Part shown: piece after piece, positions 1-64,000 of the stretch
How the letters are laid out: each line of letters starts with the position of its first letter
Position numbering within the stretch: the first letter of the stretch is position 1
Assembly (NCBI GenBank): GCA_044344255.1
Contig: JBIJDH010000018.1
Span: 64,001-128,000 of the forward strand
Length of the DNA stretch: 64,000 bases
DNA from: Myxococcota bacterium
GTDB lineage: Bacteria > Myxococcota_A > UBA796 > UBA2385
Direction of reading: 5' to 3'
Translations under genes and position numbers: made by a program
The notes under the pieces: generated by a model
Database searches by the model: none
Told to the model about the DNA's origin: nothing
What the model saw: the letters and a program-made list of their open reading frames with translations, nothing else

Positions 1-752
1 GGCTCCGGGCGGCGATTCGACTTTAAGCCGGAGTTAAGGCCGCTCGGGGGGTGAATTGTTCAGGTGGGGATAAGGGAGAGGAGCGCGCTCCCGCTCCACC
101 TTGGGATGGGTCAGGCATTGATCATGAAACGAGATCGATATCACCACGGGGACCTGCGGAGCGCGCTCCTGCAGGCCGCAGGGGAGTCCCTCCGCGATCA
201 GGGGGTGGCAGGCCTCTCGCTGCGGGAGGTGGCGCGTCGCGCCGGGGTGTCTCATGGGGCACCGGCGCACCACTTCCCGTCCAAAGCGGCGCTCCTGACC
301 GCCCTCGCCGCCGACAGCTACGGCAGGATGAGCCGGACGATCCAGGCCGAGATGGCGGCGAGGCCCCCCGCCTCCTGTCCGGCGGCCCTCGCGGCGATCG
401 GGCGGTCGTATGTGCGCTTCGCCGTGGCCGAGCCCGAGCGCTTTCATCTGATGTTTCAGATGGAGCTGCTCGATCGCGAGGACCCCACGCTCTGCGTGGC
501 CCAGGATCAGGCCTTTGAGCAGCTCCGGGGTGTGGTCCGGCGCTGTGTGGACGAGGGCCGCCTGGCGTTGGCTGACCTCGAGACCGTGGTGATCTCGGCG
601 TGGTCGCTCGTTCACGGCCTCGCGAGCCTCCACATCTGCGGTCGGCTCGCCGGTCGGGTGGAGACCGCCGACATTGAGGTCATCACCGATCGGGTCACCC
701 GCACCTTCGTGCGAGGGGTGCTCGGGCCCTACGCGGAGGTCCCCGCGCCGCC

Positions 753-3149
<2,397 letters not shown>

Positions 3150-3313
3150 GGCGGCTCCCGGCGGGGCTCTAACACCCCCCCGATCGGCGGAAGCGGAGCC
3201 CCGGAGAACGCCGGTCGACCCCGTGGACCGGACGCAGAGACGCCCGCGCAGGATGTCCCACGCGGGCGCTCAAGAGCGGGGGGCCGCCGGAGCGGCCGCC
3301 GGGCTCGGTTGGA

Positions 3314-4987
<1,674 letters not shown>

Positions 4988-5072
4988 GGGATCTCTCCTG
5001 CTGTTCAGTACCTGAGAAACGTTGAACGGCGGCCCGAGGGTGCGGCCACCGCTGGATCAATTCGGGGGAGCT

Positions 5073-5366
5073 TCAGCTCCGCTCGATGACGGCGAGGATG
5101 TCTTCTTCGCGGAGGATGATGTGGTCCTCCCCGTCGATCTTGACCTCGTCACCGGTGTACTTGCCGAAGAGCACGTTGTCGCCGGCCTTGACGCTGACCG
5201 GGCGGAGGGTGCCGTCCTTGCCGGGCTTGCCGTTGCCGACCGCGATGACGGTGGCCTCGAGCGGCTTCTCCTTGGCGGCTTCGGGGATGATCAGGCCGGA
5301 CGCGGTCCGGTGCTCGGCGTCTACGCGCTTGACGACGATCCGGTCGTACAGGGGACGGAACTTCAT
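5073..5366 (-). CDS. groS: Co-chaperonin GroES
   Basis: MKFRPLYDRIVVKR, SGLIIPEAAKEKP, ILREEDILAV; directly upstream of groEL. Confidence 0.99.
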   Translation of the reverse strand: MKFRPLYDRIVVKRVDAEHRTASGLIIPEAAKEKPLEATVIAVGNGKPGKDGTLRPVSVKAGDNVLFGKYTGDEVKIDGEDHIILREEDILAVIERS

Positions 5367-5548
5367 CTCGCACTCCAGTTGATGAGGGTGGGAAGAGCCG
5401 CTTCACGCGGCTGGTCGCAACACGGAGGGGGTCTACCGAGGGACGAAGCCACCTGGAGGATCCAGGGAGCCTGCCCAGCCCGACCGGCGCCCGCGGACAG
5501 CGCGCGGGCGCTGCCTGGACACCGGAGACCGTCCTCCGGACGGCCGAA

Positions 5549-5577
5549 GGGATAGGCACGGGGGAGGGGTGCGTCAA
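5549..5577 (-). promoter_or_regulatory. Candidate sigma70-type promoter for groESL
   Basis: Minus strand TTGACG (5577-5572), 17-bp spacer, TATCCC (5554-5549), about 180 bp upstream of the groES ATG. The -10 box is an imperfect match. Confidence 0.4.
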
Positions 5578-5693
5578 CGGGGACCATCAAATTTCAAGGG
5601 CCCCCGCCCGCGGCCCTCCGTAGCCCGGGGCGTGGCTCGGGGGTAGGTTCAAGCCCCCTCTTGCACCCGACGAACCCTCCGCCGTGGGTACCC

Positions 5694-7781
5694 ATGTCTG
5701 ATCCGAAGCCCCTGCTGACGGAGGCCGCGCGGGCCCACGCCGCCGGCCGCAGCGCCGAGGCGGAGCGCCTCGTCCGCCGGGCCCTCGCGCTGCGTCCAGG
5801 CCACCCGCCGGCGCTGCGCTCGCTGGGCGTGCTCGCCTTGGAGGGCGGCCGCTGGGCCGAGGCCGAGGCCTCCTTCTCCGCGGCCCTCGCGGCTGACCCG
5901 AACGCGCGCGCGCTCCAGGCCGACATCGGCATCGCCCAGCGAGAGCAGGGGCGGCTCCCCGAGGCGCTGCGCTCGCTGTCCGCCGCCGCCCGCGACCTCC
6001 CGAACAGCGCGCCGGTCCGGTACCACCTCGCGGTCACGCTGCGTCGGGCCGGCGCCCTCGACCTCGCCCTACAGGAGCTGCGCGCGCTCTCTGACCTCAG
6101 CCCCCTCGATCCGGAGCCCTGGGTGCTGATCGCCGAGGTCTCGCTGCTGCGCGGAGACGCCCGCGGCGCCGAGGCCGGCTATCGCCGCGCCCTGGCGCTC
6201 CGGCGCCCGCAGCCGGCGGTCTCCCGGTCCCTCGGGCAGCTCCTCGGTCAGCAAGGCCGCGCGGCCGAGGCGATCCCCGTCCTCGTCCAGGCCCTCCGGG
6301 AGAGCCCGACCGAGCTCAGCCTCTACAGCGCGCTGGTGGACGCCCTCTTCGTGCTGCCCGCCGCCACGCCGGAGCTCGAGCCCCTCCTCCTCGCGCTGCT
6401 CGAGCGCGACGACATCGACCACCAGCGCCTGGAGCGCGTGATCCGCGCGCTCCTGCCGGAGCCCTCCGCCTGGCCCGAGAGCCCGCTCGCCGTCGGCTGG
6501 CTGCGGCGCACCCTCGCCGCCGACCCCAGCCTCGAGCCGCGCCTGCGGGCCGAGCGCGGCCGCCTGCTGGGGCTGGCCGAGCGTGAAGAGCCCGTCCCCA
6601 TCGACTGGATCGAGGCCCTCGCCCTCCAGTCCTGGTACACCGAGCACGCGGGCCGCGCCGCGCCCGGGGAGCGAGAGCGGGCTCGAGCCCTCTCCGAGCG
6701 CGCCGACCCCGCCGCGCTCGCCGCCTTCGCCCTGTTCTTCCCCTTGGACGAGCTGCCGGAGCTGCGCCGCCGGGGCCTGCTGCGCCCCGGGTGGGAGCAG
6801 CGCCCGCTCGCCCGCCTCGTCCGGCGCTCCCTCGTCGAGCCGGCGGAGGAGGAGCGGCTGGCCCGCGGCCTGCCCGCGCTGTTCCCCGTCTCTGACCCCA
6901 CCTCCGTCGCCGTGCAAGCCCAGTACGAGGCGCACCCCTACCCGCGCCTCGTCGGCCTCCATCGCCCCGCGCCCACCCGCCTCTCGGCCTGGCTCGGGGA
7001 GCTCTTCCCGACGAAGGGCCCCTGGGAGGGCCTCGACGTGGAGCCCGTCTCGGTGCTGGTCGCCGGCTGCGGCACCGGCCAGCAGCCGATCTCCGTCGCC
7101 CGCCGCCTCCCGGGGGCCCGAGTGCTCGGCGTCGACCTCAGTCGCCGCAGCCTCGGTCGGGCGGCCCGCCTCGCCCGGGAGGCGGCGGTGACCAACACCC
7201 GCTTCGCGGTGGCCGACCTCCAAGACCTCGGCGTGCTCCCCGAGCGCTTCTCCTTCATCGACTGTGTGGGTGTGCTCCACCACCTCGCGGACCCTGCGCG
7301 CGGCCTCGCCGTCCTCCGCAAGCTGCTGCGCCCCGGCGGCGTGCTCCGCCTCGGCCTCTACAGCGAGCGGGCCCGCGCCGAGGTCGTGGCCGCCCGCGCC
7401 CTCATCGCCGAGCGGGGCTGGCTGCCGGACGACGACGGCCTCGATCGCATGCGCGCCGCCGCGCTGGACGCGCCCGAGGAGAGCCCGCTCGCCCCCCTCC
7501 GCCGCTCGATCGACCTCTGGACCCGCACCGGGCTGCGCGACCTCGTGTTCCACCCCTGCGAGCACCGCTTCACGCCGCTGGGCCTCGAGGCGCTCCTCGA
7601 GGGCGCCAGCCTGGAGCTCCTGGGGTTTCAGGCGCTCGATCCCACCTTGCTCCCTCGCTATCGGTCCGCCAACCCGCAGGACCCCGGCGCCACCGACCTC
7701 ACCGGCTGGGAGGCCTTCGAGGCCCAGCACCCGCGCAGCTTCGCCGGGATGTTCCTCCTCTGGTGCCGGCCGCGGGGCTGA
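5694..7781 (+). CDS. TPR-repeat protein with C-terminal class I SAM-dependent methyltransferase
   Basis: N-terminal TPR-like helical repeats; QYEAHPYPR, VLVAGCGTGQ, GVDLS, CVGVLHHL, LRPGG. ATG at 5694. Confidence 0.85.
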   Translation: MSDPKPLLTEAARAHAAGRSAEAERLVRRALALRPGHPPALRSLGVLALEGGRWAEAEASFSAALAADPNARALQADIGIAQREQGRLPEALRSLSAAARDLPNSAPVRYHLAVTLRRAGALDLALQELRALSDLSPLDPEPWVLIAEVSLLRGDARGAEAGYRRALALRRPQPAVSRSLGQLLGQQGRAAEAIPVLVQALRESPTELSLYSALVDALFVLPAATPELEPLLLALLERDDIDHQRLERVIRALLPEPSAWPESPLAVGWLRRTLAADPSLEPRLRAERGRLLGLAEREEPVPIDWIEALALQSWYTEHAGRAAPGERERARALSERADPAALAAFALFFPLDELPELRRRGLLRPGWEQRPLARLVRRSLVEPAEEERLARGLPALFPVSDPTSVAVQAQYEAHPYPRLVGLHRPAPTRLSAWLGELFPTKGPWEGLDVEPVSVLVAGCGTGQQPISVARRLPGARVLGVDLSRRSLGRAARLAREAAVTNTRFAVADLQDLGVLPERFSFIDCVGVLHHLADPARGLAVLRKLLRPGGVLRLGLYSERARAEVVAARALIAERGWLPDDDGLDRMRAAALDAPEESPLAPLRRSIDLWTRTGLRDLVFHPCEHRFTPLGLEALLEGASLELLGFQALDPTLLPRYRSANPQDPGATDLTGWEAFEAQHPRSFAGMFLLWCRPRG

Positions 7782-7811
7782 GGGCGCTCGTTCGCAGGCG
7801 CCGCGCCCCGA

Positions 7812-9209
7812 TCAGCCCCCGCCGCCGGGCGGGAGGATGGCGCCGTCTTCGGTGATCGTGACGGCGGTGCCCGGGAAGTCCTGCACCGACAGATCTCGGA
7901 TCGAGAGGATCGCGCGCTTCTCTGGGTCTTTGGCGGGGACTCCTCCGCCGAGCTGCTGGGTGGGCAGCACCCGGCCGCCCTTGAAGCGCCCGTCCGCGGC
8001 GAGGGTGGCCTCGACCACCGCGCCGACGCCCGAGGCCCCCTTGAGCGAGAATCGGCCGTAGGTGGCGAAGTTGCCCATCGAGTAGACGATGAGGCGGTCC
8101 TTGTACATCTCCATGCCGCGCAGGACATGGGGGCCATGGCCGAGCACGAGGTCGGCCCCGGCGTCGATCACCGCGTGCGTGAAGGCGCGCAGGTCGCCGC
8201 GGTCCTCTCCGTAGAAGATCTCATTGGTCTGAGGGACATGAGTGGCCTTCCCACCCTCCGCGCCGCCGTGGAAGCTCACGATGACGAGGTCGTTCTCCGC
8301 AGCGACGGCCCTCACGATGGCGCCGGCCTGCTCGTGATCATTGACGAAGTGGCTGTTACGGTTGGTGTGAAAGCCGATCATCGCGACCTTCACGCCGTTG
8401 ACGGTGGTGGTGGCGATGTCACCGGGGCGCCCGGAGTGGCGGATGCCCACCGCGTCGAGCGCTTGCTCGGTGGCCAGTCGGCACTCGTAGCCGAAGTCGG
8501 AGGCGTGGTTGTTGGCCGTGCTCACGAGGTCGAAGCCGGCCGCCTGGTAGATCTTGGCGTACCGACTCGGCGACCGGAAGGCGTAGCAGCTCGACGGCGG
8601 CGCGTCGGGCTTACACTTGTTGGTCTCGCCGATGTCGCAGAGCGGCCCCTCCATGTTGCCGAAGGTGAGGTCTGCGTCGCGCAGCCAGTCGCTCACGTCG
8701 TTGAAGGTGCCGACGGCGTCGTCGGCCTGTAGGGCGCCCTCGGGGAAGGTGGTGCCGATCATCAGATCGCCCACGGCGCGGATGCGCACAGACGCCCCCT
8801 TCGGGGCCTGGCTGACGTAGGGCGTGGCGTGGGCGGCCTTGTCGAGGAGCTGCGCCAGCGCCTTGTTGTCCCTCGCTTGGGGTAGGAACTCGCTCAGCCC
8901 CTCGCGGCTGGGCTGGGCCTTCTGCACCGCCTCCCAGTGTTCGACGGTGTGCTTCCAGTCGGCGCGGGCCCAATAGGCCCAGCCGAGCTCCCAGTGGCAG
9001 TTGACGGCGTCGGCCGAGCCTGCGGGCGCGGCCTTCACGCAGCGGCTGAACGCGGCGATCGCCTGGCCGATGTTCTTCGCCTGCAAGGCCGCCACGCCCG
9101 CCTCGTAGTTGGGGTCAGCGGCGAGGGCCGGGGAGAGGGCTCCGGTGAGCGCGGCGGCGGCGAACAGCAGCGCAGGCAGGCGGAGATCGGAGCGGCGAGG
9201 CGGTCGCAT
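7812..9209 (-). CDS. CapA/PGA_cap family metallophosphatase with signal peptide and N-terminal TPR-like region
   Basis: VGDLMIG, GNMEGP, ANNH, SFHGG, GHGPH, YSMGNF. Start taken at ATG 9209, ahead of the signal peptide; the track ORF extension overlaps the GGDEF gene. Confidence 0.88.
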   Translation of the reverse strand: MRPPRRSDLRLPALLFAAAALTGALSPALAADPNYEAGVAALQAKNIGQAIAAFSRCVKAAPAGSADAVNCHWELGWAYWARADWKHTVEHWEAVQKAQPSREGLSEFLPQARDNKALAQLLDKAAHATPYVSQAPKGASVRIRAVGDLMIGTTFPEGALQADDAVGTFNDVSDWLRDADLTFGNMEGPLCDIGETNKCKPDAPPSSCYAFRSPSRYAKIYQAAGFDLVSTANNHASDFGYECRLATEQALDAVGIRHSGRPGDIATTTVNGVKVAMIGFHTNRNSHFVNDHEQAGAIVRAVAAENDLVIVSFHGGAEGGKATHVPQTNEIFYGEDRGDLRAFTHAVIDAGADLVLGHGPHVLRGMEMYKDRLIVYSMGNFATYGRFSLKGASGVGAVVEATLAADGRFKGGRVLPTQQLGGGVPAKDPEKRAILSIRDLSVQDFPGTAVTITEDGAILPPGGGG

Positions 9210-9235
9210 CAAGGTCCTCGGGGGAGCCCCGGGGG

Positions 9236-10036
9236 CTAACCTGGACCCCTGACGCTGGGTGGGTGCTGGGGCGGATCCAGCTCCAGCGTCGGATCTTCCA
9301 TGGAGGGATCGTCGCTGCCGAAGCGCGGCGCCGCACGTGCGCAGTCTCGGCCCTCCGCCTTGGCCCTGTACAAGGCCTGATCGGCCCGCTCGACCATCAA
9401 GTGCGTCGGCAACGCCCGGGAGGTGCTGGCGGAGCCGATGGAGACGGTCAAGTTGCCCCTGGAGGACTCGCGGAGGGTGGTGATCAGCCGTTCGGCGAGG
9501 CCGCGGGCCTCTTCGGCGTCGCAGGCGGGGGCGATGATGGCGAACTCGTCGCCGCCGATCCTCGTCAGCGTGTCGCTGTGGCGCGCGCAACATTTGAGCG
9601 CCTGAGCGACCGTTCGCAGCGCGGCGTCGCCGGCCGGGTGACCGCCCTCGTCGTTGATTCGCTTGAGGTGGTCTACGTCGAGGATGAAGAGCGACAGCGA
9701 GCTCTGGACCCGCTCCAATCGTTCGAGCTCAGCGGCGAGGCGGGCATCGAAGAGCCGCCGATTTCCGAGCGCGGTGAGAGGGTCAGACGTGGAGTACGAG
9801 CGGAGGAGGTCCGTTCTCCGCCCGAGGAGCCAGCCGGGGACGCAGAGCGCCACCGCGGTCGAGGCGAAGAGGTACACCCAGAGGGCGACGTCGGCGCGGA
9901 GGGTCTCCTCCAGCCAGGCGAGCGAGGCCGGGCCTCTCCCTTGGAGGAGGCGCACCACGAGGAGCCCGGCGGGTGCGCCCGCGGCTAGCGCCAGGCCCCA
10001 TAGGGGATAGGCAAGCTCCTTTCGAAGGTGGGACAT
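9236..10036 (-). CDS. Membrane-anchored diguanylate cyclase (GGDEF)
   Basis: Two hydrophobic segments, then DPLTALGNRR, LDVDHLKRIND, RIGGDEF, ADQALYRAKAEGRD. Confidence 0.93.
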   Translation of the reverse strand: MSHLRKELAYPLWGLALAAGAPAGLLVVRLLQGRGPASLAWLEETLRADVALWVYLFASTAVALCVPGWLLGRRTDLLRSYSTSDPLTALGNRRLFDARLAAELERLERVQSSLSLFILDVDHLKRINDEGGHPAGDAALRTVAQALKCCARHSDTLTRIGGDEFAIIAPACDAEEARGLAERLITTLRESSRGNLTVSIGSASTSRALPTHLMVERADQALYRAKAEGRDCARAAPRFGSDDPSMEDPTLELDPPQHPPSVRGPG

Positions 10037-10191
10037 GTTCGGTGAATACCGCGAGGCTCCCGGAGCTTCCACCGCGGGACACCGCGTTGACACTTTCTTG
10101 GTACTTGCTCAATTAGCCGGACCCCCTCTCCTCGCTCCTGTCCTGGATGCGCGGTGGTCTGGTACGGTTCGCCCTCCCCTGGGGCGGATCT

Positions 10192-10878
10192 TCAGCGAGC
10201 CCGCCCCCGGCCGCGCGTGGCCTGGCCGACCACCCAGGAGACCAGCAGCCCGCCCAGCCAACCGAAGAAGTGGCCCTCCCAGGAGATCCCCTGTTTCGCC
10301 ACCGCGGGGGTCGCGCTCGACAGCATGCCGCCAAACAGCGCCGTGACGGCGGCGCTCAACAGGACCGCGCCGGGGCGCCGCTCGAAGAAGCCGCGCCCCA
10401 TCAGGAAGCCGAGGAAGCCGAAGACCACGCCGCTCGCGCCGATGTGGACGGTGCCCGGGCGCCCGGAGACCCAGGTGCCGAGCCCGGCCACGAGGGCGCT
10501 GGTGAGGAACACGTACCAGAAGTCAGCCCGCTGTCGAGACGTGGACAGAAAGCCAAGGATACAGAACATCACCGTGTTCGACGCGAGGTGGGCGATCCCG
10601 CCGTGCAGGAAGGGCGCCAGCGGGATCCCGGCGAGCCCCAGCAGGGTGCGGGGCTCGATCCCGTATCGATCGAATCCGCCTCGGAAGAAGCCGAGATCAA
10701 TGAGCTCGATCGCCCACAAGAGTACGGTGACCTGGCCGAGGAGTGAGACGCGCGACCGTGTCCCCTCCACGAGGCCCCGAAGGGGGGAGCCAGCCCTCGC
10801 GGCGCCTCTCGGCGCGGGCCGGGAGGAGGGCTGCGGCGCGGGGGCGCGGGAGGCGGGGGATCGGGTGGAGCGGGCCAC
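10192..10878 (-). CDS. Rhomboid family intramembrane serine protease
   Basis: PFLHGGIAHLASN, catalytic IGASG, SWEGHFFG; multiple TM segments. Confidence 0.93.
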   Translation of the reverse strand: MARSTRSPASRAPAPQPSSRPAPRGAARAGSPLRGLVEGTRSRVSLLGQVTVLLWAIELIDLGFFRGGFDRYGIEPRTLLGLAGIPLAPFLHGGIAHLASNTVMFCILGFLSTSRQRADFWYVFLTSALVAGLGTWVSGRPGTVHIGASGVVFGFLGFLMGRGFFERRPGAVLLSAAVTALFGGMLSSATPAVAKQGISWEGHFFGWLGGLLVSWVVGQATRGRGRAR

Positions 10879-10920
10879 GCCCGCAGGTATCGCGGCGCCC
10901 GCCGGCTGGGCACGCTCCGC

Positions 10921-11907
10921 TCAGCCCGAACGACGTGCCGTGGGGGGGCCCGCCCAGGCCGCGGCGCGGGCCCAGGCTCGATGCAGCTCATCGGCGTGGA
11001 AGGCGCACCAGTAGTAGCTCATCGTGATCCAGGAGAAGGGTCCGAGCTCGAGCAGCACCCAGAGGCTGAGGTGGAAGACCACCCCGAGGGCGATGTAGAG
11101 GGAGCGCAGGTCGAGGCGGTTGAAGGTGGCCCGCAGCCAGCCAGCGCGCTCGCGGGTAGCCCGGTACCAGAAGGCGAGGAGCACGATCGGCCAGCTCACC
11201 TCCCAGTGCCAGGCCACCGCCGTGCCCACCTGGGTGAGGGGGAAGACCCAGCCCACCCAGCCGACGCTCCAGCGGCGCCAGCTCGGCAGCAGCAGGGCGT
11301 CGTAGAGGGCCTCGTAGTGGCCCCACGGGAACCACTCGCTGCCCACCTTCTGGATCCCGGTGAAGCCGTAGACCAGGGCGAGCTGAAATACGGCGAGGTA
11401 GCGGGGCCAGGTGGGGACAGGCAGGCGGTCTGTCCATCGGCCGCTGCGGAGCCGACAGTCGAGGGAGAGGGTCTGTGTCGCCGGGGAGAGGAACAGCAGC
11501 CAGAGGGCGTTGGTGATGAGCTTGTCGTGCCCGCCGCCGGTGCCCTGATCGAGGCTGAAGAGGGCGTTGCAGACCTGGAGCGTGAACAGGGCGGGCCAGC
11601 GCCCGAGCAGCCCCAGCGCCACCGTGGCCCCGCCGAGGATCGCCGTGGCGACGAGGCCGTGTACGACTTCAGCGGTGGCGCCGCCGAGCAGCGAGATGAG
11701 CCAGTGGCCCTCCGAGGGGTCGCGCACGCCGCCGTCGGCCACGCGCGTCCAGACGGGGGCAACGGCGTCGAGGCGGAGCGCGCTCGCGAAGGTGACCGTG
11801 ATCACGAGGCCCACGCTCAGCCGAAAGAGGGCGAGCGGGGTGGCGGGCTCCTCGGTGGCGAGGCGCCGGCAGAGGCGCGTCCAGGCGCCTGCGTGGGGGG
11901 CGCTCAT
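10921..11907 (-). CDS. HTTM domain-containing membrane protein
   Basis: Multi-TM; LALFR, SLDCRL, QLALVYGFTGIQK, GVVFHLSLWVLLELGPFSW resemble the HTTM/SdpB family. Start ATG 11907 overlaps the upstream stop (ATGA). Confidence 0.75.
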   Translation of the reverse strand: MSAPHAGAWTRLCRRLATEEPATPLALFRLSVGLVITVTFASALRLDAVAPVWTRVADGGVRDPSEGHWLISLLGGATAEVVHGLVATAILGGATVALGLLGRWPALFTLQVCNALFSLDQGTGGGHDKLITNALWLLFLSPATQTLSLDCRLRSGRWTDRLPVPTWPRYLAVFQLALVYGFTGIQKVGSEWFPWGHYEALYDALLLPSWRRWSVGWVGWVFPLTQVGTAVAWHWEVSWPIVLLAFWYRATRERAGWLRATFNRLDLRSLYIALGVVFHLSLWVLLELGPFSWITMSYYWCAFHADELHRAWARAAAWAGPPTARRSG

Positions 11908-12626
11908 CGGTCGGCCTGGCCGCGGAGGCGGTCGAGGCTCCGCTCTTCGGGCCAATAGACCGCGTCCTCGCGCAGCGCCCCGGTCGCGCGCAGCTCGGCG
12001 GGCGGCGGGATGCGCATCGACACCATCTGCGCCTTGAGGGCGGTGGCCTCGGGGAAGTCGGCCGCCGCGGCCCCGGCGAGCCAATCGACCCACGGACCCC
12101 AGCCGGAGTGGCCGCGCCGCCAGGAGAAGTTGTTAACCAGCGTGCGGATTCGCTCTTCATCGAGCTGCCGGGCCCGCCAGTCGAGCTCGGGGTCGCGTGA
12201 GCGGTAGATGAGGCGCCAGCCGTCGGCCGACGGGGGATCGGAGCTCTGTCCACCGACTGCTCCGCGGACGTAGACCTCAAGGCGGCCCGGGTGGAGGTTG
12301 GCGATGCCGAACATCGTCCAGCCCTGCTCGACCCCCGCGATGCGCTCGTAGGGGCGGAAGGGGGAGAGGAGCGTCCGTCGCACCGCCTGGAGTGACCTCG
12401 CGTGTTGATAGACCGACTCGCTGAGGGCCTCGACGGAGGTGGGTTGGCCGAGCGCCCCGAGCACGCGGGCGCCGGCCTCCATCGTCTCGACCAGGCTCGG
12501 CTTGCGCAGCCCCTTCCGGGTGACCTCTCCGGGCGAGGGCACCGCCAGGAGCGTGACCGCGGCCACGTGGAAGAGCACGAAGGCCGCGTGCAGGTGGTCG
12601 CGGAGCCGGAGGGGCGGGGGGGACAT
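11904..12626 (-). CDS. Hypothetical membrane-anchored protein, HTTM partner (SdpA/DUF5819-like)
   Basis: N-terminal TM with His (VLFHVAAV), QGWTMF motif typical of HTTM partners; translationally coupled to the HTTM gene. Confidence 0.6.
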   Translation of the reverse strand: MSPPPLRLRDHLHAAFVLFHVAAVTLLAVPSPGEVTRKGLRKPSLVETMEAGARVLGALGQPTSVEALSESVYQHARSLQAVRRTLLSPFRPYERIAGVEQGWTMFGIANLHPGRLEVYVRGAVGGQSSDPPSADGWRLIYRSRDPELDWRARQLDEERIRTLVNNFSWRRGHSGWGPWVDWLAGAAAADFPEATALKAQMVSMRIPPPAELRATGALREDAVYWPEERSLDRLRGQADR

Positions 12627-12686
12627 GGTCGGTGGCTTAACGCTGACCCGCCTCCCTCGCCGCGCCGGTGGCCCGCGGGGCCGTCG

Positions 12687-14171
12687 TCAGGGGGCCTTGC
12701 TCTTCCCCTTTTGGCTCGGTGCTTTCCCTCGGGCCTCGAGGGGCACGTCGACCAGGACCTGCCCGCCCCGGCGCTGCACCACGAGGAGGGCGCCCTCTCC
12801 CGCGCCGCGGAGGGCGGCGCTCAGGTCTGCGGCGGAGGAGACGTCCTTCTGGTTGACCTCGAGGATGACGTCGCCGGGGCGGAGGAGGCCGGCGGCGGCG
12901 CTGCCCGTCTCGACGCTCGTCACGAGCAGGCCACCGCCGCGCGCCTCGCCGACCGACCGCACGGAGATGCCGAGCTCACGGCCCTCCTGGGGGGTCTTGT
13001 CCTCGGGTTGCTCCGGCGCGGTCCGCCAGCTCTCGCTCGCGAGGGCCTCCTCTTCGGGGCGCTGGCCAAGCTGGACGGAGACGTCCTTCGCCTTGCCTTC
13101 GCGGAGGAGCCCGAGCTTGACGGTCTCCCCGGGGCGGTGACCGCCGATCGCCCGCACGAGGGCGTCGCTCTCGGTGACGGGCTGGCCGTCGATGCTGGTG
13201 AGGACGTCGCCCGCTCGGAGGCCGGCGTCGGCGGCGGGGGTCTTCGGATAGACCTGCTGGAGCACCACGCCCTTGTCAATGTCGAGCTGGAGGCGGCGCT
13301 TGAGGTCAGGGTCGAGGTTCGTGAGGCCCACCCCGATCCAGCCCCGGTTGACCTTGCCGTCCGATTGAAGGGCATCGACGATGTCCTTCACCATGTCGAT
13401 CGGCACTGCGAAGCCGATACCCTGTCCGACCGAGCTCACCGCCGTGTTCATCCCCACCACCTCTCCGTCCAGGTTGAACAGGGGGCCGCCCGAGTTCCCG
13501 GGGTTGATGCTGGCGTCGGTCTGGATGAAGTCGTCGTAGGGGCCAGCGCCGATCACCCGGCCCTTGGCGGAGACGATCCCGGCAGTGACGGTGTGATCGA
13601 GGCCGAATGGATTGCCGATGGCTACGACCCAGTCGCCCACCCGGAGGTCCTTCGAAGAGCCGAGGGGCACGGTGGGCAGGCCCTTGGTGTCGATCTTGAC
13701 GAGGGCGATGTCGGTGCGGTCGTCCTTCCCGATGACCTTGCCATCGAAGCTGCGGCCGTCGCTGAGCTTGACCGTGACCTCGTCGGCGTCGGCGATCACG
13801 TGGTTGTTGGTGATGATGTTGCCGTCGCTCGAGATGATGAAGCCCGAGCCGAGGCCCTGTCGGGTCTGATAGCCCTGCTCGTCTTCCTCACCACCGTAGG
13901 GGTGACCCGGCGCGCCGGGGAAGCCGAAGCCGAAGGGGGACATCTGTCGGCGATCTACCTTGACCTTCTGCTTGATCTCAAGGTTCACCACCGCCGGGCC
14001 CAGCCGGTCGACCAGGGGGGCGAGGCTGTGGTTCGGGTCATAGGTCGTCGGGGACAGGGGCGCGGCCTCACCGGCGTGCGCGCGGCTGCTCCACACGTCG
14101 GAGACCGCGAGGAGGCCCCCGCCGAGGGCCACCCCGGTGAAGAGGACGGCGACTGACTTGAGAGAGGACAT
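12687..14171 (-). CDS. Do/DegP (HtrA) family periplasmic serine endoprotease with two PDZ domains
   Basis: GSGFII, TNNHVI, DIALVK, DASINPGNSGGPL; two PDZ-like regions; signal peptide. Confidence 0.96.
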   Translation of the reverse strand: MSSLKSVAVLFTGVALGGGLLAVSDVWSSRAHAGEAAPLSPTTYDPNHSLAPLVDRLGPAVVNLEIKQKVKVDRRQMSPFGFGFPGAPGHPYGGEEDEQGYQTRQGLGSGFIISSDGNIITNNHVIADADEVTVKLSDGRSFDGKVIGKDDRTDIALVKIDTKGLPTVPLGSSKDLRVGDWVVAIGNPFGLDHTVTAGIVSAKGRVIGAGPYDDFIQTDASINPGNSGGPLFNLDGEVVGMNTAVSSVGQGIGFAVPIDMVKDIVDALQSDGKVNRGWIGVGLTNLDPDLKRRLQLDIDKGVVLQQVYPKTPAADAGLRAGDVLTSIDGQPVTESDALVRAIGGHRPGETVKLGLLREGKAKDVSVQLGQRPEEEALASESWRTAPEQPEDKTPQEGRELGISVRSVGEARGGGLLVTSVETGSAAAGLLRPGDVILEVNQKDVSSAADLSAALRGAGEGALLVVQRRGGQVLVDVPLEARGKAPSQKGKSKAP

Positions 14172-14290
14172 GAGCTTCGATCACCTCTTGGCGACGGGCG
14201 CGGGGATGGGCGGACACGGTCCAGCCGAGGTACCCACCCGCCGACCGCGCGGCGGGGAGCGCCCCTCGGCTCCACCCTCCCCCAACACAG

Positions 14291-14333
14291 CGCCCTCGGG
14301 GACCCTTCCCGCCCTCGGGGACCTTTCCCCGAG
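14291..14333. repeat. 19-bp tandem repeat ending in a hairpin (possible terminator or operator)
   Basis: cgccctcggggacccttcc (14291-14309) followed by cgccctcggggacctttcc (14310-14328); ctcgggga-cctt-tccccgag forms an 8-bp stem just downstream of the LTD gene stop. Confidence 0.6.
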
Positions 14334-14348
14334 CCGCTCAGGGGGCGC

Positions 14349-17300
14349 TCAGGGCCGCCGTCGCCGCCGCAGCGCCGCGAGCCCGAGCGCGAGCCAGCCG
14401 AGCGAGAGCGGGCCGGAGCTCACCGAGCAGCTCTTGGAGGTGCCGGCCTCGTCGTCGTCGGACTTCCCGCAGCCCTTCCCCCCGGGGCCGCCGCCGTCGC
14501 CGCCGTCGCCACCGCCGCTGCCGCCCTCGGCGTTGGCCGAGCCCGGCGTGGGGCCCATGCTGACCAGGTCGACCGCGTTGTCGTTCGAGTCCTCGCCGTC
14601 GGGGTACCGCCCGAAGGTGAAGCCCTCCTCGGGGAGGGGGCCGAAGGTCGAGCCGCCCGCGTCGTCCAGGAGCTCGGTGTCCTCGACGGGATCGCCCGTC
14701 TGGCCCCACAGCACCGTGTCTTGCACGGCGGGCTCGGCCTGACAGTCGAGGAGGCGGGCGCCGTCGGGGGCCGAGGAGGCGTTGCCGATCGGCGAGGCGG
14801 TCGACCACTGGTACTCGGTCTCGACGAAGGAGCCGCCCACGAGCACGAACTCGCCCGGGCCGATGTTGACGTTGCTCGGGAAGGTGTAGGTGTCCCCCCA
14901 GGAGGAGGAGGCGGTCTCGAGGATCCAGCCGTCGAGGGCCACGCTCTCGGAGCCGGTGTTGAAGAGCTCGATGAACTCCTGGTCGGAGTCGGTGCCCTCG
15001 GGGTTCGGATAGACCTCGTTGATCTTGACGACGCCGGTGCCGGGCACGCAGGGGCGACAGGTCGGGTTGTCTTCGCCGGGGCTCGGGGCGTCGAAGTTCG
15101 AGAAGTCGTCGCCGGACTGGTCGGTGTCGAGCCCGTCCGTGCAGCGGCCGATGGAGACGCCCACCTCGGGGTCGGGGGCGAGAGAGGTGGTCACCTCGCC
15201 GGAGTCGTCCTCCCAGTCGCCGTCGTTCGTGCCACCGTAGATGACGGTGTCGGCGGCGAGGCCGTTACAGTCGGTGAGCAGGAGGCCGTCGGCCGAGGAG
15301 GGGCCGGCGTTGCCCATGTCGAGGGCGTCCGACACGCCGCCGGTGTCGCCGTCGGGCTCGACGACGACGTAGTCGGCCTCGGGCACGAGGGTGCCGCCGA
15401 TGACCACGAAGGCCCCGGCCGACAGCGTGGCCCCCTCTGGGAAGGTGTAGCTGTTCGTGGCCGACTCGAAGTTGGAGGTGCCCCACCAGACCGTCCAGCC
15501 AGAGAGGCTGACGCTGGCGCCGCTCGTGTTCATGAGCTCGATCCACTCGGCGCCGGTGTCGCCGCCCTCGCTGTTGGGATCGGGCATGAATTCGTTGATC
15601 TTGATGGCGTCGTGGCCGTCACAGGCCGGGATGTCGTTGGTGAGGCCCGGGGTGGGGTTTGGGAAGGTGCGGAAGTCGATCGCGCTGTCGTTCGTGTCGA
15701 CGCCGTCGCTGTTTCGGCCCACCGACTGGCCGCTGTTGGAGCTCGCCTTCGGGGCGAGCTGCTCGTCGGGGCAGATGGCGTCGTCGTCGTCGGCGAAGTT
15801 GTCCTCATCGACGTTCTTCGTGCCATAGAGGACGGTGTCGACCGGATCGGCGTTGCAGTCGACGAGGCGGAGCGCGTCGGCGTTGCTGCTCGCGTTCGTG
15901 AGCGCGAGGCTCTCGGCGATGAGGTCGGCCTCGGCGACGAACTCCTCGCCGATGACGAGGTAGTCGCCGGCGGAGAGGGTGACCGCCCCGAAGGCGTAGG
16001 TGCTGGCGTCGGAGAGGTCGGTGCCGTCCCACTGGAGCTGCCAGTCGGCGAGGTCTACGTCGGCGCCGCCGCTGTTGTAGAGCTCGACCCAGTGGAAGCC
16101 GGTCTCGGACTCCTCGGCGGGGTCAGCGAAGAATTCGTTGACGGTGATGAACTCCTGGCCGTCACATTCCCGCGGCGGCACGGTGTTGGTAGCGCCGGGG
16201 GTGGGCGAAGAGAGGGCGCTCCAGTCGGCGGAGGAGTCGTCGGTGTCGACGCCGTCCTCGGTGCGGCCGAGCGACCGGTCGTCGGAGGGCTTGGGGGCGG
16301 CGTCCTCGGGGATGGTGCCGTCGTCTTCGGGCCAGAGGTCGGTGTTGGAGTTGCCGTAGATGACGGTGTCGACCACCGCGCCGGTGCAGTCGAGGAGCTG
16401 GAGGCCGTCGCCGCCCGAGGTGCCGTTCGTGAGGTCGATGTCGACCACGTAGTCGGCGTCGGTGACCATATCGCCGCCGAGCACCACCCACTGCCCGGGG
16501 AGGAGCTCGTGGTTGGGAAAGGGGTCCGAGGCGTGAAGCGTGGTGCTGTCGGGGGTGGTCTTCGTGACCACCGACCAGCCCTCGATGTTCACCGGGCTGC
16601 TGCCGGGGTTGTAGAGCTCCACCCACTCGTAGCTGCCCTCGGGGTCCGAGGCGGAGGCGGCGATGAACTCATTGACGACGAGCTCGCCGGACTCACAGGT
16701 GCCCGACGTGCCGGTGTCGCCCCCCGACGAGCCGGTGGGGTTGCTCGTGCCTGGGGTGCCGGCGTCGCCGTCGATGAAGTCGACCGAGGCGTCGTCGGTG
16801 TCCAGGCAGTCAGCGCTGCGGGCGAGGGTGTGGCCCTCGGCGAGGTCGGAGGCGAAGCTCGTGCCGGCGACGCCGAGGTCATCGAAGAGCCCATTGGTGT
16901 TCGGCGAGTCGTAGAGCAGGGTGTCGAGGACGTCGCCAGAGGGGGCGACGATGCGCAGGCCGTCGGTGTCGCTGCCGCCGTTGGGCAGGTTCGGCGTGAA
17001 GGTGACGGCGAGGGAGCTCGACCCCGCTCCCACCAGGAGGAGGCCGCCCGCCGGCACCGTGCCGCTGGTGAAGGTGTAGCTGGGGCTCCAGGAGGAGCCA
17101 GCGCTCTCGAGGGTGAAGCCCGTGAGATCCTGATCGGTGGAGCCCGGGTTGCAGAGCTCGATCCACTCCATCCCGCCGTCGGCGCCGGTGGGGTCGTAGA
17201 GCACCTCGTTGATCTTGATCTCCTCGGTGGTGGCCGGCGTGCCCGTGTCGACGGGGGTGCCCGTGTCGACCGGGGCCTCGGGGTTAGCTGCGCCCGGCGT

Positions 17301-17807
17301 GCCCACGGCGCCGTCGAGGAAGTCGAGGGCCGAGTCGTTCGTGTCGCTGCAGTTCACCGCGCGGGCGAGGCTCGCGCCCTCCGAGGTGTCGGCGGCGAAG
17401 CTCGTGCCGGTGATGCCGAGGTCATCGAGGAGGCTGTTCGTGTTCGGCGTGTCGAAGAGCAGGGTGTCGACCACCGCGCCGGTGCTGTCCATCAGGCGGA
17501 GGCCGTCGGTGTCCGAGCCGCCGTTCTGGAGGTTGGGCGAGAAGGTGATCGCGTGGGTGGCCGACCCCCCGCCGACGAGCAGGTAGCCCCCCGCGGGCAC
17601 GGTGCCTGCGGTGAAGGTGTAGGCGCTGCTCCAGCTCGTCCCGGCGGTCTGTATCTTCCAGCCGGTGACGTCCTGGTCGACCGCCCCGGCGTTGCAGAGC
17701 TCCACCCACTCGGCCCCGGCGTCCGTGCCCGTGGGATCGTACATCACCTCGTTGATCAGGATGTCCGAGGCGTAGACCGCGAGCAACGAGGGCAGGAGCA
17801 GGATCAT
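14349..17807 (-). CDS. Cell-surface protein with six lamin-tail (LTD)-like domains and C-terminal MYXO-CTERM-like signal
   Basis: Six units starting (I/V)NE..(D/N)P, each with EW(I/V)EL.N, DG(L/A)RL, DT(V/L).(Y/W)G and a TPG..N-type end; acidic; ends SCSVSSGPLSLGWLALGLAALRRRRRP. Confidence 0.88.
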   Translation of the reverse strand: MILLLPSLLAVYASDILINEVMYDPTGTDAGAEWVELCNAGAVDQDVTGWKIQTAGTSWSSAYTFTAGTVPAGGYLLVGGGSATHAITFSPNLQNGGSDTDGLRLMDSTGAVVDTLLFDTPNTNSLLDDLGITGTSFAADTSEGASLARAVNCSDTNDSALDFLDGAVGTPGAANPEAPVDTGTPVDTGTPATTEEIKINEVLYDPTGADGGMEWIELCNPGSTDQDLTGFTLESAGSSWSPSYTFTSGTVPAGGLLLVGAGSSSLAVTFTPNLPNGGSDTDGLRIVAPSGDVLDTLLYDSPNTNGLFDDLGVAGTSFASDLAEGHTLARSADCLDTDDASVDFIDGDAGTPGTSNPTGSSGGDTGTSGTCESGELVVNEFIAASASDPEGSYEWVELYNPGSSPVNIEGWSVVTKTTPDSTTLHASDPFPNHELLPGQWVVLGGDMVTDADYVVDIDLTNGTSGGDGLQLLDCTGAVVDTVIYGNSNTDLWPEDDGTIPEDAAPKPSDDRSLGRTEDGVDTDDSSADWSALSSPTPGATNTVPPRECDGQEFITVNEFFADPAEESETGFHWVELYNSGGADVDLADWQLQWDGTDLSDASTYAFGAVTLSAGDYLVIGEEFVAEADLIAESLALTNASSNADALRLVDCNADPVDTVLYGTKNVDEDNFADDDDAICPDEQLAPKASSNSGQSVGRNSDGVDTNDSAIDFRTFPNPTPGLTNDIPACDGHDAIKINEFMPDPNSEGGDTGAEWIELMNTSGASVSLSGWTVWWGTSNFESATNSYTFPEGATLSAGAFVVIGGTLVPEADYVVVEPDGDTGGVSDALDMGNAGPSSADGLLLTDCNGLAADTVIYGGTNDGDWEDDSGEVTTSLAPDPEVGVSIGRCTDGLDTDQSGDDFSNFDAPSPGEDNPTCRPCVPGTGVVKINEVYPNPEGTDSDQEFIELFNTGSESVALDGWILETASSSWGDTYTFPSNVNIGPGEFVLVGGSFVETEYQWSTASPIGNASSAPDGARLLDCQAEPAVQDTVLWGQTGDPVEDTELLDDAGGSTFGPLPEEGFTFGRYPDGEDSNDNAVDLVSMGPTPGSANAEGGSGGGDGGDGGGPGGKGCGKSDDDEAGTSKSCSVSSGPLSLGWLALGLAALRRRRRP

Positions 17808-17916
17808 GGGCTCTCCATCCGAGGCGCGCGGAGTCTACCCCGGCGGGAGCTCACCCGGGTGACAGGCCGGTGGCGCGGCGTGCCCCAGGCACCGGCCTGG
17901 GCTATCGGCGCGCCCG

Positions 17917-18804
17917 ATGCCCGCCCCGCGCCCGCCGCCCCGCGCCCTCTTCACGCTGCTCGTGGTGCAGCTCCTCTTCGGGACGCTCGGCCCGGTGGGC
18001 AAGGTCGCGATGCCGGTCTTCGGCGCCTCGGGCATCGCGCTCGCGCGGATCGCGGGCGGTGCCCTCGTCTTCGGGGCGCTGCGGGCGCTCTTCTCGCTCC
18101 CGCGGGTGCCGCGCGAGCACCAGCTCCGCCTCGCCCTCTGCGCGGTGGTGGGCATCGCCGGCAACCAGCTCCTCTTCCTGGCGGGCCTCTCCCGCACGAG
18201 CTCCATCCACGCCACCCTCATCGTCACCACCACGCCGGTCTTCACGATGCTGCTGGCGGCGCTCATCGACGGCGAGCGGCCCACTCCGCGCACCATCGGC
18301 GGGGTGACGCTCTCCCTGTCGGGGGTGGCCCTCCTCCTGAGCCCGGGGCTGGGAGCGGGCTCGCTGGTGGGTGACCTGCTGGTCCTCGCCAACACCGCCC
18401 TCTACTCGCTCTACCTCGTCTGCAGCCGGCCCTTGTTGAAGGCCCTGCCGCCGCTCTCGGTGGCGGCGGGGCTCTTTGCCTGGGGTGTGCCCTGGGTGTT
18501 GTTGGCCTCGGCGCTTACGGGCGCGGCGCCCTCCCTCGGGGGCCTCGCCGGCTTCGCCGTGCCGCCGGCCGCCGGCTGGGCCCTCGCCTGGATCGTGCTC
18601 GGCCCCACGGTGGGCACCTACTTGCTCAACCTCGTCGCCCTGCGCAGCGTGCCCGCGACCTTGGTCGGCCTGTTCATCGCGCTCCAGCCTTTCGTGGCCG
18701 CGGCCATCGCCATCCCCCTGCTCGGCGAGGAGCCGGGCCTGCGAGAGGTCGCCGCCGCCTGCCTCTCGGTGGCCGGCATCGCGCTCGCGAGCCTCCGGCG
18801 CTGA
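17917..18804 (+). CDS. DMT/EamA family transporter
   Basis: About 10 TM segments in two repeats; GDLLVL, LQPFVAA, LLGE motifs. Confidence 0.9.
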   Translation: MPAPRPPPRALFTLLVVQLLFGTLGPVGKVAMPVFGASGIALARIAGGALVFGALRALFSLPRVPREHQLRLALCAVVGIAGNQLLFLAGLSRTSSIHATLIVTTTPVFTMLLAALIDGERPTPRTIGGVTLSLSGVALLLSPGLGAGSLVGDLLVLANTALYSLYLVCSRPLLKALPPLSVAAGLFAWGVPWVLLASALTGAAPSLGGLAGFAVPPAAGWALAWIVLGPTVGTYLLNLVALRSVPATLVGLFIALQPFVAAAIAIPLLGEEPGLREVAAACLSVAGIALASLRR

Positions 18805-19496
18805 TGGCCGACCTCGCGCGCGTGCTCGATCGGGTGCGGAAGCTCCTCGCCCTCGCCACGTCGAGCAACGTCTTCGAGGCCGCGGAGGCCGCCGCCCAGG
18901 CCCAGGCCCTGATCGACCGGCACCGCCTGGAGTCCTTGCTGCAGGAGCAGGTCGAGGCGCCGATCACCGACGGGGCCGAGTCCCCCCTCGAGCGGGCGCG
19001 GCGGCCGCGGGTCTGGCGCTCGGTGCTCGCCGCCGGCCTCGCCGAGGCCAACGGCTGCCTCGCCTGGTCGACCGTGCGAGGGGGAGAGACCGAGCTCTGC
19101 ATCCTCGGCCGGGAGGGCGATCGTGCAGTCGTGGTGGCCCTCTTCGAGTGGCTGGCCCCTCGGATCGAGTGGCTCTCGGCCACCCACGCACCAGGGCGGG
19201 ACCGCGCCTACCACGACGCCTTCCGTGTCGGTGCGGCGGGCGCCGTCGTGGAGCGGCTCCGGAGCCCACCCGACTCCCCGGAGGTGAGCCCCGAGGACGC
19301 GGCGCTGGTGCGGGTCAATGAGGCGCTGGCCGCCCGTCGGGCCGCCGTGGAGGCCTTCGCCGAGGCGCGGCTTGGCCCGGCGCGGGGCCGCGGGCTCCGC
19401 CTCGACGCCCGCGCCTACGCCCGGGGGCGGGCCCGCGCCGCGGAGCTGAGCCTGCCCTCGCGGGAAGGCGGGCTCCAGCGGCGCGGCGGTCGCTGA
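18804..19496 (+). CDS. DUF2786 domain-containing protein
   Basis: N-terminal LDRVRKLLALATSSNVFEAAEAAAQAQALIDRH; TGATG-coupled to the EamA gene. Confidence 0.8.
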   Translation: MADLARVLDRVRKLLALATSSNVFEAAEAAAQAQALIDRHRLESLLQEQVEAPITDGAESPLERARRPRVWRSVLAAGLAEANGCLAWSTVRGGETELCILGREGDRAVVVALFEWLAPRIEWLSATHAPGRDRAYHDAFRVGAAGAVVERLRSPPDSPEVSPEDAALVRVNEALAARRAAVEAFAEARLGPARGRGLRLDARAYARGRARAAELSLPSREGGLQRRGGR

Positions 19497-19529
19497 CGCC
19501 CCCGCGCTCGGGGCGGGAGCGGGCGCCGC

Positions 19530-19670
19530 CTACTTGCCCTTGCCCTTGTTTCCGGGCACGGCGGGAGTGGGCGCCGCCTGCTTCTTGTCGTGCGCGGCCT
19601 GGTTGGCGCTGCGCTGGACCTCGCCCTGTTTCTTGGTCTTCGCCTGGGACTTGGGGTTCTTGTCGCCCAT
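19530..19670 (-). CDS. Small basic hypothetical protein, 46 aa (not in ORF track)
   Basis: MGDKNPKSQAKTKKQGEVQRSANQAAHDKKQAAPTPAVPGNKGKGK*; GC3-rich codons, AAGGTGG SD-like element upstream; fills an intergenic gap. Confidence 0.7.
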   Translation of the reverse strand: MGDKNPKSQAKTKKQGEVQRSANQAAHDKKQAAPTPAVPGNKGKGK

Positions 19671-19837
19671 GGGGAGCCACCTTCTGTGTCGCGTTTGGAC
19701 TGGGGGGCCGGGAGGCTGCGAAGGTCCGCCGGGCAGGGGAGCGGCTCGAAGCTCGACCCTCCCCGGAGGTGGGTAAGCACGGTCGCCGGGCAGACCAGCC
19801 CGGCCGCGTTAGTCGGCGCCTCCCTCCCAGGCCCGCC

Positions 19838-20671
19838 ATGCCGATCCACTGGTTCCCCGGCCACATGGCCACCGCTCGTCGGGAGATCCGAAAGGCGATG
19901 CCCGAGGTCTCCCTCGTCATCGAGGTGGTAGACGCGCGCATCCCCTTCAGCAGCGAGAACCCGCTGGTGGCGGAGCTCCGAGGCGATAAGCCCCGCATCC
20001 AGATCTTGAACAAGGCCGATCTCGCAGACCCCGCGGTCACCGCCCTGTGGCTGGCCGCGACCGCCGCGAGCCCCCGCTCGGCGGCGATCACCCACTCGCT
20101 CGGCCAGAGCGGGATCCTCGGGCCGGTGATGAGCCTCGCCCGCAGTATGGTCCCCCTCGATCCCACCGGCCCGATGGTGGCGATGATCGTGGGCATCCCG
20201 AACGTGGGCAAGTCCACCCTCATCAACACGCTCGCCGGGCGCATCATCGCCAAGACCGGCAACAAGCCGGCGGTCACCCAGATGCAGCAGCGGGTGAGGG
20301 TGAGCCCCGCGCTCGTGCTGCTCGATACGCCGGGCTTCCTCTGGCACAAGCTCAGCCCGGAGGCCTGCGGCTACCGCCTCGCGGTGACGGGCGCCATCTC
20401 GGACCGCGTGGTGGACTACCGCGACATCGCGGGCTTTGCAGCGCGCTTCTTGCGGGAGCGTTACCCCGATGCCCTCGCCACGGCCTACGGGATCACCGAG
20501 CCCCCGCTCGAAGACGAGGCCCTGCTCGAGGCGATCGGCCGCCGCCGCGGCTTCCTCGTGAAGGGGGGCGGCGTCGACCTCCAGCGCGCCGCCGAGCGGC
20601 TCATCCAGGACCTCCGCGCAGGGGTCCTCGGGCGCATCAGCCTCGAGACGCCGGCCGACGCTTCGGGATGA
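19838..20671 (+). CDS. rbgA: Ribosome biogenesis GTPase RbgA/YlqF
   Basis: IHWFPGHM, DARIPFSSENP, NKAD, GIPNVGKSTLIN, DTPG (circularly permuted GTPase order). Confidence 0.95.
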   Translation: MPIHWFPGHMATARREIRKAMPEVSLVIEVVDARIPFSSENPLVAELRGDKPRIQILNKADLADPAVTALWLAATAASPRSAAITHSLGQSGILGPVMSLARSMVPLDPTGPMVAMIVGIPNVGKSTLINTLAGRIIAKTGNKPAVTQMQQRVRVSPALVLLDTPGFLWHKLSPEACGYRLAVTGAISDRVVDYRDIAGFAARFLRERYPDALATAYGITEPPLEDEALLEAIGRRRGFLVKGGGVDLQRAAERLIQDLRAGVLGRISLETPADASG

Positions 20672-21620
20672 GGGCCCAGAGCCGCTTCGGGATGCCGGTG
20701 GCCAGGGCCCCGACGACGAGGAGCCCCGCGACCGCCCCCACGGCGAGCTCGATGACCATACCGACGACCCCGCTCAGAGGGGAGGGGATGGAGGCGAGCA
20801 GGTGCTCGACCGCCACGGCGAGGGGGTGGATGCCGTGGAGGAGGATCTGCCCGCCGACGAGCAGCATCGCCACGGTGCCGATGATCGAGATCGCGTGCAG
20901 CAGCTTGGGGGCGCCCTTGAGCATCAGGTTGCCGAGGCCCACCATTGAGCCACCGCGCCGTACGAGCAGCTCCCCGGCGTCGTCGAGCTTGATCAGCACG
21001 GCCACGAGCCCGTAGACGCCCACCGTCATCACGATCGAGACGACGTAGAGGGTGGCGGCCTGCGTGACGAAGGGAGCGGCGGCGACCTGACCGAGGCTGA
21101 TCGCGATGATCTCGGCGGAGAGGATGAGGTCTGTGCGGATGGCCCCGTCGATTCGGCTCTGCTCGAAGGCCTCGGGGGTCAGGGGCTCGGCTTCGGCCCC
21201 GCCTCCGTCGGCCTCCTCCGCCTTGTGCGGCATCAGCTTGTGGAGCACCTTCTCGACGCCCTCGTAGGCGAGGAAGGTGCCGCCGGCCATCAGGAGCGGG
21301 GTGATGGCCCAGGGCGCCACGGCGTTGAGGGCGAGGGCGCCCGGCACGAGGATCAGGCCCTTGTTCTTGAAGGAGCCCTTGGCCACCGAGAGCACCACCG
21401 GGATCTCCCGCTCGCGCCGGATGCCGATCGCCTGCTCGGCGGTGACGGCCATGTCGTCGGTGACGATGCCGCTCGTCTTCTTGGTGGCCGCCGCCGTGAG
21501 GTTTCCCACGTCCTTCGCCATGGCGCTGCCCTTGCGGGCGCTGACCGCGGCCATGGTGGCGACGTCGTCGGCGATGGTGGCGATGTCGTCGAGGAGGGCG
21601 ATGAGGCCGGAGGCGGGCAT
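20637..21620 (-). CDS. DUF808 family inner membrane protein (YedI-like)
   Basis: GLIALLDDIA, REIPVVLSVAKGSFKNK, GAIRTDLILSAEI, VLIKLDDAG. Confidence 0.9.
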   Translation of the reverse strand: MPASGLIALLDDIATIADDVATMAAVSARKGSAMAKDVGNLTAAATKKTSGIVTDDMAVTAEQAIGIRREREIPVVLSVAKGSFKNKGLILVPGALALNAVAPWAITPLLMAGGTFLAYEGVEKVLHKLMPHKAEEADGGGAEAEPLTPEAFEQSRIDGAIRTDLILSAEIIAISLGQVAAAPFVTQAATLYVVSIVMTVGVYGLVAVLIKLDDAGELLVRRGGSMVGLGNLMLKGAPKLLHAISIIGTVAMLLVGGQILLHGIHPLAVAVEHLLASIPSPLSGVVGMVIELAVGAVAGLLVVGALATGIPKRLWALIPKRRPASRG

Positions 21621-21745
21621 AGGCGAAGATCCGAGTGGAGTGGCGCTGACCTACCGTCGGAGGCAAGGGGAGACAAGTGCGACCTTTTTTGTGCTGTGCC
21701 CCCGGGGACCCTGGCGTCGCCTCTGTCGAGGGGTAGCCTGTCCAG

Positions 21746-23803
21746 ATGCGCGCTCCGCTCTCCCTCGTCGCCGCCTCCGCCCTGCTCTCTCTCCTGTTTG
21801 TCTCCCTGCTGTACGCGGCTCCGGCCCGCGCCTACAGCGCGGGACAGACGGGCAAGTCCACCACGGGGTGCGCCAATTGCCATGGCACGACGGCGAACGC
21901 CGCGGTGAGCGCCACCTTTGGGGCCACGACCACCACGCTCGCGCCCGGCGAGCTCGTGGCCTTCACCTTCACGGTGGGCAGCAGCAGCTCCAGCCACTCG
22001 GTGGGCGGCTTCAACGTGTCGGCCACCAGCGGCACCCTCGGCGCCGCGACGGGCACGCGCGTGGCCTCCACAGAGGTCACCCACTCGAATGACAAACACT
22101 TCTCGGGGGGCTCTGCCACCTTCGACTTCACCTGGACCGCCCCTTCGGCGGAGGGGGTCTACCAGCTCCGCGGGGCCGGCCTCGCCGGGAACCACGACAA
22201 CGCCAGCACCGGAGACGGTTGGGCGTTGGCCACGAGCCTCAACGTCACGGTCGACGACGGCTGCGACGACCTCGACCTCGACGGCTACGAGGCCTGCCTC
22301 GACGGCTCCGGAGAGGACTGTGATGACGACGACGACACCTTGAACCCGGGAGAGGTCGAGCGCTGCGACGGCCTCGACAATGACTGTGACGGCGCCATCG
22401 ACGGCCCCGACGCCGTCGGCGCCATCGCCTGGTACGCCGACCTCGACCTCGACGGGTACGGAGATCCCGGCAGCACCCTCGTCGATTGTGACGCGCCTGT
22501 GGGCTACCTCGCCGATGGCTCCGACTGCGACGACAGTCGTGCCAGCGTGAGCCCGGAGGGCGCCGAGCAGTGTGACAGCCTCGGCCTCGATGAGGACTGC
22601 GACGGCCTCGAGGGCGACCTCGACCCCGACGCCAGCGGCAAGGCCACCTTCTACGAAGACAGTGACGGCGACGGCTACGGTGACGACACGCGCCCCGTCG
22701 AAGCGTGCGCGGTGTCGAGCGGCCTCTCCGCGATCGGCGGGGACTGTGACGACGCCGACGTCTCCTACAACCCGGCCGCGCTCGAGTCCTGCGCCGACCC
22801 CGCCGACTACAACTGTGACGGCTCGGTGGGCTACGCCGACGCCGACAGCGACGGCTACGCCGCCTGCGTCGAGTGTGATGACCAGGACGCCCTCGTCTCC
22901 CCCGAAGGCACCGAGCGCTGTAACGGCGCCGACGACGACTGCGACGGCGTGGTGGACGAGGCCGACGCCGCGGACGCCGCGGTCTGGTTCATCGACGAAG
23001 ACGGCGACGGCGCGGGCAGCCCCGCCGCCTGGGTCGTCGCCTGCGCGGCCCCGGAGGGCTACGCCGCCACCCCCGACGACTGTGACGACCAGGACGCGGG
23101 CGTGCGCCCCGACGCCCCGGAGAGCTGGTACGACGGGGTCGATCAGGACTGTGACGGGCGCGATGACGACCAGGACGGAGACGGCTTCCCGCTCGCCGTG
23201 GACTGTGACGACCTCGACCCCGCCGTGCACCCCGGCGCCCTCGACGCCCCCTACGATGACATCGACGCCGACTGCGACGGCGCCTCCGACCACGATGCGG
23301 ACGGCGACGGCCAGGACGCGGCGGCCTCGGGGGGCACCGACTGTGACGACGCCGATCCCCAGACCTACGCCGGCGCGCCGGACACGGCGTATGACGGGGT
23401 GGCCCACGACTGTGACGCCACCGACGAGTACGATGTGGACGGTGACGGTTACGACATCTCCGCCGACTGCGACGACCACGACCCAGGCGTCTACCCGGGC
23501 GCCGTCGAGCAGTGGTACGACGGGGTCGATCAGGACTGCGATCTCAACGACGACGACCAGGACGGCGACGGCCTCTCGGTGGTCGTGGACTGCGACGATG
23601 AAGACGCCGCCGCCCTCCTCGACTGCGGGGCCGACGGGGCGTCGCCCGACGGCAAGGGCTGCGCGAGCGCGCCGCTCGGCGGGCCCCTGGGTGGGTCGGC
23701 TGGGGGGTGGGGCGCGGTCGTCGGGGCCCTTGGAGCCTGGGCGCTGAGGCGTCGGCGAGCCGGTCGGGGCGCGGCGGCGGCAGGCGACGGTCGGCCCCGC
23801 TGA
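21746..23803 (+). CDS. Surface protein: N-terminal CXXCH plus Reeler-like domain, putative metal-binding (MopE-type) Cys/Asp repeats, C-terminal sorting signal
   Basis: Signal peptide, GCANCHG, GGFNV..GTL..EVTHS..FTWTAP; repeated DCDD....P...E.CDG.D.DCDG; ends KGCAS...WALRRRR. Confidence 0.8.
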   Translation: MRAPLSLVAASALLSLLFVSLLYAAPARAYSAGQTGKSTTGCANCHGTTANAAVSATFGATTTTLAPGELVAFTFTVGSSSSSHSVGGFNVSATSGTLGAATGTRVASTEVTHSNDKHFSGGSATFDFTWTAPSAEGVYQLRGAGLAGNHDNASTGDGWALATSLNVTVDDGCDDLDLDGYEACLDGSGEDCDDDDDTLNPGEVERCDGLDNDCDGAIDGPDAVGAIAWYADLDLDGYGDPGSTLVDCDAPVGYLADGSDCDDSRASVSPEGAEQCDSLGLDEDCDGLEGDLDPDASGKATFYEDSDGDGYGDDTRPVEACAVSSGLSAIGGDCDDADVSYNPAALESCADPADYNCDGSVGYADADSDGYAACVECDDQDALVSPEGTERCNGADDDCDGVVDEADAADAAVWFIDEDGDGAGSPAAWVVACAAPEGYAATPDDCDDQDAGVRPDAPESWYDGVDQDCDGRDDDQDGDGFPLAVDCDDLDPAVHPGALDAPYDDIDADCDGASDHDADGDGQDAAASGGTDCDDADPQTYAGAPDTAYDGVAHDCDATDEYDVDGDGYDISADCDDHDPGVYPGAVEQWYDGVDQDCDLNDDDQDGDGLSVVVDCDDEDAAALLDCGADGASPDGKGCASAPLGGPLGGSAGGWGAVVGALGAWALRRRRAGRGAAAAGDGRPR

Positions 23804-23829
23804 GCCCCGGCGCGCGATAGGGCGCGGCG

Positions 23830-24372
23830 ATGGCGCTGCCCTCCACCGTGCATGTCTTCGAGATCGACCTCTCCCACGTTGATCGCGGCGTCTACGAGAC
23901 GCTCACCCTCAAGGTGGCGCGGCACCCCTCCGAGACGGTCGAGTACATGCTCACCCGGGTGCTGGCCTACGCCCTCGAGTACGAGGAGGGCATCGCCTTC
24001 TCCCAGGGCTTGAACGCCGACGAGGAGCCGGCCCTCTGGGTGCATGACCTCACCGGGCGCCTGAAGGCCTGGATCGAGGTGGGCACGCCCGAGCCCGCTC
24101 GCCTCCACCGCGCCAGCAAGGCCACCGGGCGGGTGGTGGTCTACTGCCACAAGGACGTTCGGCCCTGGTTCCGCGCCCTGGCCGGCCAGCGGGTGCACGC
24201 GCCCGAGCAGGTGAGCATCATCGAGCTCGACCGTGCCTTCATCACCGCTGTCTCAGCGAAGATCGAGCGCCGTTGCGCCCTCGCGCTGTCGGTGAGCGAG
24301 GGGCAGCTCTACCTCGACCTCGGGGGTGAGTCGTTCACCGTCGCCCTGACCCGCCACGCCCTCCCGGCTTGA
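23830..24372 (+). CDS. yaeQ: YaeQ family protein
   Basis: MALPSTV, VARHPSET.EYM..RVLAYAL, WIEVGTP. Confidence 0.9.
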   Translation: MALPSTVHVFEIDLSHVDRGVYETLTLKVARHPSETVEYMLTRVLAYALEYEEGIAFSQGLNADEEPALWVHDLTGRLKAWIEVGTPEPARLHRASKATGRVVVYCHKDVRPWFRALAGQRVHAPEQVSIIELDRAFITAVSAKIERRCALALSVSEGQLYLDLGGESFTVALTRHALPA

Positions 24373-25642
24373 GGGGCGTAGGGTCGGCGGGGCGGGCGCG
24401 CTTGGGATCGGGGGCGCTGCCTGCCTTCTGGTACTTCTGGACGTTGGTGCGGGAGCGTGGGGGGGCGGCTGGCCGGGGGTCTTGTCCTTCGGCGTCGGGG
24501 CGGCGAGGCGGGCGGCCCTGGAGGCGATCGATCAGGGGCAGATCGCGCTCGGTGACGAGGTTGACGACGAGGCCAGGGCGCCCCGCCCGCGCCGTACGCC
24601 CGACCCGGTGGAGGTAGTTCTTCATCTCGGTGCAGAGGTGCACGTTGATCACCCGCCCCACGAGCGGGAGGTCGAGGCCGCGGGAGCCGAGGTCGGTGGT
24701 GATGAGCAGGTGCACCTCGCCCTTGCGGAAGGACTCGAGGTTGGCTCGCCGCTCCACCTTGTCCATCTCACCGCGGTAGAGCGCGACGGCGTGCCCATTC
24801 GACTTCATCCACTCGGCGAGGACATCGCACTGGTCGCGGGTGTTGGCGAAGAGGATGGTCCCCCCCTCGGTGCGCTCGCGCAGGAGCTGGGCGAGCTCCT
24901 TGAAGCGGTCACCGTCCACGACGGTGCGGTTCACCGTCTTGAGCGAGGCCACCACCCGGTTGCTCCCCTTGGTGCGGAGGATTCGAGGTGCGGGGCCGAA
25001 GAGCCGGGCGATGAGCTCCTCGACCTTGGGGGCGACGGTGGCCGAGAAGAGGGCGAGCTGGCGGCTCGGGGGCGTCTCGGCGATGATCTGGGAGACGTCG
25101 GGGAGGAAGCCGAGGTCGAGCATCTGGTCGACCTCGTCCAGCACCAGCATCCGCACGTCGCTGAGGCGGATGAGCTCGGCCTCGAGCTGCTTCTTGATGC
25201 GCCCCGGCGTGCCGACCAGCACCTCGAAGGGCCCGCTCACGTTGCGGCGCGCGATCTCGGCCGTGGTGCCGCCGAGGGCGCTGCGCACGCGCACGCGGGT
25301 GCCGTGGGTCAGCGTCTTCAGCACCTTGGAGACCTGCTCCCCGAGCTCGCGGGTGGGGACGAGGATGAGCCCGCGCGGCTGGCCGCTGGCCTCCACGGCG
25401 AAGCCGCCGCTCTCCAGTGACTTGCACAGATGGAGCATCGGGAGGCTGTAAGCGAGGGTCTTGCCGCTGCCGGTCTCGGCGATGCCTACCACGGAGCGGC
25501 CCGATCGGAGCTCGGGGATCGCGGCGGCCTGGATCTCCGTCGGCCGCTCCATGCCCTGCTCGGTGAGCGTCGCGACGAGCGAGGGGAGGAGGTCGAACCA
25601 GGCGCTGTTCGCGGCGGTTCGGACGGGGAGGGTGTCAGACAT
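24335..25642 (-). CDS. DEAD/DEAH-box RNA helicase
   Basis: Q motif PTEIQ, AETGSGKT, PTREL, TPGR, LDEVD, SAT, HRVGRTAR. Start taken at ATG 25642. Confidence 0.93.
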   Translation of the reverse strand: MSDTLPVRTAANSAWFDLLPSLVATLTEQGMERPTEIQAAAIPELRSGRSVVGIAETGSGKTLAYSLPMLHLCKSLESGGFAVEASGQPRGLILVPTRELGEQVSKVLKTLTHGTRVRVRSALGGTTAEIARRNVSGPFEVLVGTPGRIKKQLEAELIRLSDVRMLVLDEVDQMLDLGFLPDVSQIIAETPPSRQLALFSATVAPKVEELIARLFGPAPRILRTKGSNRVVASLKTVNRTVVDGDRFKELAQLLRERTEGGTILFANTRDQCDVLAEWMKSNGHAVALYRGEMDKVERRANLESFRKGEVHLLITTDLGSRGLDLPLVGRVINVHLCTEMKNYLHRVGRTARAGRPGLVVNLVTERDLPLIDRLQGRPPRRPDAEGQDPRPAAPPRSRTNVQKYQKAGSAPDPKRARPADPTPLKPGGRGGSGRR

Positions 25643-25748
25643 GTACAGTGACTCCGAAACAATGACGGCGAGCCGCGCCCCGTATCCCGGCGCGAGATAG
25701 CGGGCCGGGAGGGCGAGGCCGCGGCGGCCGTCGAGCGGGGGAGCGGCG

Positions 25749-26417
25749 ATGGAGGTCGGGGTGCTGGTGCCGGCGCGGAACGAGGCCCGCAGCCTCTCCC
25801 GTGTGCTTGGCGGCGTGCGGGCCGCCCTGCCGGGCGCGCGGGTGCTCGTCATCGACGGCCACAGTGAAGACGACACCGTGGCGGTGGCCCTGGCCTTCGG
25901 GGCCGAGGTGCTGCGCCAACCGGGGCGGGGCTACGCCGACGCCCTGGCCGAGGGCTATCGGGCGCTGGCCGGCTGGCCGATCCAGGCCGCCTTGCAGCTC
26001 GACGCCGATGGTCAGCACCCCCCGGAGGCCGCGCCGGGCCTGCTCGCCGCGCTCGCCGACGCGGACGTGGTCTTCGGCAGCCGCCAGGGCACGGGCGTCG
26101 GCGGGGCCCGGCTCCGGCGGGCGGGCTCGGCGCTGCTGTCGGCCTCGGTGGCGCTCGGCACCGGGCGCTGGCTCCACGACGTGATGAGCGGCTATTGGGC
26201 CTGCTCTCCGCGCGCGGTGGCGCTCTTCGCCGAGCGGCTCCCCCGCGACCTCGCCGACGCCAACGCGCGGGTCATCGCGCTGCGGGCGGGCCTCCGGGTG
26301 CTCGAGCGGCCGGTGATCATGGCGCACCGGCTCGAGGGGGAGTCGATGCACGCCGGCTGGGGCGGGCTCCGGAACGGCGCCCGCAGCCTCGGCGCGGTCT
26401 GGCGGGCGGCCCGATGA
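25749..26417 (+). CDS. Glycosyltransferase family 2 (DPM-synthase-like)
   Basis: VPARNEA, IDGHSEDDT, LDADGQH, GSR, DVMSGY. Confidence 0.88.
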   Translation: MEVGVLVPARNEARSLSRVLGGVRAALPGARVLVIDGHSEDDTVAVALAFGAEVLRQPGRGYADALAEGYRALAGWPIQAALQLDADGQHPPEAAPGLLAALADADVVFGSRQGTGVGGARLRRAGSALLSASVALGTGRWLHDVMSGYWACSPRAVALFAERLPRDLADANARVIALRAGLRVLERPVIMAHRLEGESMHAGWGGLRNGARSLGAVWRAAR

Positions 26418-27283
26418 GCGGCGTCCCCGGGGGCCTCGGCGTCTGTATCCAGGCCGGCGGTCGGGGCACCCGCTTGAGCGGCGCGCTCGACGGCGGGCTG
26501 AAGGCCCTGGCCCCCCTCGCCAGGGGGACGCTGCTCTCCTACCAGCTCGGCCGGGCCCGCGCGCTCGCCCCCGAGCGCCTCGTGGTGATCGGCCAGCACC
26601 GAATTGACGCCCTGCGGGCCGCGCTCGGCGTTGAGGCGGAGCTGCTCGTCGAGGCCGTGCCGCTCGACACCGCGGGCGGGCTCGTTCTGCTCCCCGCGGA
26701 GCCCGAGACCTGGCTCGTGGTCAACGTCGATCACGTGGGGGACGTCGATTGGGAGGGCCTCGTCGCCTCCCACCGGGGCGCGGCCACGGCCGTCGTCTAT
26801 GCGCAGCCCCACGAGATCCCGGAGGGGGTGGTAGAGGTCGAGGCCGGGCGGATCGTCCGCTACCGGGAGCGCCCCGTGCTCCGCGTGGACGTGACGGTCG
26901 GGCTCTATGTCTTCTCGCGCGCGGCCCTCCGCCGCGTCCTCCACGGCCAGCCCTGTGGCATGCCGGCCCTGATCGAGGCGCTCGTGCCGGAGGGGGTGGG
27001 CGTGTGGCGTCACCCCGGCACCTGGCTCGACGCCGGCACCCCCGAGCGCCTCGCGCGGGCCGAGCGGTGGCTCGAGGGGCAGGGCTCAGCCGCCGCCGCG
27101 GAGCTCGGGCAGGGAGGCGACGCCGCCGCGACGGGGATCGGCGGAGATCCACCACAGCGCGAGGTTGGTGAGCAGCGGAACCGAGGGCGGGCCGAGGTGC
27201 GTGAGGGCGGTGATCATCGCCCAGAACTCCGCGCGGGTGGGGGCGGGGTCCGGCCGCGCCCGCCCGAAGGGGCCGAGCGGTAG
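26414..27283 (+). CDS. Sugar-phosphate nucleotidyltransferase (NTP_transferase family)
   Basis: QAGGRGTRL, PLDTAGGL, NVD, YRERP, WLDAGTPE; ATGA-coupled to the GT2 gene. The last ~200 bp overlap the convergent gene. Confidence 0.82.
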   Translation: MSGVPGGLGVCIQAGGRGTRLSGALDGGLKALAPLARGTLLSYQLGRARALAPERLVVIGQHRIDALRAALGVEAELLVEAVPLDTAGGLVLLPAEPETWLVVNVDHVGDVDWEGLVASHRGAATAVVYAQPHEIPEGVVEVEAGRIVRYRERPVLRVDVTVGLYVFSRAALRRVLHGQPCGMPALIEALVPEGVGVWRHPGTWLDAGTPERLARAERWLEGQGSAAAAELGQGGDAAATGIGGDPPQREVGEQRNRGRAEVREGGDHRPELRAGGGGVRPRPPEGAER

Positions 27284-28222
27284 GCAGAGCAGCGCGCCCT
27301 CGTCGTCCCTCCGGCGGTGGGCGGCGTCGCTGAGGATGTGCCGGGCGGTCTCCGCCGTGTCGGCGGCCATCCAGATCCCGGGATCGAGGCGGATGAGCTC
27401 GCGGGTGACGCCGAGGAGCTGCTCGGCCACGGGCTGCACCCCCACCTCCTCGTAGGCCTCCCGGTAGACGTCGAGCTCGGCGAGGCGGCCGCCGCGGCAG
27501 CGCAGGACGTCGTCCCAGTCGAGGGTGCCCGAGCCGCCCGGGCAGAGCTCACCGGCGCGGAAGAGCACGCGGCCCTCGCTGCGCCGCTGTACGACCAGGG
27601 CCCCGTCGGCGCTGAAGAGGAGGATGCCGGTGCCGACGGTGTTGGCGAGGTCAGAGTCCTCGAGCGGGCGCAGCCGGCCCCCCCGGGTCTCCTCTCCGCG
27701 CAGGGTGCGACCATCGGGGAGCGGGCAGTCGAGGCCGAGGTTGGTGCGGACGTAGTCGGTGTACCGCACGGGCTCCAGGCAGAGGGCCGCGGGCGCGCGG
27801 GCGACACGGCGCAGGCGGGCTGTGCCGTAGCGGGGATCGTAGGGGCGCCGCATGCCGAGGGCGTCGGCCTGGCCGTCCCAGGCCTCGCCGGCCGCCTCGA
27901 CGGGGAGGCGCGGGCGGAAGAGCGGCTCGGCGGCGACCTGCACCGCCACCTCGCCCCCCTCGCCGGGCCTGAAGGGGCCCATCTCGACGACGTGGGGCAG
28001 CACGACCCGCTCGCCGTGGGGGCCCTCGATCCAGAGCAGATCGGCCTGGTGGGGGAGCTGGTCGGGCCAGGGCGGGGCCCAGTCGATGGGCTCGAGCCCA
28101 CCGTCGAGGGGGGGGGCCTCCACGCCCAGCAGGCACCGGGCCGCGCCCAGGCGCTGCCAACGGAGCCGCGACGGGAGGGGTGCGGCGAGGCCGCGCCCCG
28201 GCGGCGACGCGGCCAGGATCAT
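27086..28222 (-). CDS. Nudix-fold protein, NUDT22-like
   Basis: Partial Nudix box REAYEEVGV, preceded by RYTDYVRTN and LANTVGTGILLFSADGALVVQRRS; ATGA-coupled to the sulfotransferase-GT4 gene. Confidence 0.6.
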   Translation of the reverse strand: MILAASPPGRGLAAPLPSRLRWQRLGAARCLLGVEAPPLDGGLEPIDWAPPWPDQLPHQADLLWIEGPHGERVVLPHVVEMGPFRPGEGGEVAVQVAAEPLFRPRLPVEAAGEAWDGQADALGMRRPYDPRYGTARLRRVARAPAALCLEPVRYTDYVRTNLGLDCPLPDGRTLRGEETRGGRLRPLEDSDLANTVGTGILLFSADGALVVQRRSEGRVLFRAGELCPGGSGTLDWDDVLRCRGGRLAELDVYREAYEEVGVQPVAEQLLGVTRELIRLDPGIWMAADTAETARHILSDAAHRRRDDEGALLCLPLGPFGRARPDPAPTRAEFWAMITALTHLGPPSVPLLTNLALWWISADPRRGGVASLPELRGGG

Positions 28223-30177
28223 GGGATGCGAGGGGCCCCGATCACCGCGGCGGAGAGCATCTCGGCCAGCTCGCGCGCCATGCGCTCGTGGCTGAAACGA
28301 GCCCGGGCGCGGTCCTGGGCGGCTGCCCCGAGGCGAGCCCGGGCGGGGGCGTCCTCCGCGAGGCGGAGGGTGGCGGCGGCGAGGGCGGCGGTGTCGCCGG
28401 GGGCGGCGAGCAGGCCGACCTCCTCGTCGATGAGCTCGGCCGCCCCTTCGGTGCGGGTGGCCACCACCGGCAGCCCGGAGGCCATCGCCTCGATGGTGGT
28501 GAGCGGCATGCCCTCCCAGTCCGAGCAGTTGATGAAGAGGTCCGCGGCGCCCAGCAGATCGGCGACGTCGGCGCGCAGGCCGGTCAGCCGCACACGGTCT
28601 TGCAGGCCAGCCGCCTCGATCAGGCCCTCGAGCTCCGCCTGTCGGGTGCCGGTGCCGACGATCGCGAAGCGCAGCTCTGGGGCCTGATCGCGCAAGGTGG
28701 AGGCGATGGAGATGATGTGCTGGTGGGCCTTTTGGGCCTCGAGCCGGCCGACGGCCACCGCGAGGACCTCCCCCGCCTGCCCGCTACCGCCCAGCGCCGC
28801 CCGCGCCGCGGCGCGGAGGGGGCCGGTGCGGCGCCCGAGCGGGCGGAGGTCGACCCCGTTCTGGATGACGGTGCAGCGCTCCGCGGGGAGGCCTGCGGCC
28901 ACGAGCTTGTCGCGGACATCCGGGGAGACCGCGACGACCTGATCGGCCACCCGCAGCAGCGGCCCAACGCGGGCGTACCGCTCGGCCGGCCAGCCATGGG
29001 CGATGTTCACTACGGCCACCCGTCGTTCGGCGGAGGCGAGGCGGCCGATCCAGGTGGTGATGAGCGAGTTGGCCACGATGGCGGCGGGCGCCAGCTCTTC
29101 GACGAGGGCCCGCACCTCGGCCACGGCGAGGGGGAGGTCGGCCCGCACCTTGCGGAGGGCGCAGGTGCGGTGGCTCACCCGCGGGTCGAGGGCCGAGACG
29201 AGGTCGCCCCCCGACGAGGCCACTACCACCGTCGTACCCTGCTCGACCAGCCAATTGGCGACCGTCACGACGTAACGCTCGGCCCCGCCCACCCCGAGGG
29301 TGTTGATGAGCATCAGCACCGGGGAGGGGGGCGGCGGGAGGGCCTGGGCGCGGACGGCCTCGCCCAGGCGCTGGTGCAGGCCCTCGACCAGCGCCCGGAT
29401 CTCCGGGCTGGCGGGTGGGGGGGCGCCGCGCCGCACGGAGTCGGCCCGCACGCGGTCGATGTAGGCGGGGGTGAAGGGCGCGCCCAGGTGAGCGAAGACC
29501 GGCGGGAAGGCGCGGGCCGGCTCCTGGACGAGGTCTTCGTAGCAGGCGAGCCGCATCCGGGGATGTCGGTCGAGGCCGAGGGCGAAGTAGAAGGCGTTGC
29601 GCAGGTACCAGAAGAGCAGCCCCCCCTCCTCGGGGCTGAGGTCGGGGCGCCAGACCGCGCGCAGCGCCTCGGCCACCGCCGCGGGGACCCGCGCCGTGCG
29701 CCAGCCCCAGCTTGGGGAGGTGTCAGACCGGACGACGGCGGTCACCACGTCGCGCTGGTGCTCGCCCCACTTCTCAGTGGCGGAGCGGGTGACATCGTCG
29801 GGGTGCCGGTAGATCCACAGCCCGCGTGCCTCGGGGAAGCGCTCGAGCAGGCGGTCTGCGTCCTGGCTGTCGCAGATCGGCTTGAAGATCTGGGCAGGGG
29901 CGGGGCTGAGGCGCAGGAGCATCCGCAAGGTGTTGTCGGATCTAAGCTGAAAATCGCGAAACGCGGAGTCGTGATTCTCGTGGTAGATGTGGGTGACCGG
30001 GCAGCGGTCGAGCACCCGCATCACCATCTTTGTGCCAGAGCGCTGGCAGCCGAAGACAAAGCTAAGCCGGCGCGGGTGCCCCCAGCCGTACCGGAGCTGG
30101 CGAAGGTGCTTTCCCTGTCGCTGGAGGAAGCCGGGGCCGGACTTCTTCAGATCGGCCAAGCTGCGAGGCAAGCTCAT
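28219..30177 (-). CDS. Sulfotransferase - glycosyltransferase family 4 fusion
   Basis: N-half GCQRSGTKMV (5'-PSB loop), IYRHP, YEDLVQEP; C-half GGAERY, NGVD, GRLEAQKAH, EGMPLTTIEAMASGLPVV. Start at ATG 30177 (or 30246). Confidence 0.88.
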   Translation of the reverse strand: MSLPRSLADLKKSGPGFLQRQGKHLRQLRYGWGHPRRLSFVFGCQRSGTKMVMRVLDRCPVTHIYHENHDSAFRDFQLRSDNTLRMLLRLSPAPAQIFKPICDSQDADRLLERFPEARGLWIYRHPDDVTRSATEKWGEHQRDVVTAVVRSDTSPSWGWRTARVPAAVAEALRAVWRPDLSPEEGGLLFWYLRNAFYFALGLDRHPRMRLACYEDLVQEPARAFPPVFAHLGAPFTPAYIDRVRADSVRRGAPPPASPEIRALVEGLHQRLGEAVRAQALPPPPSPVLMLINTLGVGGAERYVVTVANWLVEQGTTVVVASSGGDLVSALDPRVSHRTCALRKVRADLPLAVAEVRALVEELAPAAIVANSLITTWIGRLASAERRVAVVNIAHGWPAERYARVGPLLRVADQVVAVSPDVRDKLVAAGLPAERCTVIQNGVDLRPLGRRTGPLRAAARAALGGSGQAGEVLAVAVGRLEAQKAHQHIISIASTLRDQAPELRFAIVGTGTRQAELEGLIEAAGLQDRVRLTGLRADVADLLGAADLFINCSDWEGMPLTTIEAMASGLPVVATRTEGAAELIDEEVGLLAAPGDTAALAAATLRLAEDAPARARLGAAAQDRARARFSHERMARELAEMLSAAVIGAPRIP

Positions 30178-30401
30178 GGGGGCTCCATCCGGGCGGGGCT
30201 CGGGCCTATCGCGGGGGCTTTTCGGAGGCACCTCCGGTGGGCGCATCGTCTGCGGTGGCGCGCCCCCTGGTCGGGACTGCGCAGACGAGGGCCGGCGTAA
30301 ACCAATTGTGCGAGGCGGGCCGCGGGGGCGCGCCGCCCAGGAGCGCGGACAGATGAGCGGATAAGCCGTGGCGGCATCCTGGCGACCCGAAGGAACCGCG
30401 C

Positions 30402-31607
30402 GTGCGCTCGAAGCGGAATCGAACCGATGAAGGTCCCGCTCAGCCGGGTCGATCCGCCGACCGCGGTCCCCTGCGCGTCCTCTTGCTGATCACCCGCGCC
30501 GAGCCGGGGGGCGCCCAGGTCCACCTGCTCGAGCTCTGTCGCGGCCTGCTCGGGCGGGTCGAGCTCAGCGTTGGGGTGGGCCAGGAGGGGCCCGACGACA
30601 ACCCCTTCCTGGTCGAGGCCCTGCGCAGCATTGGCGTGACGGTCGAGGTGCTGCCCGACCTCCGGCGCGCGGTCGCGCCGCGGGCCGATCGCGCTGCGCT
30701 GGCCGCCCTCCGCGCCCTGATCCGCGCGCGGCGCCCGCACCTCGTGCACACCCACAGCAGCAAGGCGGGGCTGCTCGGGCGCCTCGCCGCGCGGCTGGAG
30801 GGTGTCCCCGCCGTCCACACGGCCCACGCTTGGTCCTTCTCCGACGGCCTCCCCTGGCGCCAGCGGGGGCCGGCGATCCCGATCGAGGCCCTGGCCGCCT
30901 GCTGGACCCGCCGCTTCATCGTGGTCTCGGAGGCGGACCGCGAGATCGCGCTGCGCTTCGGCGTCGCCCGGGCCGAGCAGGTGCGGGTGGTGCACAACGG
31001 CGTGCCCGAGGTGATCCCGCGAGCGAGGCCCTCCGCCGATGGCGCCCCGGTGATCGGCATGGTCGCCCGGCTCGCTGCGCCGAAGGACCCCCTCACCCTC
31101 CTCCGCGCCCTCGCGCCGCTGCGCGTGCCCTACCGGCTCGACCTCATCGGCGATGGCCCCGAGCGGCCCGCGGTGGTCGCGGAGGTGCAGGCCCTCGGCC
31201 TCGGAGCGCGTGTCCGCATGCTGGGAGACCGGCGGGACGTCCCCGAGCTCCTCGCCGGCATGCAGGTCTTCACCCTGGTGTCCCGGCAGGAGGGCTTCCC
31301 GCTCGTGATCCTCGAGGCGATGCGCGCGGGGCTGCCCGTGGTGGCCTCGGACGTCGGGGGGGTGCGAGAGGCGGTCGCGGAGGGGGTGACCGGCGCCCTC
31401 GTGGCCCGCGGCGACGTCGCAGGCCTTCGGGCGGCCTTCCTCCGCCTGCTCTCCGATCCGGGGCTTCGGGCCCGCCAGGGGCAGGCCGGCCGGCAGGCCT
31501 GGGAGCGCCGCTTCACGGCGGCGCGGATGATCGAGGCGACCTTGAACATATACGGTGAGATCGCCGCTGAAGACGGTCTCCCACTCCCGCGGGCGGGGTC
31601 GCGATGA
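30402..31607 (+). CDS. Glycosyltransferase family 4
   Basis: GGAQVH, HTHSSKAG, VHNGV, EGFPLVILEAMRAGLPVVASDVGG. Start uncertain. Confidence 0.93.
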   Translation: MRSKRNRTDEGPAQPGRSADRGPLRVLLLITRAEPGGAQVHLLELCRGLLGRVELSVGVGQEGPDDNPFLVEALRSIGVTVEVLPDLRRAVAPRADRAALAALRALIRARRPHLVHTHSSKAGLLGRLAARLEGVPAVHTAHAWSFSDGLPWRQRGPAIPIEALAACWTRRFIVVSEADREIALRFGVARAEQVRVVHNGVPEVIPRARPSADGAPVIGMVARLAAPKDPLTLLRALAPLRVPYRLDLIGDGPERPAVVAEVQALGLGARVRMLGDRRDVPELLAGMQVFTLVSRQEGFPLVILEAMRAGLPVVASDVGGVREAVAEGVTGALVARGDVAGLRAAFLRLLSDPGLRARQGQAGRQAWERRFTAARMIEATLNIYGEIAAEDGLPLPRAGSR

Positions 31608-33004
31608 CCATCTTCTCGATCCCGGTTGAACGCCGCGCCCTCCTCTACCTTATCGGAGATGTGCTCCTCTGCTTCATCTCGATCGCCTGGGGACAGTGGC
31701 TGCGCTTTGGGCCCGGCGCGCCGGGCGCTGATCTCCTGACCGTGCTGCATGACACGACCGGCGCCTCCGCGGTCTTCATCGTCACCCACTTGCTCGTGCT
31801 CTACCTCGCCGAGGGTTATGACCTCGATCGCGACTTTCGGCTTCGTATCAACATCTTTCGGATCTGGGTCGCCATCGTCGCCGCCTTCCTGGGCCAGGCG
31901 ATCCTGTTCTACTTGCTGCCGAACTGGTGGTGGGGCCGCGGGATCACCTTCATCAGCAACCTCGTGTTCGCGGTGCTGCTCACCGTCTGGCGGCTGGTGG
32001 CGTCCGCGGTGCGGCCGCGCATGGACTTTCGCCGCCCGACCCTCGTCATCGGAGCGGGGAAGACGGGGCAGCTCATCGCGCAGATGATCCGCGAGCACCC
32101 GGCGCAGGGTGACATTCACGAGCTGGTGGGCTTCCTCGACGACCGCGAGGTGGACACTGGCGCCACCGGCCCCCGCCTCGGCGGCTCGAAGGAGCTCGAG
32201 GAGGTCGTGCGCCGCTACCGGGTGCGCAGCATCGTCGTGGCCGTGCTCTCCGGGATGCAGCCGCACCTCACGGCCCAGCTCCTCTCCTGTAAGGCGGCGG
32301 GCGTGCGGATCGAGGACATGCGGACGGTCTACAAGAGACTGACCGGCAAGGTGCCGATCCACTACCTGTCGGACACCGCGCTCATCTTCGGCCCCGACTT
32401 CTCGGGGGTGCACGGGCTTGGCGGGGCGGTGCAGCGGGTGATCGACGTGGTGCTCGCCCTCATTGGCCTGCTGTTGACGGGCCCCGTGATCGCGCTCGGA
32501 GCCCTCGCGGTCAAGCTCGACTCCCGCGGGCCCGCCTTCTTCCTCCAGGAGCGGGTGGGCCTCAACGAGGTGCCCTTCACGATCATCAAGCTGCGCACGA
32601 TGCGAACCGACGCCGAGCAGGCCACCGGCCCAGTCTGGTCGCAGGGCGCGGGTGACCCGCGGGTCACGAAGGTGGGGCGCTTCCTTCGGCGCTCCCGCAT
32701 CGACGAGCTGCCGCAGTTCTTCAACATCCTGCGCGGGGACATGTCGCTCGTCGGTCCGCGGCCAGAGCGGGAGCACTTCGTCTCTCGCTTGAAGGAGCAG
32801 ATCCCCTTCTATGGCCTGCGCTTCGCCGCCCGCCCTGGGGTCACCGGCTGGGCGCAGGTGAAGTACAGATACGGTGCCAGCGAGGAAGATGCGGCTGAGA
32901 AGCTATGTTATGATCTGTTCGCAATCCAAGAGATGAGCCCGGCGCTCTATCTGCTCGTGGTGGTCAAGACCGTGCAGACCGTCCTGCTACGCCCCGGCTC
33001 TTGA
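31604..33004 (+). CDS. Priming polyprenyl glycosylphosphotransferase (Bac_transf sugar transferase)
   Basis: N-terminal TMs, IGAG fold, QERVG, KLRTM, DPRVT, IDELPQFFNILRGDMSLVGPRPER, PGVTGWAQV. Confidence 0.95.
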   Translation: MTIFSIPVERRALLYLIGDVLLCFISIAWGQWLRFGPGAPGADLLTVLHDTTGASAVFIVTHLLVLYLAEGYDLDRDFRLRINIFRIWVAIVAAFLGQAILFYLLPNWWWGRGITFISNLVFAVLLTVWRLVASAVRPRMDFRRPTLVIGAGKTGQLIAQMIREHPAQGDIHELVGFLDDREVDTGATGPRLGGSKELEEVVRRYRVRSIVVAVLSGMQPHLTAQLLSCKAAGVRIEDMRTVYKRLTGKVPIHYLSDTALIFGPDFSGVHGLGGAVQRVIDVVLALIGLLLTGPVIALGALAVKLDSRGPAFFLQERVGLNEVPFTIIKLRTMRTDAEQATGPVWSQGAGDPRVTKVGRFLRRSRIDELPQFFNILRGDMSLVGPRPEREHFVSRLKEQIPFYGLRFAARPGVTGWAQVKYRYGASEEDAAEKLCYDLFAIQEMSPALYLLVVVKTVQTVLLRPGS

Positions 33005-34012
33005 AGCCTCGACGGCGGAGGCCCCAGCTCTGGCGGCCCAGCGCGCCTCGGCCTGCGCCGCGATCTCGCTCATCGGCAGGATGTCGAGGCGGCCAGCGTC
33101 GCGGAGGCGGGCGGCGGCGGCGAAGATCTGGTCGAAGGCCTCGAGCAGGGCCGGAGGGTCGGTCGCGAGGTTGATCGGGTGCAGGTAGAGGTGGCAGATG
33201 CGCCGATCGGCCGCCGCGGCCTCGAGGCCGGCCACGCTGCGCCGGACGCGCTGGGCGATGGGGATGTAGCGCCGCACGCCGTCGATCGGCAAGAAGGTGG
33301 CGGAGGCCGGGATGTCCCACAGGCCGTGGGCGTCCCGGCGGGGCACCACCGTCGGCGGGCGGCGGGCGGCGGCGACGTAGGCGAGGTGCAGCAGGCGGCC
33401 GGCCGGCCCGGGCACCCAGGGCCGCCGGTACCAGACGGGCTCCGGGCCGCGGTAACACGTGAAGCCGTGGCGCCGGAGGAGGTCGATGTGGCCGAGCTCG
33501 TTGCGCGGGAAGACGAAGGAGCGCAGCGTGAGGCCGAGCCGGCGGGCCTCCTCCACGCAGCGCTGGAGCTCGGAGTCGGCGGTGGCGCGGGAGCAGCCCG
33601 GATCTCCGAAGATGGGGTGGGAGAAGCTGTGGCTGCCCACCTCCTGACCGGCGGCGACGAGGCGGCGGACGAGGCTCTCGCCGTAAAATGCGGGGTGCTC
33701 GGCCTCGGTGCCGGCCGGCACGCCCTCCCACCAGTCCCCCCGCAGCCAGGCGTGGCGAGGGGGCTGGAGGTCCGGGTGGAGCTGGCCAGTCCCGCGGGCG
33801 GCGGCGCCGAGGAAGAGGTGCCCGACGGTGGCCCAGGTGGCGATGATGCCGTGCGCGGCGAGACGGTCGAGCAGGCCGGGAAAGACCTCTCGACGGGTGC
33901 GCTCGGCCAGCTGGACGAGGCCGTGAAGATCGGTCGTGAGGTCACGCGAGCCCCAGACCAGCTCGAAGTCGAGGCTAAGGCAGAAGATCCCACGGTCGTT
34001 CTGGACGGTCAC
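32987..34012 (-). CDS. Polysaccharide deacetylase family protein
   Basis: SLDFELVWG, ATWATVG, EVGSHSFSH, SFVFPRN, HLYLHPIN. Start taken at GTG 34012; the longer track ORF is antisense to wzc. Confidence 0.88.
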   Translation of the reverse strand: MTVQNDRGIFCLSLDFELVWGSRDLTTDLHGLVQLAERTRREVFPGLLDRLAAHGIIATWATVGHLFLGAAARGTGQLHPDLQPPRHAWLRGDWWEGVPAGTEAEHPAFYGESLVRRLVAAGQEVGSHSFSHPIFGDPGCSRATADSELQRCVEEARRLGLTLRSFVFPRNELGHIDLLRRHGFTCYRGPEPVWYRRPWVPGPAGRLLHLAYVAAARRPPTVVPRRDAHGLWDIPASATFLPIDGVRRYIPIAQRVRRSVAGLEAAAADRRICHLYLHPINLATDPPALLEAFDQIFAAAARLRDAGRLDILPMSEIAAQAEARWAARAGASAVEASRAGA

Positions 34013-34156
34013 GCGCGCGCATAACACCCGCGCGACACGGTTGCGGCAGGCTTGGGGCGGCTGAGCTATTGTGCAGGACCTCTGGAACGTGGGCGGAGCC
34101 GGAGGGCAAGCGGCGCGCGCCACCCGGAGATCCGGGCGGCGGAGGAGAGGGGCGCG

Positions 34157-36346
34157 ATGGTCGACCGGTCGAATCGGGAGCTTGGACGAACTGGGGCGGC
34201 CCCCGCCGAGGCCGGCGCCCCGGGGGCGCGAGGGCCGAACGGCGCCCAAAGCCGCCCGCTGGACCTCAGCCTCTTCCGGCGGGCGATCCTCGAGCAGTGG
34301 CCCACCCTCGTCGCCTTCGCGGGCTCCGTCTTTGTCGCCGCCCTGGTCGTCAGCCTCCTCACCCCGCGCCTCTACGACGCCCAGGCCGTGATCCAGCTCC
34401 TCCCCCGGGCGGGGCGGGAGGTCGACCTCGCGCAGGCCGTGCGCACCGAAGACGGCGGCTACATGGAGAGCCGGGACCGCGCACGGACCCAGATCCAGAT
34501 CATCCAGAGCCGGGGCGTCGCGGAGGAGGTGCTCCAGCGCTACGCCGCCCAGGGTCAGGACGACCTGCCGGCCACCCCCGAGGGAGCAGACGCCCTGCTC
34601 CGCGCCCTCTCGGCCGGCCCCCGTGAAGACACGCAGCTGGTTGAGATCCACGTGCTCAACCGTGACCCCGAGCGCGCCGCCCTCCTCGCCAACCTCGTGG
34701 CGCAGGTCTACGTCGAGCGCAACCTCGAGGCCCGTCGAGAGGTGGCCGCGCAGTCCCGCGACTGGCTGGGTGGACAGACCGAGACCTACAGACAGTCGCT
34801 CGACAGCGCCACCCAGGCGGTGATGAGCTTCAAGGCGGAGCACAACCTCGCCGACATCGATGAGTCCACCGACTCCATCACCAGCCGCCTCAGCTCGCTG
34901 CAGACGGCCATCGCCGAGGCGAACACGCAGGCCGTGCTGCTCGAGAGCTCGCTCCGCAGCCACCAACGCTTGCAGCGGGACGGTCACTTTGACGTGCTGG
35001 TGGGCATGATCGAGGACCCCGCGCTCGAGACCATGGCCAAAGAGCGGGCGATGAAGGCCGCGGCGACCGCGGAGGTCCTCTCTCGGTACGGGGAGCTGCA
35101 CCCCGAACACCGGCGCGCCGTCGACGCCCTCGCCCAGCTCGACACCCGCATCCGCCAGGAGGTGGACCGCAACATCGAGGGCGAGCGGGCCGCGCTCGGC
35201 AACCTCAAGCGGCAGGGGGAGAAGCTCCAGGAGGAGCTCGACCGGGTGAAGGGCGAGCTCCTTGAACGGCAGCGGCTGAGTGAACAGTATTCAGCATTAA
35301 AGCTTGAAGAAGACCGTGTTCGTCGTTTGTACGGCTCCCTCGGCGAGCGGGAGGCAGAGGTCGGCCTGCAGGCCCGCACCGAGCTGAACGACGTGCACCT
35401 CGTCGACGAGGCGCGCGCTCCCTCCTCCCCGGCCAAGCCGAACATCCCGCTCAACCTCGCCATGGCGCTGCTGGTGGGCGCCGCAGGCGGCTTCGGCCTC
35501 GCCTTGCTCCGCCTACGGCTCGACGATCGGGTGCGGGGCGCGGCCGCCCTTCGAGACCTCGCGGAGGCCCCCTTCTTGGGAGAGCTCCCGAGCGTCGCGG
35601 CCACGGTCCCGCCCGACCGCCGCGCCCTCGAGTCTCACGAGAACCCGGGCTCGCTCATGGCCGAGGCGCTCCAGCAGGTGCGGGCCGCACTGCACCCGGC
35701 GCTGGTGCCCGGGGCTGGCCTCCGTGTGCTCGTGACGAGCGCCCTCGAAGATGAAGGTCGCACCGACGTCGCGGTCGGACTCGCGATCGGCTTCGCCCGC
35801 CTCGGGATGAGCACGCTGCTCATCGACGCCGATCTGCGACAGCCGCGCCTGCACGCGGTCTTCGGACAGCCCCAGGGGCCGGGCCTCGTCGAGGCCACGA
35901 AGGGGGTCCGCGGAGATCCGCTCCGCTACGTGCGCAGCACCCCGATGCCCGACCTGCACCTGCTCACGAGCGGCGGACCGGCGGAGTTCCCGGGGGAGCT
36001 GCTCGCCTCGGTCGAGGTCGACCTGCTGCTCTCTCGCGCCGGTGAGGCCTACCGGCTCGTGATCATCGACAGCCCGCCCGCCTCCCTGGTCTCGGACGCG
36101 CGCCAGCTCAGCCGCTCGACCGACGCCGTGCTCCTCGTCGCCCGGCGCGGCCGGGTGACCCGCAAGGAGGTCGAGGAGACCGTCGATCAGCTCCGGCGAG
36201 CGGGGGCCTGGCTGGCGGGGGTGGTGCTGAATGACGTGCCGCCGCGGGCGGAGGAGCTCCGGTACCGAGCCTCGCTCCGCCACGCGAGCGCGGCGGCCGC
36301 TCCGTCGTCCTCGGCCGCCCCGCTGCGCGGTGACCGCACCCCATGA
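34157..36346 (+). CDS. Wzc/GumC-like polysaccharide co-polymerase with C-terminal BY-kinase-like domain
   Basis: TM1, coiled coil with YGELHP, PSSPAKPN plus TM2, then VTSALEDEGRT, LLIDADLR, IIDSPP, GVVLN. ATG 34157 follows GGAGGAGAGG. Confidence 0.9.
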   Translation: MVDRSNRELGRTGAAPAEAGAPGARGPNGAQSRPLDLSLFRRAILEQWPTLVAFAGSVFVAALVVSLLTPRLYDAQAVIQLLPRAGREVDLAQAVRTEDGGYMESRDRARTQIQIIQSRGVAEEVLQRYAAQGQDDLPATPEGADALLRALSAGPREDTQLVEIHVLNRDPERAALLANLVAQVYVERNLEARREVAAQSRDWLGGQTETYRQSLDSATQAVMSFKAEHNLADIDESTDSITSRLSSLQTAIAEANTQAVLLESSLRSHQRLQRDGHFDVLVGMIEDPALETMAKERAMKAAATAEVLSRYGELHPEHRRAVDALAQLDTRIRQEVDRNIEGERAALGNLKRQGEKLQEELDRVKGELLERQRLSEQYSALKLEEDRVRRLYGSLGEREAEVGLQARTELNDVHLVDEARAPSSPAKPNIPLNLAMALLVGAAGGFGLALLRLRLDDRVRGAAALRDLAEAPFLGELPSVAATVPPDRRALESHENPGSLMAEALQQVRAALHPALVPGAGLRVLVTSALEDEGRTDVAVGLAIGFARLGMSTLLIDADLRQPRLHAVFGQPQGPGLVEATKGVRGDPLRYVRSTPMPDLHLLTSGGPAEFPGELLASVEVDLLLSRAGEAYRLVIIDSPPASLVSDARQLSRSTDAVLLVARRGRVTRKEVEETVDQLRRAGAWLAGVVLNDVPPRAEELRYRASLRHASAAAAPSSSAAPLRGDRTP

Positions 36347-37710
36347 CCGCGCTCCGGGGGTGGGTCGATCCCGGGTCGGGCTCCTCCGTCCGGGCCGTCC
36401 TCCTGACGGTGGGCTTCGGCCTCCTGGTGGGCCTCGGCCTCGCCTTGCGGCCCGGCCTCGGGGCCGTGGCGCTCGGCGGCGGGCTCCTCGCCCTGGCCGC
36501 GCTGCGGTGGCCCCCGCTGCTCGTCGCCCTGATGTTCACCGGCATCCTCTTCGACCGCATCGGCCTCACCGGCGTCAAGTTGGCCGACTTTCCGGTGACG
36601 GCCTCCAAGCTCACCGTGCTCGGGAGCCTCGGCCTCTGGGTGCTGCACGCGGCGCTCTATCGGACCAGCCCGGTGCGCGGGCACCGCGTGCTGACCACGA
36701 TGGCCGTGGTGGTGCTGTCCACCGGCCTCTCCATCGCCTGGAGCGGCACGATGAAGGTGGGCAAGTTCACCCTCTTCGGGCTCGGGATGATGACGGTGCT
36801 CGTCGGGCTGGTCTACGCGGTCTTGACGGAGCGCTCGCTGCAGCCCCTGCTGCGGATCTTCGGGCTGGTCTTCTCGGTCGTTCTGGCCTTCGCGCTCCTG
36901 GGCGGCGGGGGAGGCAGCGGGGAGGCGGCCCGGGCCTCGGGGACGATGGGGGACCCGAACGAGTGGGCCGCGATGGTGCTGCTCGTGGTGCCCTTCTTGC
37001 TCGGCGGCCTCGCCCGTGACCCCCACCCGCTCATCCGCCCCCTGCGGATGGGCCTGTTCTTGATGACCCCCCTCGCGGTGCTGCAGAGCGAGTCTCGGTC
37101 GGCGCTGCTGGTCTTCGCCCTCGTCCTTCCGGGGCTCCTGTTTTTGCTCCGGGAGCGCCGGGGTGAGCTCGGCCTCTGTGCGGCGGCAGGGGTGGTCGCG
37201 GCGCCGCTGGTCGTCGACCTCAGCACCGCCTTCGCGCGCTTCGAACGGCTCCTGCGCGTGCTCGGCGGTGACCACCTCGGCCAGGACGGCAGCATCTCCG
37301 AGCGCACCGAGCTCTTGCGCCAGGGGCGGGAGCTCTTCCTCGAGCACTGGCTGCTCGGGGCGGGCCCTGGGAACTTCTCGCGGGCGACCGGCTTCATCGG
37401 CGAGAACGGCAAGCTCCGACCCGCCCACAACACCTACCTCGAGGTCGCGAGCGAGCAGGGCGTCGTGGGCCTCGTGCCCTTCGCGGTCTGCATGGTGACG
37501 GTGGCCGTCACCCTGATCACGGCCTATCGACGGGCGCCCACCCTCGAGGACCGCAGCCGCGTGGGCGGCGCGATCGTCGGCCTCGCCGCCTTCGCGCTGA
37601 TGGCGGCCACCCTCGGCCTGCTCACCTTCTCGATGGCCTATCTCCTGCTCGGGCTCGCCCTGGCCTTCGTGACCCAGGCCGAGCGGGCGCCCGGGGCCGC
37701 CTCGCCATGA
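36343..37710 (+). CDS. O-antigen ligase / Wzy polymerase family protein
   Basis: About 12 TM segments; GDPNEWA, SESRSA, LGAGPGNF, AHNTYLEVASEQG. Confidence 0.88.
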   Translation: MTALRGWVDPGSGSSVRAVLLTVGFGLLVGLGLALRPGLGAVALGGGLLALAALRWPPLLVALMFTGILFDRIGLTGVKLADFPVTASKLTVLGSLGLWVLHAALYRTSPVRGHRVLTTMAVVVLSTGLSIAWSGTMKVGKFTLFGLGMMTVLVGLVYAVLTERSLQPLLRIFGLVFSVVLAFALLGGGGGSGEAARASGTMGDPNEWAAMVLLVVPFLLGGLARDPHPLIRPLRMGLFLMTPLAVLQSESRSALLVFALVLPGLLFLLRERRGELGLCAAAGVVAAPLVVDLSTAFARFERLLRVLGGDHLGQDGSISERTELLRQGRELFLEHWLLGAGPGNFSRATGFIGENGKLRPAHNTYLEVASEQGVVGLVPFAVCMVTVAVTLITAYRRAPTLEDRSRVGGAIVGLAAFALMAATLGLLTFSMAYLLLGLALAFVTQAERAPGAASP

Positions 37711-39248
37711 GCGCAGGCGAGGGCCCCGCCAGTTCGGCCGCTTCGCCGGCCGCCGCCTCGCCCGTCGTCGCCTCGCCCGTCGTCGCCTCGCCCGTCGTCG
37801 CCACGTCGGGGCGCGGCGGGAACCTCGTCGCGCTCGGCCTCGGCCAGTCGGTGCGAATGCTGTCGGGCTTCGCGGTCAACGTGATGCTGATGCGCTCGCT
37901 CGGCGTGGAGGGCTTCGGGATCTACGGCACCGTCATGAACCTCGTGGGGCTGCTCGGCTTCGGGGCCCACCTCGGCATGAGCCGCCTCCTCGTGCGACAG
38001 ATCGCCCGCGATCCGGCGCGGCTCCACGAGCGGGTGCAGACGGGCCTCCTCGCCACGGCCCTGCTCTCGACGCTCACGGCTTGCGGGATGGTGCTCTCCG
38101 CCCTCACCCTCGACGGCCGGCCGCTCGTGGTGGGGGCCACCGTGCTGGCGGCGGTGGCGATGGGCCTCCAGTCCTTGGCGATGGTTCCTGAGGCGGCCTT
38201 TCACGGGCTCCGTCAGATGGGGCTCTCTGCCCGCGGACAGGTCGCGGGGCGGCTGGTGCTCATGCTGGCCACCGCCCTCTTCTTGTGGTCCGAGCTCGGG
38301 GTGCTCGCCGTGTTCGTCGCCCAGGTGGCCGACGCCCTGGTCGCCTTCGGCCTGCTCTGGTGGGCCTTCCGGGTGGGGGCCCCCCCGCCGGAGGTCGCCG
38401 CTGTCGGGGCCCTGCCCGTCGCCCTGCCCGTCGCTCTGCCCCCGCGGCGGGAGCGGGTGCGCGACCTCGTGCGTGAGGCGCTGCCCTTCGGTGCTAACGC
38501 TCTCTTCGGCGCCATCTACTTGAGCGCAGATGTGCTCCTGCTCGCGCGTTTGCATGGCGACGCCGAGGTGGGCGTCTACCGCGGCGCGGTGATGCTGATC
38601 AGCCTCTTCCCCGTCATCGCCAACACGCTCACCACCGCGATCTACCCGAGGTTGGCCCTCCACATCGGCGCGCCCGAGCGGGCAGGGGAGGAGCTCGGCT
38701 TCCTCTCGCGGGTCCTGCTCGCGCTGAGCGCTCCGGCGGCGGTGGGCGGGGTGCTCCTCGCCACCCCGCTGATGCTGCTGTTCGGCGGGCCGGCCTTCGC
38801 GGAGAGCGGCCTGCCCTTTCAGATCCTGGCGCCGCTCCTCCCCCTCCGCTTCCTGAACAATGGCTACGCCACCGCGCTCACCAGCCTCGACCGCCAGGGC
38901 GACCGCACCCGGGGTGTGTTCATCGCCGCCCTGCTGAACGTGGGCCTCAACGTCCTCGTCCTGCCTCGCTTCGGGGCGGTGGGGGCGGCCGCGACCACGC
39001 TCCTGACGGAGCTCTTCCTGACCGCTTGGATGGGCTGGCACGTCCGCCCGCTCGTCTCCGGCCTCCGACTGCCCGAGACGTTGCTGCGGGTGGCGCTGCC
39101 CTCCCTCGGCATGGGCCTCGCCCTCTCGGTGCTGCCACCCGCGCCGGTGCTGGTGCACATCGCGGCCGGAGGAGCGCTCTTCCTTGTCCTCGGCCGCTGG
39201 AGCGGCGCCTGGCGCCCGGCCGATCTCCGTCGCCTCCGGAGGGTTTAA
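37707..39248 (+). CDS. Wzx flippase (polysaccharide biosynthesis family)
   Basis: RSLGVEGFGIY, EVGVYRGA, LNVLVLPRFGAVGAA; many TM segments; N-terminal ASPVV x3 micro-repeat. Confidence 0.9.
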   Translation: MSAGEGPASSAASPAAASPVVASPVVASPVVATSGRGGNLVALGLGQSVRMLSGFAVNVMLMRSLGVEGFGIYGTVMNLVGLLGFGAHLGMSRLLVRQIARDPARLHERVQTGLLATALLSTLTACGMVLSALTLDGRPLVVGATVLAAVAMGLQSLAMVPEAAFHGLRQMGLSARGQVAGRLVLMLATALFLWSELGVLAVFVAQVADALVAFGLLWWAFRVGAPPPEVAAVGALPVALPVALPPRRERVRDLVREALPFGANALFGAIYLSADVLLLARLHGDAEVGVYRGAVMLISLFPVIANTLTTAIYPRLALHIGAPERAGEELGFLSRVLLALSAPAAVGGVLLATPLMLLFGGPAFAESGLPFQILAPLLPLRFLNNGYATALTSLDRQGDRTRGVFIAALLNVGLNVLVLPRFGAVGAAATTLLTELFLTAWMGWHVRPLVSGLRLPETLLRVALPSLGMGLALSVLPPAPVLVHIAAGGALFLVLGRWSGAWRPADLRRLRRV

Positions 39249-40400
39249 GTGCCGATCGTCGAGCTCATCCCCAGCCTCACCGTCGGCGGTGCCGAGCGGG
39301 TGGTCACGTTGCTCTCTCTGGCGCTGCGCGCCGAGGGGGCGGCGGTCACGGTGGTGTCTCTGGGGGGGCCCACCGGGAGCTGGCTCGAGGCGGAGCTCGC
39401 CGCTGGCGGCGTGCCCATGCGCTTCCTCGGCAAGGGCCCGGGCTTCGAGCCGCGGATCATCCCTCGCCTCGGGCTCACCCTCGCGCATCTCCGGCCGCGG
39501 GTGGTCCACAGCCACCTGCACACCCTCAAGTACCTGCTGCCGGCCCACATCGGCGCGCCCCGCTCGGTGATGGTGCACACGCTGCACAACGTCGCCCTCC
39601 GCGAGGCCACGACCGCCGATCGCCGGCTCCAGCAGCTCGCCTTTCGGCTGGGCGTCGTGCCGGTGTCGATCGGGGATGCGGTCAGCGAGAGCTTCCGCGC
39701 GGTCTACCGCCTGCCGGAGCCCTCCCTCATCCCGAACGGCATCCCAGTCGCCACCTACGCGCGACCCGCGACCCCCCGCGAGGCGCTGCGGGCCCGCCTC
39801 GGCGTCGGCCCAGACACGCCGGTGCTGCTGAGCGTCGGGCGCCTCAACGCCCAGAAGGACCCCTGCGCCCTCGTCCTCGCCTTCGCCGATCCGCGGCTCC
39901 GCGCGCTCGGCGCCCGCCTCTGGATCGCCGGGGAGGGGGAGCTCCGGGCCGAGGTGGAGGCCGAGGTGCAGCGCGCTGGCCTCGAGGGCGTCGTCACGCT
40001 CCTCGGTGTCCGATCAGACGTGCCCGATCTGCTCGCCGCCGCCGACGTCTTCGTCCTCGCGTCGCGCTACGAGGGCAACCCGCTCGTCGTGATGGAGGCG
40101 ATGGCCGCGGGGCGGCCCGTGGTGGCCACCGCCGTGGGCTGCCTGCCAGAGCTCGTCTCGGACGAGACCGGCCGCCTCGTGCCTGCAGGGGACGGCCCTG
40201 CCCTCTCCGCCGCGATGGTGGCCCTCGCCGGCGATCGGCGGTTGGCGGACCGGCTCGGGGCCGCCGCCGCCGCTGTGGCCCTCGCGCGTTTTGACGTGCG
40301 GGTGATGGCCCGCGCCTACCGGGCCCTCTTCGACCGGCTCCGCCCGGAGGAGGCCCGGCCGGCCTCGGGTGTTAGTCAGGCTGCCTCTACCCCCTCCTGA
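39249..40400 (+). CDS. Glycosyltransferase family 4
   Basis: GGAERV, IPNGI, GRLNAQKD, EGNPLVVMEAMAAGRPVV. Confidence 0.93.
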   Translation: MPIVELIPSLTVGGAERVVTLLSLALRAEGAAVTVVSLGGPTGSWLEAELAAGGVPMRFLGKGPGFEPRIIPRLGLTLAHLRPRVVHSHLHTLKYLLPAHIGAPRSVMVHTLHNVALREATTADRRLQQLAFRLGVVPVSIGDAVSESFRAVYRLPEPSLIPNGIPVATYARPATPREALRARLGVGPDTPVLLSVGRLNAQKDPCALVLAFADPRLRALGARLWIAGEGELRAEVEAEVQRAGLEGVVTLLGVRSDVPDLLAAADVFVLASRYEGNPLVVMEAMAAGRPVVATAVGCLPELVSDETGRLVPAGDGPALSAAMVALAGDRRLADRLGAAAAAVALARFDVRVMARAYRALFDRLRPEEARPASGVSQAASTPS

Positions 40401-40412
40401 GCGTACACCCCG

Positions 40413-41303
40413 ATGTCCCGCCTCACCCTCCCGCTTTGCCTCGTGCTCTCGTCGAGCGGGTTGGCGGTCGGCGCCGCCGGCCCGGCCCGGGCCGGGGAGA
40501 CCGCGACGCCGGTGTCCGCGACGTCGGAGGCCCCGCCGCCCGACGAGGCGGGCGCTGCGGTCGGGCCGCTCGACCGATCGGCGGGGCGGTATCGTTTTGG
40601 CCCCGGTGACACGCTCCGGATCGAGGTCTTCGGGGAGGCCAACCTCACGGGGGTCTTCCCCGTGAGCGACGCGGGCGAGCTCGACTACCCCCTGCTCGGC
40701 GTGCTCAAGGTCGAGGGCCTGACCGCCGCCGAGGTCACCGCGCTCCTGCACGACCGGCTCAAGGATGGCTACCTCTCGAACCCGAGGGTCATGGCCCGGC
40801 CCGAGAGCTACCTCTCCAAGCCCGTGCAGGTGCTCGGAGCGGTCCCCAAGCCGGGCATGTACTACCTCCGCGGCGAGACCACCTTGCTCGAGCTGCTCGC
40901 CTTGGCGGGGGGCGTGAACCGCTCGGGGGTCGGAGAGCTGCGGGTGACCCACAGCGACAGCGCCGTCGCGGTGTCGGTGGTCTCCTACGAGGCGCTGATC
41001 GGGCGCGGCGAGGGCAACCTCACGGTGGCCGGCGGAGACGTCGTCTTCGTGCCTGAGAGCCACGTCACCGTGATGGGGCAGGTCCAGAAGCCGGGCGACG
41101 TCGCCTTCCGCGAAGACCTCACCGTCTCGGCTGCCATCGCCGCCGCAGGCGGGGCGCTGGGCACCGCGAACCTCGGCCGCGTCTACATCCTGCGCGGAGA
41201 CCAGCGCATCCGGGTCGACGTGCGGAAGGCCCTCGCTGGAAAGGTGGAGGACCCCGAGGTGCAGGCAGGAGACCGCATTGTGGTGCGGCAGTCGGTCTTC
41301 TGA
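40413..41303 (+). CDS. OPX/Wza-family polysaccharide export protein (Poly_export plus SLBB domains)
   Basis: YRFGPGDTLRIEVF, YPLLG, VQVLGAVPKPG, VMGQVQKPG, GDRIVV; signal peptide. Confidence 0.9.
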   Translation: MSRLTLPLCLVLSSSGLAVGAAGPARAGETATPVSATSEAPPPDEAGAAVGPLDRSAGRYRFGPGDTLRIEVFGEANLTGVFPVSDAGELDYPLLGVLKVEGLTAAEVTALLHDRLKDGYLSNPRVMARPESYLSKPVQVLGAVPKPGMYYLRGETTLLELLALAGGVNRSGVGELRVTHSDSAVAVSVVSYEALIGRGEGNLTVAGGDVVFVPESHVTVMGQVQKPGDVAFREDLTVSAAIAAAGGALGTANLGRVYILRGDQRIRVDVRKALAGKVEDPEVQAGDRIVVRQSVF

Positions 41304-41450
41304 CGGTCCCCTGCGCGGGCCGGCGCGGCCCGACCCATCCGTGAAGGCGCCGACTGTGGGCTGACTTACATCCGGAGCGCTGGCCTCACTTTTCCCCTCG
41401 ACCGTTGAATGGAACGGCTATCCTACTGATCGCGGCACAGGGGAGAAGCG

Positions 41451-42512
41451 ATGCGGGTCTTGGTCACCGGGGGCGCTGGCTATATTGGTGCGCACCTCGT
41501 GGTCGATCTGCTGGCGGCGGGCCATCAGGTGACCGTGGTCGATGACCTCAGCACGGGGAGCCGAGAGGCGCTGCGGCGCAGCTCTCTATTGGCGGGGCGC
41601 TCCTGTCGACTCATCATCGGTGACGTCGCCGACCGCGCGCTGATGCTGCGCGCCCTGTCTGGGATTGACACCGTCTTTCACCTCGCGGCGCACAAGGCTG
41701 TCGGCGAGTCGATGGAGCAGCCGGAGCGCTACCTTAAGAACAACCTCGGCGGCATGGCCTCTCTCATCGAGGCGATGCAGACGGCGGGCGTGCGGCGGGT
41801 GGTGTACTCCTCCACGGCGGCGGTCTATGGCACCCAGGGGGACGGCCCCCTACGAGAGGACGCGCCGCTCCGTCCCGAGAGCCCCTACGGATACGCCAAG
41901 GCCGAAGGGGAGCGGATGCTCGACTGGATGGTGCGCTGCCGCGGCTGGTCGGCGGTGTCTCTCCGATATTTCAATCCGGTGGGCGCGCACCCCTCCGGCC
42001 TCATCGGGGAGCCCGTCGCCCGGGCCTCCAACCTCGTGCCGAGCGTGCTCGTGGCCCTCACCGAGCCCGACCGGCGGCTCACCATCTTCGGGACAGACTA
42101 CCCCACGCCCGACGGCACGGGCCTCCGCGACTTCATCCATGTCTGTGACCTCTCTCGGGCCCACCTCGTCGCCCTCCAGGCCCTGGAGCGCGCGGGGCAC
42201 CACGTCTACAACGTCGGCACCGGGCGCCCGAGCAGCGTCCGCGAGGTGCTCACCGCCTGCGCGCGGGCAGCGGGGCGCGACGTGCCCTTTGTGCTCGGCC
42301 CGCGTCGGGCGGGAGACGTCGCGGTGGCCGTCGCCGATCCGCGGCGCTTCCAGTCCGAGCTCGGCTTCAGCGCCCGCCTCAGCCTGGACGACATGGTGGG
42401 CTCGGCCTGGCGCTGGTGGACGCTCAATCCCCAGGGCTACGACGTGAATGAGCCGGCCGGCATGGCACGGTACGAGGGGGCCGACGAGCTCTCCCCGGTG
42501 AGCGTCTGGTGA
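41451..42512 (+). CDS. galE: UDP-glucose 4-epimerase
   Basis: VTGGAGYIG, KAVGES, YSSTAAVYG, YGYAK, LRYFNPVGAH, DYPTPDGTGLRDFIHV. Confidence 0.95.
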   Translation: MRVLVTGGAGYIGAHLVVDLLAAGHQVTVVDDLSTGSREALRRSSLLAGRSCRLIIGDVADRALMLRALSGIDTVFHLAAHKAVGESMEQPERYLKNNLGGMASLIEAMQTAGVRRVVYSSTAAVYGTQGDGPLREDAPLRPESPYGYAKAEGERMLDWMVRCRGWSAVSLRYFNPVGAHPSGLIGEPVARASNLVPSVLVALTEPDRRLTIFGTDYPTPDGTGLRDFIHVCDLSRAHLVALQALERAGHHVYNVGTGRPSSVREVLTACARAAGRDVPFVLGPRRAGDVAVAVADPRRFQSELGFSARLSLDDMVGSAWRWWTLNPQGYDVNEPAGMARYEGADELSPVSVW

Positions 42513-43534
42513 ACCGAGGGGCCCTCCTGGGGCTCGGCTTCGTGTGGAGCGGCTGCGCGCCCCAGGCGTCCGAGCCTGCTCCTCCCCCGGCGACACCGAG
42601 CTTCGACACCCTCAGCGGGGCGGGCCTCTCGCCGCCGTCCCCGCTCCTTCGAGTCCCTCGAGGGGGGCCGCCTGCCTTTGGGATGTGGGGCTTGAACGGT
42701 CACCTCGACCCGGAGGGCCTCCGCGCCCTCCAGGCCAATTTCGGGATCACCGTGGTTCAGACCGCCACCACCGACCCCCGCTGGGCGGTCGACACCCTGC
42801 TGCCCCGGCTGCGAGAGGCGGGGCTGCAGGTCACGCTGCGGCTCACTGGGGATCACCCCCGCTACACCGACGCGCGCGGCGACTTCGACCTCGCGGCCTG
42901 GGAGGCGCAGCTCGACCGCTGGGCGCCGGAGGAGCTCGCCCCCTTCATCGCCGACGGGACGCTGGCCGGCCACATGCTGCTCGACGACATCGCCAATTTC
43001 GAGGGGCGAGACCCTGACGCCGCCGACCTCGACGAGATGGCCCGCGCCAGCAAGGCGCGGCTCCCGGGGCTGATGACCTTCGTGCGCGAGCGGGCGACCG
43101 CCCTCCCCGAGCCCGTGGGCGGTCGGTACCAGCACGTCGACGCGGCGGTGAACCAGTACAAGGCCCAGCACGGGGACGCGGCGGCCTTCGCCTCGGCCGA
43201 GGCGGCGCGCTGCCGAGCGCTGGGCCTCGGCGTCATCAACGGCCTCAACATCGCCAACGGCGGCGACGGATCGAGCGGGCAGCCGGGCTGGGCCGAGGGC
43301 CGCTTCGCGATGTCCGGGGAGGAGATCCTCCGCGCCGGGGCCCCGCTCGCCACCGCTCCTGGCCTCGGGATGTTCCTCGTCTGGGAGTACGACGGGGAGG
43401 AGCGGTGGTCGGACGGCTCGGTGGGCAGCGACTACTTCGATCAGCCCGACCAGGTCGATGCCCTCGACCGCCTGGGCCGCCTTGTGTCCGAGCAGCCCGC
43501 GATCACCCTCTTACGCGCGCCCGCCCCTGGCTGA
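42509..43534 (+). CDS. Hypothetical lipoprotein (possible glycoside-hydrolase-like barrel)
   Basis: Lipobox-like WSGC, GTGA-coupled to galE, coding-like GC3. The fold is a guess. Confidence 0.6.
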   Translation: MNRGALLGLGFVWSGCAPQASEPAPPPATPSFDTLSGAGLSPPSPLLRVPRGGPPAFGMWGLNGHLDPEGLRALQANFGITVVQTATTDPRWAVDTLLPRLREAGLQVTLRLTGDHPRYTDARGDFDLAAWEAQLDRWAPEELAPFIADGTLAGHMLLDDIANFEGRDPDAADLDEMARASKARLPGLMTFVRERATALPEPVGGRYQHVDAAVNQYKAQHGDAAAFASAEAARCRALGLGVINGLNIANGGDGSSGQPGWAEGRFAMSGEEILRAGAPLATAPGLGMFLVWEYDGEERWSDGSVGSDYFDQPDQVDALDRLGRLVSEQPAITLLRAPAPG

Positions 43535-44575
43535 GGCGGGGGGCGCGGCGGGGGGCGCGGCAGGGGCCGCGGCGGGGGGCGCGGCGGGGAGGATCGAGAA
43601 GATGCTGCTGATGCCGTGCTCCTCCAGGGCCCAAGTCTGCAGCTTACGCCCCCGGGCGAGGTCATAGGCCACCACCCGCGCCGGCAGCGGCTCGGGGGCC
43701 TTGCCGAGGGGGCGCCGCAGCCAGGCGAGGTTCTGCTTCAAGGCGGTGGGGCGGAGGCGGCTGAAGCAGAGGTAGGTGAGCCCGCCCTCGCGGAGGATCC
43801 CCCGGCACCAGCCGAGGGGCCGGCCGCCCTCCTCGCCGATGCGGTCGAGGTTGTAACGCTCCTCGATCCGCGCGCCGCCGCGATCGAGCCGCAGCACCGC
43901 GCCGGACACCACCGTGAACCACAGCCCGTCCTCGTCCAGCACGCCGTCGTGGATCGGGTCGTCGGCGAGGCGGGGGGTGGTGGGCCGGGGCTCACCCGCC
44001 GGGGCGTCGAGGCAGAGGGCGTCGCGCTGCTCGAAGCGGGTCACCCAGCGGCGGCCCGCGAGGGTGAAGAGGTAGTTCGGGTGCGCCTGATGGGGCTTGG
44101 TGGTGGGGACGAGCCGGTAGTCGGTGGCCCGAGAGAAGCGGGCGGAAGGATCGGCCGCGGTCGCGCTGAGCACGGCGACGAGCTGCTCGTCGGCCTCGTC
44201 GAAGACCAGCACGGCGTCGAGGCCGGTAGAGACGACGTGCAGCCGCCCGTCGATGCGGGTGACGTGGTGGACGTCGTTCATCCAGGGGTGGCTGAGCGTG
44301 CGGACCACGCGCTCGGCGCGGGGATCGAAGAAGAGCACCTCCGTCTGGGTGCAGAGCAGGAGGGTGTCACCGTCCCAGGACGCCGCCTTGAACACGAAGG
44401 AGGGGTCCTCTGCCGGGCATCGCCCCGGCGGCGAGGCGTGTTCGAGGACGGTACGGACAGCGCCGCTCTCGGTGTCCAGCTCGAGCAACACGGCCTTCTC
44501 GTAGGCCTGCCACTCGTCGCGCGCCTTGAGCCGCGCCCCGCGCTGCCGCCCGCCGGTGATGAAGGTGCGGGGCAT
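43511..44575 (-). CDS. Hypothetical protein, probable beta-propeller
   Basis: Repeated short beta-strand blades (NDVHHV, HPNYL, PIHDG, GWCRGI); divergent from the hydrolase gene. Confidence 0.6.
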   Translation of the reverse strand: MPRTFITGGRQRGARLKARDEWQAYEKAVLLELDTESGAVRTVLEHASPPGRCPAEDPSFVFKAASWDGDTLLLCTQTEVLFFDPRAERVVRTLSHPWMNDVHHVTRIDGRLHVVSTGLDAVLVFDEADEQLVAVLSATAADPSARFSRATDYRLVPTTKPHQAHPNYLFTLAGRRWVTRFEQRDALCLDAPAGEPRPTTPRLADDPIHDGVLDEDGLWFTVVSGAVLRLDRGGARIEERYNLDRIGEEGGRPLGWCRGILREGGLTYLCFSRLRPTALKQNLAWLRRPLGKAPEPLPARVVAYDLARGRKLQTWALEEHGISSIFSILPAAPPAAAPAAPPAAPPASARGGRA

Positions 44576-44744
44576 GGACTGCAGCGCCTCGGTGGGGCGA
44601 ATGGGGCGTCTGGCTTATCCGAGCACAGGCGGCGCCGCGAGGCCCGCGGCCCGCCCCGCCGGGCTCCCCCTCCGGATGCGAGGTGGGTGTCACTCGGCTA
44701 TCTTCGCGCCGCTTCGTGCCTCGTGATCGGCGAGCTCGCAGGCC

Positions 44745-46484
44745 GTGGAGGTTCCGATGGGGGGCACCAGTCCGGTGGCGCGAGGTCCGCTCGGGGCGGC
44801 GGAGGCCGAGGCCGCCGGGGGCCTGCGCCGGCGCAGGGGCTACCTTCGCGGGGCCTTCGTGGTGGAGCACGCCCCGGCCGGGCCGACCGCGCGCCACGCC
44901 GCCATCCTTGTCCTGCCGCCGCTCGGCTACGAAGACACGAGCGCGTATCGTCCCCTCCGCGTGCTGGCCGACACGCTGGCGGCGAAGGGGTACTCCGTCT
45001 GGCGCCTCGACTGGCCGGGCCTCGGGGACAGCGCGGGAGAAGCGGAGACCCCCAATCTCTTCGAGTCCATGCGCGCCGCCGTCTCCGAGGCCGTCGCCGC
45101 GCTGCGAGCGCGGGGGCACGGGCGGATCATCGGCGTGGGCGTGCGCGGCGGGGCGCTCTTCGCCCTCGCGGAGCCGGGGCTGGACGACCTCATCCTCTGG
45201 GGCCTCCCCGCCAGCGGGCGGGCCTGGGTGCGGGAGGAGCGCGCCTTCCACCGGATGGCGGCCCGGGCCTTCGGCGCGGCGCCCGCCGGGGCTACCCCGC
45301 CGGCGGGGGCCCTCGAGGCGGGCGGCTTCGGCTTCAGCGCCGAGACGGTATTGGGCATCGAGGGCCTGGACGCCGTCACCCTCGCCGCGCGGGCCGGTCG
45401 CGGGCGCGTGCTCCTCATCCCGCGCGAGGGCAGCACCCCCGCCGCCGCGCTGCGGAGCGCCTTCGAGGCCAGCGGGGCCGCGCTCACGCTCAGCGAGGCG
45501 GGCGGCGTCGGAGATCTCCTCGAAGACCCCTACCGCGCTGCTCTCCAGCCGCGGGTGAGCGAGGCGATCCTCGACTGGCTGCCGGCGGAGGAGGGCCGGC
45601 TGCCGCTCGGACCCGCCCGCTGGGCACCCTCGATCACCTTCGACGGGCAGGTTCGGGAGCGCCCGTGGATCGCCGCCGGCGGGAGCGGGGAGCTCTCGGG
45701 AATCCTCTGTGAGCCCGCGGGCGGCGCGGGGCCCGGCGCGCGGTGGGTGATCTTCTACAACGCGGGCGGGGTGCGCCGCTCCGGCCCGAACCGCCTCTGG
45801 ACCCGCGCCGCGCGCGCCCTCGCCCGGGCCGGCCGCCCCTCCCTGCGCATCGACGTGCGCGACGTCGGCGACAGCGACGGCGCCCACGCCCCCCACAAGG
45901 ACCTCGAGGCGATGTACAGCGAGGCCTCGATCGCCGACGCCCTCCTCGCGTACGATCACGCCGTCGCCGCCGGGGCCGGCGCGGTCGATGTCGTGGGCCT
46001 CTGCTCGGGGGCCTTCCTCGGCGCCCAGGTCGCGGCCCGGCGTCGGGTGCGGCGGGCGCTGCTCTTCAACGGCCTCGCCTTCGTCTGGAACGAGGACGCG
46101 AAGGCGAGCGGCATGACGGCGCAGATCGGCCGCTCCCTCCTCGACGCCCGGCGCTGGCGGCGCCTCCTGAGCGGGCGGATCGATCGGGTCGCGCTCGTCC
46201 GCTCGATGGCGGTCAAGGCCCGGATGAAGGCCGAGGCCTCCCTCACCCGCCTCCGCGGCGGTGAGGTAGAGAGCGAGGTCTCCCAGCTCTTCCGGCTGAT
46301 CCACGCCCAGGGCACCCTCACGGAGCTGGTGTCGAGCGAGGGCGATCCGAGCATCGCCTACCTCGAGCGGCTGGTGGCGGCGCCGCTCCGTCCACCGCTC
46401 ACGGTGATCCCCGGGGTGGATCACACGATTCGCCCGCTCTGGGCACATGAGCGGGTGGTCGCGCTGGTGCTCGGCGAGGGTTGA
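44745..46484 (+). CDS. Tandem alpha/beta-hydrolase fold protein (two domains)
   Basis: Domain 1 LDWPGLGDS, GVRGG; domain 2 IDVRDVGDSDG, GLCSG, IPGVDHT. Confidence 0.82.
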   Translation: MEVPMGGTSPVARGPLGAAEAEAAGGLRRRRGYLRGAFVVEHAPAGPTARHAAILVLPPLGYEDTSAYRPLRVLADTLAAKGYSVWRLDWPGLGDSAGEAETPNLFESMRAAVSEAVAALRARGHGRIIGVGVRGGALFALAEPGLDDLILWGLPASGRAWVREERAFHRMAARAFGAAPAGATPPAGALEAGGFGFSAETVLGIEGLDAVTLAARAGRGRVLLIPREGSTPAAALRSAFEASGAALTLSEAGGVGDLLEDPYRAALQPRVSEAILDWLPAEEGRLPLGPARWAPSITFDGQVRERPWIAAGGSGELSGILCEPAGGAGPGARWVIFYNAGGVRRSGPNRLWTRAARALARAGRPSLRIDVRDVGDSDGAHAPHKDLEAMYSEASIADALLAYDHAVAAGAGAVDVVGLCSGAFLGAQVAARRRVRRALLFNGLAFVWNEDAKASGMTAQIGRSLLDARRWRRLLSGRIDRVALVRSMAVKARMKAEASLTRLRGGEVESEVSQLFRLIHAQGTLTELVSSEGDPSIAYLERLVAAPLRPPLTVIPGVDHTIRPLWAHERVVALVLGEG

Positions 46485-46613
46485 ACTCGGTCGCTCCAAT
46501 TCCCTTGCGGAGCGCGTGGGTTCGGGCGAAGTTCGCTGCGCGGCCAGGGCCCTTCGTCACGAACAAGGACCCCCTCCTCCACGGGTCGTGGAGCGTCGAT
46601 CACCGGAGTCTCC

Positions 46614-46865
46614 GTGTCCACCGTCGAACCCATTGATTATGTTCGGGAGATCCTGGCAAAGCATGGCCGCCTCTCGGCGGACGTGATGAGCCTCGCCCCC
46701 GCTGATGACCTCTACGCGGTGGGCCTCACCTCGCTCACCACTGTCCACATCATGCTGGCCCTCGAAGACCAGTTCGGGGTCGAGTTCCCCGATCGCCTCC
46801 TCGGTCGAAAGACCTTTGGGAGCATCCAGTCCATCGTCGAGGCCGTGGAAGAGCTGGTCGGCTGA
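46614..46865 (+). CDS. Acyl/amino-acid carrier protein
   Basis: 83 aa; DLYAVGLTSL (phosphopantetheine Ser), LEDQFGVEFPD; GGAG SD. Confidence 0.93.
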   Translation: MSTVEPIDYVREILAKHGRLSADVMSLAPADDLYAVGLTSLTTVHIMLALEDQFGVEFPDRLLGRKTFGSIQSIVEAVEELVG

Positions 46866-46903
46866 CCCTCCCGTCGCACCCCGCCGTCCGAAGGACAAGC
46901 GCC

Positions 46904-48088
46904 ATGGAACATTCGAGTCCCCCCGCCGTTCGCCTGCGCGAGCTCACCCGGCGGCTCCATGAGATCGGCCGGGACGTGGTGGCGCCGCACGCCGCCGCGG
47001 TCGATCGCGACGCCCGCTTCCCCCACGAGGCCTTCGCGGCCTTAAAGGCCGAGCGCCTGCTGTCCTGCTTCGTCCCCGAGGCCTACGGCGGCATGGGGCT
47101 GCACTTCAGCGAGCTCACCCGGCTCTGCGAGGTGCTGGGGCTCTACTGCGGCTCGACGGCGATGGTCTTCGCGATGCACCAGATCCAGGTGGGCTGCGTG
47201 GTGCACCACGCCACCGGCTCGCCGGTCTTCGAGGACCTCCTCCGTGAGCTCTGCCGGGAGCAGCTCGTGATGGCCTCCGCCACGACCGAGCTCGGCATCG
47301 GCGGTGACGTGCGCACGAGCCGCTGCGCGGTGCGGGTCGAAGGAGACCGCTACCTGCTCGAGAAGCAGGCGCCGGTCATCTCCTACGCCGACCACGCTGA
47401 CATCATCCTCGTGACCGCCCGCCGCGCCCCCGACGCCGCGCCGGGTGACCAGGTGCACGTGATGGTGCGGCGGTCCGAGTGTACGCTCGAGCCCCTCTCC
47501 ACCTGGGACACCCTCGGCTTCCGCGGCACCTGCAGCATCGGCTACACGCTGCGCGCGGAGGGTCCGGTCTCGAACATCCTGCCGGTCCCCTACGCCGAGA
47601 TCCACCAGAAGACGATGCATCCCTTCTCCCACATCGTCTGGAGCGCCCTCTGGCTCGGCATCGCCACCGACGCGGTGCAGCGGGCGCGGGCGTCCGTGCG
47701 GGCGGAGGCGCGGAAGACCCCAGGCACGCTGCCGCCCTCGGCGATGCGCTTGGCCGAGCTTGACACCGTGCTCTTCACGATGCGCAGCGGCGTCGAGGCG
47801 GTGCTCGCTGACTACCAGGCCCGGCTCCACCGCTTCGCGGGCGAGCCCTTCCCCTCCGACTACGGCTTCTCGCTCCGCGTGAGCAACCTGAAGGTCACCG
47901 CCTCCACGCTGATCATCGAGATCGTGGGCAAGGCGATGCTCATCGCCGGCATCACCGGCTACCGCAACGACGCCCCAGGCTCGCTCTGCCGCCACCTGCG
48001 GGACGCGTACGGGGCCTCGCTGATGGTCAGCAACGAGCGCATCCTGGGACAGAGCTCCACCATGCAGATCCTCCATCGGGAAGGGTGA
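46904..48088 (+). CDS. Acyl-CoA dehydrogenase family protein (carrier-protein associated)
   Basis: AAAVDRDARFPHEAF, VPEAYGGMG, WDTLGFRGTCS, RHLRDA. Confidence 0.9.
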   Translation: MEHSSPPAVRLRELTRRLHEIGRDVVAPHAAAVDRDARFPHEAFAALKAERLLSCFVPEAYGGMGLHFSELTRLCEVLGLYCGSTAMVFAMHQIQVGCVVHHATGSPVFEDLLRELCREQLVMASATTELGIGGDVRTSRCAVRVEGDRYLLEKQAPVISYADHADIILVTARRAPDAAPGDQVHVMVRRSECTLEPLSTWDTLGFRGTCSIGYTLRAEGPVSNILPVPYAEIHQKTMHPFSHIVWSALWLGIATDAVQRARASVRAEARKTPGTLPPSAMRLAELDTVLFTMRSGVEAVLADYQARLHRFAGEPFPSDYGFSLRVSNLKVTASTLIIEIVGKAMLIAGITGYRNDAPGSLCRHLRDAYGASLMVSNERILGQSSTMQILHREG

Positions 48089-48092
48089 GGCC

Positions 48093-49022
48093 ATGAGCTG
48101 TCTCAGCGGTGAAGATCCGCAGCGCGCCTATCAGGACGACCTCGTCGCCGCCGGGCTGCTGCTCCGGCTCGGTGCCCAGGGGCTCTATGCCCGCAGCGGC
48201 GTCTTCGAGGGGGTGATCCGGCAGTTCGAGGCCTACGTCCACCGCGCCGCCCCGCCCGTCGACGCCACTTGGCGCCTGCCGCCGGTCTTCGCCCGCGACC
48301 ACTACTGCGGCATCAACCACATCTACAACTTCCCCGATCTGCTCGGCTCCATCGACGAGTTCAAGGGGGCCGACCGCGAGCACCAGGCCCTCCTCCGTGC
48401 CTTCGAGAAACGAGAGGAGGGGGAGGACTGGACCCGCTCGCTCGGCCCCTCCAACCTGATGATGGTGCCGGCGGCCTGCTACCCGATCTACCCGACGCTC
48501 ACGGGCACGCTCCCCCCGGGCGGGCGGCTGATCGACCTCCAGGGCTTCGTGTTTCGCAACGAGCCCTCGGACGACCCCTGTCGGATGCTCATCTTCCGCC
48601 AGCAGGAGTATGTCTGCGTGGGGACGCCGCAGGCGGCCCTCGACCACCGCGACGCCTGGATCGAGCGCGGCCTCGTGCTGCTGCGGGCCCTGGGGCTGCC
48701 AGTGGAGTCGGTGGTCGCCAATGACCCCTTCTTCGGCCGGGGGGGCCGCCTCGCCAAGGCCACGCAGCGGGAGCAGACCCTCAAGTTCGAGCTGGTGGTG
48801 CCGGTCACCTCCGAGGAGCGGCCCACGGCGGTCACCTCCTCGAACTGCCACCTCGACTACTTCGGGGGGGCCTTCGACATTCGCACCGACGACGGTGAGC
48901 TCGCCCACTCGGCCTGCGTGGGCTTCGGGATCGAGCGGGTGGCGCTCGCCCTGTTTCGGCACCACGGCTTCGACGTCTCCGCCTGGCCCGCCGCGGTCCG
49001 GCGCCTGCTCGAGCTCGGCTGA
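48093..49022 (+). CDS. Amino acid:[acyl-carrier-protein] ligase (seryl-tRNA synthetase-like, no tRNA-binding domain)
   Basis: 309 aa class II aaRS core only; PAACYP, motif 2 FRNEPS, FRQQEY, ANDPFFGRGG, motif 3 HSACVGFGIER; same operon as the ACP. Confidence 0.92.
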   Translation: MSCLSGEDPQRAYQDDLVAAGLLLRLGAQGLYARSGVFEGVIRQFEAYVHRAAPPVDATWRLPPVFARDHYCGINHIYNFPDLLGSIDEFKGADREHQALLRAFEKREEGEDWTRSLGPSNLMMVPAACYPIYPTLTGTLPPGGRLIDLQGFVFRNEPSDDPCRMLIFRQQEYVCVGTPQAALDHRDAWIERGLVLLRALGLPVESVVANDPFFGRGGRLAKATQREQTLKFELVVPVTSEERPTAVTSSNCHLDYFGGAFDIRTDDGELAHSACVGFGIERVALALFRHHGFDVSAWPAAVRRLLELG

Positions 49023-49088
49023 GACCCTGGCGCTCCGCCGCGCCCGGCCCCCGCCCGACGATAGACCCTCGACCCTGGAGACCGGGCC

Positions 49089-50063
49089 ATGCCGCGAGTC
49101 GCCCCGCTCGACCCCTCGACCTATGTCCGCCACCGTACGCACCAGCCGGGGCGGACCTGGGCCGAGACCAACTGTTACACCGACGTCGTCATCGAGCTCC
49201 TCCACGGGCTCGGCCACGAGCCGCTCGCCGCGCTCCCCTTCACGCTGACCATCGACCTCGACGTCGACCAGTGGACCTTCTTCAAGTTCCCCCACCAAGA
49301 CATCGCGGCCCTCTACGCCCTGGGCGTCCACGAGCTCGCCCCCTGGCGCCCGCTCGTCGAGCACCTCGAGGAGCTGGCCGCGGCCGGCCTGCCTGTGCTG
49401 GTGGAGCTCGACTCCTTCTACCTCCCCGACACCGCGGGCTCGGCCTATGGGCTGGCTCACGTCAAGTCGACGGTGGCGGTCAATGAGGTCGACCGGGCGC
49501 GCGGCGGCCTCGGCTATTTCCACAACCAGGGCTATCACTGGCTCGAGGGACAGGACTTCCTGGACGTCCTGCAGGTGGGGGGCCTCGTGCACCCGCGCAT
49601 GATGCCGCCCTACATCGAGATCGTGAAGCCGCTGCCGCGGGCGCGGGCCCTGCGGGGGGCGGACCTCGTCGAGGGCTCCCTCGCGGTGCTCCAGCAGCAG
49701 CTCCGCCTCCGCCCGGAGACGAACCCCTTTCGACGCTTTCGGGTGAAGTTCGAGGCGGATATGCCTGGACTGCTCGAGGCCGACCTCGAGCACTTCCACG
49801 CCTACTCCTTCGCGACGCTGCGTCAGTACGGGGCCTGCTACGAGCTGGCCTCCACCTATCTCAGCTGGCTCGGCGAGCAGGGCGTAGATGGTCTCCAGTC
49901 GGCGGTGGACGACCTCGGTCACATCTCCACCGCCACCAAGGCCCTCCAGCTCCGGCTGGCCCGCTCGATGATGCGCAAGAAGGCGCTCGACCTCTCGGTC
50001 CTCGACGAGCTCGCCCTCCGCTGGGACGCGGCGATGGAGCTGCTGGTGGCCCGCCATGGCTGA
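49089..50063 (+). CDS. DUF1839 family protein
   Basis: WAETNCYTD, DQWTFFKFP, ELDSFYLPDTAG, HVKST, YFHNQG, YSFATLRQYGA; position next to the aa:CP ligase. Confidence 0.85.
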   Translation: MPRVAPLDPSTYVRHRTHQPGRTWAETNCYTDVVIELLHGLGHEPLAALPFTLTIDLDVDQWTFFKFPHQDIAALYALGVHELAPWRPLVEHLEELAAAGLPVLVELDSFYLPDTAGSAYGLAHVKSTVAVNEVDRARGGLGYFHNQGYHWLEGQDFLDVLQVGGLVHPRMMPPYIEIVKPLPRARALRGADLVEGSLAVLQQQLRLRPETNPFRRFRVKFEADMPGLLEADLEHFHAYSFATLRQYGACYELASTYLSWLGEQGVDGLQSAVDDLGHISTATKALQLRLARSMMRKKALDLSVLDELALRWDAAMELLVARHG

Positions 50064-52608
50064 GCGCGGCGGCGCTGCCCGCCAGATTGAGCTGCTCCAC
50101 TGCGGGTGGACCCTGCTCGGCACCCTCCCCGGGGCCTTCGCGGGCCCGTCCGAGCTCCCCGAGGTCGGCTGGGGGCCGGCGGTGGTGCCGGGCACGGTGG
50201 CCCAGGCCCTCCGCCTCGATCTCGACCGCCCGCCCGACCTCGAGGCCGAGGACTGGTGGTACCGCTGCACCCTCCCGGCGGGGCCGTCGGGCGGGGACAT
50301 GGCGGTGCTCTGCCTCGATGGCCTCGCCACCCTCGCCGAGGTCTTCCTGAACGGGGAGCGGCTGCTCGTCTCCCGCTCGATGTTCCGCCGGCACCGCCTC
50401 CGGGTGGAGCTCCGGGGCGACGACGCGCTGGCGATCTGCTTCCGCGCCCTCCGCCCCGAGCTCGAGCGGCGGCGCCCCCGCCCGCGCTGGAAGGCGGCGC
50501 TCGTGGAGGAGGGGAACGTCCGCTGGCTGCGCACGACGCTGCTCGGGCGCATCCCCGGCTGGACGCCGCGGCTCCCCCCGGTGGGCCCCTATCGGTCGAT
50601 CCGTCTGGAGCGTTGGGACGCGGTGGCGCTGCGGCGCCTGGAGCTCAGCCCCCGCCTCGACGGGGACCTCGGGCGCGTCGGCCTCTCCGCCGAGCTCCGC
50701 CCCCTGGAGGGGGTGACCGTCACCGCCGCCCGCCTGTCGGTGGGGGAGTGGGACTTCCCGCTCGCGCTCGTGCCGGGCGAGGACGAGGCCGGGGCGCCGG
50801 TGCTGGGCGTGCAGGCCGAGGTCTATCTGCAGGACCCCCCGCGCTGGTGGCCCCACGGCCACGGGGCGCAGCCGCTGTTGCCCACCGCGCTGCACCTCGA
50901 GACCTCGGTGGGAGAGCGGGTGATCGACTGTGGGCCGGTCGGCTTCCGTTCGGTCTCGCTCGACCGCGAGGGGGGCCGGGTCTCGCTCCGCGTGAACGGG
51001 CGGGCCATCTTCTGTCGCGGCGCCTGTTGGACCGTGGAGGACGCCCGCAGCCTCGACGGGCCGCCCGGCGCTATCACCGCCACGCTCCGCCGAGCCCGCG
51101 AGGGCGGCCTGAACATGCTGCGCATCGGCGGCACGATGGTCTATGGGAGCGACGAGCTCTATCAGGCGGCGGACGCGCTCGGTGTCCTCGTCTGGCAGGA
51201 CCTCTCCTTCGCCAACCTCGACTACCCCTTCGCGGACCCTGATTTTTGCCGCGAGGCCACGGAGGAGGTGGAGGAGCAGCTCCGCCGCCTCCGCCGGCAC
51301 CCGAGCCTCGCGGTCTGGTGCGGGAACAGCGAGATCCAGCAGCAGGTGGCGATGCTCGGCCTGCCGCGGGAGCTGTGGGCCGACCCCTTCTTCACCGAGG
51401 CCGTGCCCGACCTCGTCCGCGCCCTGCACCCGGGCGCGGCCTACTTCCCCTCCACGCCCTGTGAGGGCGCCCTCCCCTTTCACACCGCGACCGGCCTCAC
51501 CCACTACTATGGGGTCGGGGCCTATCGGCGGCCCCTCTCCGATGTCCGGGCGGCCCGGGTGCGCTTCAGCCCCGAGTGCCTCGGCTTCTCGAACGTGCCC
51601 GACCAGCTCGCCCTCGAGCGGTTGAGCGGCGGCGCCCTGCCGCTCCCGCACCAGCCCGCCTGGAAGGCCGGCGTGCCGCGGGACGCCGGCGCGGGCTGGG
51701 ACTTCGAGGACGTGCGAGACCACTATCTCCAGTCCTTGTTCGGGGTTGACCCTGTCGCGCTCCGCAGCGTCGATCCGGAGCGTTACTTCGCCCTCTCCCG
51801 CGCCGTCACCGGCGAGCTGATGTTGCGGGTCTTCGCCGAGTGGAGGCGGCCGGCGGGCCCCCGCGGCGACGGCGGCAGCGGCTGCGGCGGCGCCCTCGTC
51901 TGGTTCTTGAAGGACCTCCGCCCCGGCGCCGGCTGGGGCATCCTCGACGACCAGGGTCGCCCGAAGGCGGCCTATTGGTACCTCCGCCGCGCCTGGGCGG
52001 GCCGCGCGGTCTTGATGACCGAGGAGGGGCAGGACGGCGTCGATCTGCACGTCCACAACGAGCACCCTGAGCCCCTGGTGGCCACGGTGGAGCTCGAGCT
52101 GCTGCGCGGGGGGCGCCAGCGGGTCGGCTGGGCGGCCCACCCCGTCACGCTCGAGCCCTGGGGCGCCCTCACCCTGCAAGGGGACGCCTTGCTCCCCTCC
52201 TTCTCTGACCTCGCCCTGGCCTATCGTTTCGGGCCGCCGGGCCATGACGTCGTGGTGGCGCGGCTCGTCGGGGAGGGGGGCGCGCTCCTCCACGAGGACG
52301 CCGTCTTCCCGGGCGGGCACACGCTGCGGCCGGTGGAGGTCGGCGCCCTCCGCGCCCACGTCGCGCCCGCCGCCGACGGCGCGCTTTGGCTGCACCTCCG
52401 CGCCGAGGCCTTCCTCCAGACCGTCACGATCACGAGCCCGGGCTGGGAGGTCGAGGAGGACTGCCTCCACCTCTCTCCGGGGCGAGAGCGGGCGCTGCGC
52501 CTGACCGCGCTGCCGGTCGCCGCGGGGGCGCGGGCCCGGCCCTTCAAGGCGGAGGTGAGCGCGCTCAACCTCGAGGGCAGCCTGACCGTGCGGGGGCCCG
52601 CCGCCTGA
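50056..52608 (+). CDS. Glycoside hydrolase family 2 protein (beta-mannosidase-like)
   Basis: DGLATLAEVFLNG, WWPHGHGAQPL, VGFR, RGACW, NMLRIGG, VWQD, HPSLAVWCGNSE; no signal peptide. Confidence 0.88.
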   Translation: MAERGGAARQIELLHCGWTLLGTLPGAFAGPSELPEVGWGPAVVPGTVAQALRLDLDRPPDLEAEDWWYRCTLPAGPSGGDMAVLCLDGLATLAEVFLNGERLLVSRSMFRRHRLRVELRGDDALAICFRALRPELERRRPRPRWKAALVEEGNVRWLRTTLLGRIPGWTPRLPPVGPYRSIRLERWDAVALRRLELSPRLDGDLGRVGLSAELRPLEGVTVTAARLSVGEWDFPLALVPGEDEAGAPVLGVQAEVYLQDPPRWWPHGHGAQPLLPTALHLETSVGERVIDCGPVGFRSVSLDREGGRVSLRVNGRAIFCRGACWTVEDARSLDGPPGAITATLRRAREGGLNMLRIGGTMVYGSDELYQAADALGVLVWQDLSFANLDYPFADPDFCREATEEVEEQLRRLRRHPSLAVWCGNSEIQQQVAMLGLPRELWADPFFTEAVPDLVRALHPGAAYFPSTPCEGALPFHTATGLTHYYGVGAYRRPLSDVRAARVRFSPECLGFSNVPDQLALERLSGGALPLPHQPAWKAGVPRDAGAGWDFEDVRDHYLQSLFGVDPVALRSVDPERYFALSRAVTGELMLRVFAEWRRPAGPRGDGGSGCGGALVWFLKDLRPGAGWGILDDQGRPKAAYWYLRRAWAGRAVLMTEEGQDGVDLHVHNEHPEPLVATVELELLRGGRQRVGWAAHPVTLEPWGALTLQGDALLPSFSDLALAYRFGPPGHDVVVARLVGEGGALLHEDAVFPGGHTLRPVEVGALRAHVAPAADGALWLHLRAEAFLQTVTITSPGWEVEEDCLHLSPGRERALRLTALPVAAGARARPFKAEVSALNLEGSLTVRGPAA

Positions 52609-52646
52609 GGGCCCGTTAGGGGGCGGGTGGACGGAGGGGGAGGCCC

Positions 52647-53276
52647 ATGTTCATCGGATGGCTCCTGATCGCGCTCGGGCTCGCCCGCGGCGCCCCCCGC
52701 CCGCCGCCCGAGGGCTGGACCGACCTGTGCACCCTGCCCGGCCTGCTCTTCGAGGTGGGCTATGCCACGGCGCAGAATTTCACCGGGGCGCCGCTCCCTG
52801 GCTATGGCGAGCCCGGAGCCTGGCTGCGGAGCGCCCCCGCCGCCGCCCTGGCCGGGGCTCAGCGGGCGGCCGAGGGAGAGGGTCTCGCGATCCTCGTCTA
52901 TGACGCCTATCGTCCAGAGCGGGCCAGCCGAGCGATGGTCGAGTGGGCGAAGCGGGAGGGCCAGCTCCGTCTTGTCACCGACGGCTACGTCGCGGCCCGC
53001 TCCCGACACAACCGCGGCGTCGCCGTTGACCTCACCCTCGCCCGGGACGGTCAGCCTCTCGACATGGGCACCCCCTGGGACCACTTCTCCGAGGCCAGCC
53101 ATGGTGTCAACGCGGAGGGCCTCCCGCGAGAGAACCGGGACCGCCTCTCCCGTATCCTGGTCGCCGCTGGCTTTCGGCCCTATTCGAAGGAGTGGTGGCA
53201 CTTCTCCTGGCCCGCGGACGCCGCCCCCATCGACATCCCGTACGAGGATGACATCCCTGACGAGGACAGCCCATGA
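52647..53276 (+). CDS. D-alanyl-D-alanine dipeptidase (VanX/DdpX, peptidase M15D)
   Basis: YDAYRP, SRHNRGVAVDLTL, LDMGTPWDHF, EWWHF. Confidence 0.93.
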   Translation: MFIGWLLIALGLARGAPRPPPEGWTDLCTLPGLLFEVGYATAQNFTGAPLPGYGEPGAWLRSAPAAALAGAQRAAEGEGLAILVYDAYRPERASRAMVEWAKREGQLRLVTDGYVAARSRHNRGVAVDLTLARDGQPLDMGTPWDHFSEASHGVNAEGLPRENRDRLSRILVAAGFRPYSKEWWHFSWPADAAPIDIPYEDDIPDEDSP

Positions 53277-54604
53277 ATCGCCTGAAGAAGGTCGGCGCCC
53301 CCCTGTTCGGCCTGTTTTTGCTCGGGGCGGCCCCCTCCGCGCCGGCCGCCCCGGGCGCGGAGGGCCCCGCGTGGCGGCAGCTCCGCGCCCCCGCGGCCTC
53401 CGCGAGCTCCTATCTCAAGAGCAACTGGAACAAGTACGAAGAGAACTACCACCCGAACTACGTGCTCGACGGAGACCCGCGCACCGCCTGGGTGGAGGGA
53501 GACGCGGGTGATGGTGTGGGGGCCACCCTCTCGATCCCCCTCTCCACGCTCTCTTCGGCGCGGGCGATCAAGCTGCGGGTCCGCAACGGCTATCAGAAGA
53601 GCGAGGCGCTGCTGCTGGCCAACGGCGCCCCCTCGGCGGTGACCGCCACCGTCACCCGGCACGGCGCGCCGGTGGCGAGCCTGCCGCTCACCCTGTCGGC
53701 GACGATGGGCTGGCAGGAGTTCACCCTCCCAGTCCCCGCGGGAGCGTCGATCGACGGGGTCGAGCTCCGGCTGGAGTCGGTGCGAGCGGGGAAGACCTAC
53801 AAGGACACCTGCATCTCGGACGTCGAGCTGTGGTCGGACTCCGACGTGCCCTACGCCGCCGCGGTCGAGGCGGCCAAGCACGCTGCGGTGGTCGGCTGGA
53901 TCGGCGAGCGGGTCGCGGCGGCGCGGTACTTCGCCGCCCTCCCGCCGAGCTGGCCCTACGCCGGCACCGACCTCCAGTGGAGGGACCTCCCCACCCGCTC
54001 CGAGGCCGCCTTTGAGGCGGCGGCCGGCCCGCTCCGGGCGGCGGCGAGCGCGGTCCTGGCGCAGGGGCCGCGCTACAAGCCGGCCTTTCAGACGACCTGG
54101 CGGGACCCGGACGGGGTCTATGAGCCCGCGCTCCTGTCCTCCTTCCTCCTGTCCGCCAACGTCTCCTTCTTCGAGACGGACAAGGAGGTCGTCAAGGACC
54201 TCCGAACCACCGACGACGAGTACGCGCGGGAGGACGCCCTCCGCGATCTCCACGTCGAGTGGGCCGGGGCGGACCAGCGCACCGCCGCCGGTGTGGCCTA
54301 TCGCCACCGCAGCGTCTGGGACGAGCGGACCTTGACCACCCGAAATCGCGAAGTCTATCTTCAGTACGACGCCCAGGGCCGGCTGGCCCGGTGGTGGACC
54401 TTGGCGAACGAGCAGGAGGGCTCTGGCCGCTGCGGCGCCACTCGAGCGGAGACGGTGGGGGTGGTGGTCTGGAGCGCCGCTGGCAAGGTGGAGGGGCTGG
54501 AGTCTGTCGAGCGCTACATGAACCACCGCTACGACGACGCCGCGGGCGACTGCGCAGCGGCCTGGACCACGGAGCTCCGGGTGCAGGCGGGGGCATTCCG
54601 CTGA
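53273..54604 (+). CDS. Exported protein with N-terminal discoidin-like / glycan-binding-type domain
   Basis: Signal peptide; ASSYL, DGDPRTAWVEG, NGYQKS, YKDTCISDVE; ATGA-coupled to the dipeptidase. Confidence 0.7.
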   Translation: MNRLKKVGAPLFGLFLLGAAPSAPAAPGAEGPAWRQLRAPAASASSYLKSNWNKYEENYHPNYVLDGDPRTAWVEGDAGDGVGATLSIPLSTLSSARAIKLRVRNGYQKSEALLLANGAPSAVTATVTRHGAPVASLPLTLSATMGWQEFTLPVPAGASIDGVELRLESVRAGKTYKDTCISDVELWSDSDVPYAAAVEAAKHAAVVGWIGERVAAARYFAALPPSWPYAGTDLQWRDLPTRSEAAFEAAAGPLRAAASAVLAQGPRYKPAFQTTWRDPDGVYEPALLSSFLLSANVSFFETDKEVVKDLRTTDDEYAREDALRDLHVEWAGADQRTAAGVAYRHRSVWDERTLTTRNREVYLQYDAQGRLARWWTLANEQEGSGRCGATRAETVGVVVWSAAGKVEGLESVERYMNHRYDDAAGDCAAAWTTELRVQAGAFR

Positions 54605-55626
54605 GCGGGCTCCCGCTGAGCTGGCTCCCGCTGCTGCTGCTCGTGGGCTTCGACTGGGGGCTCGATCCGGCGCGGCGGCCCCTCGAGGGGCCCTTCGTGA
54701 GCGCGGCGGTCTGCCTCGACTGCCACCCGGCGCAGGTGGCGGAGTGGCGCCCCAGCCGACACGCGCGCGCCTGGACCGACGAGGTCTTTCGAGAGGGCTT
54801 CATCCAGGAGCCGCTCGAGCCCTGCGCCTCCTGCCACGCCCCCTTCGCCGAGCAGAGCCGCGAGGCCCTCCGCAACCTGCCGCATTACCGCTCTCGCCGG
54901 CGGGTGGACGGGGGGCCGATCGTGCCCGCGCTGCCGGAGCCGAAGGCCGAGGAGGGGGTGACCTGCGCGGTCTGTCACCTCCGCGGCGGCGTGGTGGTCG
55001 GGCCCGGCCTCGGCGGCGTGGCGGCTCACCCCGTCGAGGTCAGCCCCGGCCTCCGCGACGGCGAGGTCTGTCGGCCCTGCCACGAATTTCCTTTTGTGGA
55101 GTCGGTAGACGGGCGGCTCGTGGTCACCGACGAGCCCATGCAGCGCACCTGGACCGAGTGGCGCGCCAGCGGCTCGACGGAGACCTGCGTGGGCTGCCAC
55201 ATGCCGGCCGGCAGCCACCGCCTCCGCGGCATCGATGATCTGGACTGGCTCCGCGCCTCGGTGGTGGTGAGCGCGGACGCCGCCGGCTTCACGCTCCACA
55301 GCGTCGGGGTCGGCCACAACCTGCCCACGGGGGACCTCTTCCGCCGCCTCAGCCTGGAGGTGGAGGGGGCGGTGGTGGCAGAGCTCGGGCGCCGCTTCGC
55401 CCTCCGCGAGGAGGCCGACGGCCTGCACAAGCGCGAGGTCGCCGACACCACCCTCCGCCCCGGGGAGGCGCGCCGCGTCCCCTACCCGGGCGCCGATCGG
55501 GCCCGCTGGCGCCTGCTGTACCACAAGGGCTCGCCGGAGGACGAGGCGCGGGCCCGAGTCTCCTCTGATCGGCTGGTGATCGAGCTCGCCGCCTCCCCCA
55601 GCGCGCGGGGCGCCGGCCGAGAGTGA
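54601..55626 (+). CDS. Pentaheme c-type cytochrome
   Basis: Five CXXCH motifs: CLDCH, CASCH, CAVCH, CRPCH, CVGCH; VGHNLPTGD. Start uncertain (CTG 54601 ahead of a hydrophobic leader, or GTG 54643). Confidence 0.85.
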   Translation: MSGLPLSWLPLLLLVGFDWGLDPARRPLEGPFVSAAVCLDCHPAQVAEWRPSRHARAWTDEVFREGFIQEPLEPCASCHAPFAEQSREALRNLPHYRSRRRVDGGPIVPALPEPKAEEGVTCAVCHLRGGVVVGPGLGGVAAHPVEVSPGLRDGEVCRPCHEFPFVESVDGRLVVTDEPMQRTWTEWRASGSTETCVGCHMPAGSHRLRGIDDLDWLRASVVVSADAAGFTLHSVGVGHNLPTGDLFRRLSLEVEGAVVAELGRRFALREEADGLHKREVADTTLRPGEARRVPYPGADRARWRLLYHKGSPEDEARARVSSDRLVIELAASPSARGAGRE

Positions 55627-55784
55627 CGGATGTGGGAAGTGTGAGGGGTCCGCCGATCGGGGAGGTCCGATAGCGGGGTGGGGCGGGCGATGGCCGCTGT
55701 CCCTCGTGGCCCAGTCCAATTTCCTCTCGCTGATCCCCGAATCCCCAGCCTCGAAAACCCTGTTCACTGTGTTGGAGTGCACTC

Positions 55785-58448
55785 ATGCGCCTCGAACGTC
55801 TCTTGTTCACGCTCGCCTTCGCCGCCACCCTCCCCGGCTGCGGGGACAAGGATGACACCGCCGCACCCCCCTCGGACGATGGCGGAGATGAGACCGGCGC
55901 GCCTTGCGAGGATGAGGTGCCTCCCGAGCTCTGTGACGGCCTCGACAACGACAACGACGGCGCCGTAGACGAGGACTTCAGCGACGCCGACCTCGACGGT
56001 ACGGCCGACTGCATGGAGACCACCGACGAGTGTGACCACATCGACAACGACGGCGACGGGGCCGTGGACGAAGACGGCGGTGACGCCGATGAAGACGGCA
56101 TCGTAGACTGCGACGACGTCGAGGACTGTGACTGTGTCGACAACAACGGCGACGGCACGGTGGACGAGGGCTGCGCCTACGAGCTCGGCATCACCGCCTC
56201 GGGCGACGACACCGCCACCCTCTATGTGGACGGGGCCACCATCGGCGGCACCTCGGGCTGGTCTGTCCCCGGCTCCTTCGCGGTCGGCGTGAGCGGGAGC
56301 CAGCACTGGGTGGCCGCCACCGTCTCCGACGTGAGCGGCGTACAGGCTGGCTTTATCGCCGCCGTCTATGTCAACGGCGTGCTCACCTCCGTCACCGGCG
56401 ACGGATCCTGGTTCGGCTCCACCGGCTCCCCCTCCGCGGCGGGCTGGGCCACCTCCACCGCCGGCCTGTCCGAGGCCACCGTGGCCTCGTGCACCTGGGG
56501 CGGCCTCCCCGCCTTCACCGGCACGGGGGCGGAGTGGGTCTGGGAGGGTGACTGCGCCGATGAGCGCAGCTTCCCCCGCGCCTGGTACGTGGCCGAGATC
56601 AACATCTGCCCCGAGTCCGAGACCTGTGACGGGGAGGACAACGACGGGGACGGCGAGGCCGACGAGGGCTTCGGCGACATCGACGAGGACGGCGTCGCCG
56701 ACTGTGTAGACATCGAAGACTGCGACGGCCTCGACAACACGGGCGAGGGGCTGATCGACGAGGACCTCCCGGACAGCGACGGCGACGGCACCTGCGACGA
56801 GCGCGACAAGGAAGAGTGTGACGGCCTCGACAACGACGGCAACGGTGAGGTCGACGAGCTCTACAACGACACGGACGGCGACGGCATCGCCGACTGTATC
56901 GACGAGGAGGAGTGTGACGGCCTCGACAACGACGGTGACGGCGGCATTGACGAGGGCTACGGCGACAGCGACGAAGACGGGACGGCCGACTGCGTCGACA
57001 AGGAGGAGTGTGATGGCCTCGACAACGACGGCGACGGGAAGGTGGACGAGCTCTGGGGCGACGTGGACGGTGACTCCATCGTGGACTGCCTCGACGTCGA
57101 GGACTGTGACGGCATCGACAACGACGGCGACGGCGCGGTCGATGAGGATTGGGCCGACACCGACGGCGACGGCGTGGGCGACTGCGAGCCCGAGGCCTGT
57201 GACTGCGAGGACAACGACGGCGACGGCCTCGTGGACGAGGACTGCAAGTACAGCCTGTCCGTGATCGGCGCCGCCGACGACACCTTTGACCTCTACCTCG
57301 ACGGCGCGGCCTGGGGCACGGGCTCGGGCTGGGGCACGCCCGACACCTTCACCACCTCGGTGATGGGCGGCACGCACCACATCGCCGCCGAGGCGAGCGA
57401 CATCTACGGCGCCTACGCGGGCTTCGCGGCGGTGGTCTCCGTGGACGGCGTCGATCAGGCCGCCACGGGGGACGGGCTGTTCATGGGAGAGGCGGGCGTG
57501 CCGACCGGCACGGGCTGGAGCACCTCGACCCTCGGCCTCTCGAGCGAGCAGGTGGTGGTCGGCCCCTGGGGGCTGCCGGGTGACCTCGCAGGTACGGGCG
57601 CCGAGTGGGTGTGGCAGGGCGGCAGCATGGAGTCGGACTCGGACTGGGTGACCGACAGCTACTACGTGCTCGAGCTCGACCTCTGCGGCAGCTACGAGCC
57701 CGAGGTCTGTGACGGCGTGGACAACGACGAAGACGGAGAGATCGACGAGGGCTACTCGGACGTGGACGAAGACGGCGTCGCCGACTGCGTGGACGAAGAG
57801 ACCTGCGGCGACGAGCTCGACAACGACGGCGACGGCTCGGTGGACGAGGACTGCATCGGCGACTGCCCGGCCCCCACCTACAAGAGCGTCTGCACCATCA
57901 CCCTGTCCTCGGGCGCGGTGAGCTGCACCGGCGCCAACCCGATGACCCTCATCAGTACGAGCTCGGGCTACACCTACGAGCTCCAGATGGCGGAGTTCGA
58001 CATCGCCACCTTCAACACCCTGTTCTCGGGGCCGAAGGACTGGGCCCTGCACATCTCGGACTCCCCCACCGGCGACGGCAACAGCGGGGACGGCGGGGAC
58101 TTCGAGAACGACTCGGAGTTCCAGGTCTTCGGCACCTCGGTGGCGCTCTACGGCTCCGACGTGGTGAGCTCGGCCCTCCAGTTCAGTCAGTCCTCGGCCT
58201 TCGCGACCTACGAGGAGACGGAGTCCGTCCTCTGTGACAGCTACTTCTCCTTCGAGAGCAGCACCACCTTCCTCGAGGCGCGCGGCGCCGGGGTGTTCCA
58301 GATTGACGGCGATGAGCCCGACAGCGGCTCGGCGGCGAGCGGCGGCTTCAATGACCGGGCGGTCTACCTCGGCGTCAATCGAGTGGTGGGCTCCACGTCG
58401 CGGACGGGCTCGGGCGTGAAGGCGATCACGGTCACCTTCGGGAAGTGA
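55785..58448 (+). CDS. Lipoprotein with 12 Cys/Asp-rich putative metal-binding repeats and two duplicated lectin-like domains
   Basis: Lipobox LPGC; E.CDG.DNDGDG.VDE units in 3+7+2 arrangement; duplicated domain DDT..LY(V/L)DG...GTGAEWVW. Confidence 0.82.
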   Translation: MRLERLLFTLAFAATLPGCGDKDDTAAPPSDDGGDETGAPCEDEVPPELCDGLDNDNDGAVDEDFSDADLDGTADCMETTDECDHIDNDGDGAVDEDGGDADEDGIVDCDDVEDCDCVDNNGDGTVDEGCAYELGITASGDDTATLYVDGATIGGTSGWSVPGSFAVGVSGSQHWVAATVSDVSGVQAGFIAAVYVNGVLTSVTGDGSWFGSTGSPSAAGWATSTAGLSEATVASCTWGGLPAFTGTGAEWVWEGDCADERSFPRAWYVAEINICPESETCDGEDNDGDGEADEGFGDIDEDGVADCVDIEDCDGLDNTGEGLIDEDLPDSDGDGTCDERDKEECDGLDNDGNGEVDELYNDTDGDGIADCIDEEECDGLDNDGDGGIDEGYGDSDEDGTADCVDKEECDGLDNDGDGKVDELWGDVDGDSIVDCLDVEDCDGIDNDGDGAVDEDWADTDGDGVGDCEPEACDCEDNDGDGLVDEDCKYSLSVIGAADDTFDLYLDGAAWGTGSGWGTPDTFTTSVMGGTHHIAAEASDIYGAYAGFAAVVSVDGVDQAATGDGLFMGEAGVPTGTGWSTSTLGLSSEQVVVGPWGLPGDLAGTGAEWVWQGGSMESDSDWVTDSYYVLELDLCGSYEPEVCDGVDNDEDGEIDEGYSDVDEDGVADCVDEETCGDELDNDGDGSVDEDCIGDCPAPTYKSVCTITLSSGAVSCTGANPMTLISTSSGYTYELQMAEFDIATFNTLFSGPKDWALHISDSPTGDGNSGDGGDFENDSEFQVFGTSVALYGSDVVSSALQFSQSSAFATYEETESVLCDSYFSFESSTTFLEARGAGVFQIDGDEPDSGSAASGGFNDRAVYLGVNRVVGSTSRTGSGVKAITVTFGK

Positions 58449-58500
58449 CCCCGCATGGGCCGCCGGGGGCCCCCGCGGGGGCGACCCGGCGCGCCGCGCG

Positions 58501-58523
58501 CCCTATTCGGGGATGATGGGGGG
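58501..58523. repeat. 23-bp direct repeat, copy 1
   Basis: ccctattcggggatgatgggggg; 22/23 identical to 59613-59635. Confidence 0.85.
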
Positions 58524-58689
58524 GCCTGAGCTCTGCCCGCCGTCCCATTGGTACCGGTTCCCGGTCCGCACGTCGGCGTAGTTGTAGACGGTGGGGGTGA
58601 CGTACCTCTGCCCCTCCCGCTCCAGGCCGACCTCGTCGCTCGACCGCCGCGGCCGCAAAGGCGGCGGCGAGCGCTATGTGATCAGCCAT
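58503..58689 (-). pseudogene. Short frameshifted ORF remnant ending in GPPIIPE*
   Basis: Minus strand MADHIALAAAFAAAAVE, frame change, DEVGLEREGQRYVTPTVYNYADVRTGNRYQWDGGQSSGPPIIPE*. Joining the two frames is my inference. Confidence 0.35.
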
Positions 58690-58696
58690 GGGGGCA

Positions 58697-59315
58697 GGGG
58701 GTATCGGCGGCCCTGCTCGCGACCATGCCCGAGTACCGGGACCGTTTCGGACCGCAGATCCTCGCCGCCGACGTTCGTATCGGCGTACGCGCCGTGGCCA
58801 TCCTCTTCACCGACCTCACCGGCTCGGCCGCCCTCTATCACGAGCAGGGTGACGCCGCGGCCTTCCGTTTTGTCCACGAGCACTTCGCCATCCTGGAGGC
58901 GGCGGTGGTGGGCAATCAGGGCGTGCGGGTGAAGACCATCGGGGATGCGCTGATGGCCGCCTTTCACAGCCCCTCAGACGCCGTGCGGGCCGCCACGGAG
59001 ATGATGGAGGGCTTCCGCAAATGGGTGGGGAGCTGGGCCCTCAAACGACAGCCCGGCCTCAAGGTGGGAATCCACTTCGGCCCCGCGATGGCCGTCCACA
59101 CCGATGGTGCGGGCCTCGACTACTTTGGCGGCACGGTGAACCTCGCGGCCCGGGCCGAGGGGAAGGCCTCCGGCGGCGTGGCCGTATGGACAGAGGCCGT
59201 ACAGTCTGACCCTGGGGTGCTCGCCTTCCTACAGGCGGGTGGCCGGCAGGCAGAGCCCTTTCTGGCCGATGTGAAGGGGCTGCCAGAGCCCGTCACCCTC
59301 TATCGGCTGGCTTGA
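58697..59315 (+). pseudogene. 5'-truncated class III adenylate/guanylate cyclase (catalytic domain intact; may be translated from ATG 58725)
   Basis: ILFTDLTGS, VKTIGDALMAAF, LKVGIHFGP, DYFGGTVNLAARAE. The preceding segment (..EYRDRFGPQIL..) looks like the linker of longer cyclases whose N-terminal domain is missing here. Confidence 0.7.
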
Positions 59316-59428
59316 ATGGGTGGCGCCGATCACGTTGCCGAAGACGAGGTCACTCGCGGTGCGGAGGCGCTGGGCCGTCGGCGCGTCCTGCACGCCACCC
59401 CGGCGCCCACCCACCCCTGGAGCCTCCC

Positions 59429-59539
59429 ATGAACGCCCCCATCAAGCCTGTCTTCGCCTCCTCCTCCCGCGTCTCTGTCACCGTCAAGACCGGCCTCCGC
59501 GCTGGCCGCGCCCTCGAGGAGGGACAGAAGCGCGGCTGA
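59429..59539 (+). CDS. 36-aa peptide, possible precursor with VKTGLRAG leader motif
   Basis: MNAPIKPVFASSSRVSVTVKTGLRAGRALEEGQKRG*; GGAG SD at 59419-59422; followed by a hairpin. Confidence 0.65.
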   Translation: MNAPIKPVFASSSRVSVTVKTGLRAGRALEEGQKRG

Positions 59540-59549
59540 GGGACAGAGA

Positions 59550-59585
59550 CGGAGCGGGTCGATTCGGCCCGCTCCGACTGTTTAC
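59550..59585 (+). terminator. Probable intrinsic terminator after the 36-aa peptide gene
   Basis: cggagcgggtcg-att-cggcccgctccg, a 12-bp stem with one G-U pair, then a weak T tract (actgtttac). Confidence 0.6.
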
Positions 59586-59612
59586 CCGTCCTCATTCTCC
59601 CTCTCCCCGCCC

Positions 59613-59635
59613 CCCTATTCGGGGATGACGGGGGG
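59613..59635. repeat. 23-bp direct repeat, copy 2
   Basis: ccctattcggggatgacgggggg. Confidence 0.85.
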
Positions 59636-59855
59636 ACGGCGGAGTCTCGGACGAGCGCGTCCCAGGCCTCCTTCGCCACATTGGGGTCGAGCTTCAGCTC
59701 CTTCTCGACCTCCATCCGGTTGATCTTCTTGAGCTCTGCATAGAGGTCCTCGATGTCATCGAGGTGATCGGTGACCGCATTGAGCGCCTTCTTCGCGTTG
59801 ACCAGGCCTCCAGCGCCTTTCGTTCCCGCTCGGCGATCTCCTCGAGGTCTTTCAT
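59615..59855 (-). pseudogene. Frameshifted helical ORF remnant (~80 aa) ending in PPVIPE*
   Basis: Adding one G (gagg[g]cc) and one C in the C6 run gives MKDLEEIAERERKALEGLVNAKKALNAVTDHLDDIEDLYAELKKINRMEVEKELKLDPNVAKEAWDALVRDSAVPPVIPE*, with strongly coding-like codons. Confidence 0.55.
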
Positions 59856-60031
59856 CCCGGAAACGGGCTGGGCCCTTCGGTGATGGTGGGGACTACGGCA
59901 GGGAAGCGGGCCCGAATTTCGCTGAGCTCTGGCAGGAGGAACCTCCGCCGCCGACGCACCGTGTTCAGGCGGCGGTGCAAGGAGGTGGACGGAGGTGCAA
60001 GGAACAGCCGCCCCGTGAGGAGGGCGCGCGT

Positions 60032-61495
60032 CTACCGGTCGGAGACCCCGCGTCGGCCCCGGAGGCCGATCAGGACCAAGGAGAGGCCGAGCGCGAGCCG
60101 GCCCCACGCTCCACCCTCTGTCGGGCTCGCCGACGGGGCGGTGGAGCAGCCCTCCTTCGGCGCCCGGGTGACCTCGCCGCTGGCCTCCTCGGCTCCGCCG
60201 CCAGCCCCTTCGCCTTCGCCTTCGCCTTCGCCCTCGCCCTCGCCGCCGCCGTCGTCACCCGCGTCGGGGCTCACGCAACCGGCGGCGGGGTCACAGACAA
60301 GGCCCGCGGAGACACAGTCGGTCTCGGCGTAGGCGCCGTCGGTGCAGGCGGCGTAGGCGCCGCTGTCGGTGCAGAAGCCCGAGTGGGGCCCGGCGGCGCA
60401 GCGGGCGTCCATGCAGCCGGCGCCCAGCGTGTCGGTGCCGCAGACGAGGCCGAAGGCGGCGCAGTCTCCCGTCCCATAGACCCCGTCGTTGCAGGTGGCG
60501 ATCTGGGTGGCGTCCAGGCACTCGGCGCCGAGCCCGTCGCCGCCCGGGCAGCGGGGATCGACGCAGAAGGCCCAGTCGCCGTCCTCCTGGCAGGCGAGGC
60601 CGTAATACCCGCAGTCGCCCGTGCTCTGGGGCTGGCCGCCCTCGCAGGCCGAGAGGACGGTGCCGTCGCACCAGCGGCCGTTCGCCACCGGACAGGCGCT
60701 GTCGACCGCGCTGTGAAAGGTGACGCCGAAGTGATTGGAGACGGTGCGGAGGCTGCCGTCGGAGGGGTCATTGAGGACAGACCCGTCGAGCACGAGCGTG
60801 CTGCTCCCGCCGCCGTCCAGCATCACGCCGTCCCAACAGCCGAGCTCTACCATGAGGTCGCGCACCTCGTCGCAGGTCATCCCGTCCGAGCTCGAGCTCC
60901 GCCCGTCGATGACCATCATCCAGATGTGCTGGCCGTCGGCCTCGACACACATGGCGCTGCGGGGGTTACGCACGGAGTCAAAGCAGCCCGAGCTCTTCAC
61001 GCCGTCATTGACCATCTGGATGCCGTTGGCGCCGGTCGCCTGATAAAACCGATAGGGCGCGAGGGTGGGGGTGCTGAACCACCAGGCGCTGTCGAGGGGC
61101 AGCTCGACGCCGAGGCTGCACTGCTTCGTGATGGTACAGGCCACATATCCCCAGGTGCCGCCGAGGGTGTCATCGTGGATGTGGTCGTGCCACTGGGCGC
61201 CATTCGAGATGGCGAGGCCCACCGGCGTGGTGCCGTCTGACCAGTCGGAGTTGATGGCGAGGGTCGCGCCCGTGTTCACGGCGAAGGTCTTGGTGTTGAC
61301 CTTCCGCTCGACCCCGATCTCGTCCGAGGAGGCGTGGAGCTGCACCGTGGGCAAGGAGAGGTCGATGCGCGCCGCCCAGATGTCCCAGGGCTCCGCCGTG
61401 GTGCGGTGGAGGAGGTCGAGGCCTGCGTGGGGCGTGGTCCAGGTGTCGGTGGCCTGGGCGCTCTGGACGAAGGTGAGGGCGAGGAGGGCGAGCAT
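60032..61495 (-). CDS. Phosphodiester glycosidase (NAGPA-like) family surface protein with Cys-rich repeats and C-terminal sorting signal
   Basis: LAINSD, GLAISNG, RNPRSA, VIDGR, MLDGGGSSTL, RTVSN; Cys-rich region, GEGEGEG linker, EGCST...LGLSLVLIGLRGRR. Confidence 0.88.
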   Translation of the reverse strand: MLALLALTFVQSAQATDTWTTPHAGLDLLHRTTAEPWDIWAARIDLSLPTVQLHASSDEIGVERKVNTKTFAVNTGATLAINSDWSDGTTPVGLAISNGAQWHDHIHDDTLGGTWGYVACTITKQCSLGVELPLDSAWWFSTPTLAPYRFYQATGANGIQMVNDGVKSSGCFDSVRNPRSAMCVEADGQHIWMMVIDGRSSSSDGMTCDEVRDLMVELGCWDGVMLDGGGSSTLVLDGSVLNDPSDGSLRTVSNHFGVTFHSAVDSACPVANGRWCDGTVLSACEGGQPQSTGDCGYYGLACQEDGDWAFCVDPRCPGGDGLGAECLDATQIATCNDGVYGTGDCAAFGLVCGTDTLGAGCMDARCAAGPHSGFCTDSGAYAACTDGAYAETDCVSAGLVCDPAAGCVSPDAGDDGGGEGEGEGEGEGEGAGGGAEEASGEVTRAPKEGCSTAPSASPTEGGAWGRLALGLSLVLIGLRGRRGVSDR

Positions 61496-61605
61496 GGCGG
61501 GAGGGTAGCACGGGCGCGCCGGGGCGCTCGGCGACCGGGTGGCGCCGCTCCCGGTCGCCCGGTGCCCGGGTCCGGGCTAGGTGGACGGACGCAAGGAGTT
61601 CCGTG

Positions 61606-64000
61606 ATGCCTGATCTCCGCCTCGGTACCTGCTCCTCGGACCTCCTCCACTTCACCTTCGAGCGCCTCGAAGACGCGCTCCGCCTCTTCCTCGTCAACGC
61701 CGACGAGTCGGGCTCGATGGGCGGGCGCACGCACGAGAACGTGCGGGCTTACGAGGCGGTGGCGGCCAGCCTCGGCGGCAAGGCGGACATCGTCATCCTC
61801 CACGGCTTCGCCTCGGACAGCGACTATGAGGTCATCCTCAGCGCCGCGGCCCAGGCCCGCCTGCCGGGCATCGGGGCGATCATCCCCACCGGGCGCGGCA
61901 AGGTCCTGTCGGCGGAGGGGCCGGAGGCGGTCATTCGGCTGGGGCGGGACACGCTCGCGCGCCACGCGGCGCGGGGCTCGACCAACCCGGCCTCGCACCC
62001 GCAGCTCCTCCGCGCCCTGGCCGCCCTGCTGGACAAGCTCGACGGCGAGCTCGAGCTCGTGGTCCTCAACAGCTCGGACGGCGGCTTCGACGGCGGTCCC
62101 CGCAGCGCGCTCACCCAGCAGATCGAGGCGGCGATGCGCCTCGTCACGGCCCGCTCCCGCTGCCTGCTCGCCGCCAATGTGCTCGTGGGCTCGGCGGGGA
62201 GCCCAGACGCCCTCGGCTTCTTCACGGGAGACAGCGAGAAGTACGACAACCGCTTGCTCTTCTCCACCCTCGCCGCCGCGCCGGGCGTGCTCCTCCTCTC
62301 GGACTTTGACCCCAGCACGGTGCAGGTGGGGGCGAATGACTCCGTCCAGCACACGATCTCCCCGGCGCTGCCGATCTGGCGGGTCACGGAGGGGGACGCG
62401 CTCGTCACCTGGGCCCCCGAGGGTGCGGCGGCCTCCCCGCGCACCGCCGTGGTGCGGCGCATCCTCCCCAAGCCGGGCGGCCGGCGGATGGTGATGCGGG
62501 CCGAGGTCAGCCTGAACCCGCGGGACGTGACCCTCGACCGAGACGGGGTCGAGGTCTTTGACCTCATCGCCCGCAGCCTGTCGGACAACCCCTATCTGCG
62601 AGAGGCCTCGCGGGCGGCGCTCAATGGGCTCATCGCCCCCCTCGAGGCCCTGCTCGGCACCCGGGACGCCGTGCTCGCCATGCTGGTGGCGAGCCCCGCC
62701 GACCTCTCGCGCGAGGGCGCCCTCGTGGAGCAGATCGCGGCCAACACCCGGGCCATCCGAGCGGTGGTCGACGCGCCAGAGCTCAGCCCGCACGCGCGGG
62801 CGAGCCGCTGCAACGCGCTGAACAACGCCCGCCGCCTGCTCAAGGCGGAGCTCCGACAGGCCCGAGAGTCGATGCAGCAGGCGGCGCTCGAGCGGGAGCT
62901 CGGCTTCTATGAGGCGCACCCCAACCACTGGCTGCTCTGGCTGCAGCCGGCGATTGACCGCCTGAAGGAGCAGCTCGGCGCCACGCAGGTCGATCCCGGC
63001 GACAAGATGGCCCACCTCTCCACCCGCATCCGCACGGCGAAGTCCGCGGCGGACGGGCGCGCCCGGGCGGCCGACCGCTTCGTCGACAAGCTGCTCGCCG
63101 AGTCCCGCGCGCGGAGAGACCGCCTGTCTCGGGTGGCCGACCCGCGCGACGCGGTCCCCTTCGAGGCGCCCGGCGCCTGGCTCACCGCGGCCTGCCCCGT
63201 GAGCGGCCTGTCGCTCACGCGCGGGCTCGCGGCCATCCCCTTCGTCGCCGATCGGAGTGACCTCACGAGCGGCAACATCATGTCCGGCGGACAGAACGTC
63301 GACCGCATGCCGATCGACGACGGGCCGCTGCTCTCGCTCTCCGCGGTGCGGGAGCTCATGTGGGGGGAGCTCGGCCAGATGGCCTCCCCCTATACGAACG
63401 GCGCCGCCTGGTACAACGCCGCCATCCCCGTGCTGCTGGGCCCCGCCACCCCCGAGTCCATGCGAGAGCTCGAGCGGGCGCTCGGCTGGCTCTCCACGGG
63501 CACCTCGGCCTTCGTGCCGGTCATGGCCGAGGCCATCCCGGGCGCCCTCGCCGTGCTCCTCGGCGATCCCGCCGACGGCCCCAACCGGAGCCCGACCGTC
63601 CAGGCCCTCCTGCGCACCTCCGCCCTCCTCCCCCGCTACCGGTCCTATCCCTATGTGCCGGGGACGGCGGTCTTCGACGAGGCGGCCCCGATGTTGTCGC
63701 TCACCCAGGTCTGGGCGCAGAGCCTCGACGCGGCGGGGGGCGCGGCCTGTCTCCAGAGCCTCGGCTGTATCACCTCGCTCTTCGGCCGGGCGGTCGCCGC
63801 CGATCAGGCCGACGCCGCCGTCGTCGCCGATGACCTCTTCGCCTGGGCCTGTCGGAACATCGCCCGCGGCGTGCTGGGCGCAGGCGGTGTCGATGGGCGC
63901 GGCGGGGTTGAGGGCATCCGCCGCCTCGCCGCGGCGCTGTTTGTGCGCGTGGAGCTCGCGGGGCACCCCCTCGGCGGTGGGCCCGCCGTGGAGCTGGCCG
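61606..64000 (+). CDS. Large hypothetical protein with N-terminal VWA-like domain (3' end outside window; not in ORF track)
   Basis: AAGGAG SD at 61593-61598, ATG 61606, open frame to the window end (~798 codons, GC3-rich); FLVNADESGSM (DxSxS), GSTN, NSSDG. Confidence 0.8.
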   Translation, partial: MPDLRLGTCSSDLLHFTFERLEDALRLFLVNADESGSMGGRTHENVRAYEAVAASLGGKADIVILHGFASDSDYEVILSAAAQARLPGIGAIIPTGRGKVLSAEGPEAVIRLGRDTLARHAARGSTNPASHPQLLRALAALLDKLDGELELVVLNSSDGGFDGGPRSALTQQIEAAMRLVTARSRCLLAANVLVGSAGSPDALGFFTGDSEKYDNRLLFSTLAAAPGVLLLSDFDPSTVQVGANDSVQHTISPALPIWRVTEGDALVTWAPEGAAASPRTAVVRRILPKPGGRRMVMRAEVSLNPRDVTLDRDGVEVFDLIARSLSDNPYLREASRAALNGLIAPLEALLGTRDAVLAMLVASPADLSREGALVEQIAANTRAIRAVVDAPELSPHARASRCNALNNARRLLKAELRQARESMQQAALERELGFYEAHPNHWLLWLQPAIDRLKEQLGATQVDPGDKMAHLSTRIRTAKSAADGRARAADRFVDKLLAESRARRDRLSRVADPRDAVPFEAPGAWLTAACPVSGLSLTRGLAAIPFVADRSDLTSGNIMSGGQNVDRMPIDDGPLLSLSAVRELMWGELGQMASPYTNGAAWYNAAIPVLLGPATPESMRELERALGWLSTGTSAFVPVMAEAIPGALAVLLGDPADGPNRSPTVQALLRTSALLPRYRSYPYVPGTAVFDEAAPMLSLTQVWAQSLDAAGGAACLQSLGCITSLFGRAVAADQADAAVVADDLFAWACRNIARGVLGAGGVDGRGGVEGIRRLAAALFVRVELAGHPLGGGPAVELA

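Follow-up and report, generated by a model that had tools for sequence, protein, structure and literature searches.

The closest described relatives of the operon analysed here are those of Bradyrhizobium Bll0957 (PDB 3MEY, 4H2S-Y) and of Agrobacterium Atu2573 with its carrier protein Atu2571 (PDB 2JQ4). Structures of these amino acid:[carrier protein] ligases have been solved since 2010, and a 2022 review states their role as unknown (PMC9437257). The cassette gene set and a glycan link were already suggested in PMC10318531, whose supplement describes the gene order carrier-ACAD-ligase-DUF1839-GH2.

An operon of this known type occurs in a freshwater bacterium, within the 64,000-nucleotide stretch of DNA analysed here (the window). 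It shares with the Bll0957 and Atu2573 operons the ligase family, the Zn ligands, the lack of a tRNA-binding domain, the carrier and the gene order. It differs in having Gly at the Ala281 position, in the tandem hydrolase in front and in being joined to a Wzx/Wzy locus that includes a CE4 gene and a sulfotransferase-GT4 fusion.

Gene Content and Boundaries

The preliminary description placed six co-directional genes here, and all six open reading frames are intact on the + strand, tightly packed and free of internal stops (Table 1). Third-position GC of the cassette genes is 0.80-0.95, and four long overlapping ORFs that were tested show a shadow pattern in third-position GC. The GTG 44745 start given for the hydrolase did not hold: a GGAGG lies just upstream of ATG 44757, where the Atlas record also begins, making ATG 44757 the most likely start. 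As described, no NRPS or PKS domain was found among the 50 ORFs profile-scanned in the window. By hydropathy all six cassette proteins look cytoplasmic, with no multi-pass membrane protein among them.

The cassette was also said to lie immediately after the EPS locus. Two genes separate it from galE. In two relatives (G005 and G022) both genes follow galE without the cassette beside them, so they belong to the EPS locus, and with them counted in, the cassette does adjoin it.

Table 1. Positions of the cassette genes and of the adjoining polysaccharide locus in the window
Feature	Positions	Strand	Remarks
Wzx/Wzy polysaccharide locus	28219..42512	.	sulfotransferase-GT4 fusion, GT4, priming GT, CE4 deacetylase, Wzc, Wzy, Wzx, GT4, Wza, GalE
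Sulfotransferase-GT4 fusion	28219-30246	-	part of Wzx/Wzy locus
CE4 deacetylase	about 32987-34024	-	part of Wzx/Wzy locus
Gene of no known family	42509-43534	+	between galE and cassette; no Pfam/NCBIfam match
Gene of no known family	43511-44575	-	between galE and cassette; no Pfam/NCBIfam match
Tandem alpha/beta hydrolase	44757..46484	+	575 aa; TIGR03101-/TIGR03100-like
Dedicated carrier protein	46614..46865	+	above NF005480 cut-off; Ser40 for phosphopantetheine
ACAD-fold flavoenzyme	46904..48088	+	Pfam ACAD domains
Amino acid:[carrier protein] ligase	48093..49022	+	309 aa; NF005479, 398 bits
DUF1839 protein	49089..50063	+	PF08893, E 4e-105
GH2, beta-mannosidase clade	50056..52608	+	GH2 N-terminal domain; PDB beta-mannosidase matches

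Ligase and Carrier Protein

The ligase lies above the curated NF005479 cut-off of 357 bits, and the carrier scores 98.7 bits against a cut-off of 72 for NF005480; both earlier assignments are thus correct. The ligase matches PDB 3MEY/4H2W at E 1e-73. It aligns with the 527-residue type-2 SerRS only at SerRS residues 310-506 and, judged by sequence, is the catalytic domain of a methanogen-type SerRS without the tRNA-binding domain, as had been noted. The Cys/Glu/Cys pattern likewise stands: the motifs PAACYP, FRQQEY and HSAC hold C129, E172 and C275, which align with Bll0957 and are invariant in 82/82 ligases. The equivalent residues of Bll0957 bind zinc. Gly277 occupies the position of Bll0957 Ala281, and 81 of the 82 aligned ligases have Gly there. 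An A281G result on Bll0957 reportedly bears on amino-acid choice; if residue 277/281 is read in this way as the choice site, Gly277 would point to Ala or Ser, not Gly only, as substrate.

The top PDB match of the carrier is Atu2571 (E 3e-17), and its phosphopantetheine Ser is present in 72/72 aligned proteins. Against the DltC profile it scores 26 of 68 bits. Three PPTase-domain matches occur elsewhere in the genome.

Predicted Modifying Enzymes

The flavoenzyme has the three-domain ACAD fold with Pfam N, M and C domains and FAD motifs (profile matches at E 4e-24). V375 stands at the C-terminal Glu position (V or I in 78/78 aligned) and S242 at the helix G position (S, A or T in 78/78), columns that we take to be the catalytic Glu positions of the MCAD and IVD types; H243 is kept in 78/78. 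The catalytic Glu of a canonical acyl-CoA/acyl-ACP alpha,beta-dehydrogenase is absent from both positions in all 78. Lack of the Glu base would fit a role in C-alpha/N oxidation or desaturation.

Cys29, Asp108 and His145 are invariant in 72/72 DUF1839 proteins, and a C(T/S)H site is described in PMC10318531. Pfam BtrH_N is weakly matched by 46/123 family members (E up to 1, best 0.0029) and the next family by 5/123; the window's protein itself has no match. Against BtrH_N/DUF4872 clusters, with predicted models on both sides, Atlas features give 0.96 and TM is 0.72-0.74 over ~300 residues; against DUF6005 the TM is 0.66. On these models DUF1839 is papain-like with a full-length BtrH-like fold, and it is predicted to be a carrier-dependent amide-forming transferase. 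The family is large, with 3085 relatives among 8000 candidates scored.

Profile comparison of the GH2 protein with PDB beta-mannosidases gives E 1e-107 to 1e-88. Its catalytic Glu residues E426 and E507 (acid/base and nucleophile) are both kept in 59/59, E507 aligning with the Glu-to-Gln site of 2WBK, and S425 and P167 are equally invariant. PGW, G358, S425 and F617 replace WDW, the W of RxWGG, the N before the acid/base and the Q of WQ, which we take to be mannose-binding residues. Its residues thus describe a GH2 enzyme with an altered sugar pocket, in which the catalytic pair is kept and mannose binding appears lost. Hydropathy gave no signal peptide.

The tandem hydrolase scores below the cut-offs of both TIGR03100 (72.2 bits, cut-off 168.45) and TIGR03101 (69.2 bits, cut-off 202.75). 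In its N-domain, GVRGG aligns with the esterase motif GFSLG, and this domain is predicted to be inactive because Arg134 occupies the nucleophile position. The C-domain has Cys420-Asp534-His560 (residues numbered from GTG 44745). Conservation among 55 aligned proteins is 54 for R134, 55 for C420, 52 for D534 and 53 for H560. The protein is 26% identical (E 2e-24) to a hydrolase inside a B. cenocepacia EPS locus, and it is predicted to be a carrier-to-sugar O-acyltransferase.

Linkage to Glycan Loci

The ACAD and DUF1839 genes are each present at 79 of 80 homologous loci from many phyla, the carrier at 72, GH2 at 66 and the hydrolase at 56. Some loci with full flanks lack the hydrolase (L001-L003, L025) and another lacks DUF1839 and GH2 (L065), so an order with two transferases is not universal.

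In both samples studied, the neighbourhood of homologous cassettes is enriched 5- to 20-fold in glycan-assembly genes, as the earlier proposal of a polysaccharide link would predict, relative to a background drawn from one genome and with related loci that are not independent. The first sample has 61 loci, each flanked by 5 kb or more; such genes occur at 25 of them (4.5 expected and no more than 11 in any of 2000 draws) and Wzx/Wzy-pathway genes at 16 (0.7 expected and no more than 5). With one locus per 80% ligase cluster, the counts are 16/40 (2.9 expected) and 11/40 (0.5 expected). A second set, scanned with fixed profiles, gives 10/24 (1.5 expected) and 4/24 (0.26 expected). Counting against a glycan role, the flanks examined hold no glycosyltransferase or Wzx/Wzy gene at 36/61 and 14/24 loci, and no such glycan gene is found in 4 of 7 annotated plasmid or chromid regions with the cassette.

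Of 61 related genomes compared, nine carry the cassette, and 8 of these 9 also have the same Wzy orthologue; the cassette occurs in 1 of 43 genomes without that orthologue. Because 10 of the 18 genomes with Wzy have no cassette, the cassette looks accessory. In G001 and G019 it borders this EPS locus as well, at different junctions; in G005 and G022 the two lie on separate contigs, which counts against linkage. Relatives without the cassette (G050, G020, G011) have other carrier-protein acylation modules at this EPS locus.

The cassette is also embedded in a Cupriavidus EPS locus and in the Burkholderia Bep-type locus (Bcam1330-1350; becA-R). The latter has the same five genes, between CRP-type and sigma-54 regulators, and, within the core bep cluster, the same tandem hydrolase as a TIGR03100-like gene; it differs from the window in its glycosyltransferase set and regulators. 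An amide should survive NaOH extraction of the kind used for Bep. According to PMC7084887, Bep was extracted in 0.3 M NaOH, and the published repeat contains only Gal, Glc and Man, with no amino sugar and no substituent. Alkali extraction and the lack of amino sugar leave an ester possible and disfavour an amide on the Bep polymer. With becF-J equated with the cassette by gene order, PMC5507470 reports that transposon insertion into becG, the ACAD gene, gives smooth colonies and reduced biofilm (0.84 vs 1.25), the weakest effect in its table; becG is not among the complemented mutants, and becF, the inferred carrier gene, received no insertion in the screen. The available text of the bep and bec papers does not recognise the cassette, with 0 mentions of Bcam1343-1348 in that of PMC3584217.

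Proposed Function and Alternatives

There is about an even chance, in our estimate, that the six-gene operon builds an amino-acid-derived acyl group and esterifies it to a repeat-unit sugar in the cytoplasm. The ligase would adenylate a small amino acid and load it onto the carrier phosphopantetheine, as shown for Bll0957/Atu2573. The FAD enzyme may then act on the loaded unit, either by oxidation at C-alpha/N or by desaturation; this is the weakest step of the scheme. BtrH-like DUF1839 would make an amide via Cys29, most likely on the amino group of the loaded unit, which would thereby be capped. The hydrolase, through its Cys420 domain, would release the finished acyl group from its thioester and place it on a hydroxyl of a sugar in the lipid-linked repeat, ahead of the Wzx flip, and GH2, with its widened pocket, may remove or recycle substituted sugars. 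The cassette would be an accessory module, able to act from elsewhere in the genome.

Alternatively, DUF1839 itself may be the final transferase, moving the (oxidised) aminoacyl group to an amino-sugar amine, either nucleotide-linked or unmasked by CE4 in the repeat, with the hydrolase as an editing thioesterase. The modelled BtrH-like fold, the CE4 gene present both in the adjoining EPS locus and among relatives, and the tighter tie of DUF1839 to the core (79/80 vs 56/80 for the hydrolase) favour this arrangement, as BtrH is an ACP:aminoglycoside acyltransferase (PMC10318531). We nonetheless consider it unlikely, given the position of the hydrolase among core bep genes and the Bep repeat as published, on which an amide should have outlasted extraction. 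It is similarly improbable that the product is a small molecule or a lipid (an N-acyl amino acid, aminoacyl glycoside or glycolipid) released by the hydrolase or GH2, with EPS adjacency reflecting shared biofilm regulation. Such release would fit a biosynthetic operon that includes both a glycosidase and a hydrolase, which counts against the ester reading; most cassettes stand alone, having no glycan gene in the flanks examined, the Burkholderia cassette lies between CRP-type and sigma-54 regulators, and DUF6005, the closest other family to DUF1839, is found in siderophore clusters. The 2023 supplement (PMC10318531) suggests fatty acid or phospholipid processing. This reading is at odds with the way in which the cassette of relatives nearly always accompanies the Wzy orthologue, with repeated attachment to the EPS locus at different ends and with the finding that no exporter, transporter or fatty-acid elongation gene recurs among cassette neighbours. 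Lack of a recurring transporter also argues against a salvage module without biosynthesis, in which substituted sugars are stripped by GH2 and the hydrolase, and the unit thus freed is broken down by the carrier-bound pathway. Two hydrolase-fold genes, an oxidoreductase and the intact Glu pair of GH2 are compatible with salvage; spending ATP to load a dedicated carrier is the design of a biosynthetic pathway, and biofilm falls when the ACAD gene is lost (PMC5507470), making this explanation very improbable.

Cytoplasmic esterification of the repeat unit can be extended to a bolder proposal, which is possible but doubtful: a cross-phylum, entirely cytoplasmic glycan acylation of an undescribed kind, in which a class II aaRS paralogue works with an ACAD that has no base, a Cys-nucleophile tandem hydrolase and a BtrH-like transferase. 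It would place an unusual ester derived from an amino acid on Wzx/Wzy repeats, for example N-capped dehydroalanyl or 2-oxoacyl, with GH2 as substituent-specific proof-reader and the cassette as one of several interchangeable carrier modules docking at the same EPS locus. The substituent would have been missed on Burkholderia Bep because NaOH was used both to extract that polymer and to measure it. If the simpler reading, an ester on the repeat unit, is right, a published biofilm polysaccharide structure is incomplete, and thousands of sequences represent a further way to tailor biofilm polymers. DUF1839 would gain a function, as would a hydrolase whose annotation is polymer quality control, and the amino acid:[carrier protein] ligase family would gain a testable job.

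Comparison with Known Systems

The exosortase A-associated hydrolase 1/2 pair (TIGR03100, TIGR03101) resembles the cassette hydrolase, a fusion-like counterpart that likewise lies beside EPS genes; the latter is far below both cut-offs, and no exosortase was found among the window ORFs scanned. The preliminary description had proposed a Dlt-like decoration system. That likeness holds for the first step, since DltABCD likewise loads a small amino acid onto its own carrier without tRNA, and fails for topology: the cassette has no DltA-type adenylation domain, MBOAT, other membrane protein or exported DltD-like protein, and it adds redox, amide-forming and glycosidase steps. Transfer would therefore be cytoplasmic, nearer to the logic of CloN3/N4/N5/N7, in which an aminoacyl-carrier is oxidised and then moved to a sugar hydroxyl (PMC11218499), and of butirosin BtrI/BtrH (PMC10318531); the shared logic is that an amino acid is loaded onto a stand-alone carrier, modified there and passed to a sugar. 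Unlike the CloN and Btr systems, the cassette has a class II aaRS paralogue as loader rather than an adenylation domain, an ACAD without the Glu base and, as acceptor, what would be a polymer instead of an antibiotic.

A Known Operon Beside a Polysaccharide Locus

The window carries a real, intact member of a known operon. All six genes of the preliminary description were found, complete and in the same direction, with successive gaps of 129, 38, 4, 66, and -8 bases, and the genome holds a single copy of the cassette. Library scans bear out the ligase label (NF005479, 398 bits against a cut-off of 357), assign the carrier to NF005480 (98.7 bits against 72), and recognize ACAD domains, DUF1839, and the GH2 N-terminal domain; the two-domain hydrolase resembles TIGR03101 and TIGR03100, both below cut-off. 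The cassette had been placed immediately after the EPS locus. Two genes in fact intervene after galE, but relatives keep both within the EPS locus. The polymer of this locus may be sulfated, since a sulfotransferase-GT4 fusion is kept there. The two additional Wzc/Wza loci of the genome could be further clients of the cassette. A VanX query, made from the gene 3' of GH2, matched none of 80 cassette loci. Long antisense ORFs were rejected as shadows of genes.

Features of the window and of compared loci (L), with the genome (G) where given
Feature	Position	Strand	Content or remark
Cassette	44757-52608	+	six genes
EPS locus, complete Wzx/Wzy type	upstream of cassette		sulfotransferase-GT4 fusion, GT4, priming GT, CE4 deacetylase (minus strand), Wzc, Wzy, Wzx, GT4, Wza, GalE
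Gene of no known family	42509-43534	+	lipoprotein-like N-terminus; paralogue on contig C43; conserved in EPS locus
Gene of no known family	43511-44575	-	beta-propeller-like by eye; conserved in EPS locus
Sulfotransferase-GT4 fusion	28219-30246	-	in EPS locus of most relatives fetched
Far end of EPS locus	25749-27283; 27086-28222	+; -	GT2/nucleotidyltransferase pair; 378-aa unknown
Genes 3' of GH2	52647-54604	+	VanX-like D-Ala-D-Ala dipeptidase (signal-like N-terminus), discoidin-domain protein
Rejected ORFs	33179-34024; 33070-33993	+; 	shadows of CE4 gene
Wzc/Wza loci of window's genome	C18, ~382-390 kb; C21, ~47-56 kb		two more polysaccharide loci
Acyl_transf_3 gene	L134:8808-10004		abutting or near cassette
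Annotated acyltransferase	L122:11076-12317		abutting or near cassette
Pel transporter gene	L082:1-850		11.5 kb upstream of stand-alone Caballeronia cassette
C. metallidurans CH34	L121:13669-29666		non-pathogenic host; full cassette with priming GT, Wzc, ManC, GT87, hydrolase, second DUF1839 copy
G050, cassette-free	L111:452-6274		beside same EPS locus: carrier, PigA/RedW-like dehydrogenase, amino-acid adenylation enzyme, two GNATs
G020; G011, cassette-free	L105:2597-10489; L106:3436-12799		at EPS locus: AMP-ligase, LuxE, LuxC, carrier-like protein, SDR
EPS-locus inserts	L094:14761-16970 (G001); L104:14767-15459		across these two and L105, L106: AMP-binding enzyme + LuxE + LuxC, and 370-aa unknown + 82-aa carrier-like protein + SDR

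According to the accessible text of PMC9437257 and PMC5370406, amino acid:[carrier protein] ligases attach Gly, Ala, or Ser to the phosphopantetheine of a carrier encoded with them in one operon, and their biological role is stated there as unknown. A search of the open-access literature, which takes in neither the original Mocibob papers nor supplements on bioRxiv, found no published product of the ligase/DUF1839 operon; papers carrying the locus tags include none on function, and the accessible portions of PMC9542644, PMC9684580, PMC5552954, and PMC7474642 do not deal with the cassette. PMC10888616 adds only that bll0957/bll0958 are raised 3-fold when phaR is mutated.

Distribution and Neighborhood of Homologous Cassettes

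Conservation was assessed in the top 80 of 310 ligase relatives found among species-representative genomes, which by record title belong to Acidobacteriota, Proteobacteria, Planctomycetota, Verrucomicrobiota, Chloroflexota, Myxococcota, and others. By tblastn, ACAD and DUF1839 each accompany the ligase in 79 of these 80 loci; the carrier is present in 72 and GH2 in 66. The tandem hydrolase occurs in 56 and adjoins the cassette in 52 of those, either 5' of the carrier or 3' of GH2. Many missing genes are explained by contig ends; true absences include the hydrolase from L001-L003 and L025 and DUF1839 with GH2 from L065. A separate clade (L146, L148, L150, L152, L155) has carrier-ACAD-DUF1839-GH2 as an operon without ligase; two of its loci, L150 and L155, contain a divergent GINT1_N-domain gene, and L150 also a flavin reductase and a GT2. 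Acyl_transf_3 genes also abut or lie near the cassettes of L023, L042, L051, and L060, and the acyltransferases beside such cassettes could carry acyl groups across the membrane there. Eleven pattern matches on viral contigs yielded no confirmed cassette relative. Matches occur in 20 sequencing runs from 16 studies of lake and river water, three of them flagged as a possible source, with no RNA runs among the matching runs listed.

The survey of homologous neighborhoods proposed in the preliminary description shows glycan-assembly genes to be enriched beside cassettes in two samples. Flanking genes were called with a codon model fitted to each cassette in turn, whose calls for L082 and L083 matched their annotation, and the 610 neighbors were grouped into 404 families. 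Pfam was scanned at E 1e-9 with 343 family representatives from L001-L081, each 120 aa or longer, and two further L081 proteins; shorter neighbors and families exclusive to L082-L092 lay outside the scan. Markers were GT4, GT2, priming GT, Wzx, Wzy, Wza, and Wzc. A marker occurs in 26 of the 80 loci and in 25 of the 61 whose flanks reach 5 kb or more, and a Wzx/Wzy-pathway gene in 16 of these 61. Sites drawn at random from the genome of the window, a thin background of one genome, give expectations of 4.5 and 0.7 loci at matched flank lengths, with maxima of 11 and 5 in 2000 draws; the background profiles recovered 22 GT4 genes (Pfam, 22) and 18 GT2 genes (Pfam, 24; the set was completed with the other six). 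The excess persists when each 80% ligase cluster contributes a single locus (marker 16/40, 2.9 expected; pathway gene 11/40, 0.5 expected), and likewise for 72% clusters (7/16, 1.3 expected; 4/16, 0.2 expected). For replication, 80 metagenome loci were collected via a DUF1839 alignment. Of these, 8 repeated loci of the first set and 48 had less than 5 kb of flank; without them 24 remained. Ten have a marker (1.5 expected) and four a pathway gene (0.26 expected), values that none of 2000 draws reached. Among seven annotated plasmid or chromid regions hand-picked from 65 records, the cassette lies inside an EPS locus in three (B. cenocepacia L081, C. metallidurans L121, B. gladioli L123) and in the other four it does not.

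Nesting in Related Genomes

The window's genome was compared within a set of 61 genomes drawn from its family and order, which may overlap with the 80 loci. DUF1839 and the hydrolase are each found in 8 of the 61; one or both occur in nine genomes in all. Orthologues of the window's Wzy with at least 42% identity, a line set at a gap after inspection of the list, occur in 18 genomes (26 with weaker matches); these include eight of the nine cassette carriers, the ninth being an assembly in 900 contigs. With the window's own genome removed, the cassette is present in 7 of 17 genomes with this Wzy versus 1 of 43 without (Fisher p 3e-4, overstated by kinship). The cassette is missing from ten of the 18 Wzy-orthologue genomes, and completeness is 90% or higher in five of these ten. 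The GH2 end of the cassette adjoins galE in G001 and the sulfotransferase-GT side of the EPS locus in G019; the cassette is ~10 kb from the EPS locus in G048, and on a different contig with unrelated flanks in G005 and G022.

Because cassette-free relatives hold other carrier modules at the EPS locus, we infer that this locus has an accessory decoration slot. The module of G050 also includes a 352-aa protein without a family assignment, and its dehydrogenase scores 353 bits, below cut-off; the whole resembles a module of the pyrrole-2-carboxyl type placed beside polysaccharide genes. The EPS locus of G020 has a PPTase within it. In cassette-free G033 and G035, the annotated part of the EPS locus has no carrier module.

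The Burkholderia Bep/bec Locus

In B. cenocepacia L081, five cassette genes stand between CRP-type regulators and an opposite-strand sigma-54 activator, surrounded by priming GT, ManC, GT4s, Wzc, Wzx, and the tandem hydrolase. The accessible text of PMC3584217 lists Bcam1334 as TIGR03100-like, with a guess at polymer quality control, and makes no mention of Bcam1343-1348. As far as the available portion of PMC5507470 goes, a biofilm screen hit every becA-R gene except three, and insertion in becG, an ACAD gene between cNMP-binding and sigma-54 regulators, gave smooth colonies and an OD of 0.84 versus 1.25. Gene order suggests that becG is the cassette ACAD. Its effect is the weakest in the table of that paper, and it is outside the three complemented mutants; becF, the putative cassette carrier, is an unhit gene. 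In the accessible part of PMC7084887, the Bep repeat is Gal-Glc-Gal-Man, unsubstituted, after extraction in 0.3 M NaOH and measurement in NaOD.

Protein Anatomy

The Cys/Glu/Cys pattern described earlier for the ligase, C129/E172/C275, is invariant in 82 of 82 aligned ligases. The substrate is likely to be Ala or Ser, as judged from sequence, because G277 (81 of 82) stands at the site of an Ala in Bll0957, where A281G reportedly widened the substrate range to Ala and Ser. The closest match of the carrier is Atu2571. The ACAD keeps its FAD motifs and invariant H92, H243, N377, and R379, but at the columns that we take to hold the catalytic Glu of MCAD and IVD it has Val/Ile and Ser/Ala/Thr, respectively, in 78 of 78 sequences. 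A canonical α,β-dehydrogenase was rejected for lack of this base at either column; amine oxidation would require no such Glu. A DnmZ-like two-component flavin monooxygenase is not favored, as true ACADs score above it (88 versus 68 bits) and a flavin reductase is beside only one annotated locus (L150).

DUF1839 has C29, D108, and H145 in 72 of 72 sequences. BtrH_N is its sole recurring Pfam match, weak, in 46 of 123 members, and its profile matched no PDB sequence up to E 5. Atlas comparison of predicted models with BtrH_N+DUF4872 clusters (0.96; TM 0.72-0.74) points to a BtrH-like fold. In the hydrolase, the first nucleophile elbow has Arg aligned to the esterase Ser (54/55), and the second has Cys420 (55/55), together with D534 and H560. 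Transferases that depend on a thioester, PHA synthase for example, employ a Cys at this elbow. GH2 falls in the β-mannosidase clade with both Glu in 59 of 59. In what is presumably its mannose pocket, WDW has become PGW, and W, N, and Q have become G, S, and mostly F; these smaller residues may make room for a substituted sugar.

Proposed Pathway and Alternatives

In the best reading, held with about even confidence, the ligase would load an amino acid on the carrier, as demonstrated for homologues. The bound unit would then be oxidized, N-capped by DUF1839, and passed by the Cys420 domain of the hydrolase to a hydroxyl of the lipid-linked repeat, with GH2 in an editing role. Esters would be lost in the NaOH and NaOD used for Bep; amides should survive. 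A direct amide to an amino sugar is considered unlikely, a small molecule or lipid as the product equally unlikely, and a salvage module very improbable. Against a glycan link, no marker was seen in the flanks of 36 of 61 loci in the first set and 14 of 24 in the second. The link had been hinted at in 2023; the controlled counts, the nesting in related genomes, and a mutant from the literature speak for it, and it can now be tested directly.

The likeness to Dlt drawn in the preliminary description extends only to the loading step: Dlt-type export is rejected because membrane parts are missing from the cassette. A crude hydropathy scan of all six proteins found neither a signal peptide nor more than one membrane span in any of them, the hydrolase having one marginal segment. 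The closest working analogues of the proposed pathway are CloN3/4/5/7 of clorobiocin, from the accessible text of PMC11218499, and BtrI/BtrH of butirosin, rather than Dlt.
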